Positions 1-59,409 of a DNA stretch of 59,409 nt are shown here, one piece after another (positions within the stretch are counted from its first letter, which is position 1; every line of letters begins with the position of its first letter). The stretch comes from Myxococcales bacterium LLY-WYZ-16_1. Its GTDB lineage: Bacteria; Myxococcota; Kuafuiibacteriia; Kuafuiibacteriales; Kuafuiibacteriaceae. The notes under the pieces were generated by a model, which was not told the origin of the DNA, made no database searches, and worked only from the letters and a program-made list of their open reading frames with translations. Made by a program: the position numbers and the translations under genes. Location: positions 1 to 59,409 of the forward strand of contig DAPKRQ010000097.1 in NCBI GenBank assembly GCA_031800475.1, given 5' to 3'.

Positions 1-1
1 G

Positions 2-2272
2 TTCGCGCTGCTTCAGGTGTTCGGGGGACCGGCGGGTCTCGAAGCGTGGACCGCAGCCCATCCAGAGGCGCTGGAGGGCCTGGTCGAACCGGCTCGCCGG
101 GGCTCTTGGGCGAGCTTCACCCTACTGGCTTTCGCGGCGGCCTTCTTGCTCCCGCGCCAGTTTCACATGGCCTTCGTCAAGCAGCCCGAAGAGCAGGCCC
201 TTTTGCACGCCATGTGGGCCTTCCCCGTGCTTTTGTGGGTCCTGAACCTTCCGATCCCCTTGATCCTGTGGGCCGCCCGGAAGCTCGACCTTCCGGGCGA
301 CCCAGATTTTTGGGTTTTGGGACTGGTGGCAGAGCATCCGGCCCTGGCCGTGGTCGTGTTTTTGGGAGGACTGGCCGCCGCCAGTGGGATGGCGATCGTG
401 TGCAGCCTGGCCTTGGCCGGCATGGCCATGAACCACTTGGTCCTGCCGGTCTGGCGGCCCGTTCGTCGGGTCTACGGCACCGTGGCGTGGCTCAGACGCG
501 GCCTGGTGGCCGCGTTCGTGTTCGCGGGCTACTTCACCTGTCGAAACCTCCACGGCGGCGTCCTGGTCGAGTTGGGGCTGATCACCTTTGTCGCCGTGGC
601 GCAGTTCCTGCCCGGGATGGTCGGCGTCCTGTTTTGGACGGGCGCGACCCGCACCGGGTTCGTGGCGGGGCTGACCGCAGGCATCGTAAGTTGGACCGTC
701 CTGTTGATCCTCCCCTTGGCCGGTTGGCCCGAACCCGAAATCTGGCTCCGCGGTACGCTGGTACCGGCGGTCTTTCCGCCCGGTGTCGATCGATGGGCCT
801 TCGCGACCCAGATCAGCCTGTTCGCAAATGGGTTGTCTTTCGTGAGCCTGTCGCTGTTGGGACGGCCCCGGGCCCAAGAACTCGAAGCCGCCCAGACCTG
901 CGCCGAAGACGGTCTGACCGCCACCTTTCGGGGGCGTCGCAGCCCCGAGGCCCTCCGCCGAGATCTGGAGCGAGTGCTCGGGGCCGAGGTATCCGGTCGA
1001 GAGGTGGCTCGGGCGTGCCAGGCTCTCGGACTGGCTCGAGACGAACGCCGAGCGTTGAAGCTGGCGCAGCTGGAAGATCGGGTCGAGGTCAACCTGTCCG
1101 GATTGTTCGGGCCCATGGTCGCCCGGCAGTTGATGGGCCGCAAAGGCCCCGGCAGCCCTTCCCAGCTGGCGGACCAGGTCCAGTTCTTGGAGGAGCGAGA
1201 GCGGTCTCGCCCCCGGACCGGCACCCCGGGCCACGCGGATGCGGCCGACCTGGTGCGGCGATTCTTCGGCGGCGTTCTCGAAGACCTGCCTCTCGGGGTC
1301 TGCGCGGTGGCGTCCACGGGCGAGGTGCTGGTGTGGAACCAGGTCATGGTGCGGATCTCGGGCCTCGACCGGGCCCGCTGCGTCGGTCATCGGGTGGACC
1401 ACCTGACTCCACCTTGGCCCAGTTTGCTCACCCGCGATGCGGCAGGCCTCGAGCGATCGATTCGAACGAATGGGCGAGATCGAATCCTTCGAGTCGGTGC
1501 TTCGGTTCTGGGCGAGGGGGGCTTCGTGGCGCTGGTGGACGACCTGACCGATCAGCGTCTGGTCGAAGCGCGCCTGGCCCATCAAGATCGTCTGGAGTCC
1601 ATCGGGCGACTGGCCGCTGGCGTGGCCCACGAGATTGGAAACCCGCTGGCCGGTATGCTGATGGTCGCACGAAACCTGCAACGGGAGCGCGAACGGGACG
1701 AAGTGGCCGAACGACTCGACCTGGTGATCGCGGAGGGCACCCGCATTCAAAAGATCGTGGAGTCGATGGTGGCCTTCAGCCGGTCGGAGGGCAGGAGCCC
1801 AGAATGTCTTTCGTCCGCGGATTCGAGGCGGGTGGAGCTGCTCCAGGTGCTGCAAGGTGCCGTCCGCTTGGTCCGATTGACCCACAGAGACGTGCAGTGT
1901 CATCTGCGGTGCCCCGGCGGGGTCGCGGTACGGGGAGACGACCAGCAGCTGACGCAGGTGTTCGTCAATCTGCTCGGCAACGCCTGCGACGCCTCCCCCG
2001 CCGGAGCCGAGGTGGAAGTGGAGACGACGGTGGATCGGACGAACGTGCACGTGGCGGTATCGGATCGGGGAGAAGGCATTCGGCAGCAGATCAAGGAGCA
2101 CATCTTCGAGCCCTTTTTCACCACGAAGGAACCGGGGCGCGGCACCGGTCTGGGCTTGGCCATCGCCCATCGGATCGTCGCCGACCACGGCGGTCGGATC
2201 GAGGTGGCCGATAGGGACGGAGGTGGTACCCGGTTCGTCGTGGAGCTCGAAGCGCTGGAGATGGTGTCTTGA
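2..2272 (+). CDS. cbrA: CbrA-like sensor kinase: SLC5/SSS membrane domain + STAC + PAS + HisKA/HATPase (5' end truncated by the window edge)
   Basis: Frame is open back to position 2. Multi-TM N-terminus (LLPRQFHM, QFLPG..G.LFW), STAC-like segment (LERVLGAE...NLSGLFGP), PAS (LPLGVCAV), H-box AHEIGNPL, N-box QVFVNLLGNA, G-boxes DRGEG and GTGLGL. Confidence 0.88.
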   Translation, partial: FALLQVFGGPAGLEAWTAAHPEALEGLVEPARRGSWASFTLLAFAAAFLLPRQFHMAFVKQPEEQALLHAMWAFPVLLWVLNLPIPLILWAARKLDLPGDPDFWVLGLVAEHPALAVVVFLGGLAAASGMAIVCSLALAGMAMNHLVLPVWRPVRRVYGTVAWLRRGLVAAFVFAGYFTCRNLHGGVLVELGLITFVAVAQFLPGMVGVLFWTGATRTGFVAGLTAGIVSWTVLLILPLAGWPEPEIWLRGTLVPAVFPPGVDRWAFATQISLFANGLSFVSLSLLGRPRAQELEAAQTCAEDGLTATFRGRRSPEALRRDLERVLGAEVSGREVARACQALGLARDERRALKLAQLEDRVEVNLSGLFGPMVARQLMGRKGPGSPSQLADQVQFLEERERSRPRTGTPGHADAADLVRRFFGGVLEDLPLGVCAVASTGEVLVWNQVMVRISGLDRARCVGHRVDHLTPPWPSLLTRDAAGLERSIRTNGRDRILRVGASVLGEGGFVALVDDLTDQRLVEARLAHQDRLESIGRLAAGVAHEIGNPLAGMLMVARNLQRERERDEVAERLDLVIAEGTRIQKIVESMVAFSRSEGRSPECLSSADSRRVELLQVLQGAVRLVRLTHRDVQCHLRCPGGVAVRGDDQQLTQVFVNLLGNACDASPAGAEVEVETTVDRTNVHVAVSDRGEGIRQQIKEHIFEPFFTTKEPGRGTGLGLAIAHRIVADHGGRIEVADRDGGGTRFVVELEALEMVS

Positions 2273-3606
2273 GTCGAATCTTGTTGGTAGAAGACGAGTC
2301 CGTGCTCCGGGGCGAGATCAAGCGGTCTTTGATCCGTGCGGGGCACGACGTGGACGAAGCCGTGAGCCTGGGCGAGGACCGGGCGTTCCAGTTGTCGGAT
2401 TTCGAACTGGTGCTTACCGACGTGCGTCTGCCGGGAGGCAGCGGCGTAGAGCTGCTCGAAGCCGCGGGTCACGTGCCGGTGCTCCTGATGACCAGCTTCG
2501 GGACCGTGAAGTCGGCGGTGGACGCCATGAAGCAGGGGGCCGCCGATTACATTGCAAAGCCCTTCGAGCCGGACGAACTGGAGCTCGCCGTTCACCGCAT
2601 TCTTCGAGAGCAGCAGCTTCGGCGTAAGGCTCGAGGACTGAAGCGCGACGTTTCCCAGGTGTGGGCCATCGAAGGGATCGTCGGAACCTGCAAGGCCATG
2701 CAGGGGGTCCTGCACAGAATCGAGCGGGTGGCCTGCACCGACGCCACCGTCTTGATCCTCGGCGAGTCCGGAACGGGAAAGGAGCTGGTGGCCCGGGCGA
2801 TCCACGAGGGGAGTCGTCGCAAAGAAGGCCCTTTCGTGGCGGTGAACTGCGCGGCGATTCCGGACAACCTGATCGAGAGCGAGTTGTTCGGCCACGAAAA
2901 GGGCGCGTTCACCGGGGCGGTCCACCGTCACATCGGCCTGGTGGAGTCAGCCCACGAGGGCACTTTGTTCTTGGACGAGGTCGGGGAGCTTCCGGCGTCA
3001 GCGCAAGCCCGTTTACTTCGGGTGCTGCAAGAGCAGGAGATCCGGCACGTGGGATCCAGCAAGACCCGACAGGTCGACGTGCGCGTGCTGGCCGCGACCC
3101 ACCGAGACCTGCCCCAGATGGTGGCCCGCGGGACGTTCCGGGAGGATCTGTTCTATCGCCTCAAAGTGGTCGACGTGCGGGTGCCGGCGTTGCGGGAGCG
3201 GGCGGACGACATCCCGGAGCTGGCCACATTCCTGCTTCGAAAGGCGGGCGCCAAGGTCGGTCGTTCGGGTCTGGAGCTGACCGAAGAAGCCCTCGATGCC
3301 ATGCTCGCACACCGCTGGCCCGGGAACGTGCGGGAACTCGAAAACGCCATCGAGCGGGCGGTGATCCTGAGCGAAGACGGCCAGATCACGCCGGAGCTGC
3401 TGGGCATCGAGATCGAGACCCTGCACGTGGTCCGAGAGCCGGAATCGGACGAAGGCGCGCTGGCGGAGTATTTTCGCCATTTCGTTCTGAAGCACCAGTC
3501 GCATCTGAGCGAGACAGAGATCGCCCGGCGGCTCGGCATCAGTCGCAAGGCATTGTGGGAGCGCCGCCGTCGCTACGGTATGGTGCGCCCCAAGAACAAG
3601 GGCTGA
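2269..3606 (+). CDS. cbrB: CbrB-like sigma54-dependent response regulator (REC-AAA+-HTH)
   Basis: TTG start overlaps the cbrA stop (TTGA) with GGAG upstream. REC LTDVRLPG, Walker A GESGTGKE, intact GAFTGA, WPGNVRELEN. C-terminus YFRHFVLKHQSHLSETEIARRLGISRKALWERR matches the distinctive CbrB HTH as I recall it. Confidence 0.9.
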   Translation: MSRILLVEDESVLRGEIKRSLIRAGHDVDEAVSLGEDRAFQLSDFELVLTDVRLPGGSGVELLEAAGHVPVLLMTSFGTVKSAVDAMKQGAADYIAKPFEPDELELAVHRILREQQLRRKARGLKRDVSQVWAIEGIVGTCKAMQGVLHRIERVACTDATVLILGESGTGKELVARAIHEGSRRKEGPFVAVNCAAIPDNLIESELFGHEKGAFTGAVHRHIGLVESAHEGTLFLDEVGELPASAQARLLRVLQEQEIRHVGSSKTRQVDVRVLAATHRDLPQMVARGTFREDLFYRLKVVDVRVPALRERADDIPELATFLLRKAGAKVGRSGLELTEEALDAMLAHRWPGNVRELENAIERAVILSEDGQITPELLGIEIETLHVVREPESDEGALAEYFRHFVLKHQSHLSETEIARRLGISRKALWERRRRYGMVRPKNKG

Positions 3607-3609
3607 GCC

Positions 3610-5508
3610 GTGTCCGATTCCATGTTCGAAACCCTGGTCGAGCGCATTTCGACCCATGCACCCTTCGACCGGGCCGACCCGAGCGTGGTGCGGGCTGTCG
3701 TCGACGGCCTGCGCATCCGATACGTGGAAGCCGGAGACGTGCTCTTTCGAGAGGGCGAGCCCCACGCTCCAGAATGCTACCTGGTTCACAAGGGTCGGGT
3801 GCGGATCGGTCGAAACCACGACGGCATCGACGAGCTGGTGGACGTTTGCGACGAAGGCGACTACTTCGGTGCCCGGGCGCTTTTGAACGAGAGGCCCTAC
3901 GCTGCGTCGGCCCGGGCCGAAGAGGACACCTTGCTCTACGTCATCCCCGGAAAGCCGTTGCGCTGGGGCATGGCGCAAGACGACGCGGTCTCGGCGTTCT
4001 TCACGGCGGGCTTTACGTCCGATCTGCCGATGCTCGGCGACAACCGGCTCGAGCAGGTGAACCAAGCACTACAGCGGCTTCGGGGGGCTGCAGCACCCGA
4101 GCTGGTGGCTCGGGTCGAGCCCAGCCGGGATCCGGTGGCCTGCGCTTCGAACATCTCGATCCAGCAGGCCGCCTGGCGCATGCGAAGTCGGAACGTCGGG
4201 TCGATCGTGGTGGTCGATGCCAACGGGTGCCCGGTCGGCATCGTCACCGACTCGGATCTTCGTTCGAAGGTCGTGGCCGAAGGGCGGTCCGGAGCGGAGC
4301 CCATCGAGAGCATCATGAGCCAGCCCGTGGTGACCGTGTCCGAGAAAGTGTCCGAGGCTCAGCTGATGGCCCTGATGATGCGGCACGGGCTTCACCACTT
4401 TGCCGTGACCGAAGACGGCAGCCCCGCATCTCGGCTCGTCGGGGTGCTGTCGGAGCACGACCTCTCGAAAGCCCGGGGGCAGCACCCCACGGTGATCCTC
4501 CACGAGATCCAGCGGGCCCGTTCGGGGGAGGAGCTTCGGCTGTGGCGCGACCGAACCGAAGCGCTCTTGCGCAAATACCTGGAAGCCGAAACCGCCATGA
4601 GCCTGGTGGCGCGGGTGGTCTCTGAGATCAACGATGCTCTGATCCGCAGGAGCATCGAGCTCGCCCAAGCCGAGATCGGCCCAGCTCCAGCCCCCTGGTG
4701 TTGGCTCGCCATGGGCAGCGAGGGCCGAGAGGAACAGCTTCTTCGCACCGACCAAGACAATGCGATCTCCTTTCGCGGCTGCGAAGGCGATCGGGCGTAC
4801 TTTCTCGAGCTCGGTACCCGGGTCGTGGAGCACCTGGTCGAAGCAGGCTTTCGCCGGTGTCCGGGCGACGTCATGGCCAGCAACCCGGAATGGAATCTAG
4901 CCCTCGACGAGTGGAAGGACCGTTTCGAGCGGTGGATTTCCATGCCCGATCCGCCGGCTACCATGCGGGCGAACATCTGCTTCGACTTTCGTCCGGTGGC
5001 GGGCGACTTGGAGCTGGCGCGGGAGCTGAAGTCGTTCGTGATGGATGCGGTCAAAGCCGACCGAGGCTTCTTGGCGTTCTTCGCTAGGAACGCCGCCGAC
5101 AGTCCGCCTCCTTTGAGTTTCTTCCGAAACGAGATCGTTGAAAAGAGCGGTGAGCACCGATCGACCTTCGACATCAAGGCCCGGGCCATGACCCCTTTGG
5201 CCGACGCGGCGCGGGTCCTGGTCTACGACGCGGGAATCGACATGTTCGGAAGTACCGTGGACCGCTGGGAGCAGATTGCTCGAAAGGAGCCCAACCTGGA
5301 GCGACTGTCTCGTGAGGCGGCGATGGCATACGAGATCCTGATGCGGGTGCGCGCCCGGGAGGGTCTGCATCGCGGCAGCTCCGGCCGTTATGTCCATATT
5401 CGCGAGCTGAACAAGCTCCAACGCAGAACCCTCCGGAGCACGTTTTCCGTCGTGGAAGACGTTCAGCTGATGCTGCGGTCCCGGTATCGACTCGACATGA
5501 TGCGGTGA
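3610..5508 (+). CDS. cNMP-binding-like + CBS pair + GlnD/GlnE-like nucleotidyltransferase (DUF294/DUF294_C)
   Basis: N-terminal Crp-like beta-barrel, tandem CBS (NVGSIVVVD, GIVTDSDLR, MMRHGLHHFAV), NTase signature MGSEGREEQLLRTDQDNA, WNLALDEWKDRFERWI, FDFRPVAGD. Confidence 0.9.
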   Translation: MSDSMFETLVERISTHAPFDRADPSVVRAVVDGLRIRYVEAGDVLFREGEPHAPECYLVHKGRVRIGRNHDGIDELVDVCDEGDYFGARALLNERPYAASARAEEDTLLYVIPGKPLRWGMAQDDAVSAFFTAGFTSDLPMLGDNRLEQVNQALQRLRGAAAPELVARVEPSRDPVACASNISIQQAAWRMRSRNVGSIVVVDANGCPVGIVTDSDLRSKVVAEGRSGAEPIESIMSQPVVTVSEKVSEAQLMALMMRHGLHHFAVTEDGSPASRLVGVLSEHDLSKARGQHPTVILHEIQRARSGEELRLWRDRTEALLRKYLEAETAMSLVARVVSEINDALIRRSIELAQAEIGPAPAPWCWLAMGSEGREEQLLRTDQDNAISFRGCEGDRAYFLELGTRVVEHLVEAGFRRCPGDVMASNPEWNLALDEWKDRFERWISMPDPPATMRANICFDFRPVAGDLELARELKSFVMDAVKADRGFLAFFARNAADSPPPLSFFRNEIVEKSGEHRSTFDIKARAMTPLADAARVLVYDAGIDMFGSTVDRWEQIARKEPNLERLSREAAMAYEILMRVRAREGLHRGSSGRYVHIRELNKLQRRTLRSTFSVVEDVQLMLRSRYRLDMMR

Positions 5509-6179
5509 AGATCCCCTGGCTTACAAAGGCCCGTCCGGAGTGGCCCGAACCTCTTCGTCGCTATGCCGAGGCGTTCCATTATCCTTCGAAGCGAGCGTCG
5601 CTGGAGTCGACGCGATTCGTCGTGTTCGACACGGAAACGACGGGCCTCGATCTTGCGAAGAATCGGCTGCTCGCCCTGGCCTCGGTGGGGCTGGAGAGAG
5701 GCGACATCGTGTGTGGCGACCGCTTCGAGGTCTGGGTGCGGCAGGACACGGTGGGCGCGGCCGACGCGGTGCGGATCCACGGGTTGGTGCGGCGAGACGT
5801 GGCTCAGGGCCTGGAAGAAGATCTCGCGGTGGCGCAGTTTCTGGAGCACGCCAATTCCGCGGTGTTGGTGGCTCACCACGCGGCCTTCGACATGGCCATG
5901 TTGAAGAAGGCATTGGCGCCTCACCGGGGGGCCAAGGTGAAAAACCCGGTGGTCGACACCATGACTTTGGCTTTGCGCCTCGAGTCGGGACCGGTGCGCA
6001 CGGAGCTGTCGCGCAGCCGGATCGGGCTCGATGCGTTGGCAGACTCGTGTGGGGTGGGGATCAGCGGCCGGCACACGGCCGCCGGCGACGCCCTGGCCAC
6101 GGCTCGGGTCTTTCAGGTCTTGCTGCGGCGGGCCCGAAAGCGGGGGATCCGAACCCTCGGGCAACTGCTCGGCGGGTGA
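5505..6179 (+). CDS. DEDDh 3'-5' exonuclease-fold protein (DnaQ-like)
   Basis: ExoI FDTETTGLD, ExoII AHHAAFD, ExoIII RHTAAGDA; GTGA overlap with the DUF294 gene stop. Confidence 0.9.
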   Translation: MKIPWLTKARPEWPEPLRRYAEAFHYPSKRASLESTRFVVFDTETTGLDLAKNRLLALASVGLERGDIVCGDRFEVWVRQDTVGAADAVRIHGLVRRDVAQGLEEDLAVAQFLEHANSAVLVAHHAAFDMAMLKKALAPHRGAKVKNPVVDTMTLALRLESGPVRTELSRSRIGLDALADSCGVGISGRHTAAGDALATARVFQVLLRRARKRGIRTLGQLLGG

Positions 6180-6245
6180 CGGAGCCCGGCGGTCGTCCGG
6201 CTCCGAGGGAATGGACGGCCCGGGTCGCTAGCTCGGTACCTCGAT

Positions 6246-7574
6246 TCAGAAGTACACCATGGCCTGCAGGATGCCTTCGCTCGCGAAGCCGTCCATGTCG
6301 CCGGGGGCCAAGAAGATCGGTCGGGCTCGGTAGTGCAGCGTGAGCTTGGCGTGGTGCCCGATCAGCAGCCAGTTCACGCCACCTTCCAGCATCGGCGACA
6401 GCTCGTCGTTCAAAGCCTCGAAGAACGACAGCTGAGTCCGGAAGTAGGGTTGCAGGCTCACGCCGCCCAAGGGCTCCGTCGGCAGAAGGTAGCCGACCTC
6501 GAGCACCAAGCTGGTGCCGGTGCCGATGACCGGGTACCCGTTTCCGCGGCCATTGACCGCGGAGCCGCTGCCGGTGTCGCCGATGTTGGAGATGCCGATG
6601 TTTCGCAGAAAGTTCGGCCCAAAGTCGAAGTAGTAGAACGTGAACAACGCCGTGAGGGCCCCGCCGGTCTCCACCGAACCCAGTGGGCTGTCGAAGAACA
6701 CGTCGGCCCCGAACAAGAAGATGTCCGACGGGACCCGATCTCCGCCCGTGGCGCTGGCGCGGGCGGTGCCGTTGGGCTGGTAGTAGTAGCCCGCGCCGAT
6801 GTTGAACACCTTCTTGGTGCCCAGATACGAGCCCACGGTATACGGAAGGAGGTTGCCCTCGTTTTCGAGGAACTCCCACTTGAAGTAGCCCGCGGTGGAC
6901 CAGGTGTTGGCGTTGTTGTTGAAGACTGCCTGATCGGGGCTCGCCGGGTCGGCGTTGCGGGTTTCGAACGGCCGGTTCAGCGCGACCCGGTAGTCCAGGT
7001 CGAGGATCTTGCCCTTGGCGTAGACGCCGAGCTGGCGAGCGAACTGATCGTTTCCTTCGATCAGGGGCCAGTTGATGATCGGAGCGTCGATGGTGAGAAA
7101 GTTCAGCGTGCTTCCGTTCGTTTGACGCGAAATTCCGTGCCAGTAGTGGATACCTGAACCCACCGAAAGGAATTCGTCCAAGACATCGTACTCCACCCAG
7201 GCGTCGTGGAAGAACAGCTGGGGCTTGAAGGGGTCCCCCTGCTGAATCCGGAAAGTCTGGTTGTTGATACCCATGTGTAGCAAGATCAGCACGTCGTCGG
7301 TGATCTGGCCGTATGCGATGAGCCGGGCCCTGCGGAGCGCCACGTCGGCTTCGACGTCCGACGGATTTCCGTCCACGGTCGTGCCCGGATTCATCTCCAT
7401 GACCCGGGTCCACATCTGGAGCCAGGAGATGAAGCGCATGTAGCGTGTGCCCTCTTCGTTGAAGTCGATGCGCGCACCCTTGCCGTACAACTCGCCTCCG
7501 CCTTGGGCCTGGGCCGTCGAAGCCGACGCGAACAGTGCGGCCGCGAGTGCGACCGTGAGCATGTCTTTATTCAT
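6246..7574 (-). CDS. Outer-membrane beta-barrel porin (possibly OprO/OprP-like fold)
   Basis: Sec signal (ASTAQA|Q), amphipathic strands, RRARL motif, terminal Phe (MVYF), GGAGG RBS; directly downstream of the symporter on the same strand. Confidence 0.75.
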   Translation of the reverse strand: MNKDMLTVALAAALFASASTAQAQGGGELYGKGARIDFNEEGTRYMRFISWLQMWTRVMEMNPGTTVDGNPSDVEADVALRRARLIAYGQITDDVLILLHMGINNQTFRIQQGDPFKPQLFFHDAWVEYDVLDEFLSVGSGIHYWHGISRQTNGSTLNFLTIDAPIINWPLIEGNDQFARQLGVYAKGKILDLDYRVALNRPFETRNADPASPDQAVFNNNANTWSTAGYFKWEFLENEGNLLPYTVGSYLGTKKVFNIGAGYYYQPNGTARASATGGDRVPSDIFLFGADVFFDSPLGSVETGGALTALFTFYYFDFGPNFLRNIGISNIGDTGSGSAVNGRGNGYPVIGTGTSLVLEVGYLLPTEPLGGVSLQPYFRTQLSFFEALNDELSPMLEGGVNWLLIGHHAKLTLHYRARPIFLAPGDMDGFASEGILQAMVYF

Positions 7575-7639
7575 TGTTTCCTCCCGAGTTGGCGGGACGC
7601 CCTCGCCGAAGGGCAGAGGCGAGCGCGCCCGTTCGTTCG

Positions 7640-9478
7640 TCAGTGTGCTGCGGAAGCCTGCTTCGATCCCTTGGGGACGCGAATGTCTTCGACCAGATTC
7701 TGGATGTCTTCGGGCGGAGCCGGCGTGAATCTCGAAACGCCGATGGCCAGAATCGCGTTGAGCAGCATGCCGAATGTTCCGATACCCTCCGGCGAGATGC
7801 CGAACCAGTACTGGTCTTTGGTGCCTCCGAGGAACTTGAAATAGATGATGTAGGCGCTGGTGAACGCGATCCCGGTGACCATTCCGGTGAGGGCCCCTTC
7901 CCGGTTCATCTTCTTGTCGAAGATGCCCAAGATGATGGCCGGAAAGAAGCTGGAAGCCGCTAATCCGAAGGCGAAGGCGACCACCTGCGCCACGAAACCA
8001 GGTGGATTGATCCCGAAGTAACCCGCCACCACGACCGCCACTGCCGCGGCGATGCGGGCGGCCAACAGCTCCCCGCGCTCCGAGATGTCGGGCCTGATGG
8101 TTCGTTTGATGAGATCGTGGCTCACGGCGGTGGATACCACCAAGAGCAGTCCGGCCGCGGTGGACAGGGCAGCCGCCAGACCGCCGGCGGCGATCAGCGC
8201 GATCACCCAGGCTGGAAGGTCTGCGATCTCCGGATTGGCCAACACCATGATGTCGCGATCGATGTAGACTTCGTTGGTGTTCGACGTGGGCGGATTGCTC
8301 ACCTTGCGCTGGCCCGCCTCGCCGCGAACCACGCTGCCATCGTCGGCGGTCACGAAGGAAGGTTTACCTTCGAACGGGGCGCCGGAGCCGTCGTACCGGA
8401 CCCGGCCGTCGTCGTTTTTGTCCAGCCAGGCGATGAGCCCGGTGCCCTCCCAGGTCTTGAACCAGCCCGGGATCGTGTTCTCGCCTGCGGACGCAGCCGT
8501 CGCATCATACTTGGCGTCGCGGATGTCCTCGATCAGGTTGGTTCGGGCGAAAGCGGCTACCGCCGGCGCGGTCGTGTACAGAATCGCGATGAACAACAGG
8601 GCCCAGCCCGCGCTTATCCGCGCGTCTCGAACCTTTGGCACCGTGTAGAACCGAATGATCACGTGAGGGAGCCCTGCGGTACCGACCATCAGGGCCATGG
8701 TGATGAAGATGACGTCGATCATCGGTTTGGAGCCGGATGTGTATTCGGCAAAACCGAGCTCCCGGTGCAACTGGTTCAGCTTCTCGAGCAGATGAACGTT
8801 CTCGCCCGAAGCGATCTTTTCACCCACCTCACCGGCCAGGACCCCGCCGAAGCCGAGCTGCGGGATCGGGTTGTTGGTGAGCAGAATCGAGATGAAGATC
8901 GCTGGAAGCATGTAGGCGAAGATCAGGATCACGTACTGCGCCACCTGGGTGTACGTGATGCCCTTCATGCCGCCGAGGACTGCGTAGGAGAACACGATCA
9001 CCATGCCGATCACCACGCCGGTGTTGATGTCGACTTCGAGAAAGCGGCTGAATACCACGCCCACGCCGCGCATCTGGCCGGCCACGTAGGTGAACGATAC
9101 GAAGATGGCGCAGACGACGGCGATCAATCGTCCTGCGCTGGAGTAATAGCGATCCCCGACGAAGTCCGGGACCGTGAACTTCCCGAACTTTCGAAGGTAG
9201 GGCGCGAGCAGCAGGGCCAGGAGCACATAACCACCCGTCCAGCCCATGAGATAGACAGAGCCGTCGTACCCGATGAACGAGATGATTCCGGCCATGCTGA
9301 TGAAAGAGGCTGCCGACATCCAGTCGGCCGCGGTGGCCATGCCGTTGGCTACTGGGTGCACACCCCCGCCGGCCACGTAGAATTCGCCCGTGGAGCCCGC
9401 TCGGGACCAGACCGCGATGCCGATGTACAGGGCGAACGAAAGACCGACGATGATGATCGTCCACAGCTGAACGGACAT
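7640..9478 (-). CDS. actP: Sodium:solute symporter, ActP-like / VC_2705 subfamily (cation:acetate symporter)
   Basis: ANGMATAADWMSAASFISMAG, GWTGGYVLLA, FTVPDFVGDRY, MVGTAGLPHVIIRFYTVP, GGLAAALSTAAGLL, AQVVAFAFGLAASSFFP. Confidence 0.9.
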   Translation of the reverse strand: MSVQLWTIIIVGLSFALYIGIAVWSRAGSTGEFYVAGGGVHPVANGMATAADWMSAASFISMAGIISFIGYDGSVYLMGWTGGYVLLALLLAPYLRKFGKFTVPDFVGDRYYSSAGRLIAVVCAIFVSFTYVAGQMRGVGVVFSRFLEVDINTGVVIGMVIVFSYAVLGGMKGITYTQVAQYVILIFAYMLPAIFISILLTNNPIPQLGFGGVLAGEVGEKIASGENVHLLEKLNQLHRELGFAEYTSGSKPMIDVIFITMALMVGTAGLPHVIIRFYTVPKVRDARISAGWALLFIAILYTTAPAVAAFARTNLIEDIRDAKYDATAASAGENTIPGWFKTWEGTGLIAWLDKNDDGRVRYDGSGAPFEGKPSFVTADDGSVVRGEAGQRKVSNPPTSNTNEVYIDRDIMVLANPEIADLPAWVIALIAAGGLAAALSTAAGLLLVVSTAVSHDLIKRTIRPDISERGELLAARIAAAVAVVVAGYFGINPPGFVAQVVAFAFGLAASSFFPAIILGIFDKKMNREGALTGMVTGIAFTSAYIIYFKFLGGTKDQYWFGISPEGIGTFGMLLNAILAIGVSRFTPAPPEDIQNLVEDIRVPKGSKQASAAH

Positions 9479-9487
9479 GTGTGCTCC

Positions 9488-9745
9488 TCAGTCTTCGGCC
9501 AGCCCGTGCTTCTTGTCGAGCTGGTTCATGAGCCGGACGTACACGAAGATCAGAATGACGAAGACGTAGATGGCTCCTTGTTGTGAGAACCAAAAGCCCA
9601 GCGGAAAGCCGCCGATGTGGATGTTGTTGAGGGGCCCGGCCAGCAAGATGCCGAAGCCGTAGGAGACGACGAACCAGATCGAAAGCAGGGCGATCAGGAT
9701 CCGCAGGTTGGCGCGCCAGTATTGGATTCGAGATGCGTCGGACAT
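9488..9745 (-). CDS. Putative symporter small subunit (DUF4212/DUF485 type), 85 aa
   Basis: C-terminal part of ORF 9488..10639: MSDASRIQYWRANLRIL...GGFPLGFWFSQQGAIYVFVILIFVY..LDKKHG. Two TM segments; GAGGAAGG RBS. Confidence 0.9.
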   Translation of the reverse strand: MSDASRIQYWRANLRILIALLSIWFVVSYGFGILLAGPLNNIHIGGFPLGFWFSQQGAIYVFVILIFVYVRLMNQLDKKHGLAED

Positions 9746-9770
9746 GGTCCCTTCCTCGGCCGTGACACAG

Positions 9771-9786
9771 AGCAAAGAGCGGACCA
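9771..9786 (-). promoter_or_regulatory. Sigma54 (-24/-12) promoter for the small subunit-symporter-porin operon
   Basis: Minus strand reads TGGTCCGCTCTTTGCT versus consensus TGGCACG-N4-TTGCW, with exact GG/GC spacing. Predicted +1 near 9760 gives a 15-nt leader containing the RBS. Confidence 0.7.
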
Positions 9787-9851
9787 ACCTTGCAAGAGCC
9801 TTGGGCGAACTTCTTTCGGTTTCAACGCAACGCGTTGGAGCGTGGGCCTGC

Positions 9852-9879
9852 GTAACAGGCAACGTTACCGATGGTGACA
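9852..9879. promoter_or_regulatory. Candidate upstream activator site: three CbrB-type hexamers
   Basis: GTAACA (9852), CGTTAC (9863) and GTGACA (9874) start exactly 11 bp apart. They match or are one base off TGTTAC/GTAACA and sit midway between two sigma54 promoters. Confidence 0.6.
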
Positions 9880-9942
9880 GGTCCCGAGAGGCAAGGTCAC
9901 TTGCCCGAAATTCGGCGGCGCAGCCCGCCGGCCAACGCGGTT

Positions 9943-9958
9943 TGGCGCATGGCTTGCT
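9943..9958 (+). promoter_or_regulatory. Sigma54 (-24/-12) promoter for the prpE-like gene
   Basis: TGGCGCATGGCTTGCT with exact GG-N10-GC spacing; predicted +1 near 9969. Confidence 0.72.
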
Positions 9959-9970
9959 TCCACCGCCCTC

Positions 9971-11848
9971 ATGGGGTTCGAAGCAGTCTACCGGCGGTCG
10001 ATCGAAACGCCCGAAGCGTTCTGGGCCGAGGCAGCCCGGGCCATCGACTGGGATCGTCCGTGGGATCGGGTCCTGGATGGGGACCGGGCGCCCTTTTATC
10101 GCTGGTTCGCCGGGGCCCGAGTCAACACCTGCTTCAATGCGGTCGACCGGCACGTGGAGGCGGGTCACGGCGAGCAGGTGGCTTTGGTGTACGACAGCCC
10201 GGTCACCGGCACCGTCCAGCGCTACACCTTCGCGGAGCTGCAAGACCGGGTGGCGCGGTGCGCGGGCGTTCTGTCGGAGCTCGGCGTTCGCAAGGGCGAC
10301 CGGGTGATTCTCTACATGCCGATGGTGCCGGAGGCCGTGGTCGGCATGCTGGCTTGCGCCCGACTGGGTGCGATCCACTCGGTAGTATTCGGTGGATTCG
10401 CTTCGGTGGAGCTCGCTAAGCGGATCGACGACGCTCAGCCCAAAGTGATCCTCTCGGCTTCCTGTGGAATCGAGCCAGCCCGTCAGGTTCTCTACAAGCC
10501 GCTGCTGGACGCGGCCATCTCCGCGAGCCGCCATCCGCCCGAGCGCTGCCTGATTCTCCAACGTCCCGAAGCCCCATGCGACCTTCAGGAAGGCCGGGAT
10601 CTCGACTGGCAGAAGGCCGAGCGACGTGCCGAGCCCCACCCCTGCGTCCCCGTGGATGCGACCGATCCTCTATATATTCTGTATACTTCTGGCACCACGG
10701 GGGACCCAAAGGGCATCGTCCGAGACAACGGGGGACACGCCGTGGCCTTGGCTTGGAGCATGAAGCACATCTACGGGGTCGACCCGGGTGAGGTCTTCTG
10801 GGCCGCCTCCGACGTGGGCTGGGTCGTCGGACATTCCTACATCGTGTATGGCCCTTTGCTGCATCGGGCCACGACCGTCTTGTACGAAGGCAAGCCCGTG
10901 GGAACGCCAGATGCGGGCGCGTTCTGGCGGGTGATACAGGACCACCGGGTGAACGTCTTCTTCACCGCTCCCACGGCGTTTCGAGCGATCAAGCAGCGAG
11001 ACCCCGAAGGCGAGCTGGTGGCGGCCTACGACACTTCGTCCCTGCGGAGCCTCTTTTTGGCGGGCGAGCGATGCGATCCCGATACCCTGGAATGGGCCGG
11101 ACGGATCCTCGACGTACCGGTGATCGACCATTGGTGGCAGACCGAGACCGGCTGGCCCGTGGCCGCCAACTGCTTGGGGATCGAGGCCCTCGCGGTGAAG
11201 CCAGGCTCCCCGACCCGGGCCGTGCCCGGGTGGGACGTGCAAGTGGTCGACCCCGACAGCCGGCCGGTCCCGCCCAAGACCATCGGCAACATCGTCTTGA
11301 AGCTTCCGCTTCCTCCGGGGGCTCTGCCGACCCTGTGGAACGCCGAGGAGCGCTTTCGCTCGGTATACCTCGAAGAGTTCCCGGGCTTTTACAAGACCGC
11401 GGACGCTGGCTACCTGGACGAAGACGGGTACCTGTTCGTCATGTCCCGCACCGACGACGTGATCAACGTGGCGGGCCACCGGCTTTCGACCGGGGCCATG
11501 GAAGAAGTCCTGGCTGGACACCCGGCGGTGGCGGAGTGCGCGGTCATCGGGGTGAAGGATGAACTCAAGGGCCAGCGCCCGGTGGCCCTGCTGGTCCTGA
11601 AAGCGGGGGTGAGCACGCCCCAGGAACAGGTCGAGGCGGAGGCGGTGCAGCGGGTTCGGGAGGCCATCGGGCCCGTGGCCGCCCTGAAGAACGTGCACGT
11701 GGTCGAGCGCCTTCCAAAGACCCGGTCGGGCAAGATCCTGCGCCGGACCCTCCGGCAGATCGCCGACGGCGACCGTTTCGAGACCCCCGCCACCCTGGAC
11801 GACCCAGCGATCCTGGACGCCATCGCTCAGCGGCTCGGCGCGCGCTGA
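9971..11848 (+). CDS. prpE: Propionyl-/acetyl-CoA synthetase (PrpE/ACSS3-like)
   Basis: YILYTSGTTGDPKG, FWAASDVGWVVGHSY, DHWWQTETG, GHRLSTGAMEE, and acetylation-site motif LPKTRSGKILRR. Confidence 0.9.
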   Translation: MGFEAVYRRSIETPEAFWAEAARAIDWDRPWDRVLDGDRAPFYRWFAGARVNTCFNAVDRHVEAGHGEQVALVYDSPVTGTVQRYTFAELQDRVARCAGVLSELGVRKGDRVILYMPMVPEAVVGMLACARLGAIHSVVFGGFASVELAKRIDDAQPKVILSASCGIEPARQVLYKPLLDAAISASRHPPERCLILQRPEAPCDLQEGRDLDWQKAERRAEPHPCVPVDATDPLYILYTSGTTGDPKGIVRDNGGHAVALAWSMKHIYGVDPGEVFWAASDVGWVVGHSYIVYGPLLHRATTVLYEGKPVGTPDAGAFWRVIQDHRVNVFFTAPTAFRAIKQRDPEGELVAAYDTSSLRSLFLAGERCDPDTLEWAGRILDVPVIDHWWQTETGWPVAANCLGIEALAVKPGSPTRAVPGWDVQVVDPDSRPVPPKTIGNIVLKLPLPPGALPTLWNAEERFRSVYLEEFPGFYKTADAGYLDEDGYLFVMSRTDDVINVAGHRLSTGAMEEVLAGHPAVAECAVIGVKDELKGQRPVALLVLKAGVSTPQEQVEAEAVQRVREAIGPVAALKNVHVVERLPKTRSGKILRRTLRQIADGDRFETPATLDDPAILDAIAQRLGAR

Positions 11849-11861
11849 GCGAGACCCGGCT

Positions 11862-13733
11862 TCAGGCCGAGTCCGCCCGCTCTTCGTTGCTGCACAGGGC
11901 GTCCAGATCCTCCCGGTCCAGGGTCTCCTTTTCGAGCAGCGTAGAGGTCATGGCGTCGAGGACTTTTCGACGGGACTGGAGGATCTCGCGAGCCTGACTC
12001 ACCCCCGCCTGCAAGATGTTCGACACCTCCAGGTCGATCTCCCGAGCCCGGTGATCGCTGAAGTTCCGTTCTTCCGAAAAGCTCACCGGGGTGTCCAAGA
12101 AGCGGAGCCCGGCGGGCTTGCCAAAGGTCTGGGCTCCAAGTCGCTCGCTCATGCCGAAGCGGCACACCATCTGGCGTGCGGTTTCGGTGGCCCGCTCCAG
12201 ATCGTTCTGTGCCCCGGTGGACACCTCTTCGAACACCAGTTCCTCGGCCACCCGGCCCCCCATCATCACCGCGATCCGGTCGGCGAGCTCTCCGCGCGTC
12301 ATCAGGTGACGGTCTTCCGTGGGCAGCTGCAAGGTGACACCAAGGGCACCGATGGTGCGGGGAATGATGCTGACCCGGTGCACCGGGTCGGCGTGCTCGC
12401 TGCCCATGGCTACCAGGGCGTGTCCCGATTCATGCACGGCGATCCGCTCCAACTCGGTCTGGTTCATGGCCCGATTTCGCTTCTTTAGACCGAGCTGGAT
12501 CCGGTCGACCGCTTCTTCGAAGTCCGCCTGCTCCACCCTCTCCGAACCCCGGCGGGCGGCGGCCAGGGCGGCTTCGTTGACGACCCGGGCCATGTCGGCC
12601 CCCACCATGCCCGGGGTCCGTTTCGCGACCAGCTCCAGATCGACCTGGTCGGACAGCGCGATCTTCTTGGCGTGGACCTTCAAAATGGCATGCCGCGCCT
12701 GGACGTCGGGCCGGTCCACCACCACCTGCCGATCGAAGCGGCCGGCACGGGTCAGGGCGGCGTCGAGCATCTCGGGTCGGTTCGTGGCGGCCATGATCAC
12801 CACCTGGGAATCGCTTTCGAAGCCGTCGAGCTCGGCCAGCAGCTGGTTCAGGGTCTGTTCCCGCTCGTCGTTGGTGCCCATGGCGCCGAGTCCGCCCCGC
12901 GACCGGCCGATGGCGTCGATCTCGTCGATGAACACGATGCAGGGCGCCCGTTCCTTCGCCTGTTTGAACAGGTCGCGGACTCGGGCCGCCCCCACGCCCA
13001 CGAACATCTCGACGAACGAGGAGGCGGTGATCGAAAAGAAGGGGGTGCCCGCTTCACCGGCCACCGCCCGGGCGAGTAGGGTCTTGCCGGTGCCCGGGGG
13101 GCCTACCAGCAGCACACCCCGGGGGATCTGGGCGCCGAGTTGCTGGTAACGTCCGGGCGACCGAAGAAAGTCCACCACCTCCGTCAACTCGCCCTTCGCC
13201 TCGTCCACGCCAGCCACGTCGTCAAAGCCCACCCGAATCTGAGCCGACTCATCGTACAGCTTGGCCTTGTTCCGCCCGAAGGACATGGGGCTCGCGCTTC
13301 CGGGCCCGCCTCCGGCTCCGCCCCGCAGCCCTCGGCCGATCAGGAGGGTTGGCAGCATGATCAGGGCCAAGGGGATCAACCAGAACAGCAACAGCCACCA
13401 CGGCTCGCTTTCGGGCCTGCCCGAGTAGGTCACGTCCCGCGTCTCGAGTTCTTCGATCAACGCGTCCGGGTCGAAGCCGGGCACCCGCTGGGCCGACCAT
13501 GTTTCGGTCTTTGCATCGCCGTCGCTGCCGGTCCCTTCTTCGGGGACGACCTTTGCTTCCACCGCTGCCGCGCCGATCCACACTTCGCGCACCCGGTCGT
13601 CTTCCAGGGCGGTCACGAGTTCGCTGTAGGGCACCGTTCGTTTCGTGGGACCGAACGCGTTTTGCAGGGCGTAAGCCAGGGCCAGGCCGCCGAGCAAGAG
13701 CAGAAGGAGGGACCAGGTTCGTCCGCGGAGCAT
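11862..13733 (-). CDS. ftsH: ATP-dependent zinc metalloprotease FtsH
   Basis: Two TM segments, FDDVAGVDEAK, Walker A GPPGTGKT, Walker B IVFIDEID, SRH ALTRAGRFDR, HESGH, GAQNDLERAT. Confidence 0.95.
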   Translation of the reverse strand: MLRGRTWSLLLLLLGGLALAYALQNAFGPTKRTVPYSELVTALEDDRVREVWIGAAAVEAKVVPEEGTGSDGDAKTETWSAQRVPGFDPDALIEELETRDVTYSGRPESEPWWLLLFWLIPLALIMLPTLLIGRGLRGGAGGGPGSASPMSFGRNKAKLYDESAQIRVGFDDVAGVDEAKGELTEVVDFLRSPGRYQQLGAQIPRGVLLVGPPGTGKTLLARAVAGEAGTPFFSITASSFVEMFVGVGAARVRDLFKQAKERAPCIVFIDEIDAIGRSRGGLGAMGTNDEREQTLNQLLAELDGFESDSQVVIMAATNRPEMLDAALTRAGRFDRQVVVDRPDVQARHAILKVHAKKIALSDQVDLELVAKRTPGMVGADMARVVNEAALAAARRGSERVEQADFEEAVDRIQLGLKKRNRAMNQTELERIAVHESGHALVAMGSEHADPVHRVSIIPRTIGALGVTLQLPTEDRHLMTRGELADRIAVMMGGRVAEELVFEEVSTGAQNDLERATETARQMVCRFGMSERLGAQTFGKPAGLRFLDTPVSFSEERNFSDHRAREIDLEVSNILQAGVSQAREILQSRRKVLDAMTSTLLEKETLDREDLDALCSNEERADSA

Positions 13734-13763
13734 GCCGAATCCGAGATCCTCCCGGACTTCGGG

Positions 13764-14288
13764 TCAAGACGAGGACGGCACCACGTGGGCCAGCAGCTTC
13801 TCGGTCAGCTCCGGGACCGACTGAAGGTCGGTTCGAAGGGTCAGCTCGGGATTCTCCGGTGCTTCGTAGGGGGCGTCGATGCCGGGCAGGTTCCGCACTG
13901 TCCCCTGGGCCGCGGCCGCGTACAGACCCTTCGGGTCTCGGCTTCTCAGCACCGATTCATCGGTCCGCAACAAGACTTCGACGAAGCGTGGGACCCGCTC
14001 GCGCACTCGGTCGCGATGACGGCGGTACGGCGCGGTGGCGCTCACCACCACGATGGCGCCCCCTTCGCTGCAAACGACCGCCAGCTCTTGGACGACCTGG
14101 TAGAGCCACTCCCGCTCTTCGGCGGTGTAGGAGGGCTCGGGAGTCAAGAAGGTCCGAAGCCGATCGGAGTCCAGATGCACCGTCGCCAGGTCCCGGCGGT
14201 GCAGGGCGCCCAACAGGGCTTCGGCCAAGGTGGTCTTTCCGGTGGCGGGTCTTCCGGTGAACCACACCACGGTTCCGAAGGGGGTCAC
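13764..14288 (-). CDS. Adenylylsulfate-kinase-like P-loop kinase (CysC family), 174 aa
   Basis: GTG start overlaps the upstream stop (GTGA). WFTGRPATGKTT, LDSD, RDPKGLY, LPGIDAPYEAPENPEL. Confidence 0.82.
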   Translation of the reverse strand: MTPFGTVVWFTGRPATGKTTLAEALLGALHRRDLATVHLDSDRLRTFLTPEPSYTAEEREWLYQVVQELAVVCSEGGAIVVVSATAPYRRHRDRVRERVPRFVEVLLRTDESVLRSRDPKGLYAAAAQGTVRNLPGIDAPYEAPENPELTLRTDLQSVPELTEKLLAHVVPSSS

Positions 14289-15379
14289 GCCAAGAGTTCC
14301 TCCACCTTCTCGGGGTGGAACGGAGCGCCGTCGAGAAGGCGCTCGGAGAAGCGGAGCAGTCGGTCGCGCAGCTCGGGGGACACGTCCGGGTACCAGGCGG
14401 GGCAGGCGAGCACCAAGGAACGCCAGGCGTACAACGGCCCGATCGAACGGAACATCTCCTCGTCGGGCCGGCGCTCCAGGTAGCTGGCGAAAAACCGGGA
14501 CCACAGCTGGCGCAGAGCCCCGTCGAAGCGGTCGCGCTCCCGGAGCGCAAAGAACAGGTAGTTGATGCTCAGTGCCGACAGGTCGTCCGCCGGATCCCCC
14601 GCCACCCCCCGGCTGGCGTCGAGCACGCGGAGCTCTACGCCCCCGTTGAACAGCAGGTTGAACGGATGAAAGTCTCCGTGGGTTCGGCGAGCGCGGTCGG
14701 TGCGCCGCTTGAGCTGCCACCGCCAGGAGACCCACTTTTGCTCCAGCCGCTCCAGCCGCTCGGGAGGCGCCACCGGGTCGTTGGCTTCATAGGCGTCGCA
14801 AAGTCCGAATACGCCCTCTCCGCTGCCCAGGGTATCGCGCACGAAACGCCTGTAGGATCGCGCGCTGGCGGTTTCGGAATGAAGCTCCGCCAGGTAACCA
14901 GCCAGGGTCGACGCACGCTCCAGATCCAGTGCCTCCGCCTGGTCTTCGCTGGCCAAGCGCAGGATGTCTTTCACGTAGATTTCCCCCGGGTCGTAGGTGG
15001 TCAGGAGGAATGGCTCGCCCAGCTGGATGCCCTCCAGGCTTCCGTCGGGCCGCACCGTTCCGACCGCCAGGGGTCGGCAGTGCCGGGGGACTCGACTGAA
15101 ACTGTCGAACCCCAAGATGGCGGCCTGATACCGATCGGCCCGGCGGTCGTGCCCGAAGTCGTCGGCGACGCTGGTGCGAAGGACCGTGTCGTGCTCCTTG
15201 CCGCCGGATGAAAAGCGGATCCGGATCGGCTTTCCGTAACCGCCGGCCTTCATGTCCGCGTCGGCCGCGGACCCGATGGGCTCGAATTTGGTGATCTCCG
15301 GCGCGGCGTACCCGAGCTGCTCCAAGAACTGGACCACCGCGCCCGGTTCGAGGGCGGTTCCGAGGATCGAGGGGTGCAT
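14285..15379 (-). CDS. APH/choline-kinase-fold phosphotransferase
   Basis: Catalytic-loop motif THGDFHPFNLLF, then VLDASRG..GDPADD. Confidence 0.8.
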   Translation of the reverse strand: MHPSILGTALEPGAVVQFLEQLGYAAPEITKFEPIGSAADADMKAGGYGKPIRIRFSSGGKEHDTVLRTSVADDFGHDRRADRYQAAILGFDSFSRVPRHCRPLAVGTVRPDGSLEGIQLGEPFLLTTYDPGEIYVKDILRLASEDQAEALDLERASTLAGYLAELHSETASARSYRRFVRDTLGSGEGVFGLCDAYEANDPVAPPERLERLEQKWVSWRWQLKRRTDRARRTHGDFHPFNLLFNGGVELRVLDASRGVAGDPADDLSALSINYLFFALRERDRFDGALRQLWSRFFASYLERRPDEEMFRSIGPLYAWRSLVLACPAWYPDVSPELRDRLLRFSERLLDGAPFHPEKVEELLA

Positions 15380-15568
15380 GGGGGCACGGTAAACGCCCCG
15401 GCCGCAGGGCGACAGGCTTTTTCAGGGGCGAGCCCGCCGAAAACCCCGGAACGTTCCACCTTGAAGGTTCGTCCGATCGACCGGGTTCGACCTGCCCGGT
15501 GAAGCCCTTCTCGGCCGGCACACTTCGCTGGACGGGAACAGGCCGGTCGTGGCGAGGGTTGTCCGAAC

Positions 15569-16060
15569 ATGTGGTGGCTGGCCCTCGTCTTCGTCGTCGT
15601 TCCGGCGGCGGAGCTCGCGATTTTGATTCAGGTGGGCACCCAGATCGGGGTCCTGGCTACCCTGGGGCTCGTGGTGCTCACGGCGGTGATCGGAGCCCAT
15701 CTGGCCCGGCTGCAGGGGCTCGACGTGATGCGCCGCTTTCAGCGGTCCATGGCCGAAGGCCGGGTCCCGGCCGATGCGTTGATGGACGGGGCATTTTTGT
15801 TGGCCGCGGGCGCGTTCTTGATGACCCCGGGCTTTTTGACCGACGCCTTCGGTTTCGTCTGCCTGATCCCGCCGGCCCGCGCCGGGTTGAAGCGATGGCT
15901 CGCCCGGCGTTTGAAAGGACGGATCGAGATCCGAACCTACGGGACGGGGCCCGATCCCTTCGACCCGCGTTTCGGTCCCCCCGGCCCCCGTCCGGGGACC
16001 CCGGACGACGTGCTCGACGTGGAGCCTCCTGCGGAAGAGTCGTCCCGCCGAGCGTCCTGA
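15569..16060 (+). CDS. fxsA: FxsA family membrane protein
   Basis: PAAELAILIQVG, G..LARLQG, GAFLMTPGFLTDAFG; Pro/Asp-rich tail. Confidence 0.9.
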   Translation: MWWLALVFVVVPAAELAILIQVGTQIGVLATLGLVVLTAVIGAHLARLQGLDVMRRFQRSMAEGRVPADALMDGAFLLAAGAFLMTPGFLTDAFGFVCLIPPARAGLKRWLARRLKGRIEIRTYGTGPDPFDPRFGPPGPRPGTPDDVLDVEPPAEESSRRAS

Positions 16061-16063
16061 CGA

Positions 16064-17959
16064 TCACGGCGCACAGCCCAGGCCCCGAGCCAGGTCTGAC
16101 GCCGACCATCGAAGGGCCCGCTCGGTGAGGACGTCCCGGGCCACCAGGTGGTTTCCGGTCCACGCCAAGTCGGCGATCCATCCGGCGCCGGCCACCAGCA
16201 CCAGTGAATCGAATCGGCCATCGCCCCGCAAAAACCCCACGACGCTTCTGTGCCGCACCGGACTCGCATCCTGGCCCACGAGCGCCACGGCCACCACGCC
16301 GCGTTCGCATCGGCCCAGGGGTGGGATCACCTGGGCTGCGGTGGGGGCCGCCTGGTCTCCAGCGACGAAGGTACGGATCGCACGGGTGGTGCCGCGATCT
16401 TCGACGAGCAGAGCGCCCTCGATGCCCGCCGTCCATCCGTCGAAGGAGACCGCCGGCGGTTCGAGCCGCACTTGGTGGAGCACCTGGCTTCCGATGTAGA
16501 TCTGCGGGCCTTCCAGAAATTCTTCCGCCTCGCAGGAAGGAACTCCATTCAAGCGACATCGGAGCCACGACCGGTTGTATCCGATCTTGGGTACGACGAA
16601 ACCGCCTTTCTCCGGGATGATGTTCGAGGGGTATTCCAGACTGTCGAAGATCTCGTCTTGAAGGAAAGCGATGCGCCACTGAAATTCTTCCATCGGATCG
16701 AGCCAAAGCTCGAGGGATTGGATGCTTCGAAAGCTGCGAAACACCAAGAACGTGCGATCACCGACCGCCGAGGCTCCGCGACTTCGGACCCAGCTCCGGC
16801 GCCATCCGTCGAACCCAGCGGGATCGGGCACGACGCTGCGGTCTTCGAGGCTGTTCCGATCCAGCACCCGCACCCGCCAAGACTGGGTGTCGATGTCGCC
16901 GGACTCCGGCGGTCGATCCGGTTCGTAGCGAACCGCGAGCACGCCGATGGCGTCGGACGTCCCTGGAAGGGGGATGATGCGATCGAAGTTTCCGTCGCAG
17001 CGCTCGACCGGTGGACTCCGGCCGTCCCAGCGGGCCCGAACCAGGCAAGCGGGCCGCACCGGTCGGTCCGATCGGCAGGACAGGCGGGTCGAAGCCGGTT
17101 CCGGGGCCGCACGGATGCCCCAGACGTGGGGAGGATCGTCCATCACGTCCAACAGACGCCCAGCGTAGGACCGGGAGTAGGCGTCGAGTTGGCAGCTGAC
17201 CGCGGGGCTGTCGATCGGCGGATCATCCGGCCGCCGGAACGACAGGACCCGGGGCGGGATCGAACGGCCCTTCCGAATCGTGCAGGCCCCTGGGTTCGAA
17301 ACCTCGGTGATCCGAGCCTGCCCGAACGCGTCGACGTTCCCTTCGACCGAAAGTTCCCGGACCGGCAGCCGGCCCCCCTGCACGGGCGACGCCACCTCTT
17401 CGTCCCAATTGCCCTCGGGCAAAAAACGCACCCGAAACCCGCAAGGGCCCCCTTCGCGGACGGCGCTCGACACCAACACGGCGGGACCGCATTCGGCGAT
17501 CCAGACTCCAGGGTCGGCGTCCGCCGGGCAGATGTCCGCCACCCGATCGGTGGTCAGTCGGGGCAGGTCCGGAGGTTCGGCCGTGCCGTGGCGGCCGTTT
17601 TCCACCCACAGGGACAGGGTCGGCGCAGCCAGGGCGGTTTCGAAGGGATCCGCCGATCGCGGCCGTTCACCCAGACGGGGCCAGGGTGCAGAGGCTGCGG
17701 TCGAGGTCCGGTAACCCACGACCCACAACCGGCCTCGTTGGACGCCGTTCCCTCGAATCGGAACGGGCAGCTCGAACGGGGCAAACGGGGCCGCGCCCAC
17801 CGGTTCGCCGTCGCTGTCGATCTCGACGGCCGAGATCAAGTCGACTGGGCCTTCGGGCTCGACCCGCCACGGAGTCGGTTCGACGCAGCCCGCGGCGACC
17901 GCCAGGGCCAGGGCGGCCGCGGGAGCCCTCACCTCCCAGGGTCCGGGGTGGGTTTTCAC
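16064..17959 (-). CDS. Large hypothetical lipoprotein (~625 aa); start at 17959 or 17932
   Basis: 3' part of ORF 16064..18685 (the 5' part lies antisense to the GGDEF gene). Signal-like AAALALAVAAG|C, several Cys, beta-rich C-terminus. Confidence 0.6.
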   Translation of the reverse strand: MKTHPGPWEVRAPAAALALAVAAGCVEPTPWRVEPEGPVDLISAVEIDSDGEPVGAAPFAPFELPVPIRGNGVQRGRLWVVGYRTSTAASAPWPRLGERPRSADPFETALAAPTLSLWVENGRHGTAEPPDLPRLTTDRVADICPADADPGVWIAECGPAVLVSSAVREGGPCGFRVRFLPEGNWDEEVASPVQGGRLPVRELSVEGNVDAFGQARITEVSNPGACTIRKGRSIPPRVLSFRRPDDPPIDSPAVSCQLDAYSRSYAGRLLDVMDDPPHVWGIRAAPEPASTRLSCRSDRPVRPACLVRARWDGRSPPVERCDGNFDRIIPLPGTSDAIGVLAVRYEPDRPPESGDIDTQSWRVRVLDRNSLEDRSVVPDPAGFDGWRRSWVRSRGASAVGDRTFLVFRSFRSIQSLELWLDPMEEFQWRIAFLQDEIFDSLEYPSNIIPEKGGFVVPKIGYNRSWLRCRLNGVPSCEAEEFLEGPQIYIGSQVLHQVRLEPPAVSFDGWTAGIEGALLVEDRGTTRAIRTFVAGDQAAPTAAQVIPPLGRCERGVVAVALVGQDASPVRHRSVVGFLRGDGRFDSLVLVAGAGWIADLAWTGNHLVARDVLTERALRWSASDLARGLGCAP

Positions 17960-18161
17960 GGTGCGGACCACCGCTTCAAAGTTTGACCCGCTTTCGCCCG
18001 GGAGGCGAGCCACCGTCTCGGAGCGAGACACCGGTGAAGTGCGAGTCCGCCCAATTCCTCTCGCCCAGCTTCGAAGGGTCTGCCCGGCATCAAGGGCGAG
18101 TCCCGATGGCCGACCGACCCGGGGGGCTGCGGTCTTCGTGCAGCTCCTTCGAGAGCGCGGG

Positions 18162-19646
18162 ATGAAGCGGGACGTGCTGGAGTATCCGATGTCCACCGTG
18201 GCGGCGCAGGTGGTCCAGGCTGCCGCTTCCGAGGACGTGACCTCGAGCGAGCTCGGTGATCTGGCGTCGTCCGATCCCGGCTTTGCGCTCCGACTGCTGG
18301 CGCTGGCCAACAGTCCGGCCTTCGGGGCCTCGGTCCCCATCGGCGACGTGCGGAGGGCCGCTACCCACCTGGGAGTGCGCGGTGTGCGCAACCTGGCCCT
18401 CAGCCTCTGGGTGACCGACTTGGTGCCGGAGCAGGAGGGGGCCGAAGTGCTCTTGAGCAACGCGCTCCGGAGGGCCGTGACGACCCGGGCGCTGGCCCAG
18501 CGGGTCGGCGCCAAGGACCCGGAGGCCTGCCACACCGCCGGGCTCTTGCTCGATGCAGGCATCCTGCTGTGGGCGCGCGAGGCGTTCGAAGACGCCGTCG
18601 ACGTGGCTCGCGCCCCGGCGCCGCACCGAACGCTCAAGGAGCGGGCCTTCGGGCACTGCGCCCACCCGGATAGCGGCAGCGCCATGGCCCGGTGCTTGCG
18701 CCTGCCCGACCCGGTGGCCGAAGCGATCCACGGTCACCACGACCCGGAGCCGCCCGCGGGCCAGGTGGCCCGGCTGGCATGGGTGGCGGAGCGGGTCTGC
18801 GCCGTCTTCGAGGGCTTCGCTTCGGCCGAAGACCATCGCGCGGCCCGCAAAGCGCTGGAGGTCTTGGATATCGCGGACCCCGAACGGGACGCGGTCTTTC
18901 GGGAGCTTCCCGGGCTCACTGCCGAAGCCGGCAGGGCCTTGAAGCGGACCCTCGGCGAACAGCCGGACCTGGAAGCGCTGCTCCGCGATGCCACCCGCTC
19001 TTTGGTGGCCCTGAACCGTCATTATGCGTCGGCGATTCAGCAGCTCGAAGCAGTCGTGGCCGAAAAGGAGCAGGTCGAGCAGGAGTTGCGCGAAGCCAAT
19101 CGCCAGCTGGCGGAGCAGGCTCGGATCGATGCCCTGACCGGACTGCCCAACCGGCGAGCCCTGGATCACGAACTGACGCGGGAGCTGGCCCGGTCGCTCC
19201 GGGACGAAACGGGCCTGGCGCTGTTGATGCTCGACCTCGACCATTTCAAAGCGGTCAACGATACCCACGGTCATCGGGCGGGAGACGACGTACTGCGTGC
19301 GTTCGCGCAGGTGCTTCGGGCCAGCGTGCGGGCTTCGGACCTGCCGTGCCGATACGGCGGCGAGGAGTTCGTGGTGGTGCTGCCGACGGCCGATGCCGAC
19401 GCGGCTCGACAGGTCGCCTCCCGCATTCGTACGTCGCTGCAGGGCTCCCGGATTCAGACTTCTGCTGGGGCTTTGCGGGTGACCGTGAGTGTCGGAGTGG
19501 CGGCCGTCGAAGCGGGGGGCCTGGACGGAGGCACCGCTCCGTCCGAATTGCTCGATGCAGCCGATAAGGCGCTGTACCGCGCGAAGCACGAAGGCCGAAA
19601 CCGGGTCGTGGTCGCGAGTTCGCCGAAGGCGTCCGACGCGGCCTGA
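18162..19646 (+). CDS. HDOD-coiled-coil-GGDEF diguanylate cyclase
   Basis: HDOD (SDPGFALRLLALANSPAFG, TAGLLLDAG), DALTGLPNRR, DLDHFKAVNDTHGH..GD, RASD I-site, RYGGEEF. Alternative start at 18189. Confidence 0.88.
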   Translation: MKRDVLEYPMSTVAAQVVQAAASEDVTSSELGDLASSDPGFALRLLALANSPAFGASVPIGDVRRAATHLGVRGVRNLALSLWVTDLVPEQEGAEVLLSNALRRAVTTRALAQRVGAKDPEACHTAGLLLDAGILLWAREAFEDAVDVARAPAPHRTLKERAFGHCAHPDSGSAMARCLRLPDPVAEAIHGHHDPEPPAGQVARLAWVAERVCAVFEGFASAEDHRAARKALEVLDIADPERDAVFRELPGLTAEAGRALKRTLGEQPDLEALLRDATRSLVALNRHYASAIQQLEAVVAEKEQVEQELREANRQLAEQARIDALTGLPNRRALDHELTRELARSLRDETGLALLMLDLDHFKAVNDTHGHRAGDDVLRAFAQVLRASVRASDLPCRYGGEEFVVVLPTADADAARQVASRIRTSLQGSRIQTSAGALRVTVSVGVAAVEAGGLDGGTAPSELLDAADKALYRAKHEGRNRVVVASSPKASDAA

Positions 19647-19659
19647 CGCAGGAGGGGAC

Positions 19660-20988
19660 GTGGGTTTTCGGATCACGGACGAGATTGTGCGGCGCCACGC
19701 GCCCGTGTTTGCTCGCGGCATGCACCCCGATGCCCCCCCGAGCGCCTTTCGTCGGGTCCCGCGCACCGGCGTGATCTTCGTGAGCTCCGAAGCGGGGGCG
19801 CGGGGGTTTCGACCGACGGACCCGCACTGGTCCAACCTGGGCCAAGGCCAACCGGAGACCGGTCCGCTCGCCGCGGCGGGCCGGCGGGTCCACGAGGTTG
19901 CGGTTCGGGTGGAGGACCAGGAATACGCTCCGGTGGCGGGTATCTGGGAGCTGCGGGAAGCGGTGGCCGACCTCTACAACCGGCGCTACCGCAGGGGCCG
20001 GGGCTCCAAGTACTCCGCTGAAAACGTGGCGATCAGCGGTGGCGGCCGGACTGCGCTCACCCGGGCCGCTGCGTCGATGGGCCCCGTGAACCTGGGACAT
20101 TTTCTGCCCGACTACACGGCGTACGAGGAGCTCTTGGACATCTTCCGCATGTTTTCGCCGATTCCGATCCTTCTGGATCCAGAGCGACAGTACGCCTTTT
20201 CGGCCGACGACCTCGAGCGCGAGATTCAAGGGCGTGGGCTCGGGGCGATTCTGTTGTCGAATCCGTGCAACCCCACGGGCAAGCTGGTGGCCGGCGAGCG
20301 CATGGCGTCTTGGGTGGGTTGCGCACGTGCAAACGAATGCTCGCTGCTGATCGATGAATTCTATTCACATTATGTGTGGCATTCGACCGAAGGCCCCGAA
20401 AGCGCAGCCAGGTACGTGGACGATGTCGATTCCGATCCGGTCGTGATCTTCGATGGCCTGACCAAAAACTGGCGCTATCCGGGCTGGCGCACCAGTTGGA
20501 CGGTGGGCCCCAAGGCGATCATCGAGTCGGTGTCGAGCGCCGGGTCTTTTTTGGACGGGGGCGGGGCTCGGCCGCTGCAGCGGGCCGCGGTGGAGCTGAT
20601 GCGCCCCGAGATCGCCGACCGGGAAGCCGCCGCGATTCGGCAGCGCTTTTCGGCCAAGCGCGAATTCGCCCTCCGCAGGGCCCGCGAGATCGGGCTTCGG
20701 GTCGACGTGGAGCCCGAAGGAACGTTCTACCTGTGGGCCGACACGTCGGGGCTCGACCCCGAGCTGCAGGACGGCATGGCGTTCTTTCGAAAAGCGCTCG
20801 AATCCCGGGTGATCGTGGTCCCCGGCGAGTTCTTCGACGTGAACCCGGGCCGGCGGCGACGGGCTTCGCGGTTTCGCCAACATCTGCGGCTGTCGTTCGG
20901 GCCCGAGCCCGAGGTGCTCGAGCGGGGCTTTTCGGCCCTCGAAACCATGTTGCGGGGTGCAACGTCTTCGGCCGTCAAGCCCGAGTGA
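19660..20988 (+). CDS. PLP-dependent aminotransferase, class I/II
   Basis: GGAGG RBS + GTG; NLGQGQPE, SNPCNPTG, IDEFY, PLP-lysine motif LTKNWRYPGWR. Confidence 0.88.
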   Translation: MGFRITDEIVRRHAPVFARGMHPDAPPSAFRRVPRTGVIFVSSEAGARGFRPTDPHWSNLGQGQPETGPLAAAGRRVHEVAVRVEDQEYAPVAGIWELREAVADLYNRRYRRGRGSKYSAENVAISGGGRTALTRAAASMGPVNLGHFLPDYTAYEELLDIFRMFSPIPILLDPERQYAFSADDLEREIQGRGLGAILLSNPCNPTGKLVAGERMASWVGCARANECSLLIDEFYSHYVWHSTEGPESAARYVDDVDSDPVVIFDGLTKNWRYPGWRTSWTVGPKAIIESVSSAGSFLDGGGARPLQRAAVELMRPEIADREAAAIRQRFSAKREFALRRAREIGLRVDVEPEGTFYLWADTSGLDPELQDGMAFFRKALESRVIVVPGEFFDVNPGRRRRASRFRQHLRLSFGPEPEVLERGFSALETMLRGATSSAVKPE

Positions 20989-22678
20989 GTTCCGACTCCC
21001 GCAGTCGCAGGAGCAGACCGTCGGGGGCTCGGTCGAGCGCGACCAGGGCGTCGGCCAGGGCCGCGCCCACGTGCAGCGATGGTCGGGACCAGTCGGGCGG
21101 CACCCGCTGGGACCAATTGTCGGCGTGGACCACACCCGGCCGGTTGTGGGGCTCGGTCAGCCCGTACAGATCGGCGAAGAACACCAACACGTTTCGAGCG
21201 GGTCCCATGAACAGCTCGCTGAGCTTGGCCTGGGCCATGGCTCGGTCGTCGGCCATCAGGCGCCGTCGCCCTTCGGGGCCGAGCCGGAGGCGCCGGGCCA
21301 GCGTCGCTGCTTCCCGCTCCCGGCGCGGTCCTGCGCTCCACTCGGCAATTCGGCCCCAGATCGTCGGCGTGTCGTGGTTGCCGATCATCACCCAGTCCGC
21401 CGGAGCCGAGCGATCCACTTGATAGACGTCGTCCGGATCCCCGGGCATGGCCTTTTGGGTTACCAAAAAGCGGCCCAAACCCAAGCCGGTACGGACCCGT
21501 CGCAGCGGGTACGGCTCGGTGCTCAGCACCTCGCAGGCGATGCGGTCGGCTCCGCCCATGCGCTCCACCACGAAGCGCATCAGCTCACCGTAGGACGCGA
21601 TCTGCTCTGGATCCAGCTGCTGGACCCAGTCGTCTGCGTAGCGCGGATGCTCTGGATCTGGGTGAAGCTGGTCCGGTCGCACCCGGGCGTACCGGGCCAG
21701 TTCCGGGTGATCGTGCAGGTGGGGCGACTCGTACAGGCGCGCACCCTCTTGAACGGACCGCTGGGGATCCGGCCCGTCGCGGTACACCCATGGACAGACG
21801 AGCCCGTGAGGGTGGTCGATGCGAAGGCCGTCATACTCGCCAATGAGTTTGTCGAGTCGGGCCTCGAAGGCCTTTCGGGCGGGCTTGGCCGCGTCGAGCT
21901 GGTCCGGATCGAACACCGGAAAGCCCCAGGGCTGCCCCTGGGGATTCGTTCGGCTCGGCGGTGCACCCATCAGGTAGCCGGACAGCCAGCAGTCGGCCAA
22001 TCGCGCCCGGTCCATGGGGCCGGGGCCCACTTGCAGGTCGCCCCACAGCTGCAGATTGAGCTCGGCCAGGTCTTGGCGAAGAGCCACGTGTTGCCGGTGC
22101 ACCAAAAACTGTTCGAGGGTGTAGCGGTCCACCGCCTGTCCCTCGATGGCGCTCGGGTCGAAAGCGGTCTCGTAGTCTCGATCGAAGGGCAGCCAGTCGT
22201 GATCGGCCCGGAACTGTTCCAGGGCGCTCGCCAGGTCTGCAGCCCGGCCTGCGGCCAGGGCCCGGTCCAACGCCCCGTGGACCTGAGCGAGCCACCGCTT
22301 GTGCAAGGCCAGGGTCTCGGGGTGGTGAACCCGGCCGGGGTCCACCTGAGGGTCGGTCCAGAATGCGTCGGGTGGCAGATGCGGACCGACCACCGGATCG
22401 GTCAGCAGCCGATGAGCGCGGACGAACATCTCGTTGCGGGCGAAATAGCTGCCGTCGTAGGGCGACGGATTGACCGGGCTGACCCGTCCGGGCGGCGTGG
22501 CCTGCACTCCCGTGAACCCCTGTGCGGCAACGAATTCGAGAAAACGCCGGCTCGCGCGGGCGTACGGGCTGCCGCGGCCCAGGTCCTCGCCGTCCGACCA
22601 GGGATGGGCAGCGTCGGGCACCGACAGGAGCAGCCGGTCCACGTCCAAAAGCGCCAGCGCTTCGGAGATCGGGTTCAT
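20975..22678 (-). CDS. malQ: 4-alpha-glucanotransferase (amylomaltase, GH77), divergent
   Basis: SPYDGSYFA.N, WGDLQVG, GAPPS...QPWGFPVF, catalytic LRIDH, ACEVL and GNHDT. Confidence 0.8.
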   Translation of the reverse strand: MNPISEALALLDVDRLLLSVPDAAHPWSDGEDLGRGSPYARASRRFLEFVAAQGFTGVQATPPGRVSPVNPSPYDGSYFARNEMFVRAHRLLTDPVVGPHLPPDAFWTDPQVDPGRVHHPETLALHKRWLAQVHGALDRALAAGRAADLASALEQFRADHDWLPFDRDYETAFDPSAIEGQAVDRYTLEQFLVHRQHVALRQDLAELNLQLWGDLQVGPGPMDRARLADCWLSGYLMGAPPSRTNPQGQPWGFPVFDPDQLDAAKPARKAFEARLDKLIGEYDGLRIDHPHGLVCPWVYRDGPDPQRSVQEGARLYESPHLHDHPELARYARVRPDQLHPDPEHPRYADDWVQQLDPEQIASYGELMRFVVERMGGADRIACEVLSTEPYPLRRVRTGLGLGRFLVTQKAMPGDPDDVYQVDRSAPADWVMIGNHDTPTIWGRIAEWSAGPRREREAATLARRLRLGPEGRRRLMADDRAMAQAKLSELFMGPARNVLVFFADLYGLTEPHNRPGVVHADNWSQRVPPDWSRPSLHVGAALADALVALDRAPDGLLLRLRESELTRA

Positions 22679-22691
22679 GCCGGGCCTGTTA

Positions 22692-24539
22692 TCACCGAGG
22701 GGTCCAAGAGAAAAAGACGGCGCCCAACGGGGGGAGGGTGGTGGTCAGGCTGTGATAACGCCCGTGCGCCGGGACCGGCGTGGCTTCGAGTCCGCCCAGG
22801 TTTCCCTGGCCGGAGCCCCCGTAGACCGTGGCGTCGCTGTTGAAGATCTCTGCCCAGTGTCCGGGCCGGGGCACGCCGACCCGATAGTTCGTCCGCGGCG
22901 ACGGGCGAAAGTTGAACGCCGCCAGCACGAGGGAACCCTCCGACCGACCGTGGCGAAGGAACGCCAGGACCGAGTTCTCCGAGTCGGAACCGTCCACCCA
23001 AGCGTAGCCGTCCGGGGAGAAGTCGAGTGCGTGCAGGGCGTCGTGCTCCCGCATCAGCCGGTTGAGGTCGCCCACCAAGAGCATCAGCCCCCGAGACCGT
23101 TCCCAGATCCGGATCTGGCCCCAGGCGAGCGCTTCGTCGTGATGCCAACCGGTCCGCTGCCCGAACTCGGAGCCCATGAACAAGAGTTTCTTCCCGGGCA
23201 GCGCGTACATGTAGGCGTACAGCAGCCGAAGGGATGCGTACTTTTGCCACTCGTCCCCCGGGATCTTCTCCCACAGGGAGCCCCGTTCGAAGGCCACGTC
23301 GTCGTGGGACAAGGGCAACACGAACCGTTCCTGGTGCGCATAAACCGACCGGAATGTGAGTCGATCTTGATGATGGCGACGGAGCTCCGGGTCGTTGGCC
23401 ATGTATTCGAGCGTGTCGTGAGACCAACCCATGTCCCACTTGACCGAAAAGCCGAGCCCACCGGCTTCGGTAGCCTTCGTCACGCCGGGGTGGGATCCGG
23501 ACTCTTCGGCCGCCATCACGGCGCCGGGAGCGAAGTCGGCCACCTGCCGATTCAGTTCCCGCAGGAACGCCACGGCGTCGGGGTTCGCTCGTCGGTCTTC
23601 GCCGGGCTCCCCTGCAGGACGCAGCATGGAGGCCACCGCATCCACCCGCAGCCCGTCGGCGTGGTAGGTTTCGAGCCACCACCGGGCCGAGCTGAGCAAA
23701 AAAGCGCGCACCTCTGGCTTCGACCAGTCGAAGGCAACCGTGTTCCACGGGTTGTGGGAGTTGTCCGACTCCGCTTCGTACAGCGGTGTTCCATCGAATC
23801 GATACAAACCATGGGCATCCCGAGGAAAGTGGGATGGCACCCAGTCCAGGATGACGCCCACACCCTCTCGGTGAAAGCGATCGACGAGCGCCTTCAGGCC
23901 GTCGGGGTCCCCGAAGCGCCGGGTGGGCGAGAACCAGGCGGTGCATTGGTATCCCCAGGATCCGTGAAACGGATGCTCCATGAGTGGAAGGAACTCCACG
24001 TGGGTGAAGCCGAGCTTCTTCACGTGGTCGAGCAGGGGCTCGGCCATGGCTTCCCATTCGAGCCAGCGGCCCGAAGGGTCGAGCATCCACGAGCCGAAGT
24101 GGACTTCGTAGATGCTCATGGGCTCTGAGGCCGGGTCTCGCTCGGCCCGGAACGCCATCCACGCTTGGTCTCGCCAGACGTGCTCGCTTCGATGGAGGAC
24201 CGAGGCCGTGCCGGGGGGCATCTCGGTGGCGAAAGCCATCGGGTCCGCCTTGTCGAAGCGGGTGCCGTTGCGTCGGACGCGGTACTTGTAAAGGGTTCCG
24301 GGAGACAGGTTGGGCACGAAGGTGCTCCACAGACCCAGCTCCTTCCGGCGTTCCATCGGCCAGGCTTCACCCTGCCAACCGTCGAATTCGCCGATCACGG
24401 CCACTGCGTCGGCCCCGGGCGCCCAGACGGTGAACCGCACACCCTCCTGGCCCCCCTCCCGTCGAAAGTGGGCGCCCAGGTGCTGGTGCAGGGTGGTCGA
24501 GGTCCCTTCGCGAAAGGCCGTGGCATCCGAAGCGTCCAC
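22692..24539 (-). CDS. glgB: 1,4-alpha-glucan branching enzyme (short form)
   Basis: FTVWAPGA, IYEVHFGSW, HPFHGSWGYQ, LRVDAVASML, AEES, KWDMGW, LSHDD, PGKKLLFMG. Confidence 0.93.
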   Translation of the reverse strand: MDASDATAFREGTSTTLHQHLGAHFRREGGQEGVRFTVWAPGADAVAVIGEFDGWQGEAWPMERRKELGLWSTFVPNLSPGTLYKYRVRRNGTRFDKADPMAFATEMPPGTASVLHRSEHVWRDQAWMAFRAERDPASEPMSIYEVHFGSWMLDPSGRWLEWEAMAEPLLDHVKKLGFTHVEFLPLMEHPFHGSWGYQCTAWFSPTRRFGDPDGLKALVDRFHREGVGVILDWVPSHFPRDAHGLYRFDGTPLYEAESDNSHNPWNTVAFDWSKPEVRAFLLSSARWWLETYHADGLRVDAVASMLRPAGEPGEDRRANPDAVAFLRELNRQVADFAPGAVMAAEESGSHPGVTKATEAGGLGFSVKWDMGWSHDTLEYMANDPELRRHHQDRLTFRSVYAHQERFVLPLSHDDVAFERGSLWEKIPGDEWQKYASLRLLYAYMYALPGKKLLFMGSEFGQRTGWHHDEALAWGQIRIWERSRGLMLLVGDLNRLMREHDALHALDFSPDGYAWVDGSDSENSVLAFLRHGRSEGSLVLAAFNFRPSPRTNYRVGVPRPGHWAEIFNSDATVYGGSGQGNLGGLEATPVPAHGRYHSLTTTLPPLGAVFFSWTPR

Positions 24540-24543
24540 GAGC

Positions 24544-27500
24544 TCACCCTCCCGCCAGAATTCGGTGAATGCCCGATATCGGTGCGTCCAAAAAGCGGGG
24601 GCGGTTGTTCATCTCATAGCCCAATTCGTAAATGGCCTTGTCCAGACGATATGCGCGGAGAAGGTTCATCGTGCCCTCTCGATCGGATGGAAGAAGGCCG
24701 GAGCCTTCCATGTGTTGGAAGTAGGTGGCGGTGTAGACGTCGCTGACCGCCTGGGTCCAAGCGCGCAGGGCATCGGTCAGGGTGGCTTCGGTGGCGGAGC
24801 CTTCCGCGAAGGTCCCGATGTCCAGCTGTTGCTGCCACGCGGCGTGAAAAGCGTAATCGAAGGACCTCAGCATGCCCGCCACGTCTCGGAGCGGGCTCTG
24901 CTTGAGCCGCCGTTCCGAGATCGGCCGAGAAGGCTCTCCCTCGAAGTCGATGATGATCCAATCATTGGCAGTGCTCAGAACCTGGCCCAGGTGAAAGTCG
25001 CCGTGGCAGCGGATCTTTGCGCCGTCCAAAGTCGAGCCCCGCAGGCTCTGATCGAAGCATTCGAAGATTCGAGGGCGGCGCTCCGCCAGGCTTTCGACTC
25101 GCTCCGCGACCTCGGGAGCCAGACGGTCCAGACGCTGGACGGCGTCGAGGATCCGGGCCGCGTGCGAGCGCATCGATTGATATAGGCCCCGCTGGTAGTG
25201 GGGTGTGAAGGGCTCCGGCTCGAACCCGTGGTCGCCGGACGCCAGCGCCCAATGCATTTCGGCCGTTCGCACCGCCAGCTGCTCGACCAAGGGCAGGAAT
25301 CCGCCCACCAAGTCCTGCTCGACCGTCGAAAGATCGGAACGGAGTCGAGGCCGAAGGCCCGTTCCCGCCCGCGGGGGCGGGCTGGCGTCTTCGGGGTGTT
25401 GTAGCACGGTGTCGCAAAGCCGACCGAGCTCCCCAGCGACGGTCTGCCACGCCTCTCCCTGGTTCGGTACGAAGCGCTGGAGCACGGCCAGAACCCGACG
25501 GTCTTGCTCCCCGTTCCGCTGAAGAGAGAGCTCCCCGAGCACCGGGGGAAAGGCATCGAATTCCGAGCGCTCGGTCAAGTGCCGCCCGATCTCCACGTCG
25601 GGATTCAGACCCACCTCGAGCTTGCGAAAGACCTTCAGGATGGCCCTTTGATCGTAGACGACCGAGGTGTTGCTCTGCTCGGCTCCGAGGACGCACGACG
25701 AGGTCGAGTCGAAGAATTCGCGGTACCGCGTGCGCCGGCCCACCAGGCCCCGATCCCGAGCGCTGCCGCCCACCGCATCCACCAACTCCCGGCGAAATTC
25801 CGGAATGTCCAGGGCGTCCACCAGCAGTCCCTCTCGGCCGTCCCGGGTTCGGGTCTTCAGAAGTGCCGACCAGGCCTGGTCTGAGATCCGACGTTGGGCC
25901 TCGGGCCCGGTCACGTGGGCCAGGGGCAACTGAAACACCTCGGGGGAATCCTGTTCGTACCGCGCCTCCAGCAGGATGACGGCGGTGCCTTCCACGTCGG
26001 TGGCGTCCACCGGCATGTCGACCACCTCGACCACTCGGATCCGATCGAGGGTCTTGCCCTTGCCCGAAAACCAACGCTGACGGCCGAGTACCACCGGCAG
26101 CGCCCGCTCCAGCGCAGATACACCCGCGCCTCGGGTCAGCTCCTTCCAGCCGTGGTCGAGCCGCATGGTGGGAATTTCGGGGGTCGCATCTTCGTACTCG
26201 ACCGACGTGCGGGGTACCGAGATGTCGAACCAATAAAAGCCGTACGGAGCCAGGGTCAAAAGATAGGGGAGCTTTCCGATCGTCGGGAAGCGGGTGCGGC
26301 CGAAAACCTCGATCGGAACCCGTCCCTCGTATTCCTGCAGGGCAAGTTCGGCATACTGAACGGAACGAGAGAGATTGGCCACGACCAAAATCTGTTCGGC
26401 ATCGGTCTTTCGCACGAAAACCAAAATGCGCGAGTTCTCGGGGAGCAGGAACTCGATGTCGCCGACCGCGAATGCTTCATGTTGGCGCCGCAGCGCGATC
26501 AGTCGTCGCATCCACCAGTAGGTCGAATTCGGGTTGTGCTGTTGCGATTCGACGTTGATCGTCTCGTAGTGGTATTCCGGATCGATGATCACCGGAAGGT
26601 ATAGCCGCTGCGGGTTCGAGCTACTGAAGCCGGCGTTGCGGTCCGCGGTCCACTGCATCGGCGTCCGAACGCCGTCGCGGTCGCCTAGGTAGATGTTGTC
26701 ACCCATTCCGATTTCGTCGCCGTAGTACACGACCGGCGTGCCATTCAGTGAAAATAAGAGTCCGTTCAAAAGAAGAATCTTTCGGACATCGTTTCCGAGC
26801 AGAGGTGCCAGTCTGCGACGGATGCCCAAGTTGAGTCGTGCCCGCGTATCTGCCGCAAAGATGCGGTACATGTAGTCTCGCTCTTCGTCCGAGACCATTT
26901 CCAGCGTCAGCTCGTCGTGGTTTCGAAGGAAGACGACCCACTGGCAATTGTCGGGAATCGAAGGCGTCTGCCGAATGATGTCGATCAGGGGAAAGCGATC
27001 TTCCCGCTCGGTCGCCATGTACAGGCGCGGCATGATCGGAAAGTGGAATGCCATGTGGCATTCGTCGCCCTGTCCGAAGTACTCCACCGCGTCCTCGGGC
27101 CACTGGTTGGCTTCGGCCAGCAGGGCCCGGCCCGGGTAGTTCCGATCCAGGTGGGCGCGAACCCGCTTCAGGGCGCCATGGGTCTCCGGAAGGTTTTCGC
27201 AGGTCGTGCCCTCCCGCTCGTAGAGGTACGGAATGGCGTCCAAGCGCAGACCGTCTACGCCCCGGTCGAGCCAGAAGTCCAAGACCTTGAGCATCGCCGC
27301 CTCGACGTCTGGGTTGTCCCAGTTGAGGTCGGGCTGATGGGAATAGAAGCGGTGCCAAAAGTACTGCCCGGCAACCGGATCCCACGTCCAGTTGGAGGTT
27401 TCGAAGTCTTTGAAGATGATGCGAGCGTCGTCATAGCGATTCGGATCTTCGCTCCAAACGTAGAAGTCTCGCCACTTGGTGCCCGGCTTTGCCGTTCGAG

Positions 27501-27879
27501 ACCGTTGAAACCACGGATGCTTGTCCGAAGTGTGATTCAGAACCAGCTCGGTCATCACTTTCAGGTTTCGTGCGTGCGCAGCCGTCACGAATCGTTCGAA
27601 GTCTCGCAGAGTTCCGTAGTCTGGGTTGATGCCGGTGAAGTCGGCGATGTCGTAACCTCCGTCTCGGAGGGGAGACGGGTAGAAAGGAAGGATCCACACC
27701 ACATCGGCGCCGAGTTCTCGAATGTAGTCGAGTTTACTCGTCAGTCCCTTGAAGTCACCGATCCCGTCGCCGTTGCTGTCGCAGAAGGCTCGGACGTGCG
27801 TTTGGTAGATGACACTCCGCTTGTACCACTCGGGGTCCGATTCCACGATCGAAGGGATCCGTTTCGTTTTTTGATTCAT
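24544..27879 (-). CDS. treS: Trehalose synthase-maltokinase fusion (TreS-Mak)
   Basis: DSNGDGIGDF, FWHRFYSHQPDLN, LRLDA, EANQWPED, FLRNHDELTLE; C-terminal kinase AEQSNTS, HGDFHLGQVL, IDFEGEP. Confidence 0.95.
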   Translation of the reverse strand: MNQKTKRIPSIVESDPEWYKRSVIYQTHVRAFCDSNGDGIGDFKGLTSKLDYIRELGADVVWILPFYPSPLRDGGYDIADFTGINPDYGTLRDFERFVTAAHARNLKVMTELVLNHTSDKHPWFQRSRTAKPGTKWRDFYVWSEDPNRYDDARIIFKDFETSNWTWDPVAGQYFWHRFYSHQPDLNWDNPDVEAAMLKVLDFWLDRGVDGLRLDAIPYLYEREGTTCENLPETHGALKRVRAHLDRNYPGRALLAEANQWPEDAVEYFGQGDECHMAFHFPIMPRLYMATEREDRFPLIDIIRQTPSIPDNCQWVVFLRNHDELTLEMVSDEERDYMYRIFAADTRARLNLGIRRRLAPLLGNDVRKILLLNGLLFSLNGTPVVYYGDEIGMGDNIYLGDRDGVRTPMQWTADRNAGFSSSNPQRLYLPVIIDPEYHYETINVESQQHNPNSTYWWMRRLIALRRQHEAFAVGDIEFLLPENSRILVFVRKTDAEQILVVANLSRSVQYAELALQEYEGRVPIEVFGRTRFPTIGKLPYLLTLAPYGFYWFDISVPRTSVEYEDATPEIPTMRLDHGWKELTRGAGVSALERALPVVLGRQRWFSGKGKTLDRIRVVEVVDMPVDATDVEGTAVILLEARYEQDSPEVFQLPLAHVTGPEAQRRISDQAWSALLKTRTRDGREGLLVDALDIPEFRRELVDAVGGSARDRGLVGRRTRYREFFDSTSSCVLGAEQSNTSVVYDQRAILKVFRKLEVGLNPDVEIGRHLTERSEFDAFPPVLGELSLQRNGEQDRRVLAVLQRFVPNQGEAWQTVAGELGRLCDTVLQHPEDASPPPRAGTGLRPRLRSDLSTVEQDLVGGFLPLVEQLAVRTAEMHWALASGDHGFEPEPFTPHYQRGLYQSMRSHAARILDAVQRLDRLAPEVAERVESLAERRPRIFECFDQSLRGSTLDGAKIRCHGDFHLGQVLSTANDWIIIDFEGEPSRPISERRLKQSPLRDVAGMLRSFDYAFHAAWQQQLDIGTFAEGSATEATLTDALRAWTQAVSDVYTATYFQHMEGSGLLPSDREGTMNLLRAYRLDKAIYELGYEMNNRPRFLDAPISGIHRILAGG

Positions 27880-29843
27880 GTCCAGTACTCGAAATCACTT
27901 TCGCTTCGGTGCTCTTCTCGAATCACGAACACCCGAGCCGGCATCGATGCCGGGTCCAGACGGAGCCTTTGCCGCTGCCCTGTCCACAGGTAGCGCTCGT
28001 CGCTCAAGAGATCGTGCACCTGGTACGGGCGGGTCCCATCGACGAACGGTAGCTCCAGCTCGGTCTCGCGAACGCCATGGGGATCCACGCTGACGACGGT
28101 CACCAGCGTCCGTCCACCTCCCGATTTTCGGTGAGCCACCACCGCCGGGTCGGACGCCGGCAGAAACTCGAGGGTCCGGTCCGAATGGAAGGCGGGGTAG
28201 GTCCTGCGGATCTCGTTCAGTCGCTTCAGGAGCGGGGCCAGGGAGTGGGACGCGTTCAGGTTCCAGTGGCGGACCTGATACTTCTCGGAGTCCAAGTACT
28301 CCTCGGATCCAGCCTGTCGCGGGCGGACGTCCACGAGTTCGAAGGCGGGACCGTAGACTCCCCAGCTCGCCGAGAGGGTAGCGGCCAGGATCGCTCGGAT
28401 CACGGCAGCGGGTCGACCGCCCCACTGCAGATACTCCGTCAGGATGTCCGGCGTGTTGGTCCAGCTCGAAGTGCGCATGTAGTCCAAGACCTCGGGTCTG
28501 GTGATCTCTCGAAAGTACTCTTCGATCTCACCTCGCCCGTTCTTCCAGGGAAAATATCCATAGGACTGGGTGAAGCCTGACTTGGCCAAGTGTCGGGCCA
28601 CGTTGGGCCGAGCAAACGCTTCAGACAAGAAGATCACGTCTGGGTGCATCTCTTTGATCCGCCGGATGACCCAGGCCCAAAAGCGAAATGACTTGGTATG
28701 GGGATTGTCGACGCGGAACGACCGAACGCCACGTTCGATCCAGAAGGTGAAGACGTTCAGCAGGGCGTTCCACAATTCGCCGGCGTCCGGAGACTCGAAG
28801 TCGAGGGGGTAAATGTCTTCGTACCTCTTTGGAGGATTTTCGGCGGTGTGGATCGAGCCGTCTGGTCGATGGCGAAACCACTCGGGGTGCTCGTGGACCC
28901 AGGGGTGGTCCGGTGAACACTGAAAAGCCACGTCGAGGGCGACGTGCAGGTTCAATGACTCCGCCCGCTCGACCAGAGCCCGGAAGTCCTCCCACGTGCC
29001 GAGCTCCGGGTGAAGGGCCAGGTGGCCTCCCTCCGCGGATCCGATCGCCCAGGGGCTTCCAGGATCTTCTGGGGCTGCCACTAGAGCGTTGTTGGGGCCT
29101 TTTCGTTTCGTGCGACCGATCGGGTGTACCGGCGGCAAGTAGACCGTGTCGAAGCCCAGCTCGGCGACGTATTCGAGTCGCCGGGTCACATCCTGGAGGG
29201 TCCCGGGACGGGCGGGGTCCGGCGAGGCTGAGCGAGGAAACAGCTCGTACCACGCGCAAAAACGCGCCCGTTCCGGCTCTACCCACACCTCGTGGGCTTC
29301 GCTGCGGGTCGCGTGGCGCCGTTCGGATGCAGCGTGCATCAGCTCCGCGATGTGCGGTCCCAGGACCAGCTCGAGCCGATGGGCTGCTCCCGGCTCTTTG
29401 AGAGCGGCTGCTGCGCGGTCCAGAGCGGCGCGGTGCTGCGGCGCCGCGCGGACACTCGCATCCCGGAGCATGGCCATGCCCTCCTGCAGCTCCACCGCGA
29501 TGTCGACCCCAGCCGCGGCCTTCTTGGCGGACCCATCGCACCAGGTAGCCCAACGATCGATCCAAGCCTCGATCCAGTAGCGCTGAATTCCCAGAGCATC
29601 CGGCACGAAGACGGCGCAGTGGAGGTCCCCGGTCACCTTGCGAAGGGGAACGCGCAGCGGATCGTCGTGCTCCGTGCCGGCGAAGCACAGGTCGCCCGCC
29701 ACCCGGTCGTGCCCGTCCGCGAACATCTGGACCGAGACCTCGACCGGTTCGTGCAGCGTCCGTTTGATCGGGTATCGACCGCCGTCGACCGCCGGGCGGA
29801 TGCTCTCGAGGACCACGCGGCTTCGCAGGTCGGAATCCCCCAT
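27876..29843 (-). CDS. glgE: Maltose-1-phosphate maltosyltransferase GlgE
   Basis: WYELFPRS, YLPPVHPIG, SPWAIG, ENPPKRYEDIYP, RVDNPHTK, LSEAF, FTQSY, NTPDIL, SEEYLDSEKY. Stop overlaps the treS ATG. Confidence 0.95.
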   Translation of the reverse strand: MGDSDLRSRVVLESIRPAVDGGRYPIKRTLHEPVEVSVQMFADGHDRVAGDLCFAGTEHDDPLRVPLRKVTGDLHCAVFVPDALGIQRYWIEAWIDRWATWCDGSAKKAAAGVDIAVELQEGMAMLRDASVRAAPQHRAALDRAAAALKEPGAAHRLELVLGPHIAELMHAASERRHATRSEAHEVWVEPERARFCAWYELFPRSASPDPARPGTLQDVTRRLEYVAELGFDTVYLPPVHPIGRTKRKGPNNALVAAPEDPGSPWAIGSAEGGHLALHPELGTWEDFRALVERAESLNLHVALDVAFQCSPDHPWVHEHPEWFRHRPDGSIHTAENPPKRYEDIYPLDFESPDAGELWNALLNVFTFWIERGVRSFRVDNPHTKSFRFWAWVIRRIKEMHPDVIFLSEAFARPNVARHLAKSGFTQSYGYFPWKNGRGEIEEYFREITRPEVLDYMRTSSWTNTPDILTEYLQWGGRPAAVIRAILAATLSASWGVYGPAFELVDVRPRQAGSEEYLDSEKYQVRHWNLNASHSLAPLLKRLNEIRRTYPAFHSDRTLEFLPASDPAVVAHRKSGGGRTLVTVVSVDPHGVRETELELPFVDGTRPYQVHDLLSDERYLWTGQRQRLRLDPASMPARVFVIREEHRSESDFEYWT

Positions 29844-29931
29844 GGCGCCGGGATGATGAAACATGGGCGGTCTCGACGCAAAAGGTGCCTCGATGCTTGC
29901 GTGCTTTGGTCGCTCCCCTTGCACTCGGGGC

Positions 29932-30894
29932 GTGATCGACGAAGCGGAGTGGCTCGAGCAACCGCGGGATCCCTTGCGGGTAGAACGGGCGAACGAAGCC
30001 TTCGAAGCCGGTCTCGCCGCCCGGGTATCCCGCCCGCCACCGGGGGTTCGTCCCGATGGGGTGGCGGTCTTCGGCATCGACAATCAGGTGAGTTTTTGTC
30101 ACCCCGACGGCGGCCTGTACGTGCCGGGGGCCGAAGAAGACACGCAGCGTGCCGCACGGTGGATCGTTCGCCACGCAGACCGCATCGATCAGCTGGTCTT
30201 TTCCTTGGACACCCACCGAATGCACCAGGTCTTCCACCGCAGCTGGTGGCGCACCGCCGACGGCGCGGCTCCCGAGCCGCTGACGGTGATCCGGGCCGAG
30301 GATGTTCGAGAAGGCCGTTTCGTGCCGGCGGATCCGGCCGAGAGGGAACGGGCGCTCGAGTACTGCCGCAAGCTGGAGGCCACGGGACGCTACGTCCTCA
30401 CCATCTGGCCGTTCCACGGCATGCTCGGTGGGGTCAGCTGGGCCCTGATGCCGGCGCTGGTGGAAGCGGCCCTGTTTCACGCGGCTTATCGCGGCCAGGA
30501 CCCCCGCTACGAGATGAAGGGTCAACACCCCTTGACCGAGCACTTTTCGGTCTTTCGGCCCGAGGTCGAAGCGCTTCAGGGTGAGCGACTTGGGAAGTTC
30601 AACCGGAATCTGTTCGATGCCCTGATGCGTCACGAGCGGGTATTCGTGTTCGGGCAGGCCAAGAGCCACTGCGTGTTGAGTACGGTCCGAGACTTGGTCG
30701 AACGGGTGGAGGCGGAGCGACCCGAGGCCCTTTCGCGCCTCGTCCTGCTCGAAGACGCCACCAGCCCCGTGCCGCCCCCGCCTTCGGAACCGCTGCCGCC
30801 CGAGCTCGACTTTCCGCGCATTGCCGACGAGGCATTCGAGGACTTTCGACGTCGCGGCGTACGGATTCGAAAGACGACAGATGAATTCGACTGA
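29932..30894 (+). CDS. Nicotinamidase/isochorismatase-family cysteine hydrolase (start uncertain, 29863-29932)
   Basis: IDNQVSFC..DGGLYVPGA, LDTH, IWP.H, MKGQ, GQAKSHCV (Asp-Lys-Cys triad). Confidence 0.8.
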   Translation: MIDEAEWLEQPRDPLRVERANEAFEAGLAARVSRPPPGVRPDGVAVFGIDNQVSFCHPDGGLYVPGAEEDTQRAARWIVRHADRIDQLVFSLDTHRMHQVFHRSWWRTADGAAPEPLTVIRAEDVREGRFVPADPAERERALEYCRKLEATGRYVLTIWPFHGMLGGVSWALMPALVEAALFHAAYRGQDPRYEMKGQHPLTEHFSVFRPEVEALQGERLGKFNRNLFDALMRHERVFVFGQAKSHCVLSTVRDLVERVEAERPEALSRLVLLEDATSPVPPPPSEPLPPELDFPRIADEAFEDFRRRGVRIRKTTDEFD

Positions 30895-31108
30895 AACGAA
30901 AATGACGTGGACGGTTCGGGCTGAAGGTGCCACCGAATCGCCCGAGACGCCGGTAGCGAAAACGACTGTCGACAAGGGGGAGCGCGAAAGTTCTCGGTCT
31001 TTTCTTCGAATCTCGGGGCGGATGTTCGCCTGCCGAAGGCCGAGGCGGCTTTTCGGGACTCGCAGGCCGAAGATCGGAAGTTGGGCCCGGTCCGTGTATT
31101 TTGAAACC

Positions 31109-31864
31109 ATGGAAACGATCCTGGTGACCGGCGCTTCTCGAGGGATCGGTGCGGCGACCGCGAAAGCCTTGGCACGAGCTGGCCGGCGCGTGATCGGCGT
31201 GGGCCGCAATCGAAGGACACTCGACGAAGCGGGGAAGCGAGTGGCCGACCGGGGGGCCACGTGGTGCTCTCACGCGTGTGACCTGTCACAGCCAGAACAG
31301 GTCGAAGAGCTGGTCCGGGCCTGGCCAGACCTGGATGGGCTGGTCCTGAACGCCGGGGTCTCCAACGACGTGCAGTTTGGACGAGCCACTCCCGAGCAGG
31401 TCCAAAACGAACTGCAGGTGAATTACCTGACCCCGGTCACGCTGTTGCGGCACCACCTGTCCCGCATGCGCAATCGTGGTGGAGGCCGTGTGGTGGCCGT
31501 CGGGTCGCTGACCTCGTTCGTGCCTTTCCCGGGCAACGCCACCTACGCGGCGTCGAAGTCGGCTCTGTACGCGCTCCTTCGCTCGCTCCGTGTGGAATTG
31601 CGGGGCTCCGGCGTACAGCTGGGCATCGTGCTCGCGGGCTACACCGACACGGCCATGACCCGAGGCATGCGAACGCGCCTGCCCGCCATGACTGCGGACG
31701 CCGTGGGGCGTACCGCCGAGCGGGCCTACGAAAAAGGGGGTGGGGTGGTCATCCCGGGGCTGATGAACCGAGCTGCCGCGGGGGTTTTCGGAGCCTTTCC
31801 CGACAGCTCCGATTTGGTCTTCGCCCGCATGAGTCAGCTGCTGGTACCGCAGACCGATGGGTGA
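31109..31864 (+). CDS. Short-chain dehydrogenase/reductase
   Basis: TGASRGIG, LNAG, VNY, YAASK. Confidence 0.9.
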   Translation: METILVTGASRGIGAATAKALARAGRRVIGVGRNRRTLDEAGKRVADRGATWCSHACDLSQPEQVEELVRAWPDLDGLVLNAGVSNDVQFGRATPEQVQNELQVNYLTPVTLLRHHLSRMRNRGGGRVVAVGSLTSFVPFPGNATYAASKSALYALLRSLRVELRGSGVQLGIVLAGYTDTAMTRGMRTRLPAMTADAVGRTAERAYEKGGGVVIPGLMNRAAAGVFGAFPDSSDLVFARMSQLLVPQTDG

Positions 31865-32894
31865 ACAGGTCATCGTCTTCGGCGCTGCGGGCTTCATCGG
31901 CCGGGCGCTCTGCCGCCATCTGAAGGGCGACTACCACGTGGTCGGGGTCGACCTGGCGTGGGGTGAGCAGGACCCGGACGGACCGGACGAACGGGTGGAG
32001 CAGGACGTCACCGAACTCGAAGGCCTGGATCGGCTGTTGGCCGAGCGGGCCGCGGACCGCCCCACTGCGGCCGTCGTCGATCTGGTTGCGCACTACGATT
32101 TCCTGAACTCCAACGATCCCCGCTACGAGCGGGTCGAATCGGGTCTGGCTCACCTGATCGAAGGATTCGGCGCCCGCTTCGAGAAAGACGTTCCATTCCT
32201 TTATGCCAGCAGCATGGCGTCGGTCGGGCCGACCCAACCCGGGGAGCCTCTGACCGAGTCGAGTCCCCGGGTGGCACCCTGGGCCTATCCGGCGCACAAG
32301 CTGCGCTGCGAAAAGATTCTGGAGGCAGCCGAGATCCCGCAGCCTCGGGTCGAACTGGTCCTGGCGGGGGTCTACAGCGCCTGGTGCGAGCTGGTGCCGC
32401 TGTACTTTCAACTGGAGCGACTGCGAACCGGAAGCCTGTCGGCTCACGTCTACCCGGGACCGGTGGACCGAGGCCTCACCTATATCCACGTCGACGACGT
32501 GGCCAAGGCTTTCGCCGAAGCCGCGATCCGCCTGCGGGGACATCCGGGCGTCCATCGCTACATGATCGGGGAGTCGAAGCCCGCGACCTACGCCGACATC
32601 CACCGCATCGCGGCCGAAGGCTTTCGAGGGCGGCCTGGCAGACTGATGCGGGTGCCTCGCCCCCTGGCGAAAACCGGCGCAGCCGTGCTGAGCGCACTTC
32701 GTGCCGAGCCGTTCATTCGGCCGTGGATGATCGATTTCGCCGGCGAGCACTTCGAGCTCGACCTGACCAAGTCTCGCCGTGAGTTGGACTTCGAGCCGAG
32801 CGGATACCTGTTGGACCGGTTGCCCGACATCGTCGAGCGCGCGCGAAGGGACCCGGACCGATGGACTTCGCTGAACGAAGCCCGCCCCCGTTGA
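31857..32894 (+). CDS. NAD-dependent epimerase/dehydratase (extended SDR)
   Basis: GAAGFIG, YASSMA, YPAHK, LTYIHVDDVA; 8-nt overlap with the SDR gene. Confidence 0.85.
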   Translation: MGEQVIVFGAAGFIGRALCRHLKGDYHVVGVDLAWGEQDPDGPDERVEQDVTELEGLDRLLAERAADRPTAAVVDLVAHYDFLNSNDPRYERVESGLAHLIEGFGARFEKDVPFLYASSMASVGPTQPGEPLTESSPRVAPWAYPAHKLRCEKILEAAEIPQPRVELVLAGVYSAWCELVPLYFQLERLRTGSLSAHVYPGPVDRGLTYIHVDDVAKAFAEAAIRLRGHPGVHRYMIGESKPATYADIHRIAAEGFRGRPGRLMRVPRPLAKTGAAVLSALRAEPFIRPWMIDFAGEHFELDLTKSRRELDFEPSGYLLDRLPDIVERARRDPDRWTSLNEARPR

Positions 32895-32942
32895 CGGGCC
32901 GAGCCCCGCCATTGCCCGGGTCTTCGCGCGGGTCGAATCCAC

Positions 32943-33614
32943 TCAAAAGCGGTACGTGACACCCGCTCGCAGATCGAGCCCGAAATCCGCGCCAAAGCCG
33001 CCAAAGCTTCCTGCACCGCCTCCAGCCAAGACGGGACCCAGTTTGAGTTGGGTGAGCACGCTCAGCTGCGGGGTCAGCATGAACTCCGCAACCGGTCCGA
33101 AGAGAATCGGCACGACCACGGCGGCCCCGCCGTTGCCGATGTATACCGTGACTGGGATGGTGATCCCGCCCCCCACGATCACCTGGCGCGACGCCTTGTA
33201 GCCGATGTTCAGGTCGGGATGAAGCAGCAGCGCGAAGCCCGCGTCTCCGACTCGGGGAAAGCCGACCCCGATCCCGGGGCTCAACGTCAAGCCGACCAGC
33301 AGGTCCTCCGTATCCGCCAGGAGCAGGTCGATGCGAAACGCGCCGCCCAAGGTGATCGTATTGCCGGCGGCTCGGACGGAGCCGAAGGTGCCGATGTCCA
33401 AAATGAACTCCCCACCCAGCGACAGCTGGTCGTTCATCGGGGCCACGTAGCCACCTCGCAGCACCCCCGAGTAGCCGGTGGAGCCGAACACCGTCTCGCC
33501 CTCGGGCACACCGAACTGCAGGGATCCGGTGGCTTGCGCAGGCCCGGGGACCGCGGTGAACGCACCGGCGATGGCAAGTGAAAAGAAGAGAACGCGGGTT
33601 TTGGGGCAGGCCAT
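32943..33614 (-). CDS. Small outer-membrane beta-barrel protein
   Basis: Signal peptide (PGPAQA|T), Gly/aromatic alternating strands, C-terminal GVTYRF. Confidence 0.75.
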   Translation of the reverse strand: MACPKTRVLFFSLAIAGAFTAVPGPAQATGSLQFGVPEGETVFGSTGYSGVLRGGYVAPMNDQLSLGGEFILDIGTFGSVRAAGNTITLGGAFRIDLLLADTEDLLVGLTLSPGIGVGFPRVGDAGFALLLHPDLNIGYKASRQVIVGGGITIPVTVYIGNGGAAVVVPILFGPVAEFMLTPQLSVLTQLKLGPVLAGGGAGSFGGFGADFGLDLRAGVTYRF

Positions 33615-33928
33615 GAGGGCGCGGAAGCTAGCCCGGGTCGTTGCCCGATGAAAGGCCCCAATGGTGGAAATCCGGTGTCCAAGCGGCCGGTCGGAGGGTC
33701 ACGGAACGTTCGTCTTCGCGGATCGAAGACCGAAGCCCGACGAAAGCCGGGTGTCGAGCCGGGGGCGGGGGCCCCGTCCATCGCAGAAACGGATGGGGAT
33801 GGATTCGATTCGGTCCGAAGGTGTCCGCCATCCTCCATGCCCCAACGCCGCATGCCGGAGTCCGGGGAGCGCGAGCACCGGGTGGGCGCGCTCGCCAGAC
33901 CCGGGGGCGGGCCGAGTCGGCCCCGGTC

Positions 33929-35239
33929 TCAAAGGCGGTTCGCCGCCACCTCGGCCAAGGGCGAGCGTTCACCGCGGACCAAGGTCACGTGGCCCGACAA
34001 CGACTCGGCGCGCAGTCGATTCACCACGTGGACGAGCCCGTTGTTGGAGGCGTCCATGTACGGATTGTCGATCTGGTATGGGTCGCCCGTCAGCACCACT
34101 TTGGTCCCCTGGCCCGCCCGCGTCAGGATCGTCTTCACCTCGTGGGGCGTCAGGTTCTGGGCCTCGTCCACGATCATGTACTGATTGGGAATGGACCGAC
34201 CGCGGATGTACGTCAGGGGCTCGATCTGGAGCAGGCCCATGTCGATGAGCTCGGTGTAGCTCCGTTCCTTTCGACCTTTGCCGCTCAGACTCAGGAGGAA
34301 CTCCACGTTGTCGAAGATCGGCTGCATCCAGGGATTCAGCTTTTCTTCGACGGTGCCCGGCAGGTAGCCGAGGTCCCGGCCCAACGGAAAGATCGGCCGG
34401 GAGATCAGGACCTTTTGAAACGCCTCCACCTCGGTGCTGCGGGACAAGGCTGCGGCGATGGCGAGCAGCGTTTTGCCGGTGCCGGCCTTGCCGACCAGGG
34501 TCACCAGCGAGACCCGGTCGTCCATCAACAGGTCCAGGGCACAGGTCTGTTCCAGGTTCCGGGACCGAATTCCCCACGGCTGGGGCGGCTCCGCGGGCAG
34601 GCACACCACGTCGGCTCCGTCGGGGGTCACCTTGCCGAGCACCCAATGCTCCGGATCCTGCCCGTCGACCCATTGCACGAAGCTGTTCGGAGAAAGGTCG
34701 GGCCGCGGCGGCTGGACCCGGCCTGAGGCCCGGACCTCTCGCACTCGGGTCCCCTCGACGGAACGTCGCTCGATGCCGGTCCAAAGCTCGTCGATGTCCG
34801 TGCGCTCGCGCTCGTAGTCTTCGGCCCGCAGCCCCAACGCGTCGGCCCGAATCCGGAGGTTCACGTCCTTGGTGACGAGGATGCAGGGAAGCTCTGGGGC
34901 TTGCCGCTGAACGTCCAAGGCAGTGGCCAGGATCCGGGCATCCATCTCCTGCCCTTCCAGGGCGTGCTCCGTCGACAGCTCCAAGGCGGTGGTGACCACC
35001 CGCAGGCTGCCCCCTTCGGCGATCGGGACCCCTTCGGCCAAGTGGCCGACCTTGCGCAGCCCATCCAGGGTGCGGCTCACGGTCCGGGCGGACCGGCCCA
35101 GCTCGCTGGCGTCCCGCTTGAACTTGTCGATCTCCTCGATGACGTAGATCGGCAGCACGACCATGTTGTCCGCGAAGGCGAAGATCGCATCCGGATCGTG
35201 GAGGAGGACGTTGGTATCGAGGACGAAGTGCTTCTTCAT
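33929..35239 (-). CDS. PIN-PhoH (PhoH2/YlaK-like) RNase-ATPase
   Basis: FVLDTNVLLHDP, VTKDVNLRIRA, GKAGTGKT, GYLPG..EEK, RGRS, VDEAQN, GDPYQID, RSPLA. Confidence 0.92.
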   Translation of the reverse strand: MKKHFVLDTNVLLHDPDAIFAFADNMVVLPIYVIEEIDKFKRDASELGRSARTVSRTLDGLRKVGHLAEGVPIAEGGSLRVVTTALELSTEHALEGQEMDARILATALDVQRQAPELPCILVTKDVNLRIRADALGLRAEDYERERTDIDELWTGIERRSVEGTRVREVRASGRVQPPRPDLSPNSFVQWVDGQDPEHWVLGKVTPDGADVVCLPAEPPQPWGIRSRNLEQTCALDLLMDDRVSLVTLVGKAGTGKTLLAIAAALSRSTEVEAFQKVLISRPIFPLGRDLGYLPGTVEEKLNPWMQPIFDNVEFLLSLSGKGRKERSYTELIDMGLLQIEPLTYIRGRSIPNQYMIVDEAQNLTPHEVKTILTRAGQGTKVVLTGDPYQIDNPYMDASNNGLVHVVNRLRAESLSGHVTLVRGERSPLAEVAANRL

Positions 35240-35353
35240 GCCGCGCTCGGCCGCCGCCGACCGAAGCGCGATCGGTGCCTGCTGTCACCCGTGAACGCGG
35301 ACACGGTGGCAGATTCCGGTTGTGCCGAAGTCCACGAGGGCCAAGCTGGCCGG

Positions 35354-35812
35354 GTGGTGGCGCTTTCCGTGCTGTTGCTCGCCGCCCTGGGAGGGCACGG
35401 CAGCCTGTCGCAAGGGCCCTGGCGAGGGGCTTCGGAGGCGCAGGTGCTTTTGGCAGGCCCGCCGAGCCCCGCGGGCGACTGCGGCGAACCCCGCTTCGGT
35501 CATCGCGACCGGTTCGTCCGCACTGGGCCCGGGGCCGGTCGCTACCACCTGGAGCTGTTCGGTTGCGGGCGCCACCCGGTGGGCGTGCGCCTGCGGTTCG
35601 CCCCGCAAGTCGTGGCTCGCCATCGCCTGGTGGAGGGGTCCGGCATGCCCACGCGCGATGGGCGAGCCTGGCGTTGGGCCTTCGAACTGGAGCTGAAGCG
35701 GGCGGGCGCATTGGGCGAAGTCTGGGTCGACGTGGCCCCGTCCATGGGGGGCGCCGTCCAGCGTTGGCGGCGCCCCATGGCCGAACGCGGCCCCTGGCGT
35801 CCTCGTCCCTGA
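35354..35812 (+). CDS. Hypothetical exported protein (~152 aa)
   Basis: 3' part of ORF 34901..35812; hydrophobic N-terminus VVALSVLLLAALG, two Cys; fills an otherwise empty gap. Confidence 0.4.
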   Translation: MVALSVLLLAALGGHGSLSQGPWRGASEAQVLLAGPPSPAGDCGEPRFGHRDRFVRTGPGAGRYHLELFGCGRHPVGVRLRFAPQVVARHRLVEGSGMPTRDGRAWRWAFELELKRAGALGEVWVDVAPSMGGAVQRWRRPMAERGPWRPRP

Positions 35813-35920
35813 CTCCCGCACCCGGCTTTTTGGAGCGGCCTCGCGTCGGCTGCCCTGCACCCCCGTTCGGGAAGTCGGCAGACGTTGCCAAATGGTACCC
35901 GAATGCCGATCCCAACCTCG

Positions 35921-36403
35921 ATGGGCGGACTGCGGAAGCCGTGGGCGATGCTGGCGGCGGTGTGGGGGTGCGCGTCGACCTCGGGGGGCTCGGAACTGAC
36001 CGCCCGGCAGGACGGAAACGAAGGTGCCCCACTCATCCTCTTTCAGTGGGAGGCAGAGAGCTCCACCGCCGGCCGGCTCCGGGGGGTGGGGCCCGAGGGG
36101 GTGGTCTACGTCGGACAGATGGCGCTTTCCGAGCGGTCCAAGTCCGAAGGGGGCATTCCGGAGCGAGGCGCCGTGGAGCCGGGCACCGAGTCGGGCGCCC
36201 AGGTGTTCAGCCCCTTTCCCGAGCAGTGGCCCCGGCGCAGCCGCAACGCCGTGGAACGGGTGCGGGCCGAGCTCGTGGACGAGCAGGGACGGACCCTCGA
36301 GTGTCGCTTCGCGATTCCGTCGCCCGACGAAGGAATTCGGCCCCCGGTGGACGGGGTGTGTCGAGATCCGTCCGGAAACAGCTATCGGGCCCGGATCGAA
36401 TGA
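35921..36403 (+). CDS. Hypothetical lipoprotein
   Basis: MGGLRKPWAMLAAVWG|C lipobox-like signal; C-terminal Cys pair. Confidence 0.6.
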   Translation: MGGLRKPWAMLAAVWGCASTSGGSELTARQDGNEGAPLILFQWEAESSTAGRLRGVGPEGVVYVGQMALSERSKSEGGIPERGAVEPGTESGAQVFSPFPEQWPRRSRNAVERVRAELVDEQGRTLECRFAIPSPDEGIRPPVDGVCRDPSGNSYRARIE

Positions 36404-36421
36404 CGCCGTGCCCGGCCGGGT

Positions 36422-36444
36422 GGAACCCGGTCGACCGGTGTTCC
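36422..36444. terminator. Palindromic hairpin between convergent genes
   Basis: GGAAC-CCGGTCGACCGG-T-GTTCC inverted repeat between the stops at 36403 and 36495; no U-tract. Confidence 0.35.
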
Positions 36445-36494
36445 GCCTTGCTCGGCAAGGCTGCGCGCTCGTTGGGTCGGTCCGACCCAATGTT

Positions 36495-37265
36495 TCACCG
36501 CACGTCCTCGTACCATCGTTTCAAAAGACGGGCAGGAACGCCAAATCCCCACAGCACCGCGATCGTGACGAATCGGGCGTGTGACCGGAAAAAGCCCCAC
36601 CGGGCCACACGCCGGTCCGAGGACCAAACGGTCCGAGACAGCTGCACGACCTGCCCCATTCGACTCAGTTTGATGCACAAGTCTGCCTCTTCCATCACGA
36701 CTTGCTTCGGGTCGAAGCCCCCAGCCGCCAGGAACTGGCTCCTCCGGCAGAACATGACCTGGTCTCCGAAGAGCAACCGTAGGTGGTTTCGGAAGAATCC
36801 GATCGGACGAAAAAAGAGCGGTGCGTAAATGGTCTTGACGGTGTTGTGCAGGCTCGTGAGCCAACGCGTCTTTCGGGAGCCGGTCATCAACGAGACGAAT
36901 CCGGCGAGCGCCACCCGCGGATTCGCCAAGGTTTGTTGCATCACCTGAACGGCGTCCGGCGGTAGCCACGTGTCCGCGTGCAGAAAACACACGATTTCAC
37001 CCCGGCAAGCGTGCGCACCCAGGTTCATCTGGACGGCGCGGCCCGGTGCGGGGCTGTGCAAGACCCGGATGCCCGCGGCGCTGGCCAGACGGACCGTGTC
37101 GTCCCTGCTGCCCCCGTCCACCAGCAGAACCTCGCGGGGAGCCGGGTCGAGGGCCCGAACGGACGCCAGGGTCCGAGGGAGCGCTTGGGCTTCGTCGAGT
37201 GCCACGAGCACGATGGAGACCGTACCTGCGGACTCGGCCGGCTGAGCTGCTTCGGAGGACCCCAC
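36495..37265 (-). CDS. GT2 glycosyltransferase, TIGR04283-like (start uncertain, 37265-37301)
   Basis: VDGGSRDDT, GRAVQMNLGA, FLHADT, LFGDQVMFCRR..F..AGGF, MEEADL, SSDRR. Confidence 0.85.
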   Translation of the reverse strand: MGSSEAAQPAESAGTVSIVLVALDEAQALPRTLASVRALDPAPREVLLVDGGSRDDTVRLASAAGIRVLHSPAPGRAVQMNLGAHACRGEIVCFLHADTWLPPDAVQVMQQTLANPRVALAGFVSLMTGSRKTRWLTSLHNTVKTIYAPLFFRPIGFFRNHLRLLFGDQVMFCRRSQFLAAGGFDPKQVVMEEADLCIKLSRMGQVVQLSRTVWSSDRRVARWGFFRSHARFVTIAVLWGFGVPARLLKRWYEDVR

Positions 37266-37323
37266 CCGTGCCCCGTTCGTCGCAAACGAATGATCTGTCA
37301 ACCCGACCGACGCGGGTGCGGCT

Positions 37324-39018
37324 TCATCCCCGGTCTGGCTGTTCGTCGAGGAAGTAGTTGAAGTCTTCCGCTTCCTCCGCGTGCAGCAGCTGGTACGCGT
37401 GGGCCGGCGAGCTGGCATCGAACAGCTGATGCCGAATGTTTCGGTCGCCGCTGATCGCCCGGGCGAATGCGGCCAATACCCGCAGGTGGTGGTCCCTCTG
37501 GCTGCTTACGGTGGCGAGCAGCACGATGCAGTGGACCTTTTCTCCCGGCGGGTCGTCCAAGGGCACACCCTCGCGACTGATGCCCATCACTCCGACGACG
37601 GCGCTGCCGTGGGCGATTTCGGCGTGGGGAATGGCGAGGCCTTCGCCCAGGTAGGAGGACACCTCGGCTTCTCGATCGAGGACCTCCTGCAGGAAGTCGG
37701 GCCGCGCTTTGGTCGGCAAGCGATGGGTCGCCCACAACAGACGCGTCAGCTGCTCCAGCGCGTCGGCCATCGACCCGGCCCGCAGCTCGGTGGTGATGTT
37801 TTCTTCCTGCAAGAAGTCGATGAGCCGAGCTCGGTCTTTTCCCGCGTCGCCCGACCGCTGCAACGCCCAACGGGTCAGGATCGGGCCGATGACCTCGTTC
37901 AGCGTCACCACGGTGAGCCCCACCGCGAGCAGCAGGGCTCGGATCGGCTCGAACACCGGATCCTCTTGAACCAACAGCAGCAGACCCACCGCCAGACCCG
38001 CCTGAGGGATCAGCGCGAAGCCCAGGTATTTGCGGACGGGCGAGGGCGCCCCGGCCAGCTGCATGGCCAGGCGGGCGCTGGCCAGCTTGCCCCCGATGCG
38101 GGCGCCCAGCACGACCACGGCGAGCAAGCCTCCGGGGACCAGATAGTCGAAGTCGAGCTCCGCCCCAGCCAGCGTGAAGAACACGGCGAAGATGGCCGAC
38201 TCGAAGTTCTTGAAGACCCGATGGCCGATCTCCTCTTTGTCCGGCGTGACGTTGGCCAAAACCAACCCGAGGAACAGACAGGACAGGAGGGCCGAAGCCT
38301 CGAGCTGCCGCCCCAAGCTGACGGTCAGCAAGATGGCGATGAGCGAAGCGGTGGTCAGGTGGTCCGACCGCACCACGCGAGCGGTTGCGGCGATGAGGCC
38401 GAGTCCCACCGCCGTGCCCACGCCCGCGGATAGCGCGAGCTTGATGACCGGTCCCTCGAACAGGGCCCAGGGTCCGGCGAGTCCGCCCGACAAGCTGGCT
38501 TTCGAGGCGGAAAGAGCCAGCTCGAACAGACCGAGGCACGCGATGTTGTTCAGGGCGACCGCGGCCAACAGCGTTCGTACGAAGACACCCGCCGCCCGGG
38601 ACTCGCGAACCAGCGCCACCACGGTGGCCGGGGCGGTCGACACCGAAAGGGCCGCCAGAAGGGCAGCCAGCTCCCAGCCCGATTCGGGAACCGCCATCAG
38701 GACGGCCCCGCCCACGGCCAGGGGCGTGACGACCGACTCGCCGAGCAGCAGCCACAGCAGCCGCCGCTTCGCCACCGAGATCCGGGTCAGGTGGAGGTGG
38801 CTGCCGATGGTGACGGCGATGAGGCCCAAGGCGAAGTGGGTCACCGGCGTGAGCTCGTGAATCGCGCCCGCGTCGAACAGGTTCAGAACCGACGGGCCGC
38901 ACACCACGCCCACCAGGATCTGACCGGTGACGCTGGGTACACCGATCCGCAGGGCGAGCTGGCCGAACACCATGCCCGCCACCAACACCAAAGCCAGGGT
39001 GAGCAGTGGGTCACTCAC
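37324..39018 (-). CDS. Cation:proton antiporter fused to a C-terminal PTS EIIA (Fru/Ntr-type) domain
   Basis: About 12 TM segments (GVPSVTGQILVGVVCGPS, STAPA, ALNN, ALIPQAGLAVG); EIIA REAEVSSYLGEGLAIPHA. Confidence 0.88.
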   Translation of the reverse strand: MSDPLLTLALVLVAGMVFGQLALRIGVPSVTGQILVGVVCGPSVLNLFDAGAIHELTPVTHFALGLIAVTIGSHLHLTRISVAKRRLLWLLLGESVVTPLAVGGAVLMAVPESGWELAALLAALSVSTAPATVVALVRESRAAGVFVRTLLAAVALNNIACLGLFELALSASKASLSGGLAGPWALFEGPVIKLALSAGVGTAVGLGLIAATARVVRSDHLTTASLIAILLTVSLGRQLEASALLSCLFLGLVLANVTPDKEEIGHRVFKNFESAIFAVFFTLAGAELDFDYLVPGGLLAVVVLGARIGGKLASARLAMQLAGAPSPVRKYLGFALIPQAGLAVGLLLLVQEDPVFEPIRALLLAVGLTVVTLNEVIGPILTRWALQRSGDAGKDRARLIDFLQEENITTELRAGSMADALEQLTRLLWATHRLPTKARPDFLQEVLDREAEVSSYLGEGLAIPHAEIAHGSAVVGVMGISREGVPLDDPPGEKVHCIVLLATVSSQRDHHLRVLAAFARAISGDRNIRHQLFDASSPAHAYQLLHAEEAEDFNYFLDEQPDRG

Positions 39019-39189
39019 GACGCTGAACGCCGTCCTATCGGAGCTCGGGGGTCCGCGCACGCCGAAAGTCCCCAAGGGCCGAAACCGATGGCGCCGAACC
39101 GCCGGCATCGGGTCATCTTTCGTGCTGCCGGCGGCCGCGTCCTGCCCCGGGGGTTGGCAGCCGGCGCCGGCCCTGGAATAAGCCCAGCG

Positions 39190-39477
39190 ATGCGCTGGAT
39201 GCTTTTGGGCTTCGTCCTCGCCGCCTGCGAAGGTCCCCACGCCCCCGACGCGGCCCCCCGCTTGGACCTGGACCCGGGAGCCACGCTTTCGGCGCAGTAC
39301 GAAACCTTGAAGACGTTCTTCGAGAGCCGGCGGGCTCGGATCGACTGGAAGTCCGACTCGGTCGTGAAGCGGTTGGACTGGGCTCTGTCGGATGCGCAGA
39401 GGGCTTTGGCGCAGGGCGATCGAGCCCAGGCCGAAGCCCGTCTGGCCGACGCTCGGCGCTTGCTGGAGGTGTACTGA
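39190..39477 (+). CDS. Small helical lipoprotein (95 aa)
   Basis: MRWMLLGFVLAA|C lipobox; stop immediately abuts the M48 start. Confidence 0.7.
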   Translation: MRWMLLGFVLAACEGPHAPDAAPRLDLDPGATLSAQYETLKTFFESRRARIDWKSDSVVKRLDWALSDAQRALAQGDRAQAEARLADARRLLEVY

Positions 39478-40290
39478 ATGAAATGGTGGATCGGCGGGGT
39501 GCTGGCGGTGATGTTGGCCTGCGCCACCTCACCCACGGGGCGCCGCCAGCTGGTGCTCCTGCCCGAGTCTCAGATGAGCGCCATGGGCGAAGAAGCTTTC
39601 ACCCAGATGAAGGCCTCGGAGCCCACTGCGGAAGCCGGTCCGTCGGTGGAATATGCCCGGTGTATCGCCGACGCGATCCTCCAGGCGGCCAAGCTCGATG
39701 CCGACCAGTCCTGGGAGGTCGTGGTGTTCGAAAGCGAGCAGGTCAACGCTTTCGCCCTGCCCGGGGGAAAGATCGGCATCTACACCGGCATGATGCGCTT
39801 CGCCGCCACGCCCTCCGAGCTGGCGGCGGTGGTCGGCCACGAGATCGGGCACGTGATCGCCCAGCACGGTAACGAGCGGGTCAGCGAGAGCGTGGTGGCC
39901 CAGGGCATTCAGGGGGCCTTGGCTTCGATCACCGACGTCGAGAACAGCCAGACCGGCCAACTGCTGATGGCGGGCCTGGGGCTGGGCTATCAGTACGGGA
40001 TCGCGCTGCCCCACAGCCGCACCCAGGAAGAAGAGGCCGACGTGATCGGCCTGCGATTGATGGCTCGAGCCGGATTCGATCCAAGCGAAGCCGTGAGCCT
40101 GTGGGAGCGCATGGCTTCCCGGGGCCAGGGCCCCCCGGAGTTTTTGTCCACCCACCCCGACCCGAGCCGTCGGGCAGAATATCTTCGAGACATGCAAGAC
40201 GACGTGGCCTCGGAGGTGAAAGCCGCCCGGGAGGCGGGCCGGCGCCCGAACTGCCGCCGGCCCGACTTCGGTCCGCCACCGAGCTCCTGA
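39478..40290 (+). CDS. M48-family Zn metallopeptidase lipoprotein
   Basis: LA|C lipobox, SPTGRRQL, NAFALPGGKI, HEIGH, SRTQEEEAD..G, LSTHP. Confidence 0.92.
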   Translation: MKWWIGGVLAVMLACATSPTGRRQLVLLPESQMSAMGEEAFTQMKASEPTAEAGPSVEYARCIADAILQAAKLDADQSWEVVVFESEQVNAFALPGGKIGIYTGMMRFAATPSELAAVVGHEIGHVIAQHGNERVSESVVAQGIQGALASITDVENSQTGQLLMAGLGLGYQYGIALPHSRTQEEEADVIGLRLMARAGFDPSEAVSLWERMASRGQGPPEFLSTHPDPSRRAEYLRDMQDDVASEVKAAREAGRRPNCRRPDFGPPPSS

Positions 40291-40327
40291 CCGCCAGGCC
40301 CAAGCATCGCCGATCCCGCGCCACCGG

Positions 40328-40570
40328 TCATGCGCGCCGCCTCAGGGCCGGAAACAGCTCTGTCGCGAACGTCCGTTCTCCTTTGACCGACACGCCGTGG
40401 CGGTAGGCCTGGTCGTAGTCGGTGGCCCGTTCCTGCAGCCAGCCGATGATCTGCCAGCGCCGGCCGTAGGCGCCTCCGCGCCCGAAGCGGGCCGCTGCGA
40501 AACCTTCGCGGGGTTCGGCGGCCCGCTCGTCCACCACCCGCACCACGCTCCAACATTCCTCGTATTCCAT
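40328..40570 (-). CDS. Small hypothetical protein (80 aa)
   Basis: Fills the gap between M48 and surE; third codon positions are strongly G/C; weak RBS. Confidence 0.5.
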   Translation of the reverse strand: MEYEECWSVVRVVDERAAEPREGFAAARFGRGGAYGRRWQIIGWLQERATDYDQAYRHGVSVKGERTFATELFPALRRRA

Positions 40571-40697
40571 CGTCCGTTACTGAACATGCTTTCAGATGTG
40601 TCTGCAACTCGGGAACGATCGACCTGGCAGAGCGGGCCCCCGTACCCGCCGGCGGGACATTGACACCGATCCCGGCCGCCGCGAGCTTGAACCCGAG

Positions 40698-41498
40698 ATG
40701 GACCGGCTGATTTTGGTCACCAACGACGACGGCCTGTACGCCCCGGGGCTTCAGTCGCTGGCGGCCGCAGCGGTGGCCCTGGGCGAGGTGGCGGTGGTCG
40801 CGCCGGACCGAAACCAGTCGGGGGCTTCCCACATGATCAGCCTCCATCAGCCCCTTCGCGGGCACGAGGTGACCGCCCAGCGTTGGGTGGTCCAGGGATC
40901 GCCGGCCGACTCGGTCTACCTGGCGATCCACGAGCTCCTGCCCCGCCGGCCCGACCTGGTCCTGAGCGGGATCAACGCCGGAGCGAATCTCAGCTTCGAC
41001 GTGCACTATTCCGGCACCGTCGGAAGCGCCATGGAGGGCACGTTGATGGGCGTGCCCTCCATCGCCGTGTCGTTGACCGATCCCGAGGCTTCCGACTTCG
41101 AGGCGGCCGGTCGGTTCGCGGTTCGGCTCGCGGCCCACGTCCTGGAGCACGGGTTGCCCGAGGACACCATGCTCAACGTCAACGTCCCGCCTGGCGAAGC
41201 CGACCGGTACCAGATGACCTTTCTCGGACACCGGGTGTTTCGGCACCAGGTGGAGCGCCGGGACGATCCGCGGGGAGCGCCGTATTACTGGATCGGCGGA
41301 CGCCCCACGCCGGCGCGGGACCTTCCGGGAAGCGACTGCAACGCGGTGGCCGCCGGTTGGGTCTCGGTGACTCCCCTGACGGTGGACGCGACGCACCGGG
41401 GGATGTTGGCCGAGGGGGACGCCCGGTGGCGCCTTCCGGGGCTGCATCAGGTCGAAGGTCCCCCGGATCCCCGCCCGGTGCTGCCCCGGTTTCGGTGA
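40698..41498 (+). CDS. surE: 5'/3'-nucleotidase SurE
   Basis: ILVTNDDG, APDRNQSGAS, GSPAD, SGINAGANL, YSGTVG.A.EG. Confidence 0.95.
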   Translation: MDRLILVTNDDGLYAPGLQSLAAAAVALGEVAVVAPDRNQSGASHMISLHQPLRGHEVTAQRWVVQGSPADSVYLAIHELLPRRPDLVLSGINAGANLSFDVHYSGTVGSAMEGTLMGVPSIAVSLTDPEASDFEAAGRFAVRLAAHVLEHGLPEDTMLNVNVPPGEADRYQMTFLGHRVFRHQVERRDDPRGAPYYWIGGRPTPARDLPGSDCNAVAAGWVSVTPLTVDATHRGMLAEGDARWRLPGLHQVEGPPDPRPVLPRFR

Positions 41499-42334
41499 GC
41501 CGGTCGAGACGGAGGGCTCGCCGGCCCAGGCGCTCGGAGCGGTCGGGGGCGTGGCTGCTGGCCCTGCTTGCGTGGACAGCGGTCGCCTGCCGCACCCCGC
41601 CCGAACCGCCGTACCGGCCTCCGGCAACCCGGGTTCGGTACCGCACCCACGTGGTTCAGCCTCGAGAGACCCTGTATCGGATCGGCCGGAAATACGGCGT
41701 GTCGGTCGAGGCTTTGATGAAGCTGAACCGGATCGGAGATCCGACCGTTCTGTCCGTGGGCGAGCGGCTCCTGATCCCGGCTTCCGACGGAGCCCAACCC
41801 CCGGACGCTTCCGAGCGACCTCCGGATGCCGCCGAGCCCCGACAGCCCTCCGGCGACGGGGGCCGCCCGTCCGACGAGGTGCCACCGGGATTTCGGTTGC
41901 CGCCCCCGCCGCCCCCGTCCTGTCGCCAGGCCTGGGACGCGCCCGAGTCGGCGCCCAGATCCCGCCAGGGATACCTGTGGCCGGTAGACGGGGTCGTTTT
42001 GGTGCGCTTCGGCCGAGAGGACGGCGAGTCCCAGCAGGGGTTGGACATCGGAGCGCCCCATGGGGCGCCGGTGTGGGCCGCCCGGGCCGGGATCGTCGTG
42101 TTCGCAGGTGAGCAGCCGGGCTTCGGGCGCATGATCATCGTGCGGCACGGCGCGGGAGATTTCACGCTGTACGGTCGCAACGCCGAGCACTGCGTTCGCG
42201 AGGGCGATCGGGTCTCGGCCGGGCAACTGCTCGCCCGGGTGGGGGACCAGGATGGGACGGGGGTCCCATACCTCTACTTCGAGGTGCGGCGGGGTCGGCG
42301 GCCGGTGGATCCGCAGAAACTGCTCCCGCCGTGA
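41495..42334 (+). CDS. nlpD: LysM + degenerate M23 lipoprotein (NlpD-like)
   Basis: GTGA overlap with surE; AVA|C lipobox; LysM HVVQPRETLYRIGRKYGV; WPVDG; M23 metal ligands replaced (QQGLDI, PYLYF). Confidence 0.8.
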   Translation: MSRSRRRARRPRRSERSGAWLLALLAWTAVACRTPPEPPYRPPATRVRYRTHVVQPRETLYRIGRKYGVSVEALMKLNRIGDPTVLSVGERLLIPASDGAQPPDASERPPDAAEPRQPSGDGGRPSDEVPPGFRLPPPPPPSCRQAWDAPESAPRSRQGYLWPVDGVVLVRFGREDGESQQGLDIGAPHGAPVWAARAGIVVFAGEQPGFGRMIIVRHGAGDFTLYGRNAEHCVREGDRVSAGQLLARVGDQDGTGVPYLYFEVRRGRRPVDPQKLLPP

Positions 42335-42483
42335 CGGAGCCGTGCGCGATGGTGAACATCGGATGCATCCGTGCGCGGCCGCAGGAGGGTCGAGTGCGGC
42401 CGGCTCCCACCCTTCGATACCTCGGGGTTCCATCGAAGCGAGTCGGCCCTGCCTTTTTCGCCAGCTCCGCCCTGTTCGGCGGC

Positions 42484-44280
42484 ATGTCCCCATGGCAGCA
42501 TGTCCCCGTGCGCGCGAGGCATGGAGTCGGGCTGATGCTGGCCCTCGGGGTGTCTTCGGCCGCCTGCAGCGGACGTCTGGGGGAGCCCGTGGGCGCCGAC
42601 CCGGTCACGGGCGGTTCCGGGTCCGGTTCGACCGGCAACGGGGGCGGTTCCGTCTCCGACCCCGACCCCTTTCCCAGCGACCCCGACGATCCCGTCTCCG
42701 GCACGCCCGATTGCACGGTCCAGGCCCCTTCCGTTCCACTCACGCGACTGGCCCGGGCCGAATACGAAGCCAGCCTGCGAGCCCTGGTCGGCGACGCTCC
42801 GGTGAACGAGGTGGCCGACCTGCTCGCCACCCTGCCCGAAGACGACTTGGCCGACGAGCAGGCGTTCTCTCGACAGGATCAACGGGTCTCGGACCGCCAC
42901 GTGGAAGGCCAGTTTCGGATCGCCGAGGCCGTGGCGGCCGCGGTGGCGGATTCGAACGACGCCCGGGCTCGGGTGTTCGGAGCCTGTGCCCGAGATCCGA
43001 TGGACGGGACCTGTCTCGAGGGTACCCTGCCGGATCTCTTGCGTCGGGCCTATCGTCGGCCGCCCACCTCTGACGAGGTCGAGGCGGCGCGCATGGCCGC
43101 GTCCACGTTCGACGGCGCCGAGGCGTTCGAAGCGGCCTTGTTCCTGTCGCTGATGAGCCCGGACTTTTTGTACCGGTTCGAAAACCGGGGCCAGCGGCGT
43201 GAAGACGGCGCGCTGACCTTGACTCCGCACGAGCTCGCGAGCCGCTTGTCCTTTCATTTTTGGGGTCTTCCTCCGGACGCCGAGCTCGCCGGCGCCGCCA
43301 ACGACGGCTCGTTGGTCACCGAAGCCGGGTACCGGGCACAGGTCGAACGGCTCGCCGCCGACCCCCGCACCGAACAGACCCTGCTCGCATTCTTTCGAGA
43401 GTGGCTGCATCTGGACCGGGGTGGCTTCGCCGACAGCCCGCGGTTGGACGTGCTGCGAGACGGCATGGACGTGTCCGGACTGGCGGCCGCCATGCGCGAA
43501 GAGGTGGAGGCGCTCCTCCGCCACCATCTGAACGACCCGGACCTGACCTGGACCGACGCCCTAACGTCACGGGAAAGCTTCGCCACCGACCCTCGCGTGG
43601 CAGAGATCTACGGCGTCGAGCCTTGGGACGGCTCCTCGCCTCGGCCCGTACTCGACAGCGAAGAGCGCTCCGGGATTCTGACTCGAGCCGGCGTGCTCTA
43701 TACCGCGGACGGCTCCACGAATCCCTTCCGGCGTGGCGCGTTCGTTCGAAAGAGTCTATTGTGTGACCCGGTGTCCCCGCCCCCGGCCGATCTTCCGCCG
43801 GGGTCGCTCGATACCCCCGAACCTCAGCCGGGGATCTCCACGCGCGAAGCCTTCGCCGGCTTGGTGACCGACGCCACCTGCGCAGATTGCCACGCTCTTT
43901 TCTCGGACTTGGGTTACGCCCTCGAAGCTTACGACGGACTCGGCCGGTTTCGGACGATGGAGCGGCTCGTGCGGGCGGACGGTACCGAACACGGGACCGC
44001 CGTCGTGGACGCCATGGTGGTTCCCCGGATCGACTTCAGCGACGATCGCCCCACCCTGAACCCGGCGGAGCTCAGCGAGCGCATCGCCGAAAGCCCCAAG
44101 GCCAACGCCTGCCTGGCGGAGCGCTATCTGCAATTTACCTTGCGCAAAAAGCCGGCAGCTGCCGAGTACTGCACGGTCCAGCGCATGGCCGACCGACTCG
44201 ACCAGGGCGAGTCTCTGCGAGAGGCCCTGGTCGCCGTGGCCTACGAGCCGAGCTTCCGCATCCGAGCGGTGGAGAACTGA
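42484..44280 (+). CDS. DUF1592/DUF1588-type (PSD/PSCyt) exported protein with one heme-c motif
   Basis: SAA|C lipobox, LTRL.R.EY..SL, RAYRRP, SPDFLYRFE, ELASRLSFHFWG..PD, RSGILT, NP.RRG.FV, CADCH, G.ALE.YDGLGRFR. Start could be 42331-42532. Confidence 0.85.
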   Translation: MSPWQHVPVRARHGVGLMLALGVSSAACSGRLGEPVGADPVTGGSGSGSTGNGGGSVSDPDPFPSDPDDPVSGTPDCTVQAPSVPLTRLARAEYEASLRALVGDAPVNEVADLLATLPEDDLADEQAFSRQDQRVSDRHVEGQFRIAEAVAAAVADSNDARARVFGACARDPMDGTCLEGTLPDLLRRAYRRPPTSDEVEAARMAASTFDGAEAFEAALFLSLMSPDFLYRFENRGQRREDGALTLTPHELASRLSFHFWGLPPDAELAGAANDGSLVTEAGYRAQVERLAADPRTEQTLLAFFREWLHLDRGGFADSPRLDVLRDGMDVSGLAAAMREEVEALLRHHLNDPDLTWTDALTSRESFATDPRVAEIYGVEPWDGSSPRPVLDSEERSGILTRAGVLYTADGSTNPFRRGAFVRKSLLCDPVSPPPADLPPGSLDTPEPQPGISTREAFAGLVTDATCADCHALFSDLGYALEAYDGLGRFRTMERLVRADGTEHGTAVVDAMVVPRIDFSDDRPTLNPAELSERIAESPKANACLAERYLQFTLRKKPAAAEYCTVQRMADRLDQGESLREALVAVAYEPSFRIRAVEN

Positions 44281-44282
44281 CC

Positions 44283-45920
44283 ATGCGATTCGACCGATCG
44301 AACCGAAGAGCGTTCCTGACGGGCGCCGGCGGTGCGCTGGTGGCGCTGCCTTTCCTCCCTTCGCTCGAGCCGAAGAGCTGGTGGCGCAAAGCTCGGGCCG
44401 ATGGGGGGGCGGTGCCCCGACGGTTCGTGGCGATCAAGACCTACAACGGCACCCCACTGCGGGCCTTCTACCCCGGTGAGCAAGCGGGATACGGAACCCA
44501 TTCGGGAGACGATCGGATCCGGCTGACCGAGCGGCTGTCCGAGCCTACGGGCCGACACTCGACCGGCGTCGAATACTACGGGCACTACGCGAACCTGTCC
44601 GAGTTCGCGGACCGCGGCGTTTCGTCGATCTTCAACCGCGACTTCAATCGGCACCACGACAAGATGCTCTTGCTGCGAGGCATGGACGTGATGCCCAACA
44701 TCAACCACAACCACGGGGCGATCCTGGGCAACTTCGGCCTGCGCACCCGGGGAGTCGGCGGCCCGATTCCGGGCGCTCAGATCAACGTGACCATCGACCA
44801 GATCATGGCCCGGTCGCCCGCGGTGTATTCCACCGCACCCAGTGGTCCGCGGATTCTCCACGTCGGCAGCCGCCGCAACACCTTCTCCTACGAGCCCACC
44901 GATCCGAGTCGGGTGCTCGCCACGGGGGAGAACGCGGTTCAGCAAGCTCAGGCGTTCACGAACCCCCGCACGGCCTTCGACGCCACCTTCGGCAACTTCA
45001 TGCCGAGCCCCGAGCCCGCGCCGGCCAGCGTCGGGAGTCGTCTGGTGGACCGGGTCATCGACGACTACCGGCGGGCCATGAACGGCCCCCACCTCAGCGC
45101 CGCCGATCGCCAGCGCCTCGACCAGCACATGACCCGGTTGGCCGAGCTCGAGGCACGGATCGCGCAGGATCCGGGGAGCGGTGGTGGGGCCCGCTGCCAA
45201 CTGCCCGCCCCCCCGAGCAGCCTGGATACGGGCGGTGAGTTCGACGCGGACGTATCCCAGGTGACCGCACTGTTCGATCGGATGGTCGATCTGATCGTGT
45301 TGGCCTTCGCCTGCGACGTCACCCGGATCGCCACCCTCGACGTGACGAAGATGGTGATCCCCACAGCCCAGCCCTTTGGCATGGGCGACTCCCAAAACGC
45401 CAACTCGGCGGGACGGGAGAACTGGCACTACCAAGCCCACGCCTGGGACCAGGCAGCCATCGAGTGGCTGACCTTGGGAGCCGAATGGGTGGCCCAGCAC
45501 GTGATCCTCCGGCTCCTCGACGGCCTGGAGGACACGGAAGAGCCCGACGGAGAATCCCTCCTGCACCACTGTGCGGTGATCTGGAGCAACGAGCTGAGCT
45601 TCAACCACCTGGCTTACAGCCTGCCGACCTGCCTGTGGGGCCGGGCCGGCGGAACCCTGGCGACCGGTCGCTACATCGACTACATCAATCACGACCGACC
45701 GGTGCGCTTTCGCCAGCACGACGGCCCGGTGGTGGAAGGGGTGCAGTACAACCGGTTCATGGTGACCCTGCTTCAGGCCATGGGCGTGGCGCCCAGCGAG
45801 TACGAGCTCAGCCCGGGCTCCGGCTTTGGCGAGTCCCGGCCGGTTGGCAAGAACGACGCCTGGGCCATCGACTACGACGAAAGCCGCATCGGCCAACCCC
45901 TCCCGGGCGTGTTCGTCTGA
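44283..45920 (+). CDS. DUF1552 (HXXSHH) family Tat-exported protein
   Basis: Tat signal NRRAFLTGAGG.LVALPFL.SL, LSAADRQRLDQH...L.ELE, AFACDVTRIAT, SLLHH..VIWSNE, GGTL.TGRY. Confidence 0.85.
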   Translation: MRFDRSNRRAFLTGAGGALVALPFLPSLEPKSWWRKARADGGAVPRRFVAIKTYNGTPLRAFYPGEQAGYGTHSGDDRIRLTERLSEPTGRHSTGVEYYGHYANLSEFADRGVSSIFNRDFNRHHDKMLLLRGMDVMPNINHNHGAILGNFGLRTRGVGGPIPGAQINVTIDQIMARSPAVYSTAPSGPRILHVGSRRNTFSYEPTDPSRVLATGENAVQQAQAFTNPRTAFDATFGNFMPSPEPAPASVGSRLVDRVIDDYRRAMNGPHLSAADRQRLDQHMTRLAELEARIAQDPGSGGGARCQLPAPPSSLDTGGEFDADVSQVTALFDRMVDLIVLAFACDVTRIATLDVTKMVIPTAQPFGMGDSQNANSAGRENWHYQAHAWDQAAIEWLTLGAEWVAQHVILRLLDGLEDTEEPDGESLLHHCAVIWSNELSFNHLAYSLPTCLWGRAGGTLATGRYIDYINHDRPVRFRQHDGPVVEGVQYNRFMVTLLQAMGVAPSEYELSPGSGFGESRPVGKNDAWAIDYDESRIGQPLPGVFV

Positions 45921-45993
45921 GGCGGCGCCGTTCCGACCGGTTCGGCCGATCGGGGGTGGCGTCGGACAGGGGCGCGAGGTAGACCGCAAGGCC

Positions 45994-46527
45994 GTGGAAG
46001 CGCTGGCCTCCCAGGTTCGCAACCTGATCCGAGACATCCCGAACTTTCCGAAACCCGGTGTCCTGTTCAAAGACTTGATGCCGGTATTCGCCGACGGACC
46101 GACCCACCGGGCCCTGATCGACGGCCTGGCGTCGCGCTACGCCGCCCGGCAGGTCGACGCGGTGGTCGGCATCGAGTCTCGGGGCTTTTTGCTGGCGGCG
46201 CCTTTGGCGTACGCCCTGGGGTGCGGCACGGTGGTGGCGCGCAAGCCCGGCAAGCTTCCCGGCGAGACCCGCCGGGTCAGCTACGCCTTGGAGTACGGCG
46301 AAGACGAGCTGCACATGCACCTGGACGCCCTTCGGGAGGGGGCGCAGGTGGTGGTGGTGGACGACCTGCTGGCCACCGGGGGCACCATGCGGGCCACCTG
46401 CGACCTGGTGGAGCACAGCAAGGCACACGTCTTGGAGTCGGTGACGGTGGTGGAGTTGTCGTTTCTCAACGGGCGCGACCGGCTGGGGCCCTATGACTTC
46501 TTCTCCTTGGTCCAATATCTGGACTGA
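45994..46527 (+). CDS. apt: Adenine phosphoribosyltransferase
   Basis: IRDIPNFPKPGVLFKD, GIESRGF, RKPGKLPG, YALEYG, VDDLLATGGT. Confidence 0.95.
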   Translation: MEALASQVRNLIRDIPNFPKPGVLFKDLMPVFADGPTHRALIDGLASRYAARQVDAVVGIESRGFLLAAPLAYALGCGTVVARKPGKLPGETRRVSYALEYGEDELHMHLDALREGAQVVVVDDLLATGGTMRATCDLVEHSKAHVLESVTVVELSFLNGRDRLGPYDFFSLVQYLD

Positions 46528-46575
46528 CGCGGAGCGCATCCCGGAGTTTCCCTCGGGCCCCGTTATCTCCGCAGA

Positions 46576-46604
46576 TTGACACGGCTTTCAGCGCACGCTA
46601 CCTC
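46576..46604 (+). promoter_or_regulatory. Possible sigma70-type promoter of tRNA-Arg/ihfB
   Basis: Perfect TTGACA, 17-bp spacer, weak -10 (TACCTC) just upstream of the tRNA. Confidence 0.4.
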
Positions 46605-46615
46605 CTGGAAACGTC

Positions 46616-46689
46616 GCTCCCGTAGCTCAGCTGGATAGAGCAACGGTTTCCTAAACCGTAGGCCACAGGTTCGAATCCTGTCGGGGGCG
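46616..46689 (+). tRNA. tRNA-Arg(CCU)
   Basis: Acceptor GCTCCCG/CGGGGGC, D-arm TAGCTCAGCTGGATAGAGC, anticodon stem ACGGT/ACCGT with loop TTCCTAA (CCT at 46650-46652), T-arm CAGGTTCGAATCCTG; CCA not encoded. Confidence 0.97.
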
Positions 46690-46703
46690 CAGCTGGGGCC
46701 GAG

Positions 46704-47078
46704 ATGAACAAGTCGGAACTCGTGGAGAAGCTCGCGGAACGGGCCAAGATCACCAAAAAGCGCGCCGAGCAGGTGGTCAACCTGGTCTTCGAGCAGATGA
46801 GCGACGCCCTCAAGCGGGGAGAGCGCATCGAAATTCGCGGTTTCGGCAGCTTCACCAGCAAGGCCTACGAGGCGTACACCGGCAGGAATCCCCGTACCGG
46901 CGAGACGATCCACGTCCCCGCCAAGCGACTGCCCTTCTTCAAAGTCGGCAAAGAGTTGAAGGAGCGGGTCGATTATCCCGTACAGTCCAGCGCCCAGACG
47001 CCCAGTTCGGCGTCGTCCAGTGCCAGCGATGAGTCCACCGACGACGCGCATCCCCACGACCGAACCAGCGTGGCCTGA
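46704..47078 (+). CDS. ihfB: Integration host factor beta / HU-family protein with Ser/Asp-rich tail
   Basis: MNKSEL, GERIEIRGFGSF, GRNPRTGE, PFFKVGKELKERV. Confidence 0.88.
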   Translation: MNKSELVEKLAERAKITKKRAEQVVNLVFEQMSDALKRGERIEIRGFGSFTSKAYEAYTGRNPRTGETIHVPAKRLPFFKVGKELKERVDYPVQSSAQTPSSASSSASDESTDDAHPHDRTSVA

Positions 47079-47124
47079 TCCGCCCGGCGCGGAGTCCGAA
47101 GGTCGACCTTTCGAGCCCGCCGGC

Positions 47125-48264
47125 GTGGCGGCGCCGACGGCCACGGAGACGGACGCGGAGCTGTCCGAACTGGCGGGTCGACGGGTCGCGGTGGCCCTGT
47201 CCGGGGGCGTGGACTCGGCTGTGGCGGCCCTGCGGCTGGTGCAGGCCGGGGCCGACGTGGTGGGTCTGTCTTTGCGCCTTCACGACCCGGACCCCGATCA
47301 TCCGATGGCCGATCGGGCCTGTTGCCCGCCGGACGATCTGCAGGATGCGCGGCGGATCGCCGAGGCGCTCGACATTCCGTTCTACGTGCTCGACGGCCGA
47401 AAGCAGTTCGACGGGGCGGTGGTGCGCCCCTTCGTGGGCGCCTATCTGTCCGGCCGGACACCGAATCCCTGCGTGGCCTGCAACGCTTTCGTGAAGCTCG
47501 AGCGGTTGGTGGGGCGGGCGAGGGCCCTCGGTTGCGAGCGGCTCGCCACCGGCCATTACGCCCGTTCGTTGCGGACCTCCAGCCCTTCGGGCGCCCGCTT
47601 GTTCGCCGGCGTGGACTCGGCAAAGGACCAGTCCTACTTTCTGTTTTCAACGCCGCCCGCGGTGTTGCGGGAGCTGTTTTTTCCCTTGGGGGCGTGGACG
47701 AAGGACCGGGTCCGGGAGGCGGCCCTCGCCGCCGGGCTTCCGGTGGCCCACAAGCTCGAAAGCCAGGAGGTGTGCTTCGTGGGCGGCAAGGGCGCCGGAT
47801 CCTTCGTGATGCGTCAGCCCGAGGCCCAAGGGGACCATGCCGGTCCGATCGTCGACCGCGAGGGACGGGTCGTCGGCCAGCACCCCGGGGTCATGCACTT
47901 CACGGTGGGACAGCGAAAAGGGCTCGGGGTGGCGGCGGGTGAGCGCCTGCACGTGCTGCGCATCCTGCCCGAGGACAAGACGGTGGTCGTCGGCACCGGG
48001 GACGACCTTCTGCAAAGCGGCTTGCGGGCCCACGGAGCGGTGTGGCCGGCCGGTGCTCCTTCGGGTCCGGTTCGAGCCCGGGTGCAGATCCGGTACCGGG
48101 ACCCGGGAACGCCGGCCACCGTGACACCGCTCCCGGGAGAGGACGGCGCGGTCGAGGTCCGCTTCGATCGGCCCGTCCGGGCCATCGCGCCTGGTCAGGC
48201 CACCGTGTTCCGGCTGGGTGACCAGGTGCTCGGCGGGGCCTTCATCGCGGAGGGGTTCGCTTGA
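47125..48264 (+). CDS. mnmA: tRNA 2-thiouridylase MnmA (start uncertain)
   Basis: ALSGGVDSAV, TPNPCVACN, ATGHYAR, KDQSYFL, ESQEVCF, FTVGQRKGLG, IAPGQ..VF. Confidence 0.93.
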   Translation: MAAPTATETDAELSELAGRRVAVALSGGVDSAVAALRLVQAGADVVGLSLRLHDPDPDHPMADRACCPPDDLQDARRIAEALDIPFYVLDGRKQFDGAVVRPFVGAYLSGRTPNPCVACNAFVKLERLVGRARALGCERLATGHYARSLRTSSPSGARLFAGVDSAKDQSYFLFSTPPAVLRELFFPLGAWTKDRVREAALAAGLPVAHKLESQEVCFVGGKGAGSFVMRQPEAQGDHAGPIVDREGRVVGQHPGVMHFTVGQRKGLGVAAGERLHVLRILPEDKTVVVGTGDDLLQSGLRAHGAVWPAGAPSGPVRARVQIRYRDPGTPATVTPLPGEDGAVEVRFDRPVRAIAPGQATVFRLGDQVLGGAFIAEGFA

Positions 48265-48941
48265 AGGACCCTACAGCGGCGCTCGCCGGCGCGCTGCACC
48301 ATGCGTTCGAACGACCCGAGCTCTTGACGGAAGCTTTGACCCATCGGTCCTTCGTGAACGAGTCCGACGCCCGGACCCACAACGAGCGGCTCGAGTTCCT
48401 GGGTGACGCGGTGCTGGACCTGGTGGTGTCCGAAGCGCTGATGGAGCGTTTCCCGGACGCCCGGGAAGGGCCGCTTTCCCGCATGCGGTCCCATCTGGTC
48501 AGCGAGCAAGGTCTGGCCCCGGTGGCGGAGCGCCTCGGCATCGGGCCGGCCTTGCGCCTGGGCCGGGGTGAGGAGCTTTCCGGCGGCCGCACCAAGCCGT
48601 CCGTGCTGGCGGACGCCCTCGAGGCGGTGGTGGCCGCGATCTATCTGGACGGAGGATTTCAGGCGGCCCGAGACGCGGTGCTTCGTTGGTTGGACCTGCC
48701 CGACGAGCGGATTTTGGCCGCGGGCGACGCCAAGAGCGCCTTGCAGCAACGGCTTCAGTCCGAGTTGGGCGCGACGCCGGAGTATCGCTTGGTCCAGCAG
48801 GTGGGACCGGACCACGAAAAGACCTTCGTGTCCGAAGTCTACATCCGGGGGGAGCGTCTGGCCGCTGGAGTGGGCCGGTCCAAAAAAGAAGCGGAGCAGC
48901 GCGCCGCGTCCCGAGCCCTGGAGTGCCTCGACGAAGCTTGA
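48261..48941 (+). CDS. rnc: Ribonuclease III
   Basis: ALTHRS, NERLEFLGDAVL, LADALEA, dsRBD DAKSALQQ...GPDH.K.F...SKKEAEQ. Confidence 0.96.
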   Translation: MKDPTAALAGALHHAFERPELLTEALTHRSFVNESDARTHNERLEFLGDAVLDLVVSEALMERFPDAREGPLSRMRSHLVSEQGLAPVAERLGIGPALRLGRGEELSGGRTKPSVLADALEAVVAAIYLDGGFQAARDAVLRWLDLPDERILAAGDAKSALQQRLQSELGATPEYRLVQQVGPDHEKTFVSEVYIRGERLAAGVGRSKKEAEQRAASRALECLDEA

Positions 48942-48974
48942 CGCAGGCCGAGGCCGTGGGCTTGGTAGGCGCCG

Positions 48975-49745
48975 ATGCGCGCGATCCCAACGTCATGCTG
49001 GATGCTGCTGGCCCTCTCGGGGGTCGTGGCTTGCCAAAACGAGGCCGCCCGAGCCGAGGGCGAAGGAAAAACCGAGAGCGAGGCGAGCTCCCGCCGCGAG
49101 GGCGCGGCGGGTCGGGGGAAGGGCTCCGGCTCTGGGGCCGAGGCTGCGGCGCCGTCAGCCGCGAAGAAGGGCGACCAGGTGCCCCACGAGATCTCGATCG
49201 AGGAGGCGACCGCCGGGCTCGAGGGAGACGGCCCCTTGATGGTGCGGATCGAGACCAACCACGGAACCATGGTGGCGGAGTTGTTCGAGGAGGAGGCTCC
49301 GCGGACCGTGGCAAACTTCGTGGGTCTGGCTCGGGGGGTTCGAAAGTTCCGAGACCCGCGGACCAAGGAGTGGGTCACCCGGCCGTTCTACGACGGACTC
49401 ACTTTTCACCGGGTGATGCCCAACTTCATGATCCAAGGCGGAGATCCGCTGGGTCGCGGCACGGGCGGACCGGGCTACGAGTTTCCCGATGAATTCGGCC
49501 CAGGGCTCGAACACACCGCCGGGACCTTGTCCATGGCCAACTCGGGCCCCGACACGAACGGTTCGCAGTTCTTCATCACCGAGGTCCCCACGCCCCATCT
49601 CAACGGGCGGCATGCCGTGTTCGGCCGGTTGACCAAGGGGCTCGACGTGGTTCGCAAGATCGCGCGATTGCCCTCGGATGGCCGCAACAAGCCCCAGGAG
49701 CCGGTGGTGATGGAGAAGGTGACGGTATTTCGAAAGAATGGCTGA
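48975..49745 (+). CDS. Cyclophilin-type peptidyl-prolyl isomerase lipoprotein
   Basis: VVA|C lipobox, [22 protein letters not shown]...[30 protein letters not shown]. Confidence 0.93.
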
Positions 49746-50913
49746 CCGTCCTCGCGCCGGTCGCCGGCCACGCGGGCGGACCCGCACCTCGTCATACTCC
49801 CGGTCGAAGCCCCCACGTCCCGAGCATCCGCCGGCCGAACTCTCCAAGCGAGCCCGAGAGCTCGAGCATCGACCCTCCCCGAGGACCTCCCATCGACCGG
49901 TCGAACCGGATCTCTCGCAAGAGGGGGCGTTTCACGCTGGGTTCGTGGCGCTGGTCGGCCGGCCCAACGTGGGCAAGTCGACGATTCTCAACCGCCTGTT
50001 GGGGCGAAAGCTGGCGCCGACCACCCACAAGCCCCAGACCACCCGACTGAACGTACTCGGGGTCCTGAATCCTCCTGGCGCACAGATCTGCTTGCTGGAT
50101 ACGCCCGGACACCACGAGGCGAAGGGTCCACTCAACCGATTCATGGTCCAACAGGCCGAGCAGGCTTTCGCCGACGCCGATGTGGTGGCCTACGTCGTCG
50201 AAGCACGGCCCCATGGTCGGATCAGTCCCGGAAACCAGCGGATCGTGCGCCTGCTCCAAAGGCTCGACAAGCCGATCGTGGTGGCGGTCAACAAGGTGGA
50301 CCGTCTCGAGGACAAGACGGCGCTGCTGGTTCAGCTCGAGTCCTACGCCGAGGCCTTGAACCCGGCAGCGGTCGTGCCCGTTTCGGCCAAACGGAACAGC
50401 GGGCTCGAACGGCTGGTTCGAGAGTTGGGCATGGCTCTTCCAGAGGGCGAGCCGCTGTACGACTCCGAGACCCTCACCGATCGCCCAGAGCGCTTCATCG
50501 TGGCCGAGCTCATTCGGGAGAAGGTCATCTTGGAGACCGAGCAAGAGCTTCCCTACGCGGCGGCCGTCACCGTGGAGTCCTTCGAGGACGAGCGACCGCG
50601 TCTGGTCCGCATCGAAGCCACCATTCACGTCGAACGCCAAAACCAAAAAGGGATCGTGATCGGAAAAGGCGGCGAGCGGCTGCGCTCCATCGGCATCCGA
50701 GCGAGACGAGAGCTCGAAGCGTTCCTGGGGGCCAAGGTGCACCTGGAGCAGCGGGTGAAGGTGAGCCGGGATTGGTCGAGCAATCCCGCCCGTCTCGCGA
50801 ACCTGGGGTACACCTCCGACGGGGCATCTGCCGGAGCCATCCCGCTGGAGCCGGAGGCGATCGAGGAGTTGGTCCGGGCCATGCAGGTCCCGGCCGAGGA
50901 GGACGATCCATGA
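49738..50913 (+). CDS. era: GTPase Era with N- and C-terminal extensions
   Basis: [31 protein letters not shown] domain [16 protein letters not shown]. Confidence 0.93.
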
Positions 50914-52514
50914 TGGGGGTTCGGCCGGTCGTGGCCATCGTGGGACGGCCCAACGTCGGTAAGTCATCTCTATTCAACCGACTGATTCGCTCGAAGCGAA
51001 GCATCGTGGCTGATCAGCCCGGTGTGACCCGAGATCGGATATATGCAGAAGCCGAACTCGAAGGTGATCGAGTGGATCGTGCGGTCGTTTTGGTGGATAC
51101 GGGTGGATTCGACCCGGAGTCCGATGACCCGATCATGCGCCGGGTTCTAGAGCAAACCCAGCTCGCAATCGACGAGTCCGACGTGGTCGTGTTCGTGACC
51201 GACGGTCGAGCCGGGCTCCTTCCCGAAGACCAAGAGGTGGGACGGCGCTTGATTCGAGCCGGCAAAGAGGTGGTGGTCGGAGTCAACAAGCTAGACGGTC
51301 CCCAGCACGATGACCTGCTGTCGGAGTTTCATCGCATGGGATTCGACGCCGTCTTTCCGATCAGCGCAGCCCATGGCCGAAACGTGGGAGAGTTGATGGC
51401 GGAGGTCGTCGAGCGACTCGCCGAAATGGAGGGGACGGGGGATTCGTTCCTTTCTGCCGAGGCCGAGACGGTGGTCAGCGATGCGGACGGCGAGCCAGAT
51501 CCGTCCCTGGAACTCGACGGGCCCGTCGAGTCGACTGCGGAGGGAGCGCCCACCCACGTGGACGAGCCGGATCGACCGATCCGGGTGTCGGTGATCGGCC
51601 GTCCGAACGTGGGCAAGAGCTCCTTGGTCAATCGGCTCTTGGGAGAAGACCGGCACCTCGTGTCGGACGTGGCGGGGACCACGGTGGACAGCATCGATTC
51701 GAGCGTGACGTGGCGCGACCGGACCTTCGTGTTCGTGGACACGGCGGGTATTCGGCGCAAGCGTTCCATTGCATCCCGGGTGGAGCGGTTCAGTGTTTTT
51801 GCCGCGCTCAAGGGCATCGACCGCTCCGACGTTGCCTTGCTTCTTCTCGACGCCACCCAGCCCATCTCGAATCAGGATGCCAAGGTGTCGGCCTATGCAG
51901 GCGAGCGAGGCCGAGCGGTGATCCTGGTGGTCTCCAAGTGGGACGCGATGGGGGGCACGGGTCGAAAGGCTTTCGAGCAAGGGCTGCGCCAGGAACTGCC
52001 TCACCTGGCGCACGCGCCCGTCGTCTTCACTTCGTCGCATACCGGGCAGGGCCTGGAACGGCTGTTGCCGGCCGTGGCGAAGGTTCACAGGGAGTTCGGC
52101 CGGCGGGTGTCTACGGGGGCACTCAATCGATTCGTCCAACAAATCATGGAACATCACCCCCCGCCGTCGAAGAAGGGTAAGTCCGCTCGTATCTATTACA
52201 TGAGCCAGGTCGATGTTCGACCGCCCCGTTTCATGGTTTCGGTCAACAACCCGCAGCTGATGCACTTCAGTTATACTCGGTACCTTCAGAATGCGCTGCG
52301 CAAGGCCTATGGATTCGACGGCGTACCTCTGTTGATCCACTACCGTTCGCACAAAGGCGACAGGGACGGTCCGTCGAAGCTGCGTGAGCCGGGAAAGGCT
52401 CGGGCGGCTCGTCACCCGGCAAAACGAGCGACCGCCGCCAAGCGGGCCCAAAAAGCCGGCAAGAAGGCTTTATCGAGCAAGGCACGCAGGGGGAGGCCGG
52501 ACCCCGACCGCTGA
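50910..52514 (+). CDS. der: Ribosome biogenesis GTPase Der (EngA)
   Basis: ATGA overlap with era; two GTPase domains (GRPNVGKSS twice, DTGG/DTAG, NKLD/SKWD) and a KH-like C-terminus. Confidence 0.95.
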   Translation: MMGVRPVVAIVGRPNVGKSSLFNRLIRSKRSIVADQPGVTRDRIYAEAELEGDRVDRAVVLVDTGGFDPESDDPIMRRVLEQTQLAIDESDVVVFVTDGRAGLLPEDQEVGRRLIRAGKEVVVGVNKLDGPQHDDLLSEFHRMGFDAVFPISAAHGRNVGELMAEVVERLAEMEGTGDSFLSAEAETVVSDADGEPDPSLELDGPVESTAEGAPTHVDEPDRPIRVSVIGRPNVGKSSLVNRLLGEDRHLVSDVAGTTVDSIDSSVTWRDRTFVFVDTAGIRRKRSIASRVERFSVFAALKGIDRSDVALLLLDATQPISNQDAKVSAYAGERGRAVILVVSKWDAMGGTGRKAFEQGLRQELPHLAHAPVVFTSSHTGQGLERLLPAVAKVHREFGRRVSTGALNRFVQQIMEHHPPPSKKGKSARIYYMSQVDVRPPRFMVSVNNPQLMHFSYTRYLQNALRKAYGFDGVPLLIHYRSHKGDRDGPSKLREPGKARAARHPAKRATAAKRAQKAGKKALSSKARRGRPDPDR

Positions 52515-52525
52515 GGATCGGTCGG
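52504..52525 (+). terminator. Hairpin spanning the der stop codon
   Basis: CCGACCG-ctgaggat-CGGTCGG; no U-tract. Confidence 0.3.
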
Positions 52526-52785
52526 CAGTCTGCAGTGGGGAGGGGCCGCGTCGAGGCTGGGGCCGCCCGGGGATGGGCCTTTGGACGGAGCTTTTGGCTG
52601 TTCACGGATCCTCGACACGGCTGCGCGATCCTTTGCGGCCCGCTTTCAGTCGTACCGGTGGAGCCCGGCAACAGAGATGAAATCGTTCAAAACCAGGAGC
52701 TTGGCGCGGTGCGTCACCATGGCTCGAACGTGCAATGTCTGTTGCGGATCCAGCTCCTTTCTTTTCAGGTCGAGGGGGATAACCG

Positions 52786-53640
52786 GTGTTCATCGAGGCG
52801 TCGAAAGTCGCGGAAGACGAAGACCCTTGGGGCTCGGAAGACGACCCCCAGCGCCCGGTCGAACGGGTCCAACGGGTGGAATGGGTGGCCGGGGCGGTCC
52901 AGCCCGCATCGGATACGTTGGTTCGAGAAGAGCCCCTCGAAATCCGGGTGAACGGTGTCTCGGTCGCCGTTCTCATGCGTACGCCGGGCCACGACGTCGA
53001 CCTGGTCCGAGGCTTTCTGCGGACCGAAGGGGTCGTGGAGGATTTGGCGAGCGTTCGGAGCATCCGGCACTGTGACGTGGTCGACGACCCGGAATCCGAG
53101 GGCAACGTGGTCCGAGTCGGGTTCGATGGTCACTTGGACATCGAGCGCTTCCGCCGGAACATGTTCGCCAGTTCCAGCTGCGGGATCTGCGGAAAAGCCT
53201 CGATCACTCGAGCTCTGGAAGTAGCAAAGCCATTCGAACGACCGGCGTCGATCGACGTGGAACGACTTCTGGCCGTGATGCCGAGAATGCGAGACGAGCA
53301 AGTGGTCTTTGGTCGAACGGGGGGGCTCCATGCTGCCGCCGCCTTCGATGGGGATGGGCGGATCGTCGTACTTCGGGAGGACGTGGGACGCCACAATGCG
53401 GTCGACAAAGTGGCGGGGGCGCTGTCGCAGACCGACCAAAGCCCTGCAGGACTGGCGGTGTCGGGTCGCGTTTCTTTCGAAATCGTGCAAAAGGCACTGG
53501 CAGCCCGTTTGCCGGTGGTGGTGGCCGTTTCGGCACCATCTTCTCTCGCCGTTCGTCTCGCCCGACAAGTCAACATGACTGTGGTCGGTTTCGCTCGAGG
53601 CCAGCGTGCGGTGGTGTTCTCCGGAGAGATCGTGGAGTGA
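52786..53640 (+). CDS. fdhD: Formate dehydrogenase accessory sulfurtransferase FdhD
   Basis: EEPLEI, MRTPGHD, SSCGICGK, TGGLHAAA, REDVGRHNAVDK, SGRVSFEIVQK, SAPSSLAV. Confidence 0.93.
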   Translation: MFIEASKVAEDEDPWGSEDDPQRPVERVQRVEWVAGAVQPASDTLVREEPLEIRVNGVSVAVLMRTPGHDVDLVRGFLRTEGVVEDLASVRSIRHCDVVDDPESEGNVVRVGFDGHLDIERFRRNMFASSSCGICGKASITRALEVAKPFERPASIDVERLLAVMPRMRDEQVVFGRTGGLHAAAAFDGDGRIVVLREDVGRHNAVDKVAGALSQTDQSPAGLAVSGRVSFEIVQKALAARLPVVVAVSAPSSLAVRLARQVNMTVVGFARGQRAVVFSGEIVE

Positions 53641-53644
53641 GACG

Positions 53645-56002
53645 ATGACGAGCGTGGACAAACCAGACCGGGTCGTGGCCCCTGCAACCGAGGAGCCGGA
53701 GCGGCTCGTGCCGGCCGAAGCGGGAGCGCCCCGGGTATCCAGAAAACCAACCAGCGCGGCGGGGGTTCCGGCCGTGCTGTCGTCCATGGCCTACACCTGG
53801 AAGGAAGCCGGGACCCGCGGGCGGGCCTTGCTCCGGCTGAACCAGCAGGGAGGATTCGATTGTCCCAGCTGCGCCTGGCCCGACCCGAAGGACCGGGCAG
53901 TTGCCGAGTTTTGTGAAAACGGGGCCCGCGCCGTGGCGGACGAGGCCACGACGAAGCGGGTCGACCGTCACTTCTTCGCGACCCACTCCGTGGCGGAGCT
54001 CCTGCAGAGGTCGGACCACTGGTTGAACGACCAAGGGCGCATTACCGAGCCCATGGTGCGGTGGCCCGGAGCGACCCACTACGAGCCGATCTCGTGGGAT
54101 GCGGCTATCGAGTCCTTGGCCGAACACATCCGGAAGTTGGATTCGCCGGACGAAGCGATCTTCTACACCTCGGGCAGGGCTTCGAACGAGGCGGCGTTTC
54201 TGTATCAGCTCTTCGCTCGGGAGTTGGGGACCAACAATCTACCGGACTGCTCCAACATGTGCCACGAGTCCAGCGGCGCGGGGCTGGGACGCAGTATCGG
54301 CGTGGGCAAAGGTACGGTGACACTCGAGGACTTCGACCACGCCGACGTCATCGTGGTGATCGGTCAAAATCCGGGTACGAATCACCCTCGCATGCTGAGC
54401 GCCCTTCAGCAGGCCAAGAAGCGAGGTGCAAAAATCATTTCGATCAATCCGCTGGAAGAGGTTGGTCTCGTTCGCTTCAAACATCCACAGAAGGTGGTCG
54501 ATGTTTTCGGTCCCGGGACCAAACTGTGCGACCTGCACCTGCCGGTGCGCGTTGGAGGGGACTTGGCGCTGCTGATGGGTATCCAGAAGCAGATGCTGAA
54601 AATGGAGCGAGAGCGCCCGGGCTCGGTCCTGGATGCGGAGTTTCTCCGCGACCAGACCGACGGCTTCGCGCACTTCGAGCGGAGCGTGCTCGCCCTGGAC
54701 GACGAGCGGGCGGTGCGCGACAGCGGCATTTCGTTGGAGTTGATGCAGAGAGCGGCGCAGATGCTGGCGTCTTCGAAAGCGACGATCTGCTGCTGGGCCA
54801 TGGGAATCACCCAGCACGAAAACGGGGTGGCCAACGTGCAAGCCGTGGTCAACCTGCTCCTGATGGGGGGGCACTTCGGTCGCCCCGGCGCGGGAGCTTG
54901 TCCCGTCCGAGGTCACAGTAACGTCCAGGGAGATCGGACGGTCGGGGTTTGGGAGGTACCGCCGAACTGGGCTCCTCGAATGGAATCCGAGTTCGGGTTC
55001 CGAGTGCCACGTGAGAAGGGCTTCGATGTAGTGGCTTCCATCGAAGCGATGAAAGAGGGGCGAGCACGAGTGTTCTTCGCGCTCGGCGGCAACTTCCTCA
55101 GCGCAACGCCTGACACCGCTGAGGTTGCCGAAGGGCTGCGGAAGATGGAAGTGACGGCGCACGTGTCCACCAAGCTGAACCGAGCCCACTTGGTGACGGG
55201 AAAGACGGCGTTCATCTTGCCGTGCCTCGGTCGGACCGAGCGGGACCTGCAGCCGAGTGGTCCGCAGTTCGTCACGGTCGAAAACTCGATGGGCATCGTC
55301 AGCCGGTCCGAGGGGAAGCTGACGCCAGCGTCGGATCGGCTGCTGTCGGAAACCCGAATCGTCGCTTGGCTGGCTGAGCAGACCTTGGGACCTCGCTCGC
55401 AGGTGCCTTGGCGGGATTTCGCGGACGACTACGACCGGATTCGAGATGCCATCGAGCGTGTGGTCCCGGGCTTTGAACGCTACAACCAGCGGGTCCGGGA
55501 ACCGAACGGGTTCGCCTTGCCCAATCCCGTCCGGGAGGGGCGGTTTCCCACGCGGTCGGGTCGGGGGCACTTCGTGGTTCATCCGCTGCCGGACTTGGCA
55601 CTCACGGCAGGGCGGTTCTGGCTGACCACGATACGCAGTCACGATCAGTTCAACACCACGGTGTACGACCTGAACGACCGGTATCGGGGGATTTTCGGAC
55701 ACCGGTACGTGGTTTTGATGCACCCGGAAGACGTCGAAGCCCATGGGCTGTCGAAGGGACGTCGGGTGCGGATTCGGAGTCACTTCAAAGGAACCCAGCG
55801 CTCCATCGAAGGATTCACCGTGATTCCCTACGACATTCCACGCGGGAACGTGGCTTGCTATTTTCCCGAGGCCAATCCGTTGGTGCCGGTCGATTCCCAT
55901 GCTGCCGTCAGTCGCACACCCACCTCGAAGCGGGTTGAGGTCTCGATCGAGGCCCTGCCCGACGCCGTGGCGGTGCCGTCCCCAGCTTCGAGTGCCGGAT
56001 GA
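53645..56002 (+). CDS. FdhF/YdeP-family molybdopterin oxidoreductase
   Basis: GFDCPSCAWPD, FCENG, YTSGRASNE, NNLPDCSNMCHES, GQNPGTNHPRM, RGHSNVQGDRT, RSHDQFNTTVY, YFPEANPLVP; Cys ligand, no Sec. Confidence 0.93.
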   Translation: MTSVDKPDRVVAPATEEPERLVPAEAGAPRVSRKPTSAAGVPAVLSSMAYTWKEAGTRGRALLRLNQQGGFDCPSCAWPDPKDRAVAEFCENGARAVADEATTKRVDRHFFATHSVAELLQRSDHWLNDQGRITEPMVRWPGATHYEPISWDAAIESLAEHIRKLDSPDEAIFYTSGRASNEAAFLYQLFARELGTNNLPDCSNMCHESSGAGLGRSIGVGKGTVTLEDFDHADVIVVIGQNPGTNHPRMLSALQQAKKRGAKIISINPLEEVGLVRFKHPQKVVDVFGPGTKLCDLHLPVRVGGDLALLMGIQKQMLKMERERPGSVLDAEFLRDQTDGFAHFERSVLALDDERAVRDSGISLELMQRAAQMLASSKATICCWAMGITQHENGVANVQAVVNLLLMGGHFGRPGAGACPVRGHSNVQGDRTVGVWEVPPNWAPRMESEFGFRVPREKGFDVVASIEAMKEGRARVFFALGGNFLSATPDTAEVAEGLRKMEVTAHVSTKLNRAHLVTGKTAFILPCLGRTERDLQPSGPQFVTVENSMGIVSRSEGKLTPASDRLLSETRIVAWLAEQTLGPRSQVPWRDFADDYDRIRDAIERVVPGFERYNQRVREPNGFALPNPVREGRFPTRSGRGHFVVHPLPDLALTAGRFWLTTIRSHDQFNTTVYDLNDRYRGIFGHRYVVLMHPEDVEAHGLSKGRRVRIRSHFKGTQRSIEGFTVIPYDIPRGNVACYFPEANPLVPVDSHAAVSRTPTSKRVEVSIEALPDAVAVPSPASSAG

Positions 56003-56116
56003 ACGAAAGAGGGCGGTCGGATGCCGGTCCGATCGTCTTGGTTCTCCCGGGGATGCCCCGGCTGGGCCTGTTCTTCGTCGGGGTCTTCGGCTTTTCGACG
56101 GTGGCCGCGACGCATT

Positions 56117-56713
56117 TCAGAGCAACCCGCGTCGATTCAGATCTCCCCGGAGCCGCGCCGGACCTTCGAAACGAATTCCATCCAACCCCACCTGACGGGC
56201 ACCCTCTACGTTGGCGGCGACATCATCGATGAAAACGCCGTGCTCGGGTCGAAGACGGTTTCTCCGCAAGAGTGCCAGGTAGACTTCGGGGTGGGGCTTC
56301 ACCAAACCCTCTCGGCCCGAAACCAAGATGTCCTGAAAGCGCTGCAGGAAAGAAAAGCGACGTTCGGCGTGGTGAAAGGTCTCTGCAGACCAATTCGTGA
56401 GTGCGTACAGAGGGACGCCCCGCGCATCCAGGGTTTCCAGGAGCGTCACGGTACCTTCGATCGGGCCCCCGAGCATTTCGGGCCAGCGCTCGAAGTACGC
56501 CCGCAGCCAGGGCCCATCGTCGGGGAAATCGACCGCACGCTCCGCAATCGCATCGGCGAAGGGCTTGCCCGCGTCCATCTTCGCATTCCATTCCGGGGTG
56601 GCCACCTCACCCAAGAATCGCTCCATTTCGGCGGCCGGCATCAGCTTGCGAAACAGATGCCGCGGGTTCCAGTCCACGAGAACGCCACCCAGGTCGAAAA
56701 CCACGTACTTCAC
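56117..56713 (-). CDS. HAD-superfamily phosphatase
   Basis: VVFDLGGVLVDW, ALTNW, KPHPEVY, FIDD...NV.GA. Confidence 0.92.
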   Translation of the reverse strand: MKYVVFDLGGVLVDWNPRHLFRKLMPAAEMERFLGEVATPEWNAKMDAGKPFADAIAERAVDFPDDGPWLRAYFERWPEMLGGPIEGTVTLLETLDARGVPLYALTNWSAETFHHAERRFSFLQRFQDILVSGREGLVKPHPEVYLALLRRNRLRPEHGVFIDDVAANVEGARQVGLDGIRFEGPARLRGDLNRRGLL

Positions 56714-56797
56714 ACCCGGCCCATGCCCTCGATTTCCGCCGGCCTCAAGGACGACTCGATCCTGACAGGGCGCCTGGATTCTGCTAGCCCTCCCGCC

Positions 56798-57133
56798 ATG
56801 TCCACGAGCGATCTGGCAAAAAAGTCCTGTGTTCCGTGCAAAGGAGGGGTTCCGCCGCTCAAGGGAAAGGATCTCGAGGCGTTGGCCGCCCAACTGCCCG
56901 AATGGACGGTCGTTGAGGAGCATCACCTGCATCGGGAGTACAGCTTTCCCAACTTCGCCAAGGCGCTACAATTCGTGAATCGAGTGGGTGAAGTGGCGGA
57001 AAAGGAGGGTCATCACCCCGACATCTGGTTCACCTGGGGCAAGGTGAAGATCGACATTCTAACCCACGCCATCGACGGGCTCACCGAAAGCGATTTCGTC
57101 TTGGCAGCGAAGATCGAAGAATTGCCTCGTTGA
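56798..57133 (+). CDS. Pterin-4a-carbinolamine dehydratase (PCD/PhhB family)
   Basis: CVPCKGG, F.NF..AL.FVN, AEKEGHHPD, THAIDGLTESDF.LAAKI. Confidence 0.92.
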   Translation: MSTSDLAKKSCVPCKGGVPPLKGKDLEALAAQLPEWTVVEEHHLHREYSFPNFAKALQFVNRVGEVAEKEGHHPDIWFTWGKVKIDILTHAIDGLTESDFVLAAKIEELPR

Positions 57134-57136
57134 CCC

Positions 57137-57715
57137 GTGCTCCACCTGCAGTGGCAGACTCCAGCGGAATGGGGAGAGCGTGCGGTCCGTCAAATGGACG
57201 AGATCCTCCTGGACCACTGCCACTTGGAGAAGAAGGCGGCATCGACTGCGTTGAATTTCATCTTTCGGTACCCGGAGCAGCCCCAACTGATGCAACCGCT
57301 GTCCGAGCTCGCCCGAGAGGAGCTGGAGCATTTCGAGCTCGTCCTGGAGACATTGAATCGAAACGGCATGGGCTACGGACGCATTCGCCCGAGTCCGTAC
57401 GCGGGTAAGCTCCTTTCAGTGGTCCGAGAACGGGAGCCCGAACGGCTTCTCGACGGGCTGCTTTGCTGTGCCTTCATCGAAGCTCGATCTTGTGAGCGCA
57501 TGAAGCTGCTGTCCGAATTTCTTCCCGAGGGAGAACTCGCAGATCTCTATGCGAGCTTGCTTGCCTCAGAGGCGCGTCACCACCGACTCTATTTGGATCT
57601 GGCTGAGACCGTGACCTGTCGGTCCGTGGTGAGGGATCGGTGCGCCGAGGTCGGGCGGCACGAGGCCGGCGTCGCGCGGGGCCTGCCTAGAACACCTCGA
57701 CTGCACAATCGCTGA
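57137..57715 (+). CDS. miaE: tRNA-(ms2io6A37) hydroxylase MiaE
   Basis: DH..EKKAA, LAREELEHF, FIEARSCERM, SEARHH (di-iron ligands). Confidence 0.92.
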   Translation: MLHLQWQTPAEWGERAVRQMDEILLDHCHLEKKAASTALNFIFRYPEQPQLMQPLSELAREELEHFELVLETLNRNGMGYGRIRPSPYAGKLLSVVREREPERLLDGLLCCAFIEARSCERMKLLSEFLPEGELADLYASLLASEARHHRLYLDLAETVTCRSVVRDRCAEVGRHEAGVARGLPRTPRLHNR

Positions 57716-57807
57716 GGACGCCCCTGGATCTAGGGCCTCGTGCCCGATGCGCCTGTTCGTTCCGTCGCTCTTGTCCGCGACGCGAAAGCCGGACAGGCTG
57801 TCCCTCG

Positions 57808-58290
57808 ATGCCGAAGCAGTACTGGCTGTTCAAGACCGAGCCCGATGTCTATTCATGGGATGATCTGCTCCAAGAAGAGGACAGGACGACCCTTTGGGAC
57901 GGTGTCCGAAACTACCAGGCACGCAACATCCTCCGGGACGAAGTGAAGCTCGATGATGAAGTATTGTGGTATCATAGTCGAACTTCGCCCCAAACGATCG
58001 TTGGAATAGCCAAGGTGGTGAAGACAGCCTATCCGGATCCCAGCCAGTTCGACCCAAAGTCGAAGTACTTCGATCCGAAGGCGACCAAAGACGCTCCGCG
58101 CTGGTACTCGGTGGACGTTCGAGCGCACCGGCAGTTCCGCCATCCGATCACGCGGCCGCAGCTGAAGGGACGCGAGGACTTGGAGGGCCTGATGGTTCTG
58201 AAGAAGGGCGCGCGTCTGTCGGTGCAGCCCGTGTCTGCACAGCATTGGAAGGTTTTGGTGGGCATGGGCGAGCCCGAGCCCTTGCGGTGA
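57808..58290 (+). CDS. EVE (PUA-like) domain protein
   Basis: YWLFKTEP, WDGVRNYQARN, WYHS, YPDPSQFDP.SKYFDPK, RLSVQPV. Confidence 0.93.
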   Translation: MPKQYWLFKTEPDVYSWDDLLQEEDRTTLWDGVRNYQARNILRDEVKLDDEVLWYHSRTSPQTIVGIAKVVKTAYPDPSQFDPKSKYFDPKATKDAPRWYSVDVRAHRQFRHPITRPQLKGREDLEGLMVLKKGARLSVQPVSAQHWKVLVGMGEPEPLR

Positions 58291-58330
58291 GGGGCGAGAC
58301 CGGCGGTGGCACCCATCTGGCGGCCGTTTA

Positions 58331-58353
58331 GCAGGCCGAAGGGTCCGGCCTGC
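58331..58353 (+). terminator. GC hairpin downstream of the EVE gene
   Basis: GCAGGCCG-aagggtc-CGGCCTGC; no U-tract. Confidence 0.3.
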
Positions 58354-58527
58354 CGACCGTCGCTCGGGATCCAGAGGCGCCCACTTCTCGCGGCTTCTCT
58401 TCCGGAAGGCTTCCCCCGTCCGCGCCGTGCCCCGTTTATCGAAGACCCCTGGGACCTCGGCCCATGCTTTCGCCTCGGCGCTACAGTTCGTCCGGGCTCG
58501 GCCGAATGACCCCACCGGGAAATCTCG

Positions 58528-59322
58528 ATGGCGCACTCCGAAGAAGGGTCACCCGCATTGGTCGCTTCGTGCCGGTCCCCGGCCGGTGACCGCTTCGAGG
58601 CCGAAATCCGTCGGCCGTCGCCTTCCGGGGTGTTTCTTCAGGTCGATCGGGAGCTGTGTCAGGGAGAGACACTCGAGCTGCTCGTTCACGATGGGGACGG
58701 GACCACCGTCAACTTCACCGGAACGGTCATGGCTTGGGTGCGCGGACGGGGCGTTCGCGTCGAGGCGATTCCCGGAACCCCACCCGAGATCCTGGATCAG
58801 CTGCTGGCCCTAAGCCAGCGGGTCTTGGAGGTTTCGCAGTCCACGGACCTGGCGCTTCAATTTGCCCGGCCTCGCTCGACCGCGCGGAAGCAGGCGGGGG
58901 GCCGCACCGTTCCGGGCGCGCTGCCCGCCGCCCGGACTGCGCTGGCGGGGACCCGGGTGCTCGTGATCGACGACGACCCCGGGATCGTGAAGCTGATGCA
59001 GCGGGCTCTGACGAGATTCGGTTGCGAGGTGACTGGTACCCAGAACCCGCCGCTGGCACTCGAATTGGCCGAGAGCTCGGACACGGACGTGATCTTGCTG
59101 GACTGGATGCTTCCCAAGATCCCTGGGGCCGAGATGTTGGACCGCTTGCGTCAGGCTCGGCAGGACCGGCCGGTGGCGGTCATCTCGGGGGCCCTGTGGT
59201 GGGACCAGGCCGCGGACCAGATCCGGTCCCAAGGAGCTAGCGAGGTCCTGGAGAAGCCGGTCGATTTCGAGAAGCTGGTGGCATGGCTGCAGGGCGTCGT
59301 CTCTTCCGCGTCGTCTCGGTGA
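58528..59322 (+). CDS. Degenerate PilZ-like domain + receiver domain protein
   Basis: N-terminal beta-barrel pattern (SPSGVFLQ..GETLELLV..FTGTVMAWVR); REC VLVIDDD, LLDWMLP..PG, ISG, LEKPV. Confidence 0.75.
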   Translation: MAHSEEGSPALVASCRSPAGDRFEAEIRRPSPSGVFLQVDRELCQGETLELLVHDGDGTTVNFTGTVMAWVRGRGVRVEAIPGTPPEILDQLLALSQRVLEVSQSTDLALQFARPRSTARKQAGGRTVPGALPAARTALAGTRVLVIDDDPGIVKLMQRALTRFGCEVTGTQNPPLALELAESSDTDVILLDWMLPKIPGAEMLDRLRQARQDRPVAVISGALWWDQAADQIRSQGASEVLEKPVDFEKLVAWLQGVVSSASSR

Positions 59323-59409
59323 AATCGCGCACGGTTGACCCGGCTGGGCTTGCTTCCCGCTGGGCACGGGCTCACACGGGTTGCGCCCGCCATGGCCCAG
59401 TCTCCCGCC

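Follow-up and report, generated by a model that had tools for sequence, protein, structure and literature searches.

Gene organization of the locus

The window analysed here is a stretch of 59,409 nucleotides, contig DAPKRQ010000097.1 of a myxobacterial MAG (Myxococcales bacterium LLY-WYZ-16_1). The features of interest are listed in Table 1. Four genes make up one operon: its proximal half encodes a histidine kinase and a sigma-54 regulator, its distal half a nucleotidyltransferase (NTase) and an exonuclease. The kinase gene might be truncated, since its open frame reaches the start of the contig. Its stop codon and the start of the regulator gene overlap by 4 nt (2269-2272). The regulator matches Sigma54_activat at E 7.5e-74, and scores 409.7 bits with the AtoC model, which is under the cut-off of 714 bits. 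At the junction of NTase and exonuclease the sequence reads ...ATG CGG TGA, with the GTG start at 5505; this is the 4-nt GTGA overlap from which translational coupling had been proposed.

Table 1. Features of the NTase-exonuclease locus and the adjoining carboxylate uptake genes.
Feature	Position	Strand	Remarks
Membrane sensor histidine kinase	17..2272	+	Multi-TM N-terminus, PAS, HisKA, HATPase; first gene of the operon
NtrC/AtoC-type sigma-54-dependent response regulator	2269..3606	+	REC, AAA+ sigma-54 activator, HTH_8
Sensor-gated DUF294 nucleotidyltransferase (NTase), P0001	3610..5508	+	632 aa; starts 3 nt past the regulator stop
cNMP-binding-like domain of NTase, residues 37-122	3718..3975	+	Pfam cNMP_binding, E 4.5e-20; degenerate phosphate-binding cassette FGARALL...PYAAS
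CBS pair of NTase, residues ~168-290	4111..4479	+	Pfam CBS x2 from residue 168, E 1.1e-21
DUF294 NTase core, residues 315-448	4552..4953	+	Pfam PF03445, E 8.9e-48, 162.1 bits (cut-off 21); catalytic motif GSEGREEQLLRTDQDN at 4714-4761
DUF294_C helical "substrate-binding" domain, residues 486-626	5065..5487	+	Pfam PF10335, E 3.1e-28, 98.9 bits (cut-off 22.5); KNTase_C/HEPN-like clan
DEDDh (DnaQ/PolC-exo-like) 3'-5' exonuclease, P0002	5505..6179	+	224 aa; GTG start; Pfam RNase_T/PF00929, E 1.4e-20, 74.9 bits (cut-off 24)
GC-rich hairpin GGAGCCCGG / CCGGCTCC	6181..6204		Separates the exonuclease and porin genes, which converge; read from sequence
Outer-membrane porin-like protein	6246..7574	-	Weak ExtI-type match; its gene ends the symporter operon
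VC_2705-family sodium:solute symporter, large subunit	7640..9478	-	TIGR03648, 848.6 bits (cut-off 320.75)
DUF4212 symporter small subunit	9488..9745	-	85 aa, two TM segments; PF13937, 122 bits
Sigma-54 -24/-12 element TGGTCCGCTCTTTGC	9772..9786	-	27 nt upstream of the small-subunit ATG
Sigma-54 -24/-12 element TGGCGCATGGCTTGC	9943..9957	+	14 nt upstream of the ligase ATG
PrpE/Acs-like short-chain acyl-CoA ligase	9971..11848	+	PrpE and Acs models; 752.8 bits with PrpE (cut-off 955), 652.9 bits with Acs (cut-off 657)

The hairpin downstream of the exonuclease gene is likely to end both the exonuclease and the porin transcripts. The porin-like gene adjoins the symporter in several related loci too. 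The DUF4212 small subunit has an N-terminal YW[KRQ]xN motif. The symporter, its QYW small subunit and the PrpE/Acs-like ligase are all present, as the sequence-only reading had described them.

Two sigma-54 elements face the divergent small-subunit and ligase genes from the 226-bp intergenic region between them. The pattern occurs 57 times in the whole window against 51.7 expected, which is not above chance, and the two intergenic sites are taken seriously only because of their position and orientation. The kinase/sigma-54 regulator system probably drives both divergent promoters, that of the symporter and that of the prpE/acs-like gene. If so, transcriptional and post-translational control would be encoded together. 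A sigma-70 scan gave no promoter-like site, and a search of bases 1-14000 with Rfam found no RNA family. Co-transcription of the myxobacterial pair with its own sigma-54 two-component system is one contribution of this window.

Domains and catalytic motif of the NTase

From its domains and motif the NTase can be assigned to the COG2905 / DUF294 sensor nucleotidyltransferases. Its four-domain architecture is common to all 120 homologues among the matches listed, two fragments excepted. The Pol-beta NTase motif, G[SG]-x9-13-D-x-D plus a third carboxylate, is present as G369-S370-E-G-R-E-E-Q ... T380-D381-Q-D383-N384 together with D459. The GS..DxD signature had been read as intact, and G369, S370, D381, D383 and the third acid D459 are indeed invariant among 60 homologues of 41-63% identity. 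In all, 60 residues of the NTase are invariant. The loop NPPPLSFFR (5098-5127), ahead of the DUF294_C helical domain, is invariant as well as low-confidence.

Ahead of the catalytic core both predicted sensor modules, a cNMP-like domain and a CBS pair, are found. The CBS pair keeps the ribose-binding motif G-h-h-T-x-x-D (G210, T213, D216). The cNMP-like domain, however, has lost both canonical cyclic-nucleotide contacts: A/V stands in place of FG-E, and an invariant Y97 takes the position of the Arg in P-R-A. This degeneracy of the binding cassette is family-wide and makes true cNMP sensing doubtful.

An HD eraser domain had been reported as missing from the NTase; Pfam likewise gives no HD, and a built-in reversal domain is lacking. 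On the catalytic half there is no match to HD, GlnD_UR_UTase or GlnE even at E <= 10, so that the helical-domain models of these families (PF08335/PF03710) do not hit it either; the NTase is therefore a structural relative of GlnD and GlnE and not a member of either family. Neither a PDB sequence search with the whole protein nor a profile search with the catalytic half returned anything for the NTase part.

Structural kinship to protein AMPylators

An AlphaFold model of the NTase part only (pLDDT 88.5, pTM 0.88) was compared with the PDB. Only four structures matched at E <= 1e-3, each of them a protein AMPylator. They include 6yx5_B (DrrA-Rab8a; TM 0.66/0.66), the GlnE N-terminal domain 1v4a (0.67/0.54) and the GlnE C-terminal domain 3k7d (0.68/0.48). 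The full-length model gave the same outcome. RNA tailing enzymes, KNTase, HalB, FAM46 and DncV all stayed at E > 0.05 and TM < 0.35 (for HalB, DncV, TUTase and FAM46, E > 0.4 and TM 0.12-0.32). On a true GlnD (GlnD_UR_UTase + HD + ACT) PF03445 is the best NTase-core model, with 31.7 bits compared to 19.6 for NTP_transf_2 and 17.5 for GlnE. The earlier assignment to a GlnD/GlnE type is therefore upheld by fold (DrrA and GlnE only, TM ~0.66) and by profile. We propose that the predicted activity is protein nucleotidyl transfer, as suggested by a modelled catalytic architecture like that of DrrA, GlnE and GlnD. Fold evidence that places protein AMPylators far above every other NTase class is a further contribution of the window.

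These results bear on the idea that the NTase makes a short oligonucleotide, or tails RNA or DNA 3' ends, according to energy state, with the exonuclease degrading the product. Some Pol-beta-fold NTases do synthesize oligoadenylate, cyclic oligonucleotides or oligo-dA (HalB), and dinucleotide messengers are broken down by DEDDh enzymes such as Orn. The exonuclease of the pair is in the sequence class of nucleic-acid exonucleases. The idea is nevertheless quite improbable: the fold search returns DrrA and GlnE only, with the oligonucleotide and tailing enzymes scoring as given above; GlnD, which uridylylates a protein, is also hit by the DUF294 profile; and no gene for a messenger receptor or effector is conserved beside the pair.

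The DEDDh exonuclease

The downstream gene encodes a nuclease-fold protein in which, as noticed from the sequence, all DEDDh residues are present (D42, E44, D129, H190 and D195), each at least 97% conserved in 76 orthologues. It is a stand-alone protein with a conserved N-terminal extension of ~35 residues. Its best PDB sequence matches are PolC (E 4.4e-15), epsilon (~3e-6) and Cas2-DEDDh (3e-6). It falls under every NCBIfam equivalog cut-off, the best being PRK09145 (NF006601) with 112.8 bits against 189; epsilon models give 60-62 bits against cut-offs of 196-223. Since its nearest relatives are PolC/DnaQ proofreading domains and Cas2-DEDDh, and since the usual DnaQ-family motifs are retained, one would by default expect it to act on nucleic acid. 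The sequence-only reading had made this protein an eraser that removes NMP from proteins. That role is pure inference; by sequence the protein groups with PolC/DnaQ proofreading exonucleases. We know of no DEDDh enzyme that strips NMP from proteins.

Across the 76 orthologues no Tyr is invariant beyond the catalytic motifs. One relative, P0254, has its own PAS sensor. Among the best 150 representatives of the exonuclease the single long protein is a PAS-exonuclease fusion that has no NTase. Apparent NTase-exonuclease fusions in a sister family of the phylum (open frames of 805-1361 aa) were rejected after frame checks: NTase and exonuclease do not share a frame there, and the length of the open frames is an artefact of high GC.

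Conservation of the gene pair

At a threshold of E <= 1e-10 the homologues exceed 1,200 and represent five phyla or more. Gene order was compared at 80 related loci from Myxococcota, Chlorobiota, Bacteroidota, Planctomycetota and Leptospiraceae. The exonuclease gene lies directly 3' of the NTase gene on the same strand in 76 of them. The distance from stop to start is -8 to +10 nt at 68 of 75 loci, and at 44 the genes overlap. Where no transporter is nearby the pair is found as a stand-alone two-gene unit. The pair is thus the myxobacterial copy of a conserved module, a COG2905-type NTase with a DnaQ-like DEDDh exonuclease, that is already known and uncharacterised.

The NTase occurs without the exonuclease at 4 of the 80 loci. 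A substitute phosphodiesterase was sought there, and one locus (L051) has a convergent PHP-domain gene; at the others the neighbours are a P450, a DAG-kinase-like gene and a McrBC-like nuclease. As these neighbours differ, there is no consistent substitute.

It might be argued that the two proteins have no joint function, the exonuclease being a DnaQ-like paralogue with a general part in repair or proofreading whose gene merely happens to lie in the operon of a signalling NTase. Its generic DnaQ-family sequence features would fit. An adjacency of 76/80 across phyla, mostly with overlapping or abutting frames and whatever the surrounding genes, speaks against this, as do the carbon-source-specific phenotypes described below, and we regard such an explanation as most improbable.

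Association with carboxylate uptake genes

The pair had been said to recur near acs/actP-type loci, and this holds quantitatively, as a statistical tie to DUF4212-SSS symporters and Acs/PrpE genes. Among 201 genomes of the phylum, DUF294 is present in 22 of the 25 that have the symporter and in 15 of the 176 that do not. In 19 of the 22 genomes with both, the two are at most ~10 kb apart. The VC_2705-type symporter is, however, absent from 22 of 51 fully flanked loci and from 15 of 37 DUF294-positive genomes of the phylum, so that no single neighbouring target explains the family. The symporter and its small subunit, both put forward earlier as targets, are thereby ruled out as general ones. 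These counts, which make the exonuclease and not the transporter the obligate partner of the NTase, are another contribution of the window.

Counterparts in Pseudomonas and published genetics

By published descriptions PP_0354/PP_0353 of P. putida (alloputida) KT2440 consist of the same cNMP-like domain, two CBS domains and NTase followed by an RNase_T-type exonuclease in one operon. PA3233/PA3232 (P. aeruginosa) and Pflu5625 (P. fluorescens) are further members that match by published architecture. To judge from the architecture and gene order described in those papers, the window pair may be orthologous to PP_0354/PP_0353. Both are tied to acs/actP-type carboxylate genes and to a dedicated two-component system. 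The host differs, as does the transporter, which is a DUF4212/VC_2705-type symporter with a porin in the window and YjcH-ActP in Pseudomonas. The regulator in the same operon is not of the CrbR/ErdR type: the window pair lies inside the operon of an NtrC/AtoC-type regulator, next to promoters of the sigma-54 type, whereas the Pseudomonas pair is under a CrbR-type regulator encoded elsewhere. VC2702/VC2703 were rejected as a Vibrio counterpart; VC2702 is crbR.

The sequence-only reading knew of no function for the pair. Biochemically it is indeed unsolved, and no evidence for NTase or exonuclease activity was found in the literature searched, but it has been studied genetically. PP_0354/PP_0353, PA3233/PA3232 and Pflu5625 are direct CrbR/ErdR targets in the CrbS/R (MxtR/ErdR) regulon with knock-out phenotypes, and protein nucleotidylation by the Pseudomonas NTase has already been predicted in print. 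On pyruvate, loss of the exonuclease resembles loss of the transporter and loss of the NTase does not, while growth on propionate is lowered by deletion of either (PMC9927547; bioRxiv 10.64898/2026.09.07.749794). In Shewanella amazonensis and P. stutzeri an RNase T-domain gene near DUF4212-SSS genes is cofit with the transporter, and Price et al. proposed a role for it in symporter expression (bioRxiv 10.1101/072470). The phenotypes in print were seen on pyruvate, propionate, lactate and D-alanine; acetate is not among them. The suggestion of a switch on acetate uptake or activation stands in part: the genetics agree with two proteins that oppose each other in carboxylate uptake, but acetate itself is unsupported.

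The asymmetry between exonuclease and NTase mutants fits a writer/eraser switch and an NTase-controlled nuclease equally. If the nuclease were the output, the NTase would nucleotidylate or bind the exonuclease, and the active nuclease would trim or degrade specific RNAs needed for expression of the uptake system (e.g., transporter or metabolic mRNAs, or a small RNA), much as in MntA/HepT. Such an arrangement would account for the tight and universal coupling of the genes and for the transporter-like phenotype that follows exonuclease loss and not NTase loss, and it would agree with the role in symporter expression suggested by Price et al. It is also favoured by the ordinary nucleic-acid type of the DEDDh site, by the PAS sensor of P0254, as expected of a regulated effector, and by the place of DUF294_C in the KNTase_C/HEPN-related clan of NTase partner domains. 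On the other side, the exonuclease family has no invariant Tyr outside the catalytic motifs, RNase T and Orn are further from it in sequence than DNA proofreading domains are, and the Rfam search gave no RNA element nearby. The NTase, large and with 60 invariant residues, is also more than one would expect if all it did were to inhibit a single small nuclease. We consider control through the nuclease unlikely.

A proposed nucleotidylation switch

Our preferred reading, to which we give a probability of about 0.4, is that the pair is a switch that adds and removes a nucleotide, the NTase as writer being opposed by the exonuclease, and that it acts on the uptake or activation of C2-C3 monocarboxylates. 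The analysis establishes how the genes are built, their domains and catalytic residues, the fold class, how far the pair is conserved and with which genes it is associated; which protein is modified, whether the exonuclease erases, what the sensors bind and in which sense regulation runs are inferred in the following scheme. The NTase would transfer NMP from an NTP to a hydroxyl of a protein target, its activity being set by adenylates on the CBS pair and by some ligand of the degenerate cNMP-like domain. The exonuclease, which the gene overlap would keep at a fixed ratio to the NTase, would oppose it, most simply by hydrolysing the protein-O-P-nucleoside phosphodiester to 5'-NMP, the same chemistry as at a nucleic-acid 3' end. 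The modified state would turn uptake or activation of C2-C3 monocarboxylates off. The candidate targets are the DUF4212-SSS transporter, the acyl-CoA ligase or both, or else a protein that regulates them.

A bolder version would make the DEDDh protein the first protein de-nucleotidylase of its fold which, with the DUF294 enzyme, would constitute a carbon/energy counterpart of the GlnD/PII switch, acting on monocarboxylate uptake and activation in many phyla; this we hold to be rather doubtful. Should the switch be real, it would add a new layer of post-translational control over how short-chain carboxylates (acetate, propionate, pyruvate, lactate) are taken up and activated, and a new class of enzyme for the removal of protein-bound nucleotides in a very widespread bacterial module.

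Comparison with known systems

GlnE, GlnD and the AMPylation domain of Legionella DrrA/SidM combine an NTase core with a helical domain, as does the window NTase, and the motif G-S-x10-D-x-D is common to all. Sensor domains control a nucleotidyl transfer in these systems, as is proposed here. The reversal domain is an HD in GlnD and a second NTase domain in GlnE, and the window NTase has neither. Unlike GlnD it also has no ACT domains, its sensors being the CBS pair and the degenerate cNMP-like domain. Sequence similarity of the window NTase to GlnE, GlnD and DrrA is too low for a PDB sequence or profile search.

The exonuclease shares the DEDDh fold and its five catalytic residues with DnaQ (Pol III epsilon), the PolC proofreading domain and Cas2-DEDDh. 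Its partner, however, is an NTase and not a polymerase or Cas proteins.

In the toxin-antitoxin pairs of the MntA/HepT type the NTase AMPylates its partner RNase. There, as in the window, NTase and nuclease genes form one tightly coupled operon, and the C-terminal domain of the window NTase belongs to the same Pfam clan as HEPN. The partner nuclease differs, being of the RNase_T/DEDDh type in the window and a HEPN RNase with an Rx4-6H motif in MntA/HepT, and a large GlnE/DrrA-type sensor protein takes the place of a minimal MNT. The context of the window pair is metabolic, whereas that of MntA/HepT is defence or mobile elements.

Gene organization and promoter elements

Four genes (17-6179) are read in one direction with spacing near zero: a membrane histidine kinase, a sigma-54-dependent response regulator, a DUF294 nucleotidyltransferase (NTase, P0001) and a DEDDh exonuclease (P0002). 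The GTG start of the exonuclease at 5505 overlaps the TGA stop of the NTase (GTGA), confirming the overlap noted from the sequence alone. The kinase frame runs without a stop to base 1 of the contig, and five or more hydrophobic segments fall within the first 300 residues of the product; the gene may thus be truncated there, and the product could be a transporter-like (SLC5/STAC-type) kinase. In Pontibacter and Algoriphagus, loci with the same gene set also encode a counterpart of kinase residues 31-297 (~31% identity).

The convergent operon encodes a DUF4212 small subunit, a symporter and a porin-like protein, the last without a match in the Pfam search. In loci of Myxococcota, Chlorobiota and some Bacteroidota, too, the porin-like gene is a neighbour of the symporter gene, and this recurrence points to an outer-membrane channel devoted to the symporter's substrate.

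The 226-bp divergent region between the symporter operon and the ligase gene carries two putative sigma-54 (-24/-12) elements in correct orientation. Matches to this pattern over the whole window did not exceed chance, so the case for these two is positional. Between them lie a palindrome, a second copy of AGGCAAGGTCAC at a distance of 32 nt, and an inverted repeat; the sigma-54 activator may bind at these. Within bases 1-14000, no Rfam RNA family and no sigma-70-like promoter was found. Co-transcription of the pair with a kinase and sigma-54 regulator, and the putative sigma-54 promoters ahead of the symporter operon and the ligase gene, point to a combined package here in which one pathway is regulated both transcriptionally and post-translationally.

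Features of the NTase/exonuclease region and of related loci (L numbers)
Feature	Position	Strand	Remarks
Membrane histidine kinase	17-2272	+	
NtrC/AtoC-type response regulator	2269-3606	+	4-nt overlap with kinase
NTase P0001	3610-5508	+	632 aa; start 3 nt past regulator stop
cNMP_binding	P0001 residues 37-122		Pfam
cNMP-like cassette	3856-3909 (P0001 residues 83-100)		R89 invariant
Two CBS domains	P0001 residues ~168-290		Pfam
DUF294	P0001 residues 315-448		Pfam, E 8.9e-48
DUF294_C	P0001 residues 486-626		Pfam
NPPPLSFFR	5098-5127 (P0001 residues 497-506)		almost invariant across phyla
Exonuclease P0002	5505-6179	+	224 aa; RNase_T, E 1.4e-20 (Pfam)
GC-rich hairpin	6181-6204		between exonuclease and convergent operon; read from sequence
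Porin-like protein	6246-7574	-	weak ExtI-type match; last gene of symporter operon
VC_2705-family sodium:solute symporter	7640-9478	-	TIGR03648, 848.6 bits
DUF4212 small subunit	9488-9745	-	first gene of symporter operon
Putative sigma-54 element TGGTCCGCTCTTTGC	27 nt 5' of small-subunit ATG		faces symporter operon
Inverted repeat, 17 nt	9831-9847 / 9923-9939		
Palindrome GGCAACGTTACC	9858-9869		
Putative sigma-54 element TGGCGCATGGCTTGC	14 nt 5' of ligase ATG		faces ligase gene
PrpE/Acs-like acyl-CoA ligase	9971-11848	+	divergent from symporter operon
Tandem DUF294 array, one exonuclease	L088 3533-8320		
Tandem DUF294 array, one exonuclease	L089 3686-9165		
Genes just upstream of a stand-alone pair, Polyangiales contig	L090 6853-8988		
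383-aa protein, weak DUF294	L093 1067-2218		

Class and sensors of the nucleotidyltransferase

PDB sequence and profile searches with the catalytic half gave no match. Its AlphaFold model (residues 296-632; pLDDT 88.5, pTM 0.88) retrieved only four PDB chains by Foldseek at E <= 1e-3, all DrrA or GlnE: DrrA with bound Rab8a (6yx5_B, TM 0.66/0.66), the GlnE N-terminal domain (1v4a, TM 0.67/0.54) and two chains of the GlnE C-terminal adenylylation domain (3k7d, TM 0.68/0.48). The next matches, to Kanamycin NTase, RNA uridylyltransferases, HalB, FAM46 and DncV, had E values of 0.1-2 and TM scores of 0.12-0.33. This ranking disfavours a messenger synthase/degradase or a tailing/trimming pair, either of which we regard as improbable. 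The catalytic part of the full-length model (pLDDT 85) matches the same two families.

Independent evidence comes from sequence. Weak PF03445 matches in the phylum-wide genome search fell in frames of ~900-1000 aa, one of which is a bona fide GlnD (GlnD_UR_UTase, HD, ACT); on this GlnD, PF03445 scores 31.7 bits, above NTP_transf_2 (19.6) and GlnE (17.5). Fold and profile evidence thus uphold the label "GlnD/GlnE-type" given in the sequence-only reading. P0001 is a member of neither family, since GlnD and GlnE have their own helical-domain models and reversal domains and P0001 has neither; the HD domain reported missing is indeed absent by Pfam. The signature GSEGREEQ...TDQDN is intact at residues 369-384, and no substitution occurs at G369, S370, D381, D383 or the third acid, D459, among 60 homologues (41-63% identity). 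The nearest relatives (55-63% identity) come from metagenome-assembled Polyangiales and Myxococcales genomes.

Both proposed sensor types are present, and the CBS pair retains G-h-h-T-x-x-D, the motif expected with adenosyl ligands, whereas the canonical cNMP cassette is degenerate. Aligned to PKA and PKG domains, it reads FG-A-RALL...P-Y-AAS against the canonical FG-E-xALL...P-R-xA[TS]; family-wide, the Glu position is A, V or I and the Arg position an invariant Y97. With both canonical residues replaced, the usual binding of cAMP or cGMP is doubtful, and the ligand is probably not one of these bound in that mode. The sole low-confidence stretch of the catalytic half (pLDDT < 50, residues 502-512, both AlphaFold models) adjoins NPPPLSFFR, a loop that could be a lid, a partner docking site or a self-modification site.

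Conservation of the pair and its neighbours

Every catalytic residue of the exonuclease (D42, E44, D129, H190, D195) shows conservation of 97% or more in 76 orthologues, bearing out the claim of a complete DEDDh set. The family is nearly always stand-alone (~230 aa). A single representative, P0254 (692 aa), joins an N-terminal PAS domain (131-250) to RNase_T (501-657), so the exonuclease partner can carry its own sensor.

An alignment of 12 homologues, searched against one genome per species, yielded 492 relatives. The 80 best loci, which belong to Myxococcota, Chlorobiota, Bacteroidota, Isosphaeraceae and Leptospiraceae, were retained. By tblastn with the window proteins, the exonuclease gene immediately follows the NTase gene, in the same orientation, in 75 of these 80; in a 76th, the gene begins and then enters a masked stretch. 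The NTase stop and exonuclease start are -8 to +10 nt apart in 68 of the 75 and overlap in 44, although choosing the nearest start favours small gaps. In the 51 loci whose flanks reach 8 kb or more on both sides, neighbours were the exonuclease (48), symporter (29), Acs/PrpE-like ligase (24), related kinase (20) and, in only 5, a sigma-54 regulator. The exonuclease is therefore an obligate partner and the transporter a frequent one. One Polyangiales contig and one Chlorobium genome carry the pair alone amid unrelated genes; on the former, two CBS-only proteins and a DHH-CBS phosphoesterase are encoded just upstream, which may be another adenylate-sensing gene set.

Of 201 genomes from the phylum, 37 have full-strength DUF294 and 25 the TIGR03648 symporter; 22 have both (within ~10 kb in 19), 15 only DUF294 and 3 only the symporter. 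The association (odds ratio ~79, not corrected for phylogeny) is strong and not obligatory, and recurrence near acs/actP-type loci, as stated in the sequence-only reading, holds. One of the symporter-bearing genomes lacking full-length DUF294 encodes a 383-aa protein that has no sensor domains and matches DUF294 (42.9 bits) and DUF294_C (26.4 bits) weakly.

In one family of the phylum, 2-3 tandem DUF294 paralogues lie 3' of the small-subunit and symporter genes, followed in L085, L088 and L089 by one exonuclease; L082 has one NTase and one exonuclease. Nearly all paralogues retain GSEGRxEQ...TDQDN, one in L085 being degenerate (TERDHG). Apparent NTase-exonuclease fusions in this family were rejected as frame artefacts.

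Proposed function

The reading that best fits the data is that of two antagonists whose output affects the uptake or activation of monocarboxylates. Ranked first, at a probability of roughly 0.4, is a writer/eraser switch. The GlnE/DrrA-like NTase, gated by the CBS pair and a ligand of the degenerate cNMP-like domain, would NMPylate a protein and so lower uptake or activation. Hydrolysis of the protein-O-P-nucleoside diester would, we infer, be the task of the DEDDh enzyme. Such an eraser role was not found in the literature searched and, if true, would be notable. With the eraser gone, the target would stay off and the phenotype would resemble that of transporter loss; with the writer gone, it would stay on and no phenotype would follow. 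These predictions agree with results for pyruvate in P. putida, where exonuclease loss resembles transporter loss and NTase loss does not; in-frame deletion of either gene gave no acetate phenotype, and both deletions lowered growth on propionate (PMC9927547; 10.64898/2026.09.07.749794). The same asymmetry would arise if the nuclease acted as a positive effector that the NTase inhibits, an arrangement with a precedent in MntA/HepT and suited to the ordinary nucleic-acid-type active site of the exonuclease; we consider it unlikely, though less so than a messenger or tailing pair.

Many pair-bearing genomes lack the symporter, which argues for a target more general than this transporter, or for several. 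The Tyr of the small-subunit YW[KRQ]xN motif, a candidate target, is conserved in 26/26 small subunits examined, which shows only that the motif matters.

Comparison with known systems

The literature search found no biochemistry on either protein. Protein nucleotidylation by the NTase has already been predicted in print, and was repeated with a PII analogy in a 2026 preprint. In transposon fitness data of Price et al. (10.1101/072470), the symporter needs DUF4212, as seen with lactate for Shewanella and with D-alanine for P. stutzeri; a nearby RNase T-domain gene was cofit with the transporter, and a role in transporter expression was guessed. By published descriptions, PP_0354/PP_0353 (the P. 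putida KT2440 pair), PA3233/PA3232 and Pflu5625 share the architecture and gene order seen here, and are controlled directly by the CrbS/R (MxtR/ErdR) acetate system. The window pair is thus a further copy of a known, uncharacterised module, in a variant wiring: in place of the CrbR control of the Pseudomonas pairs, it has a sigma-54 regulator within its own operon.
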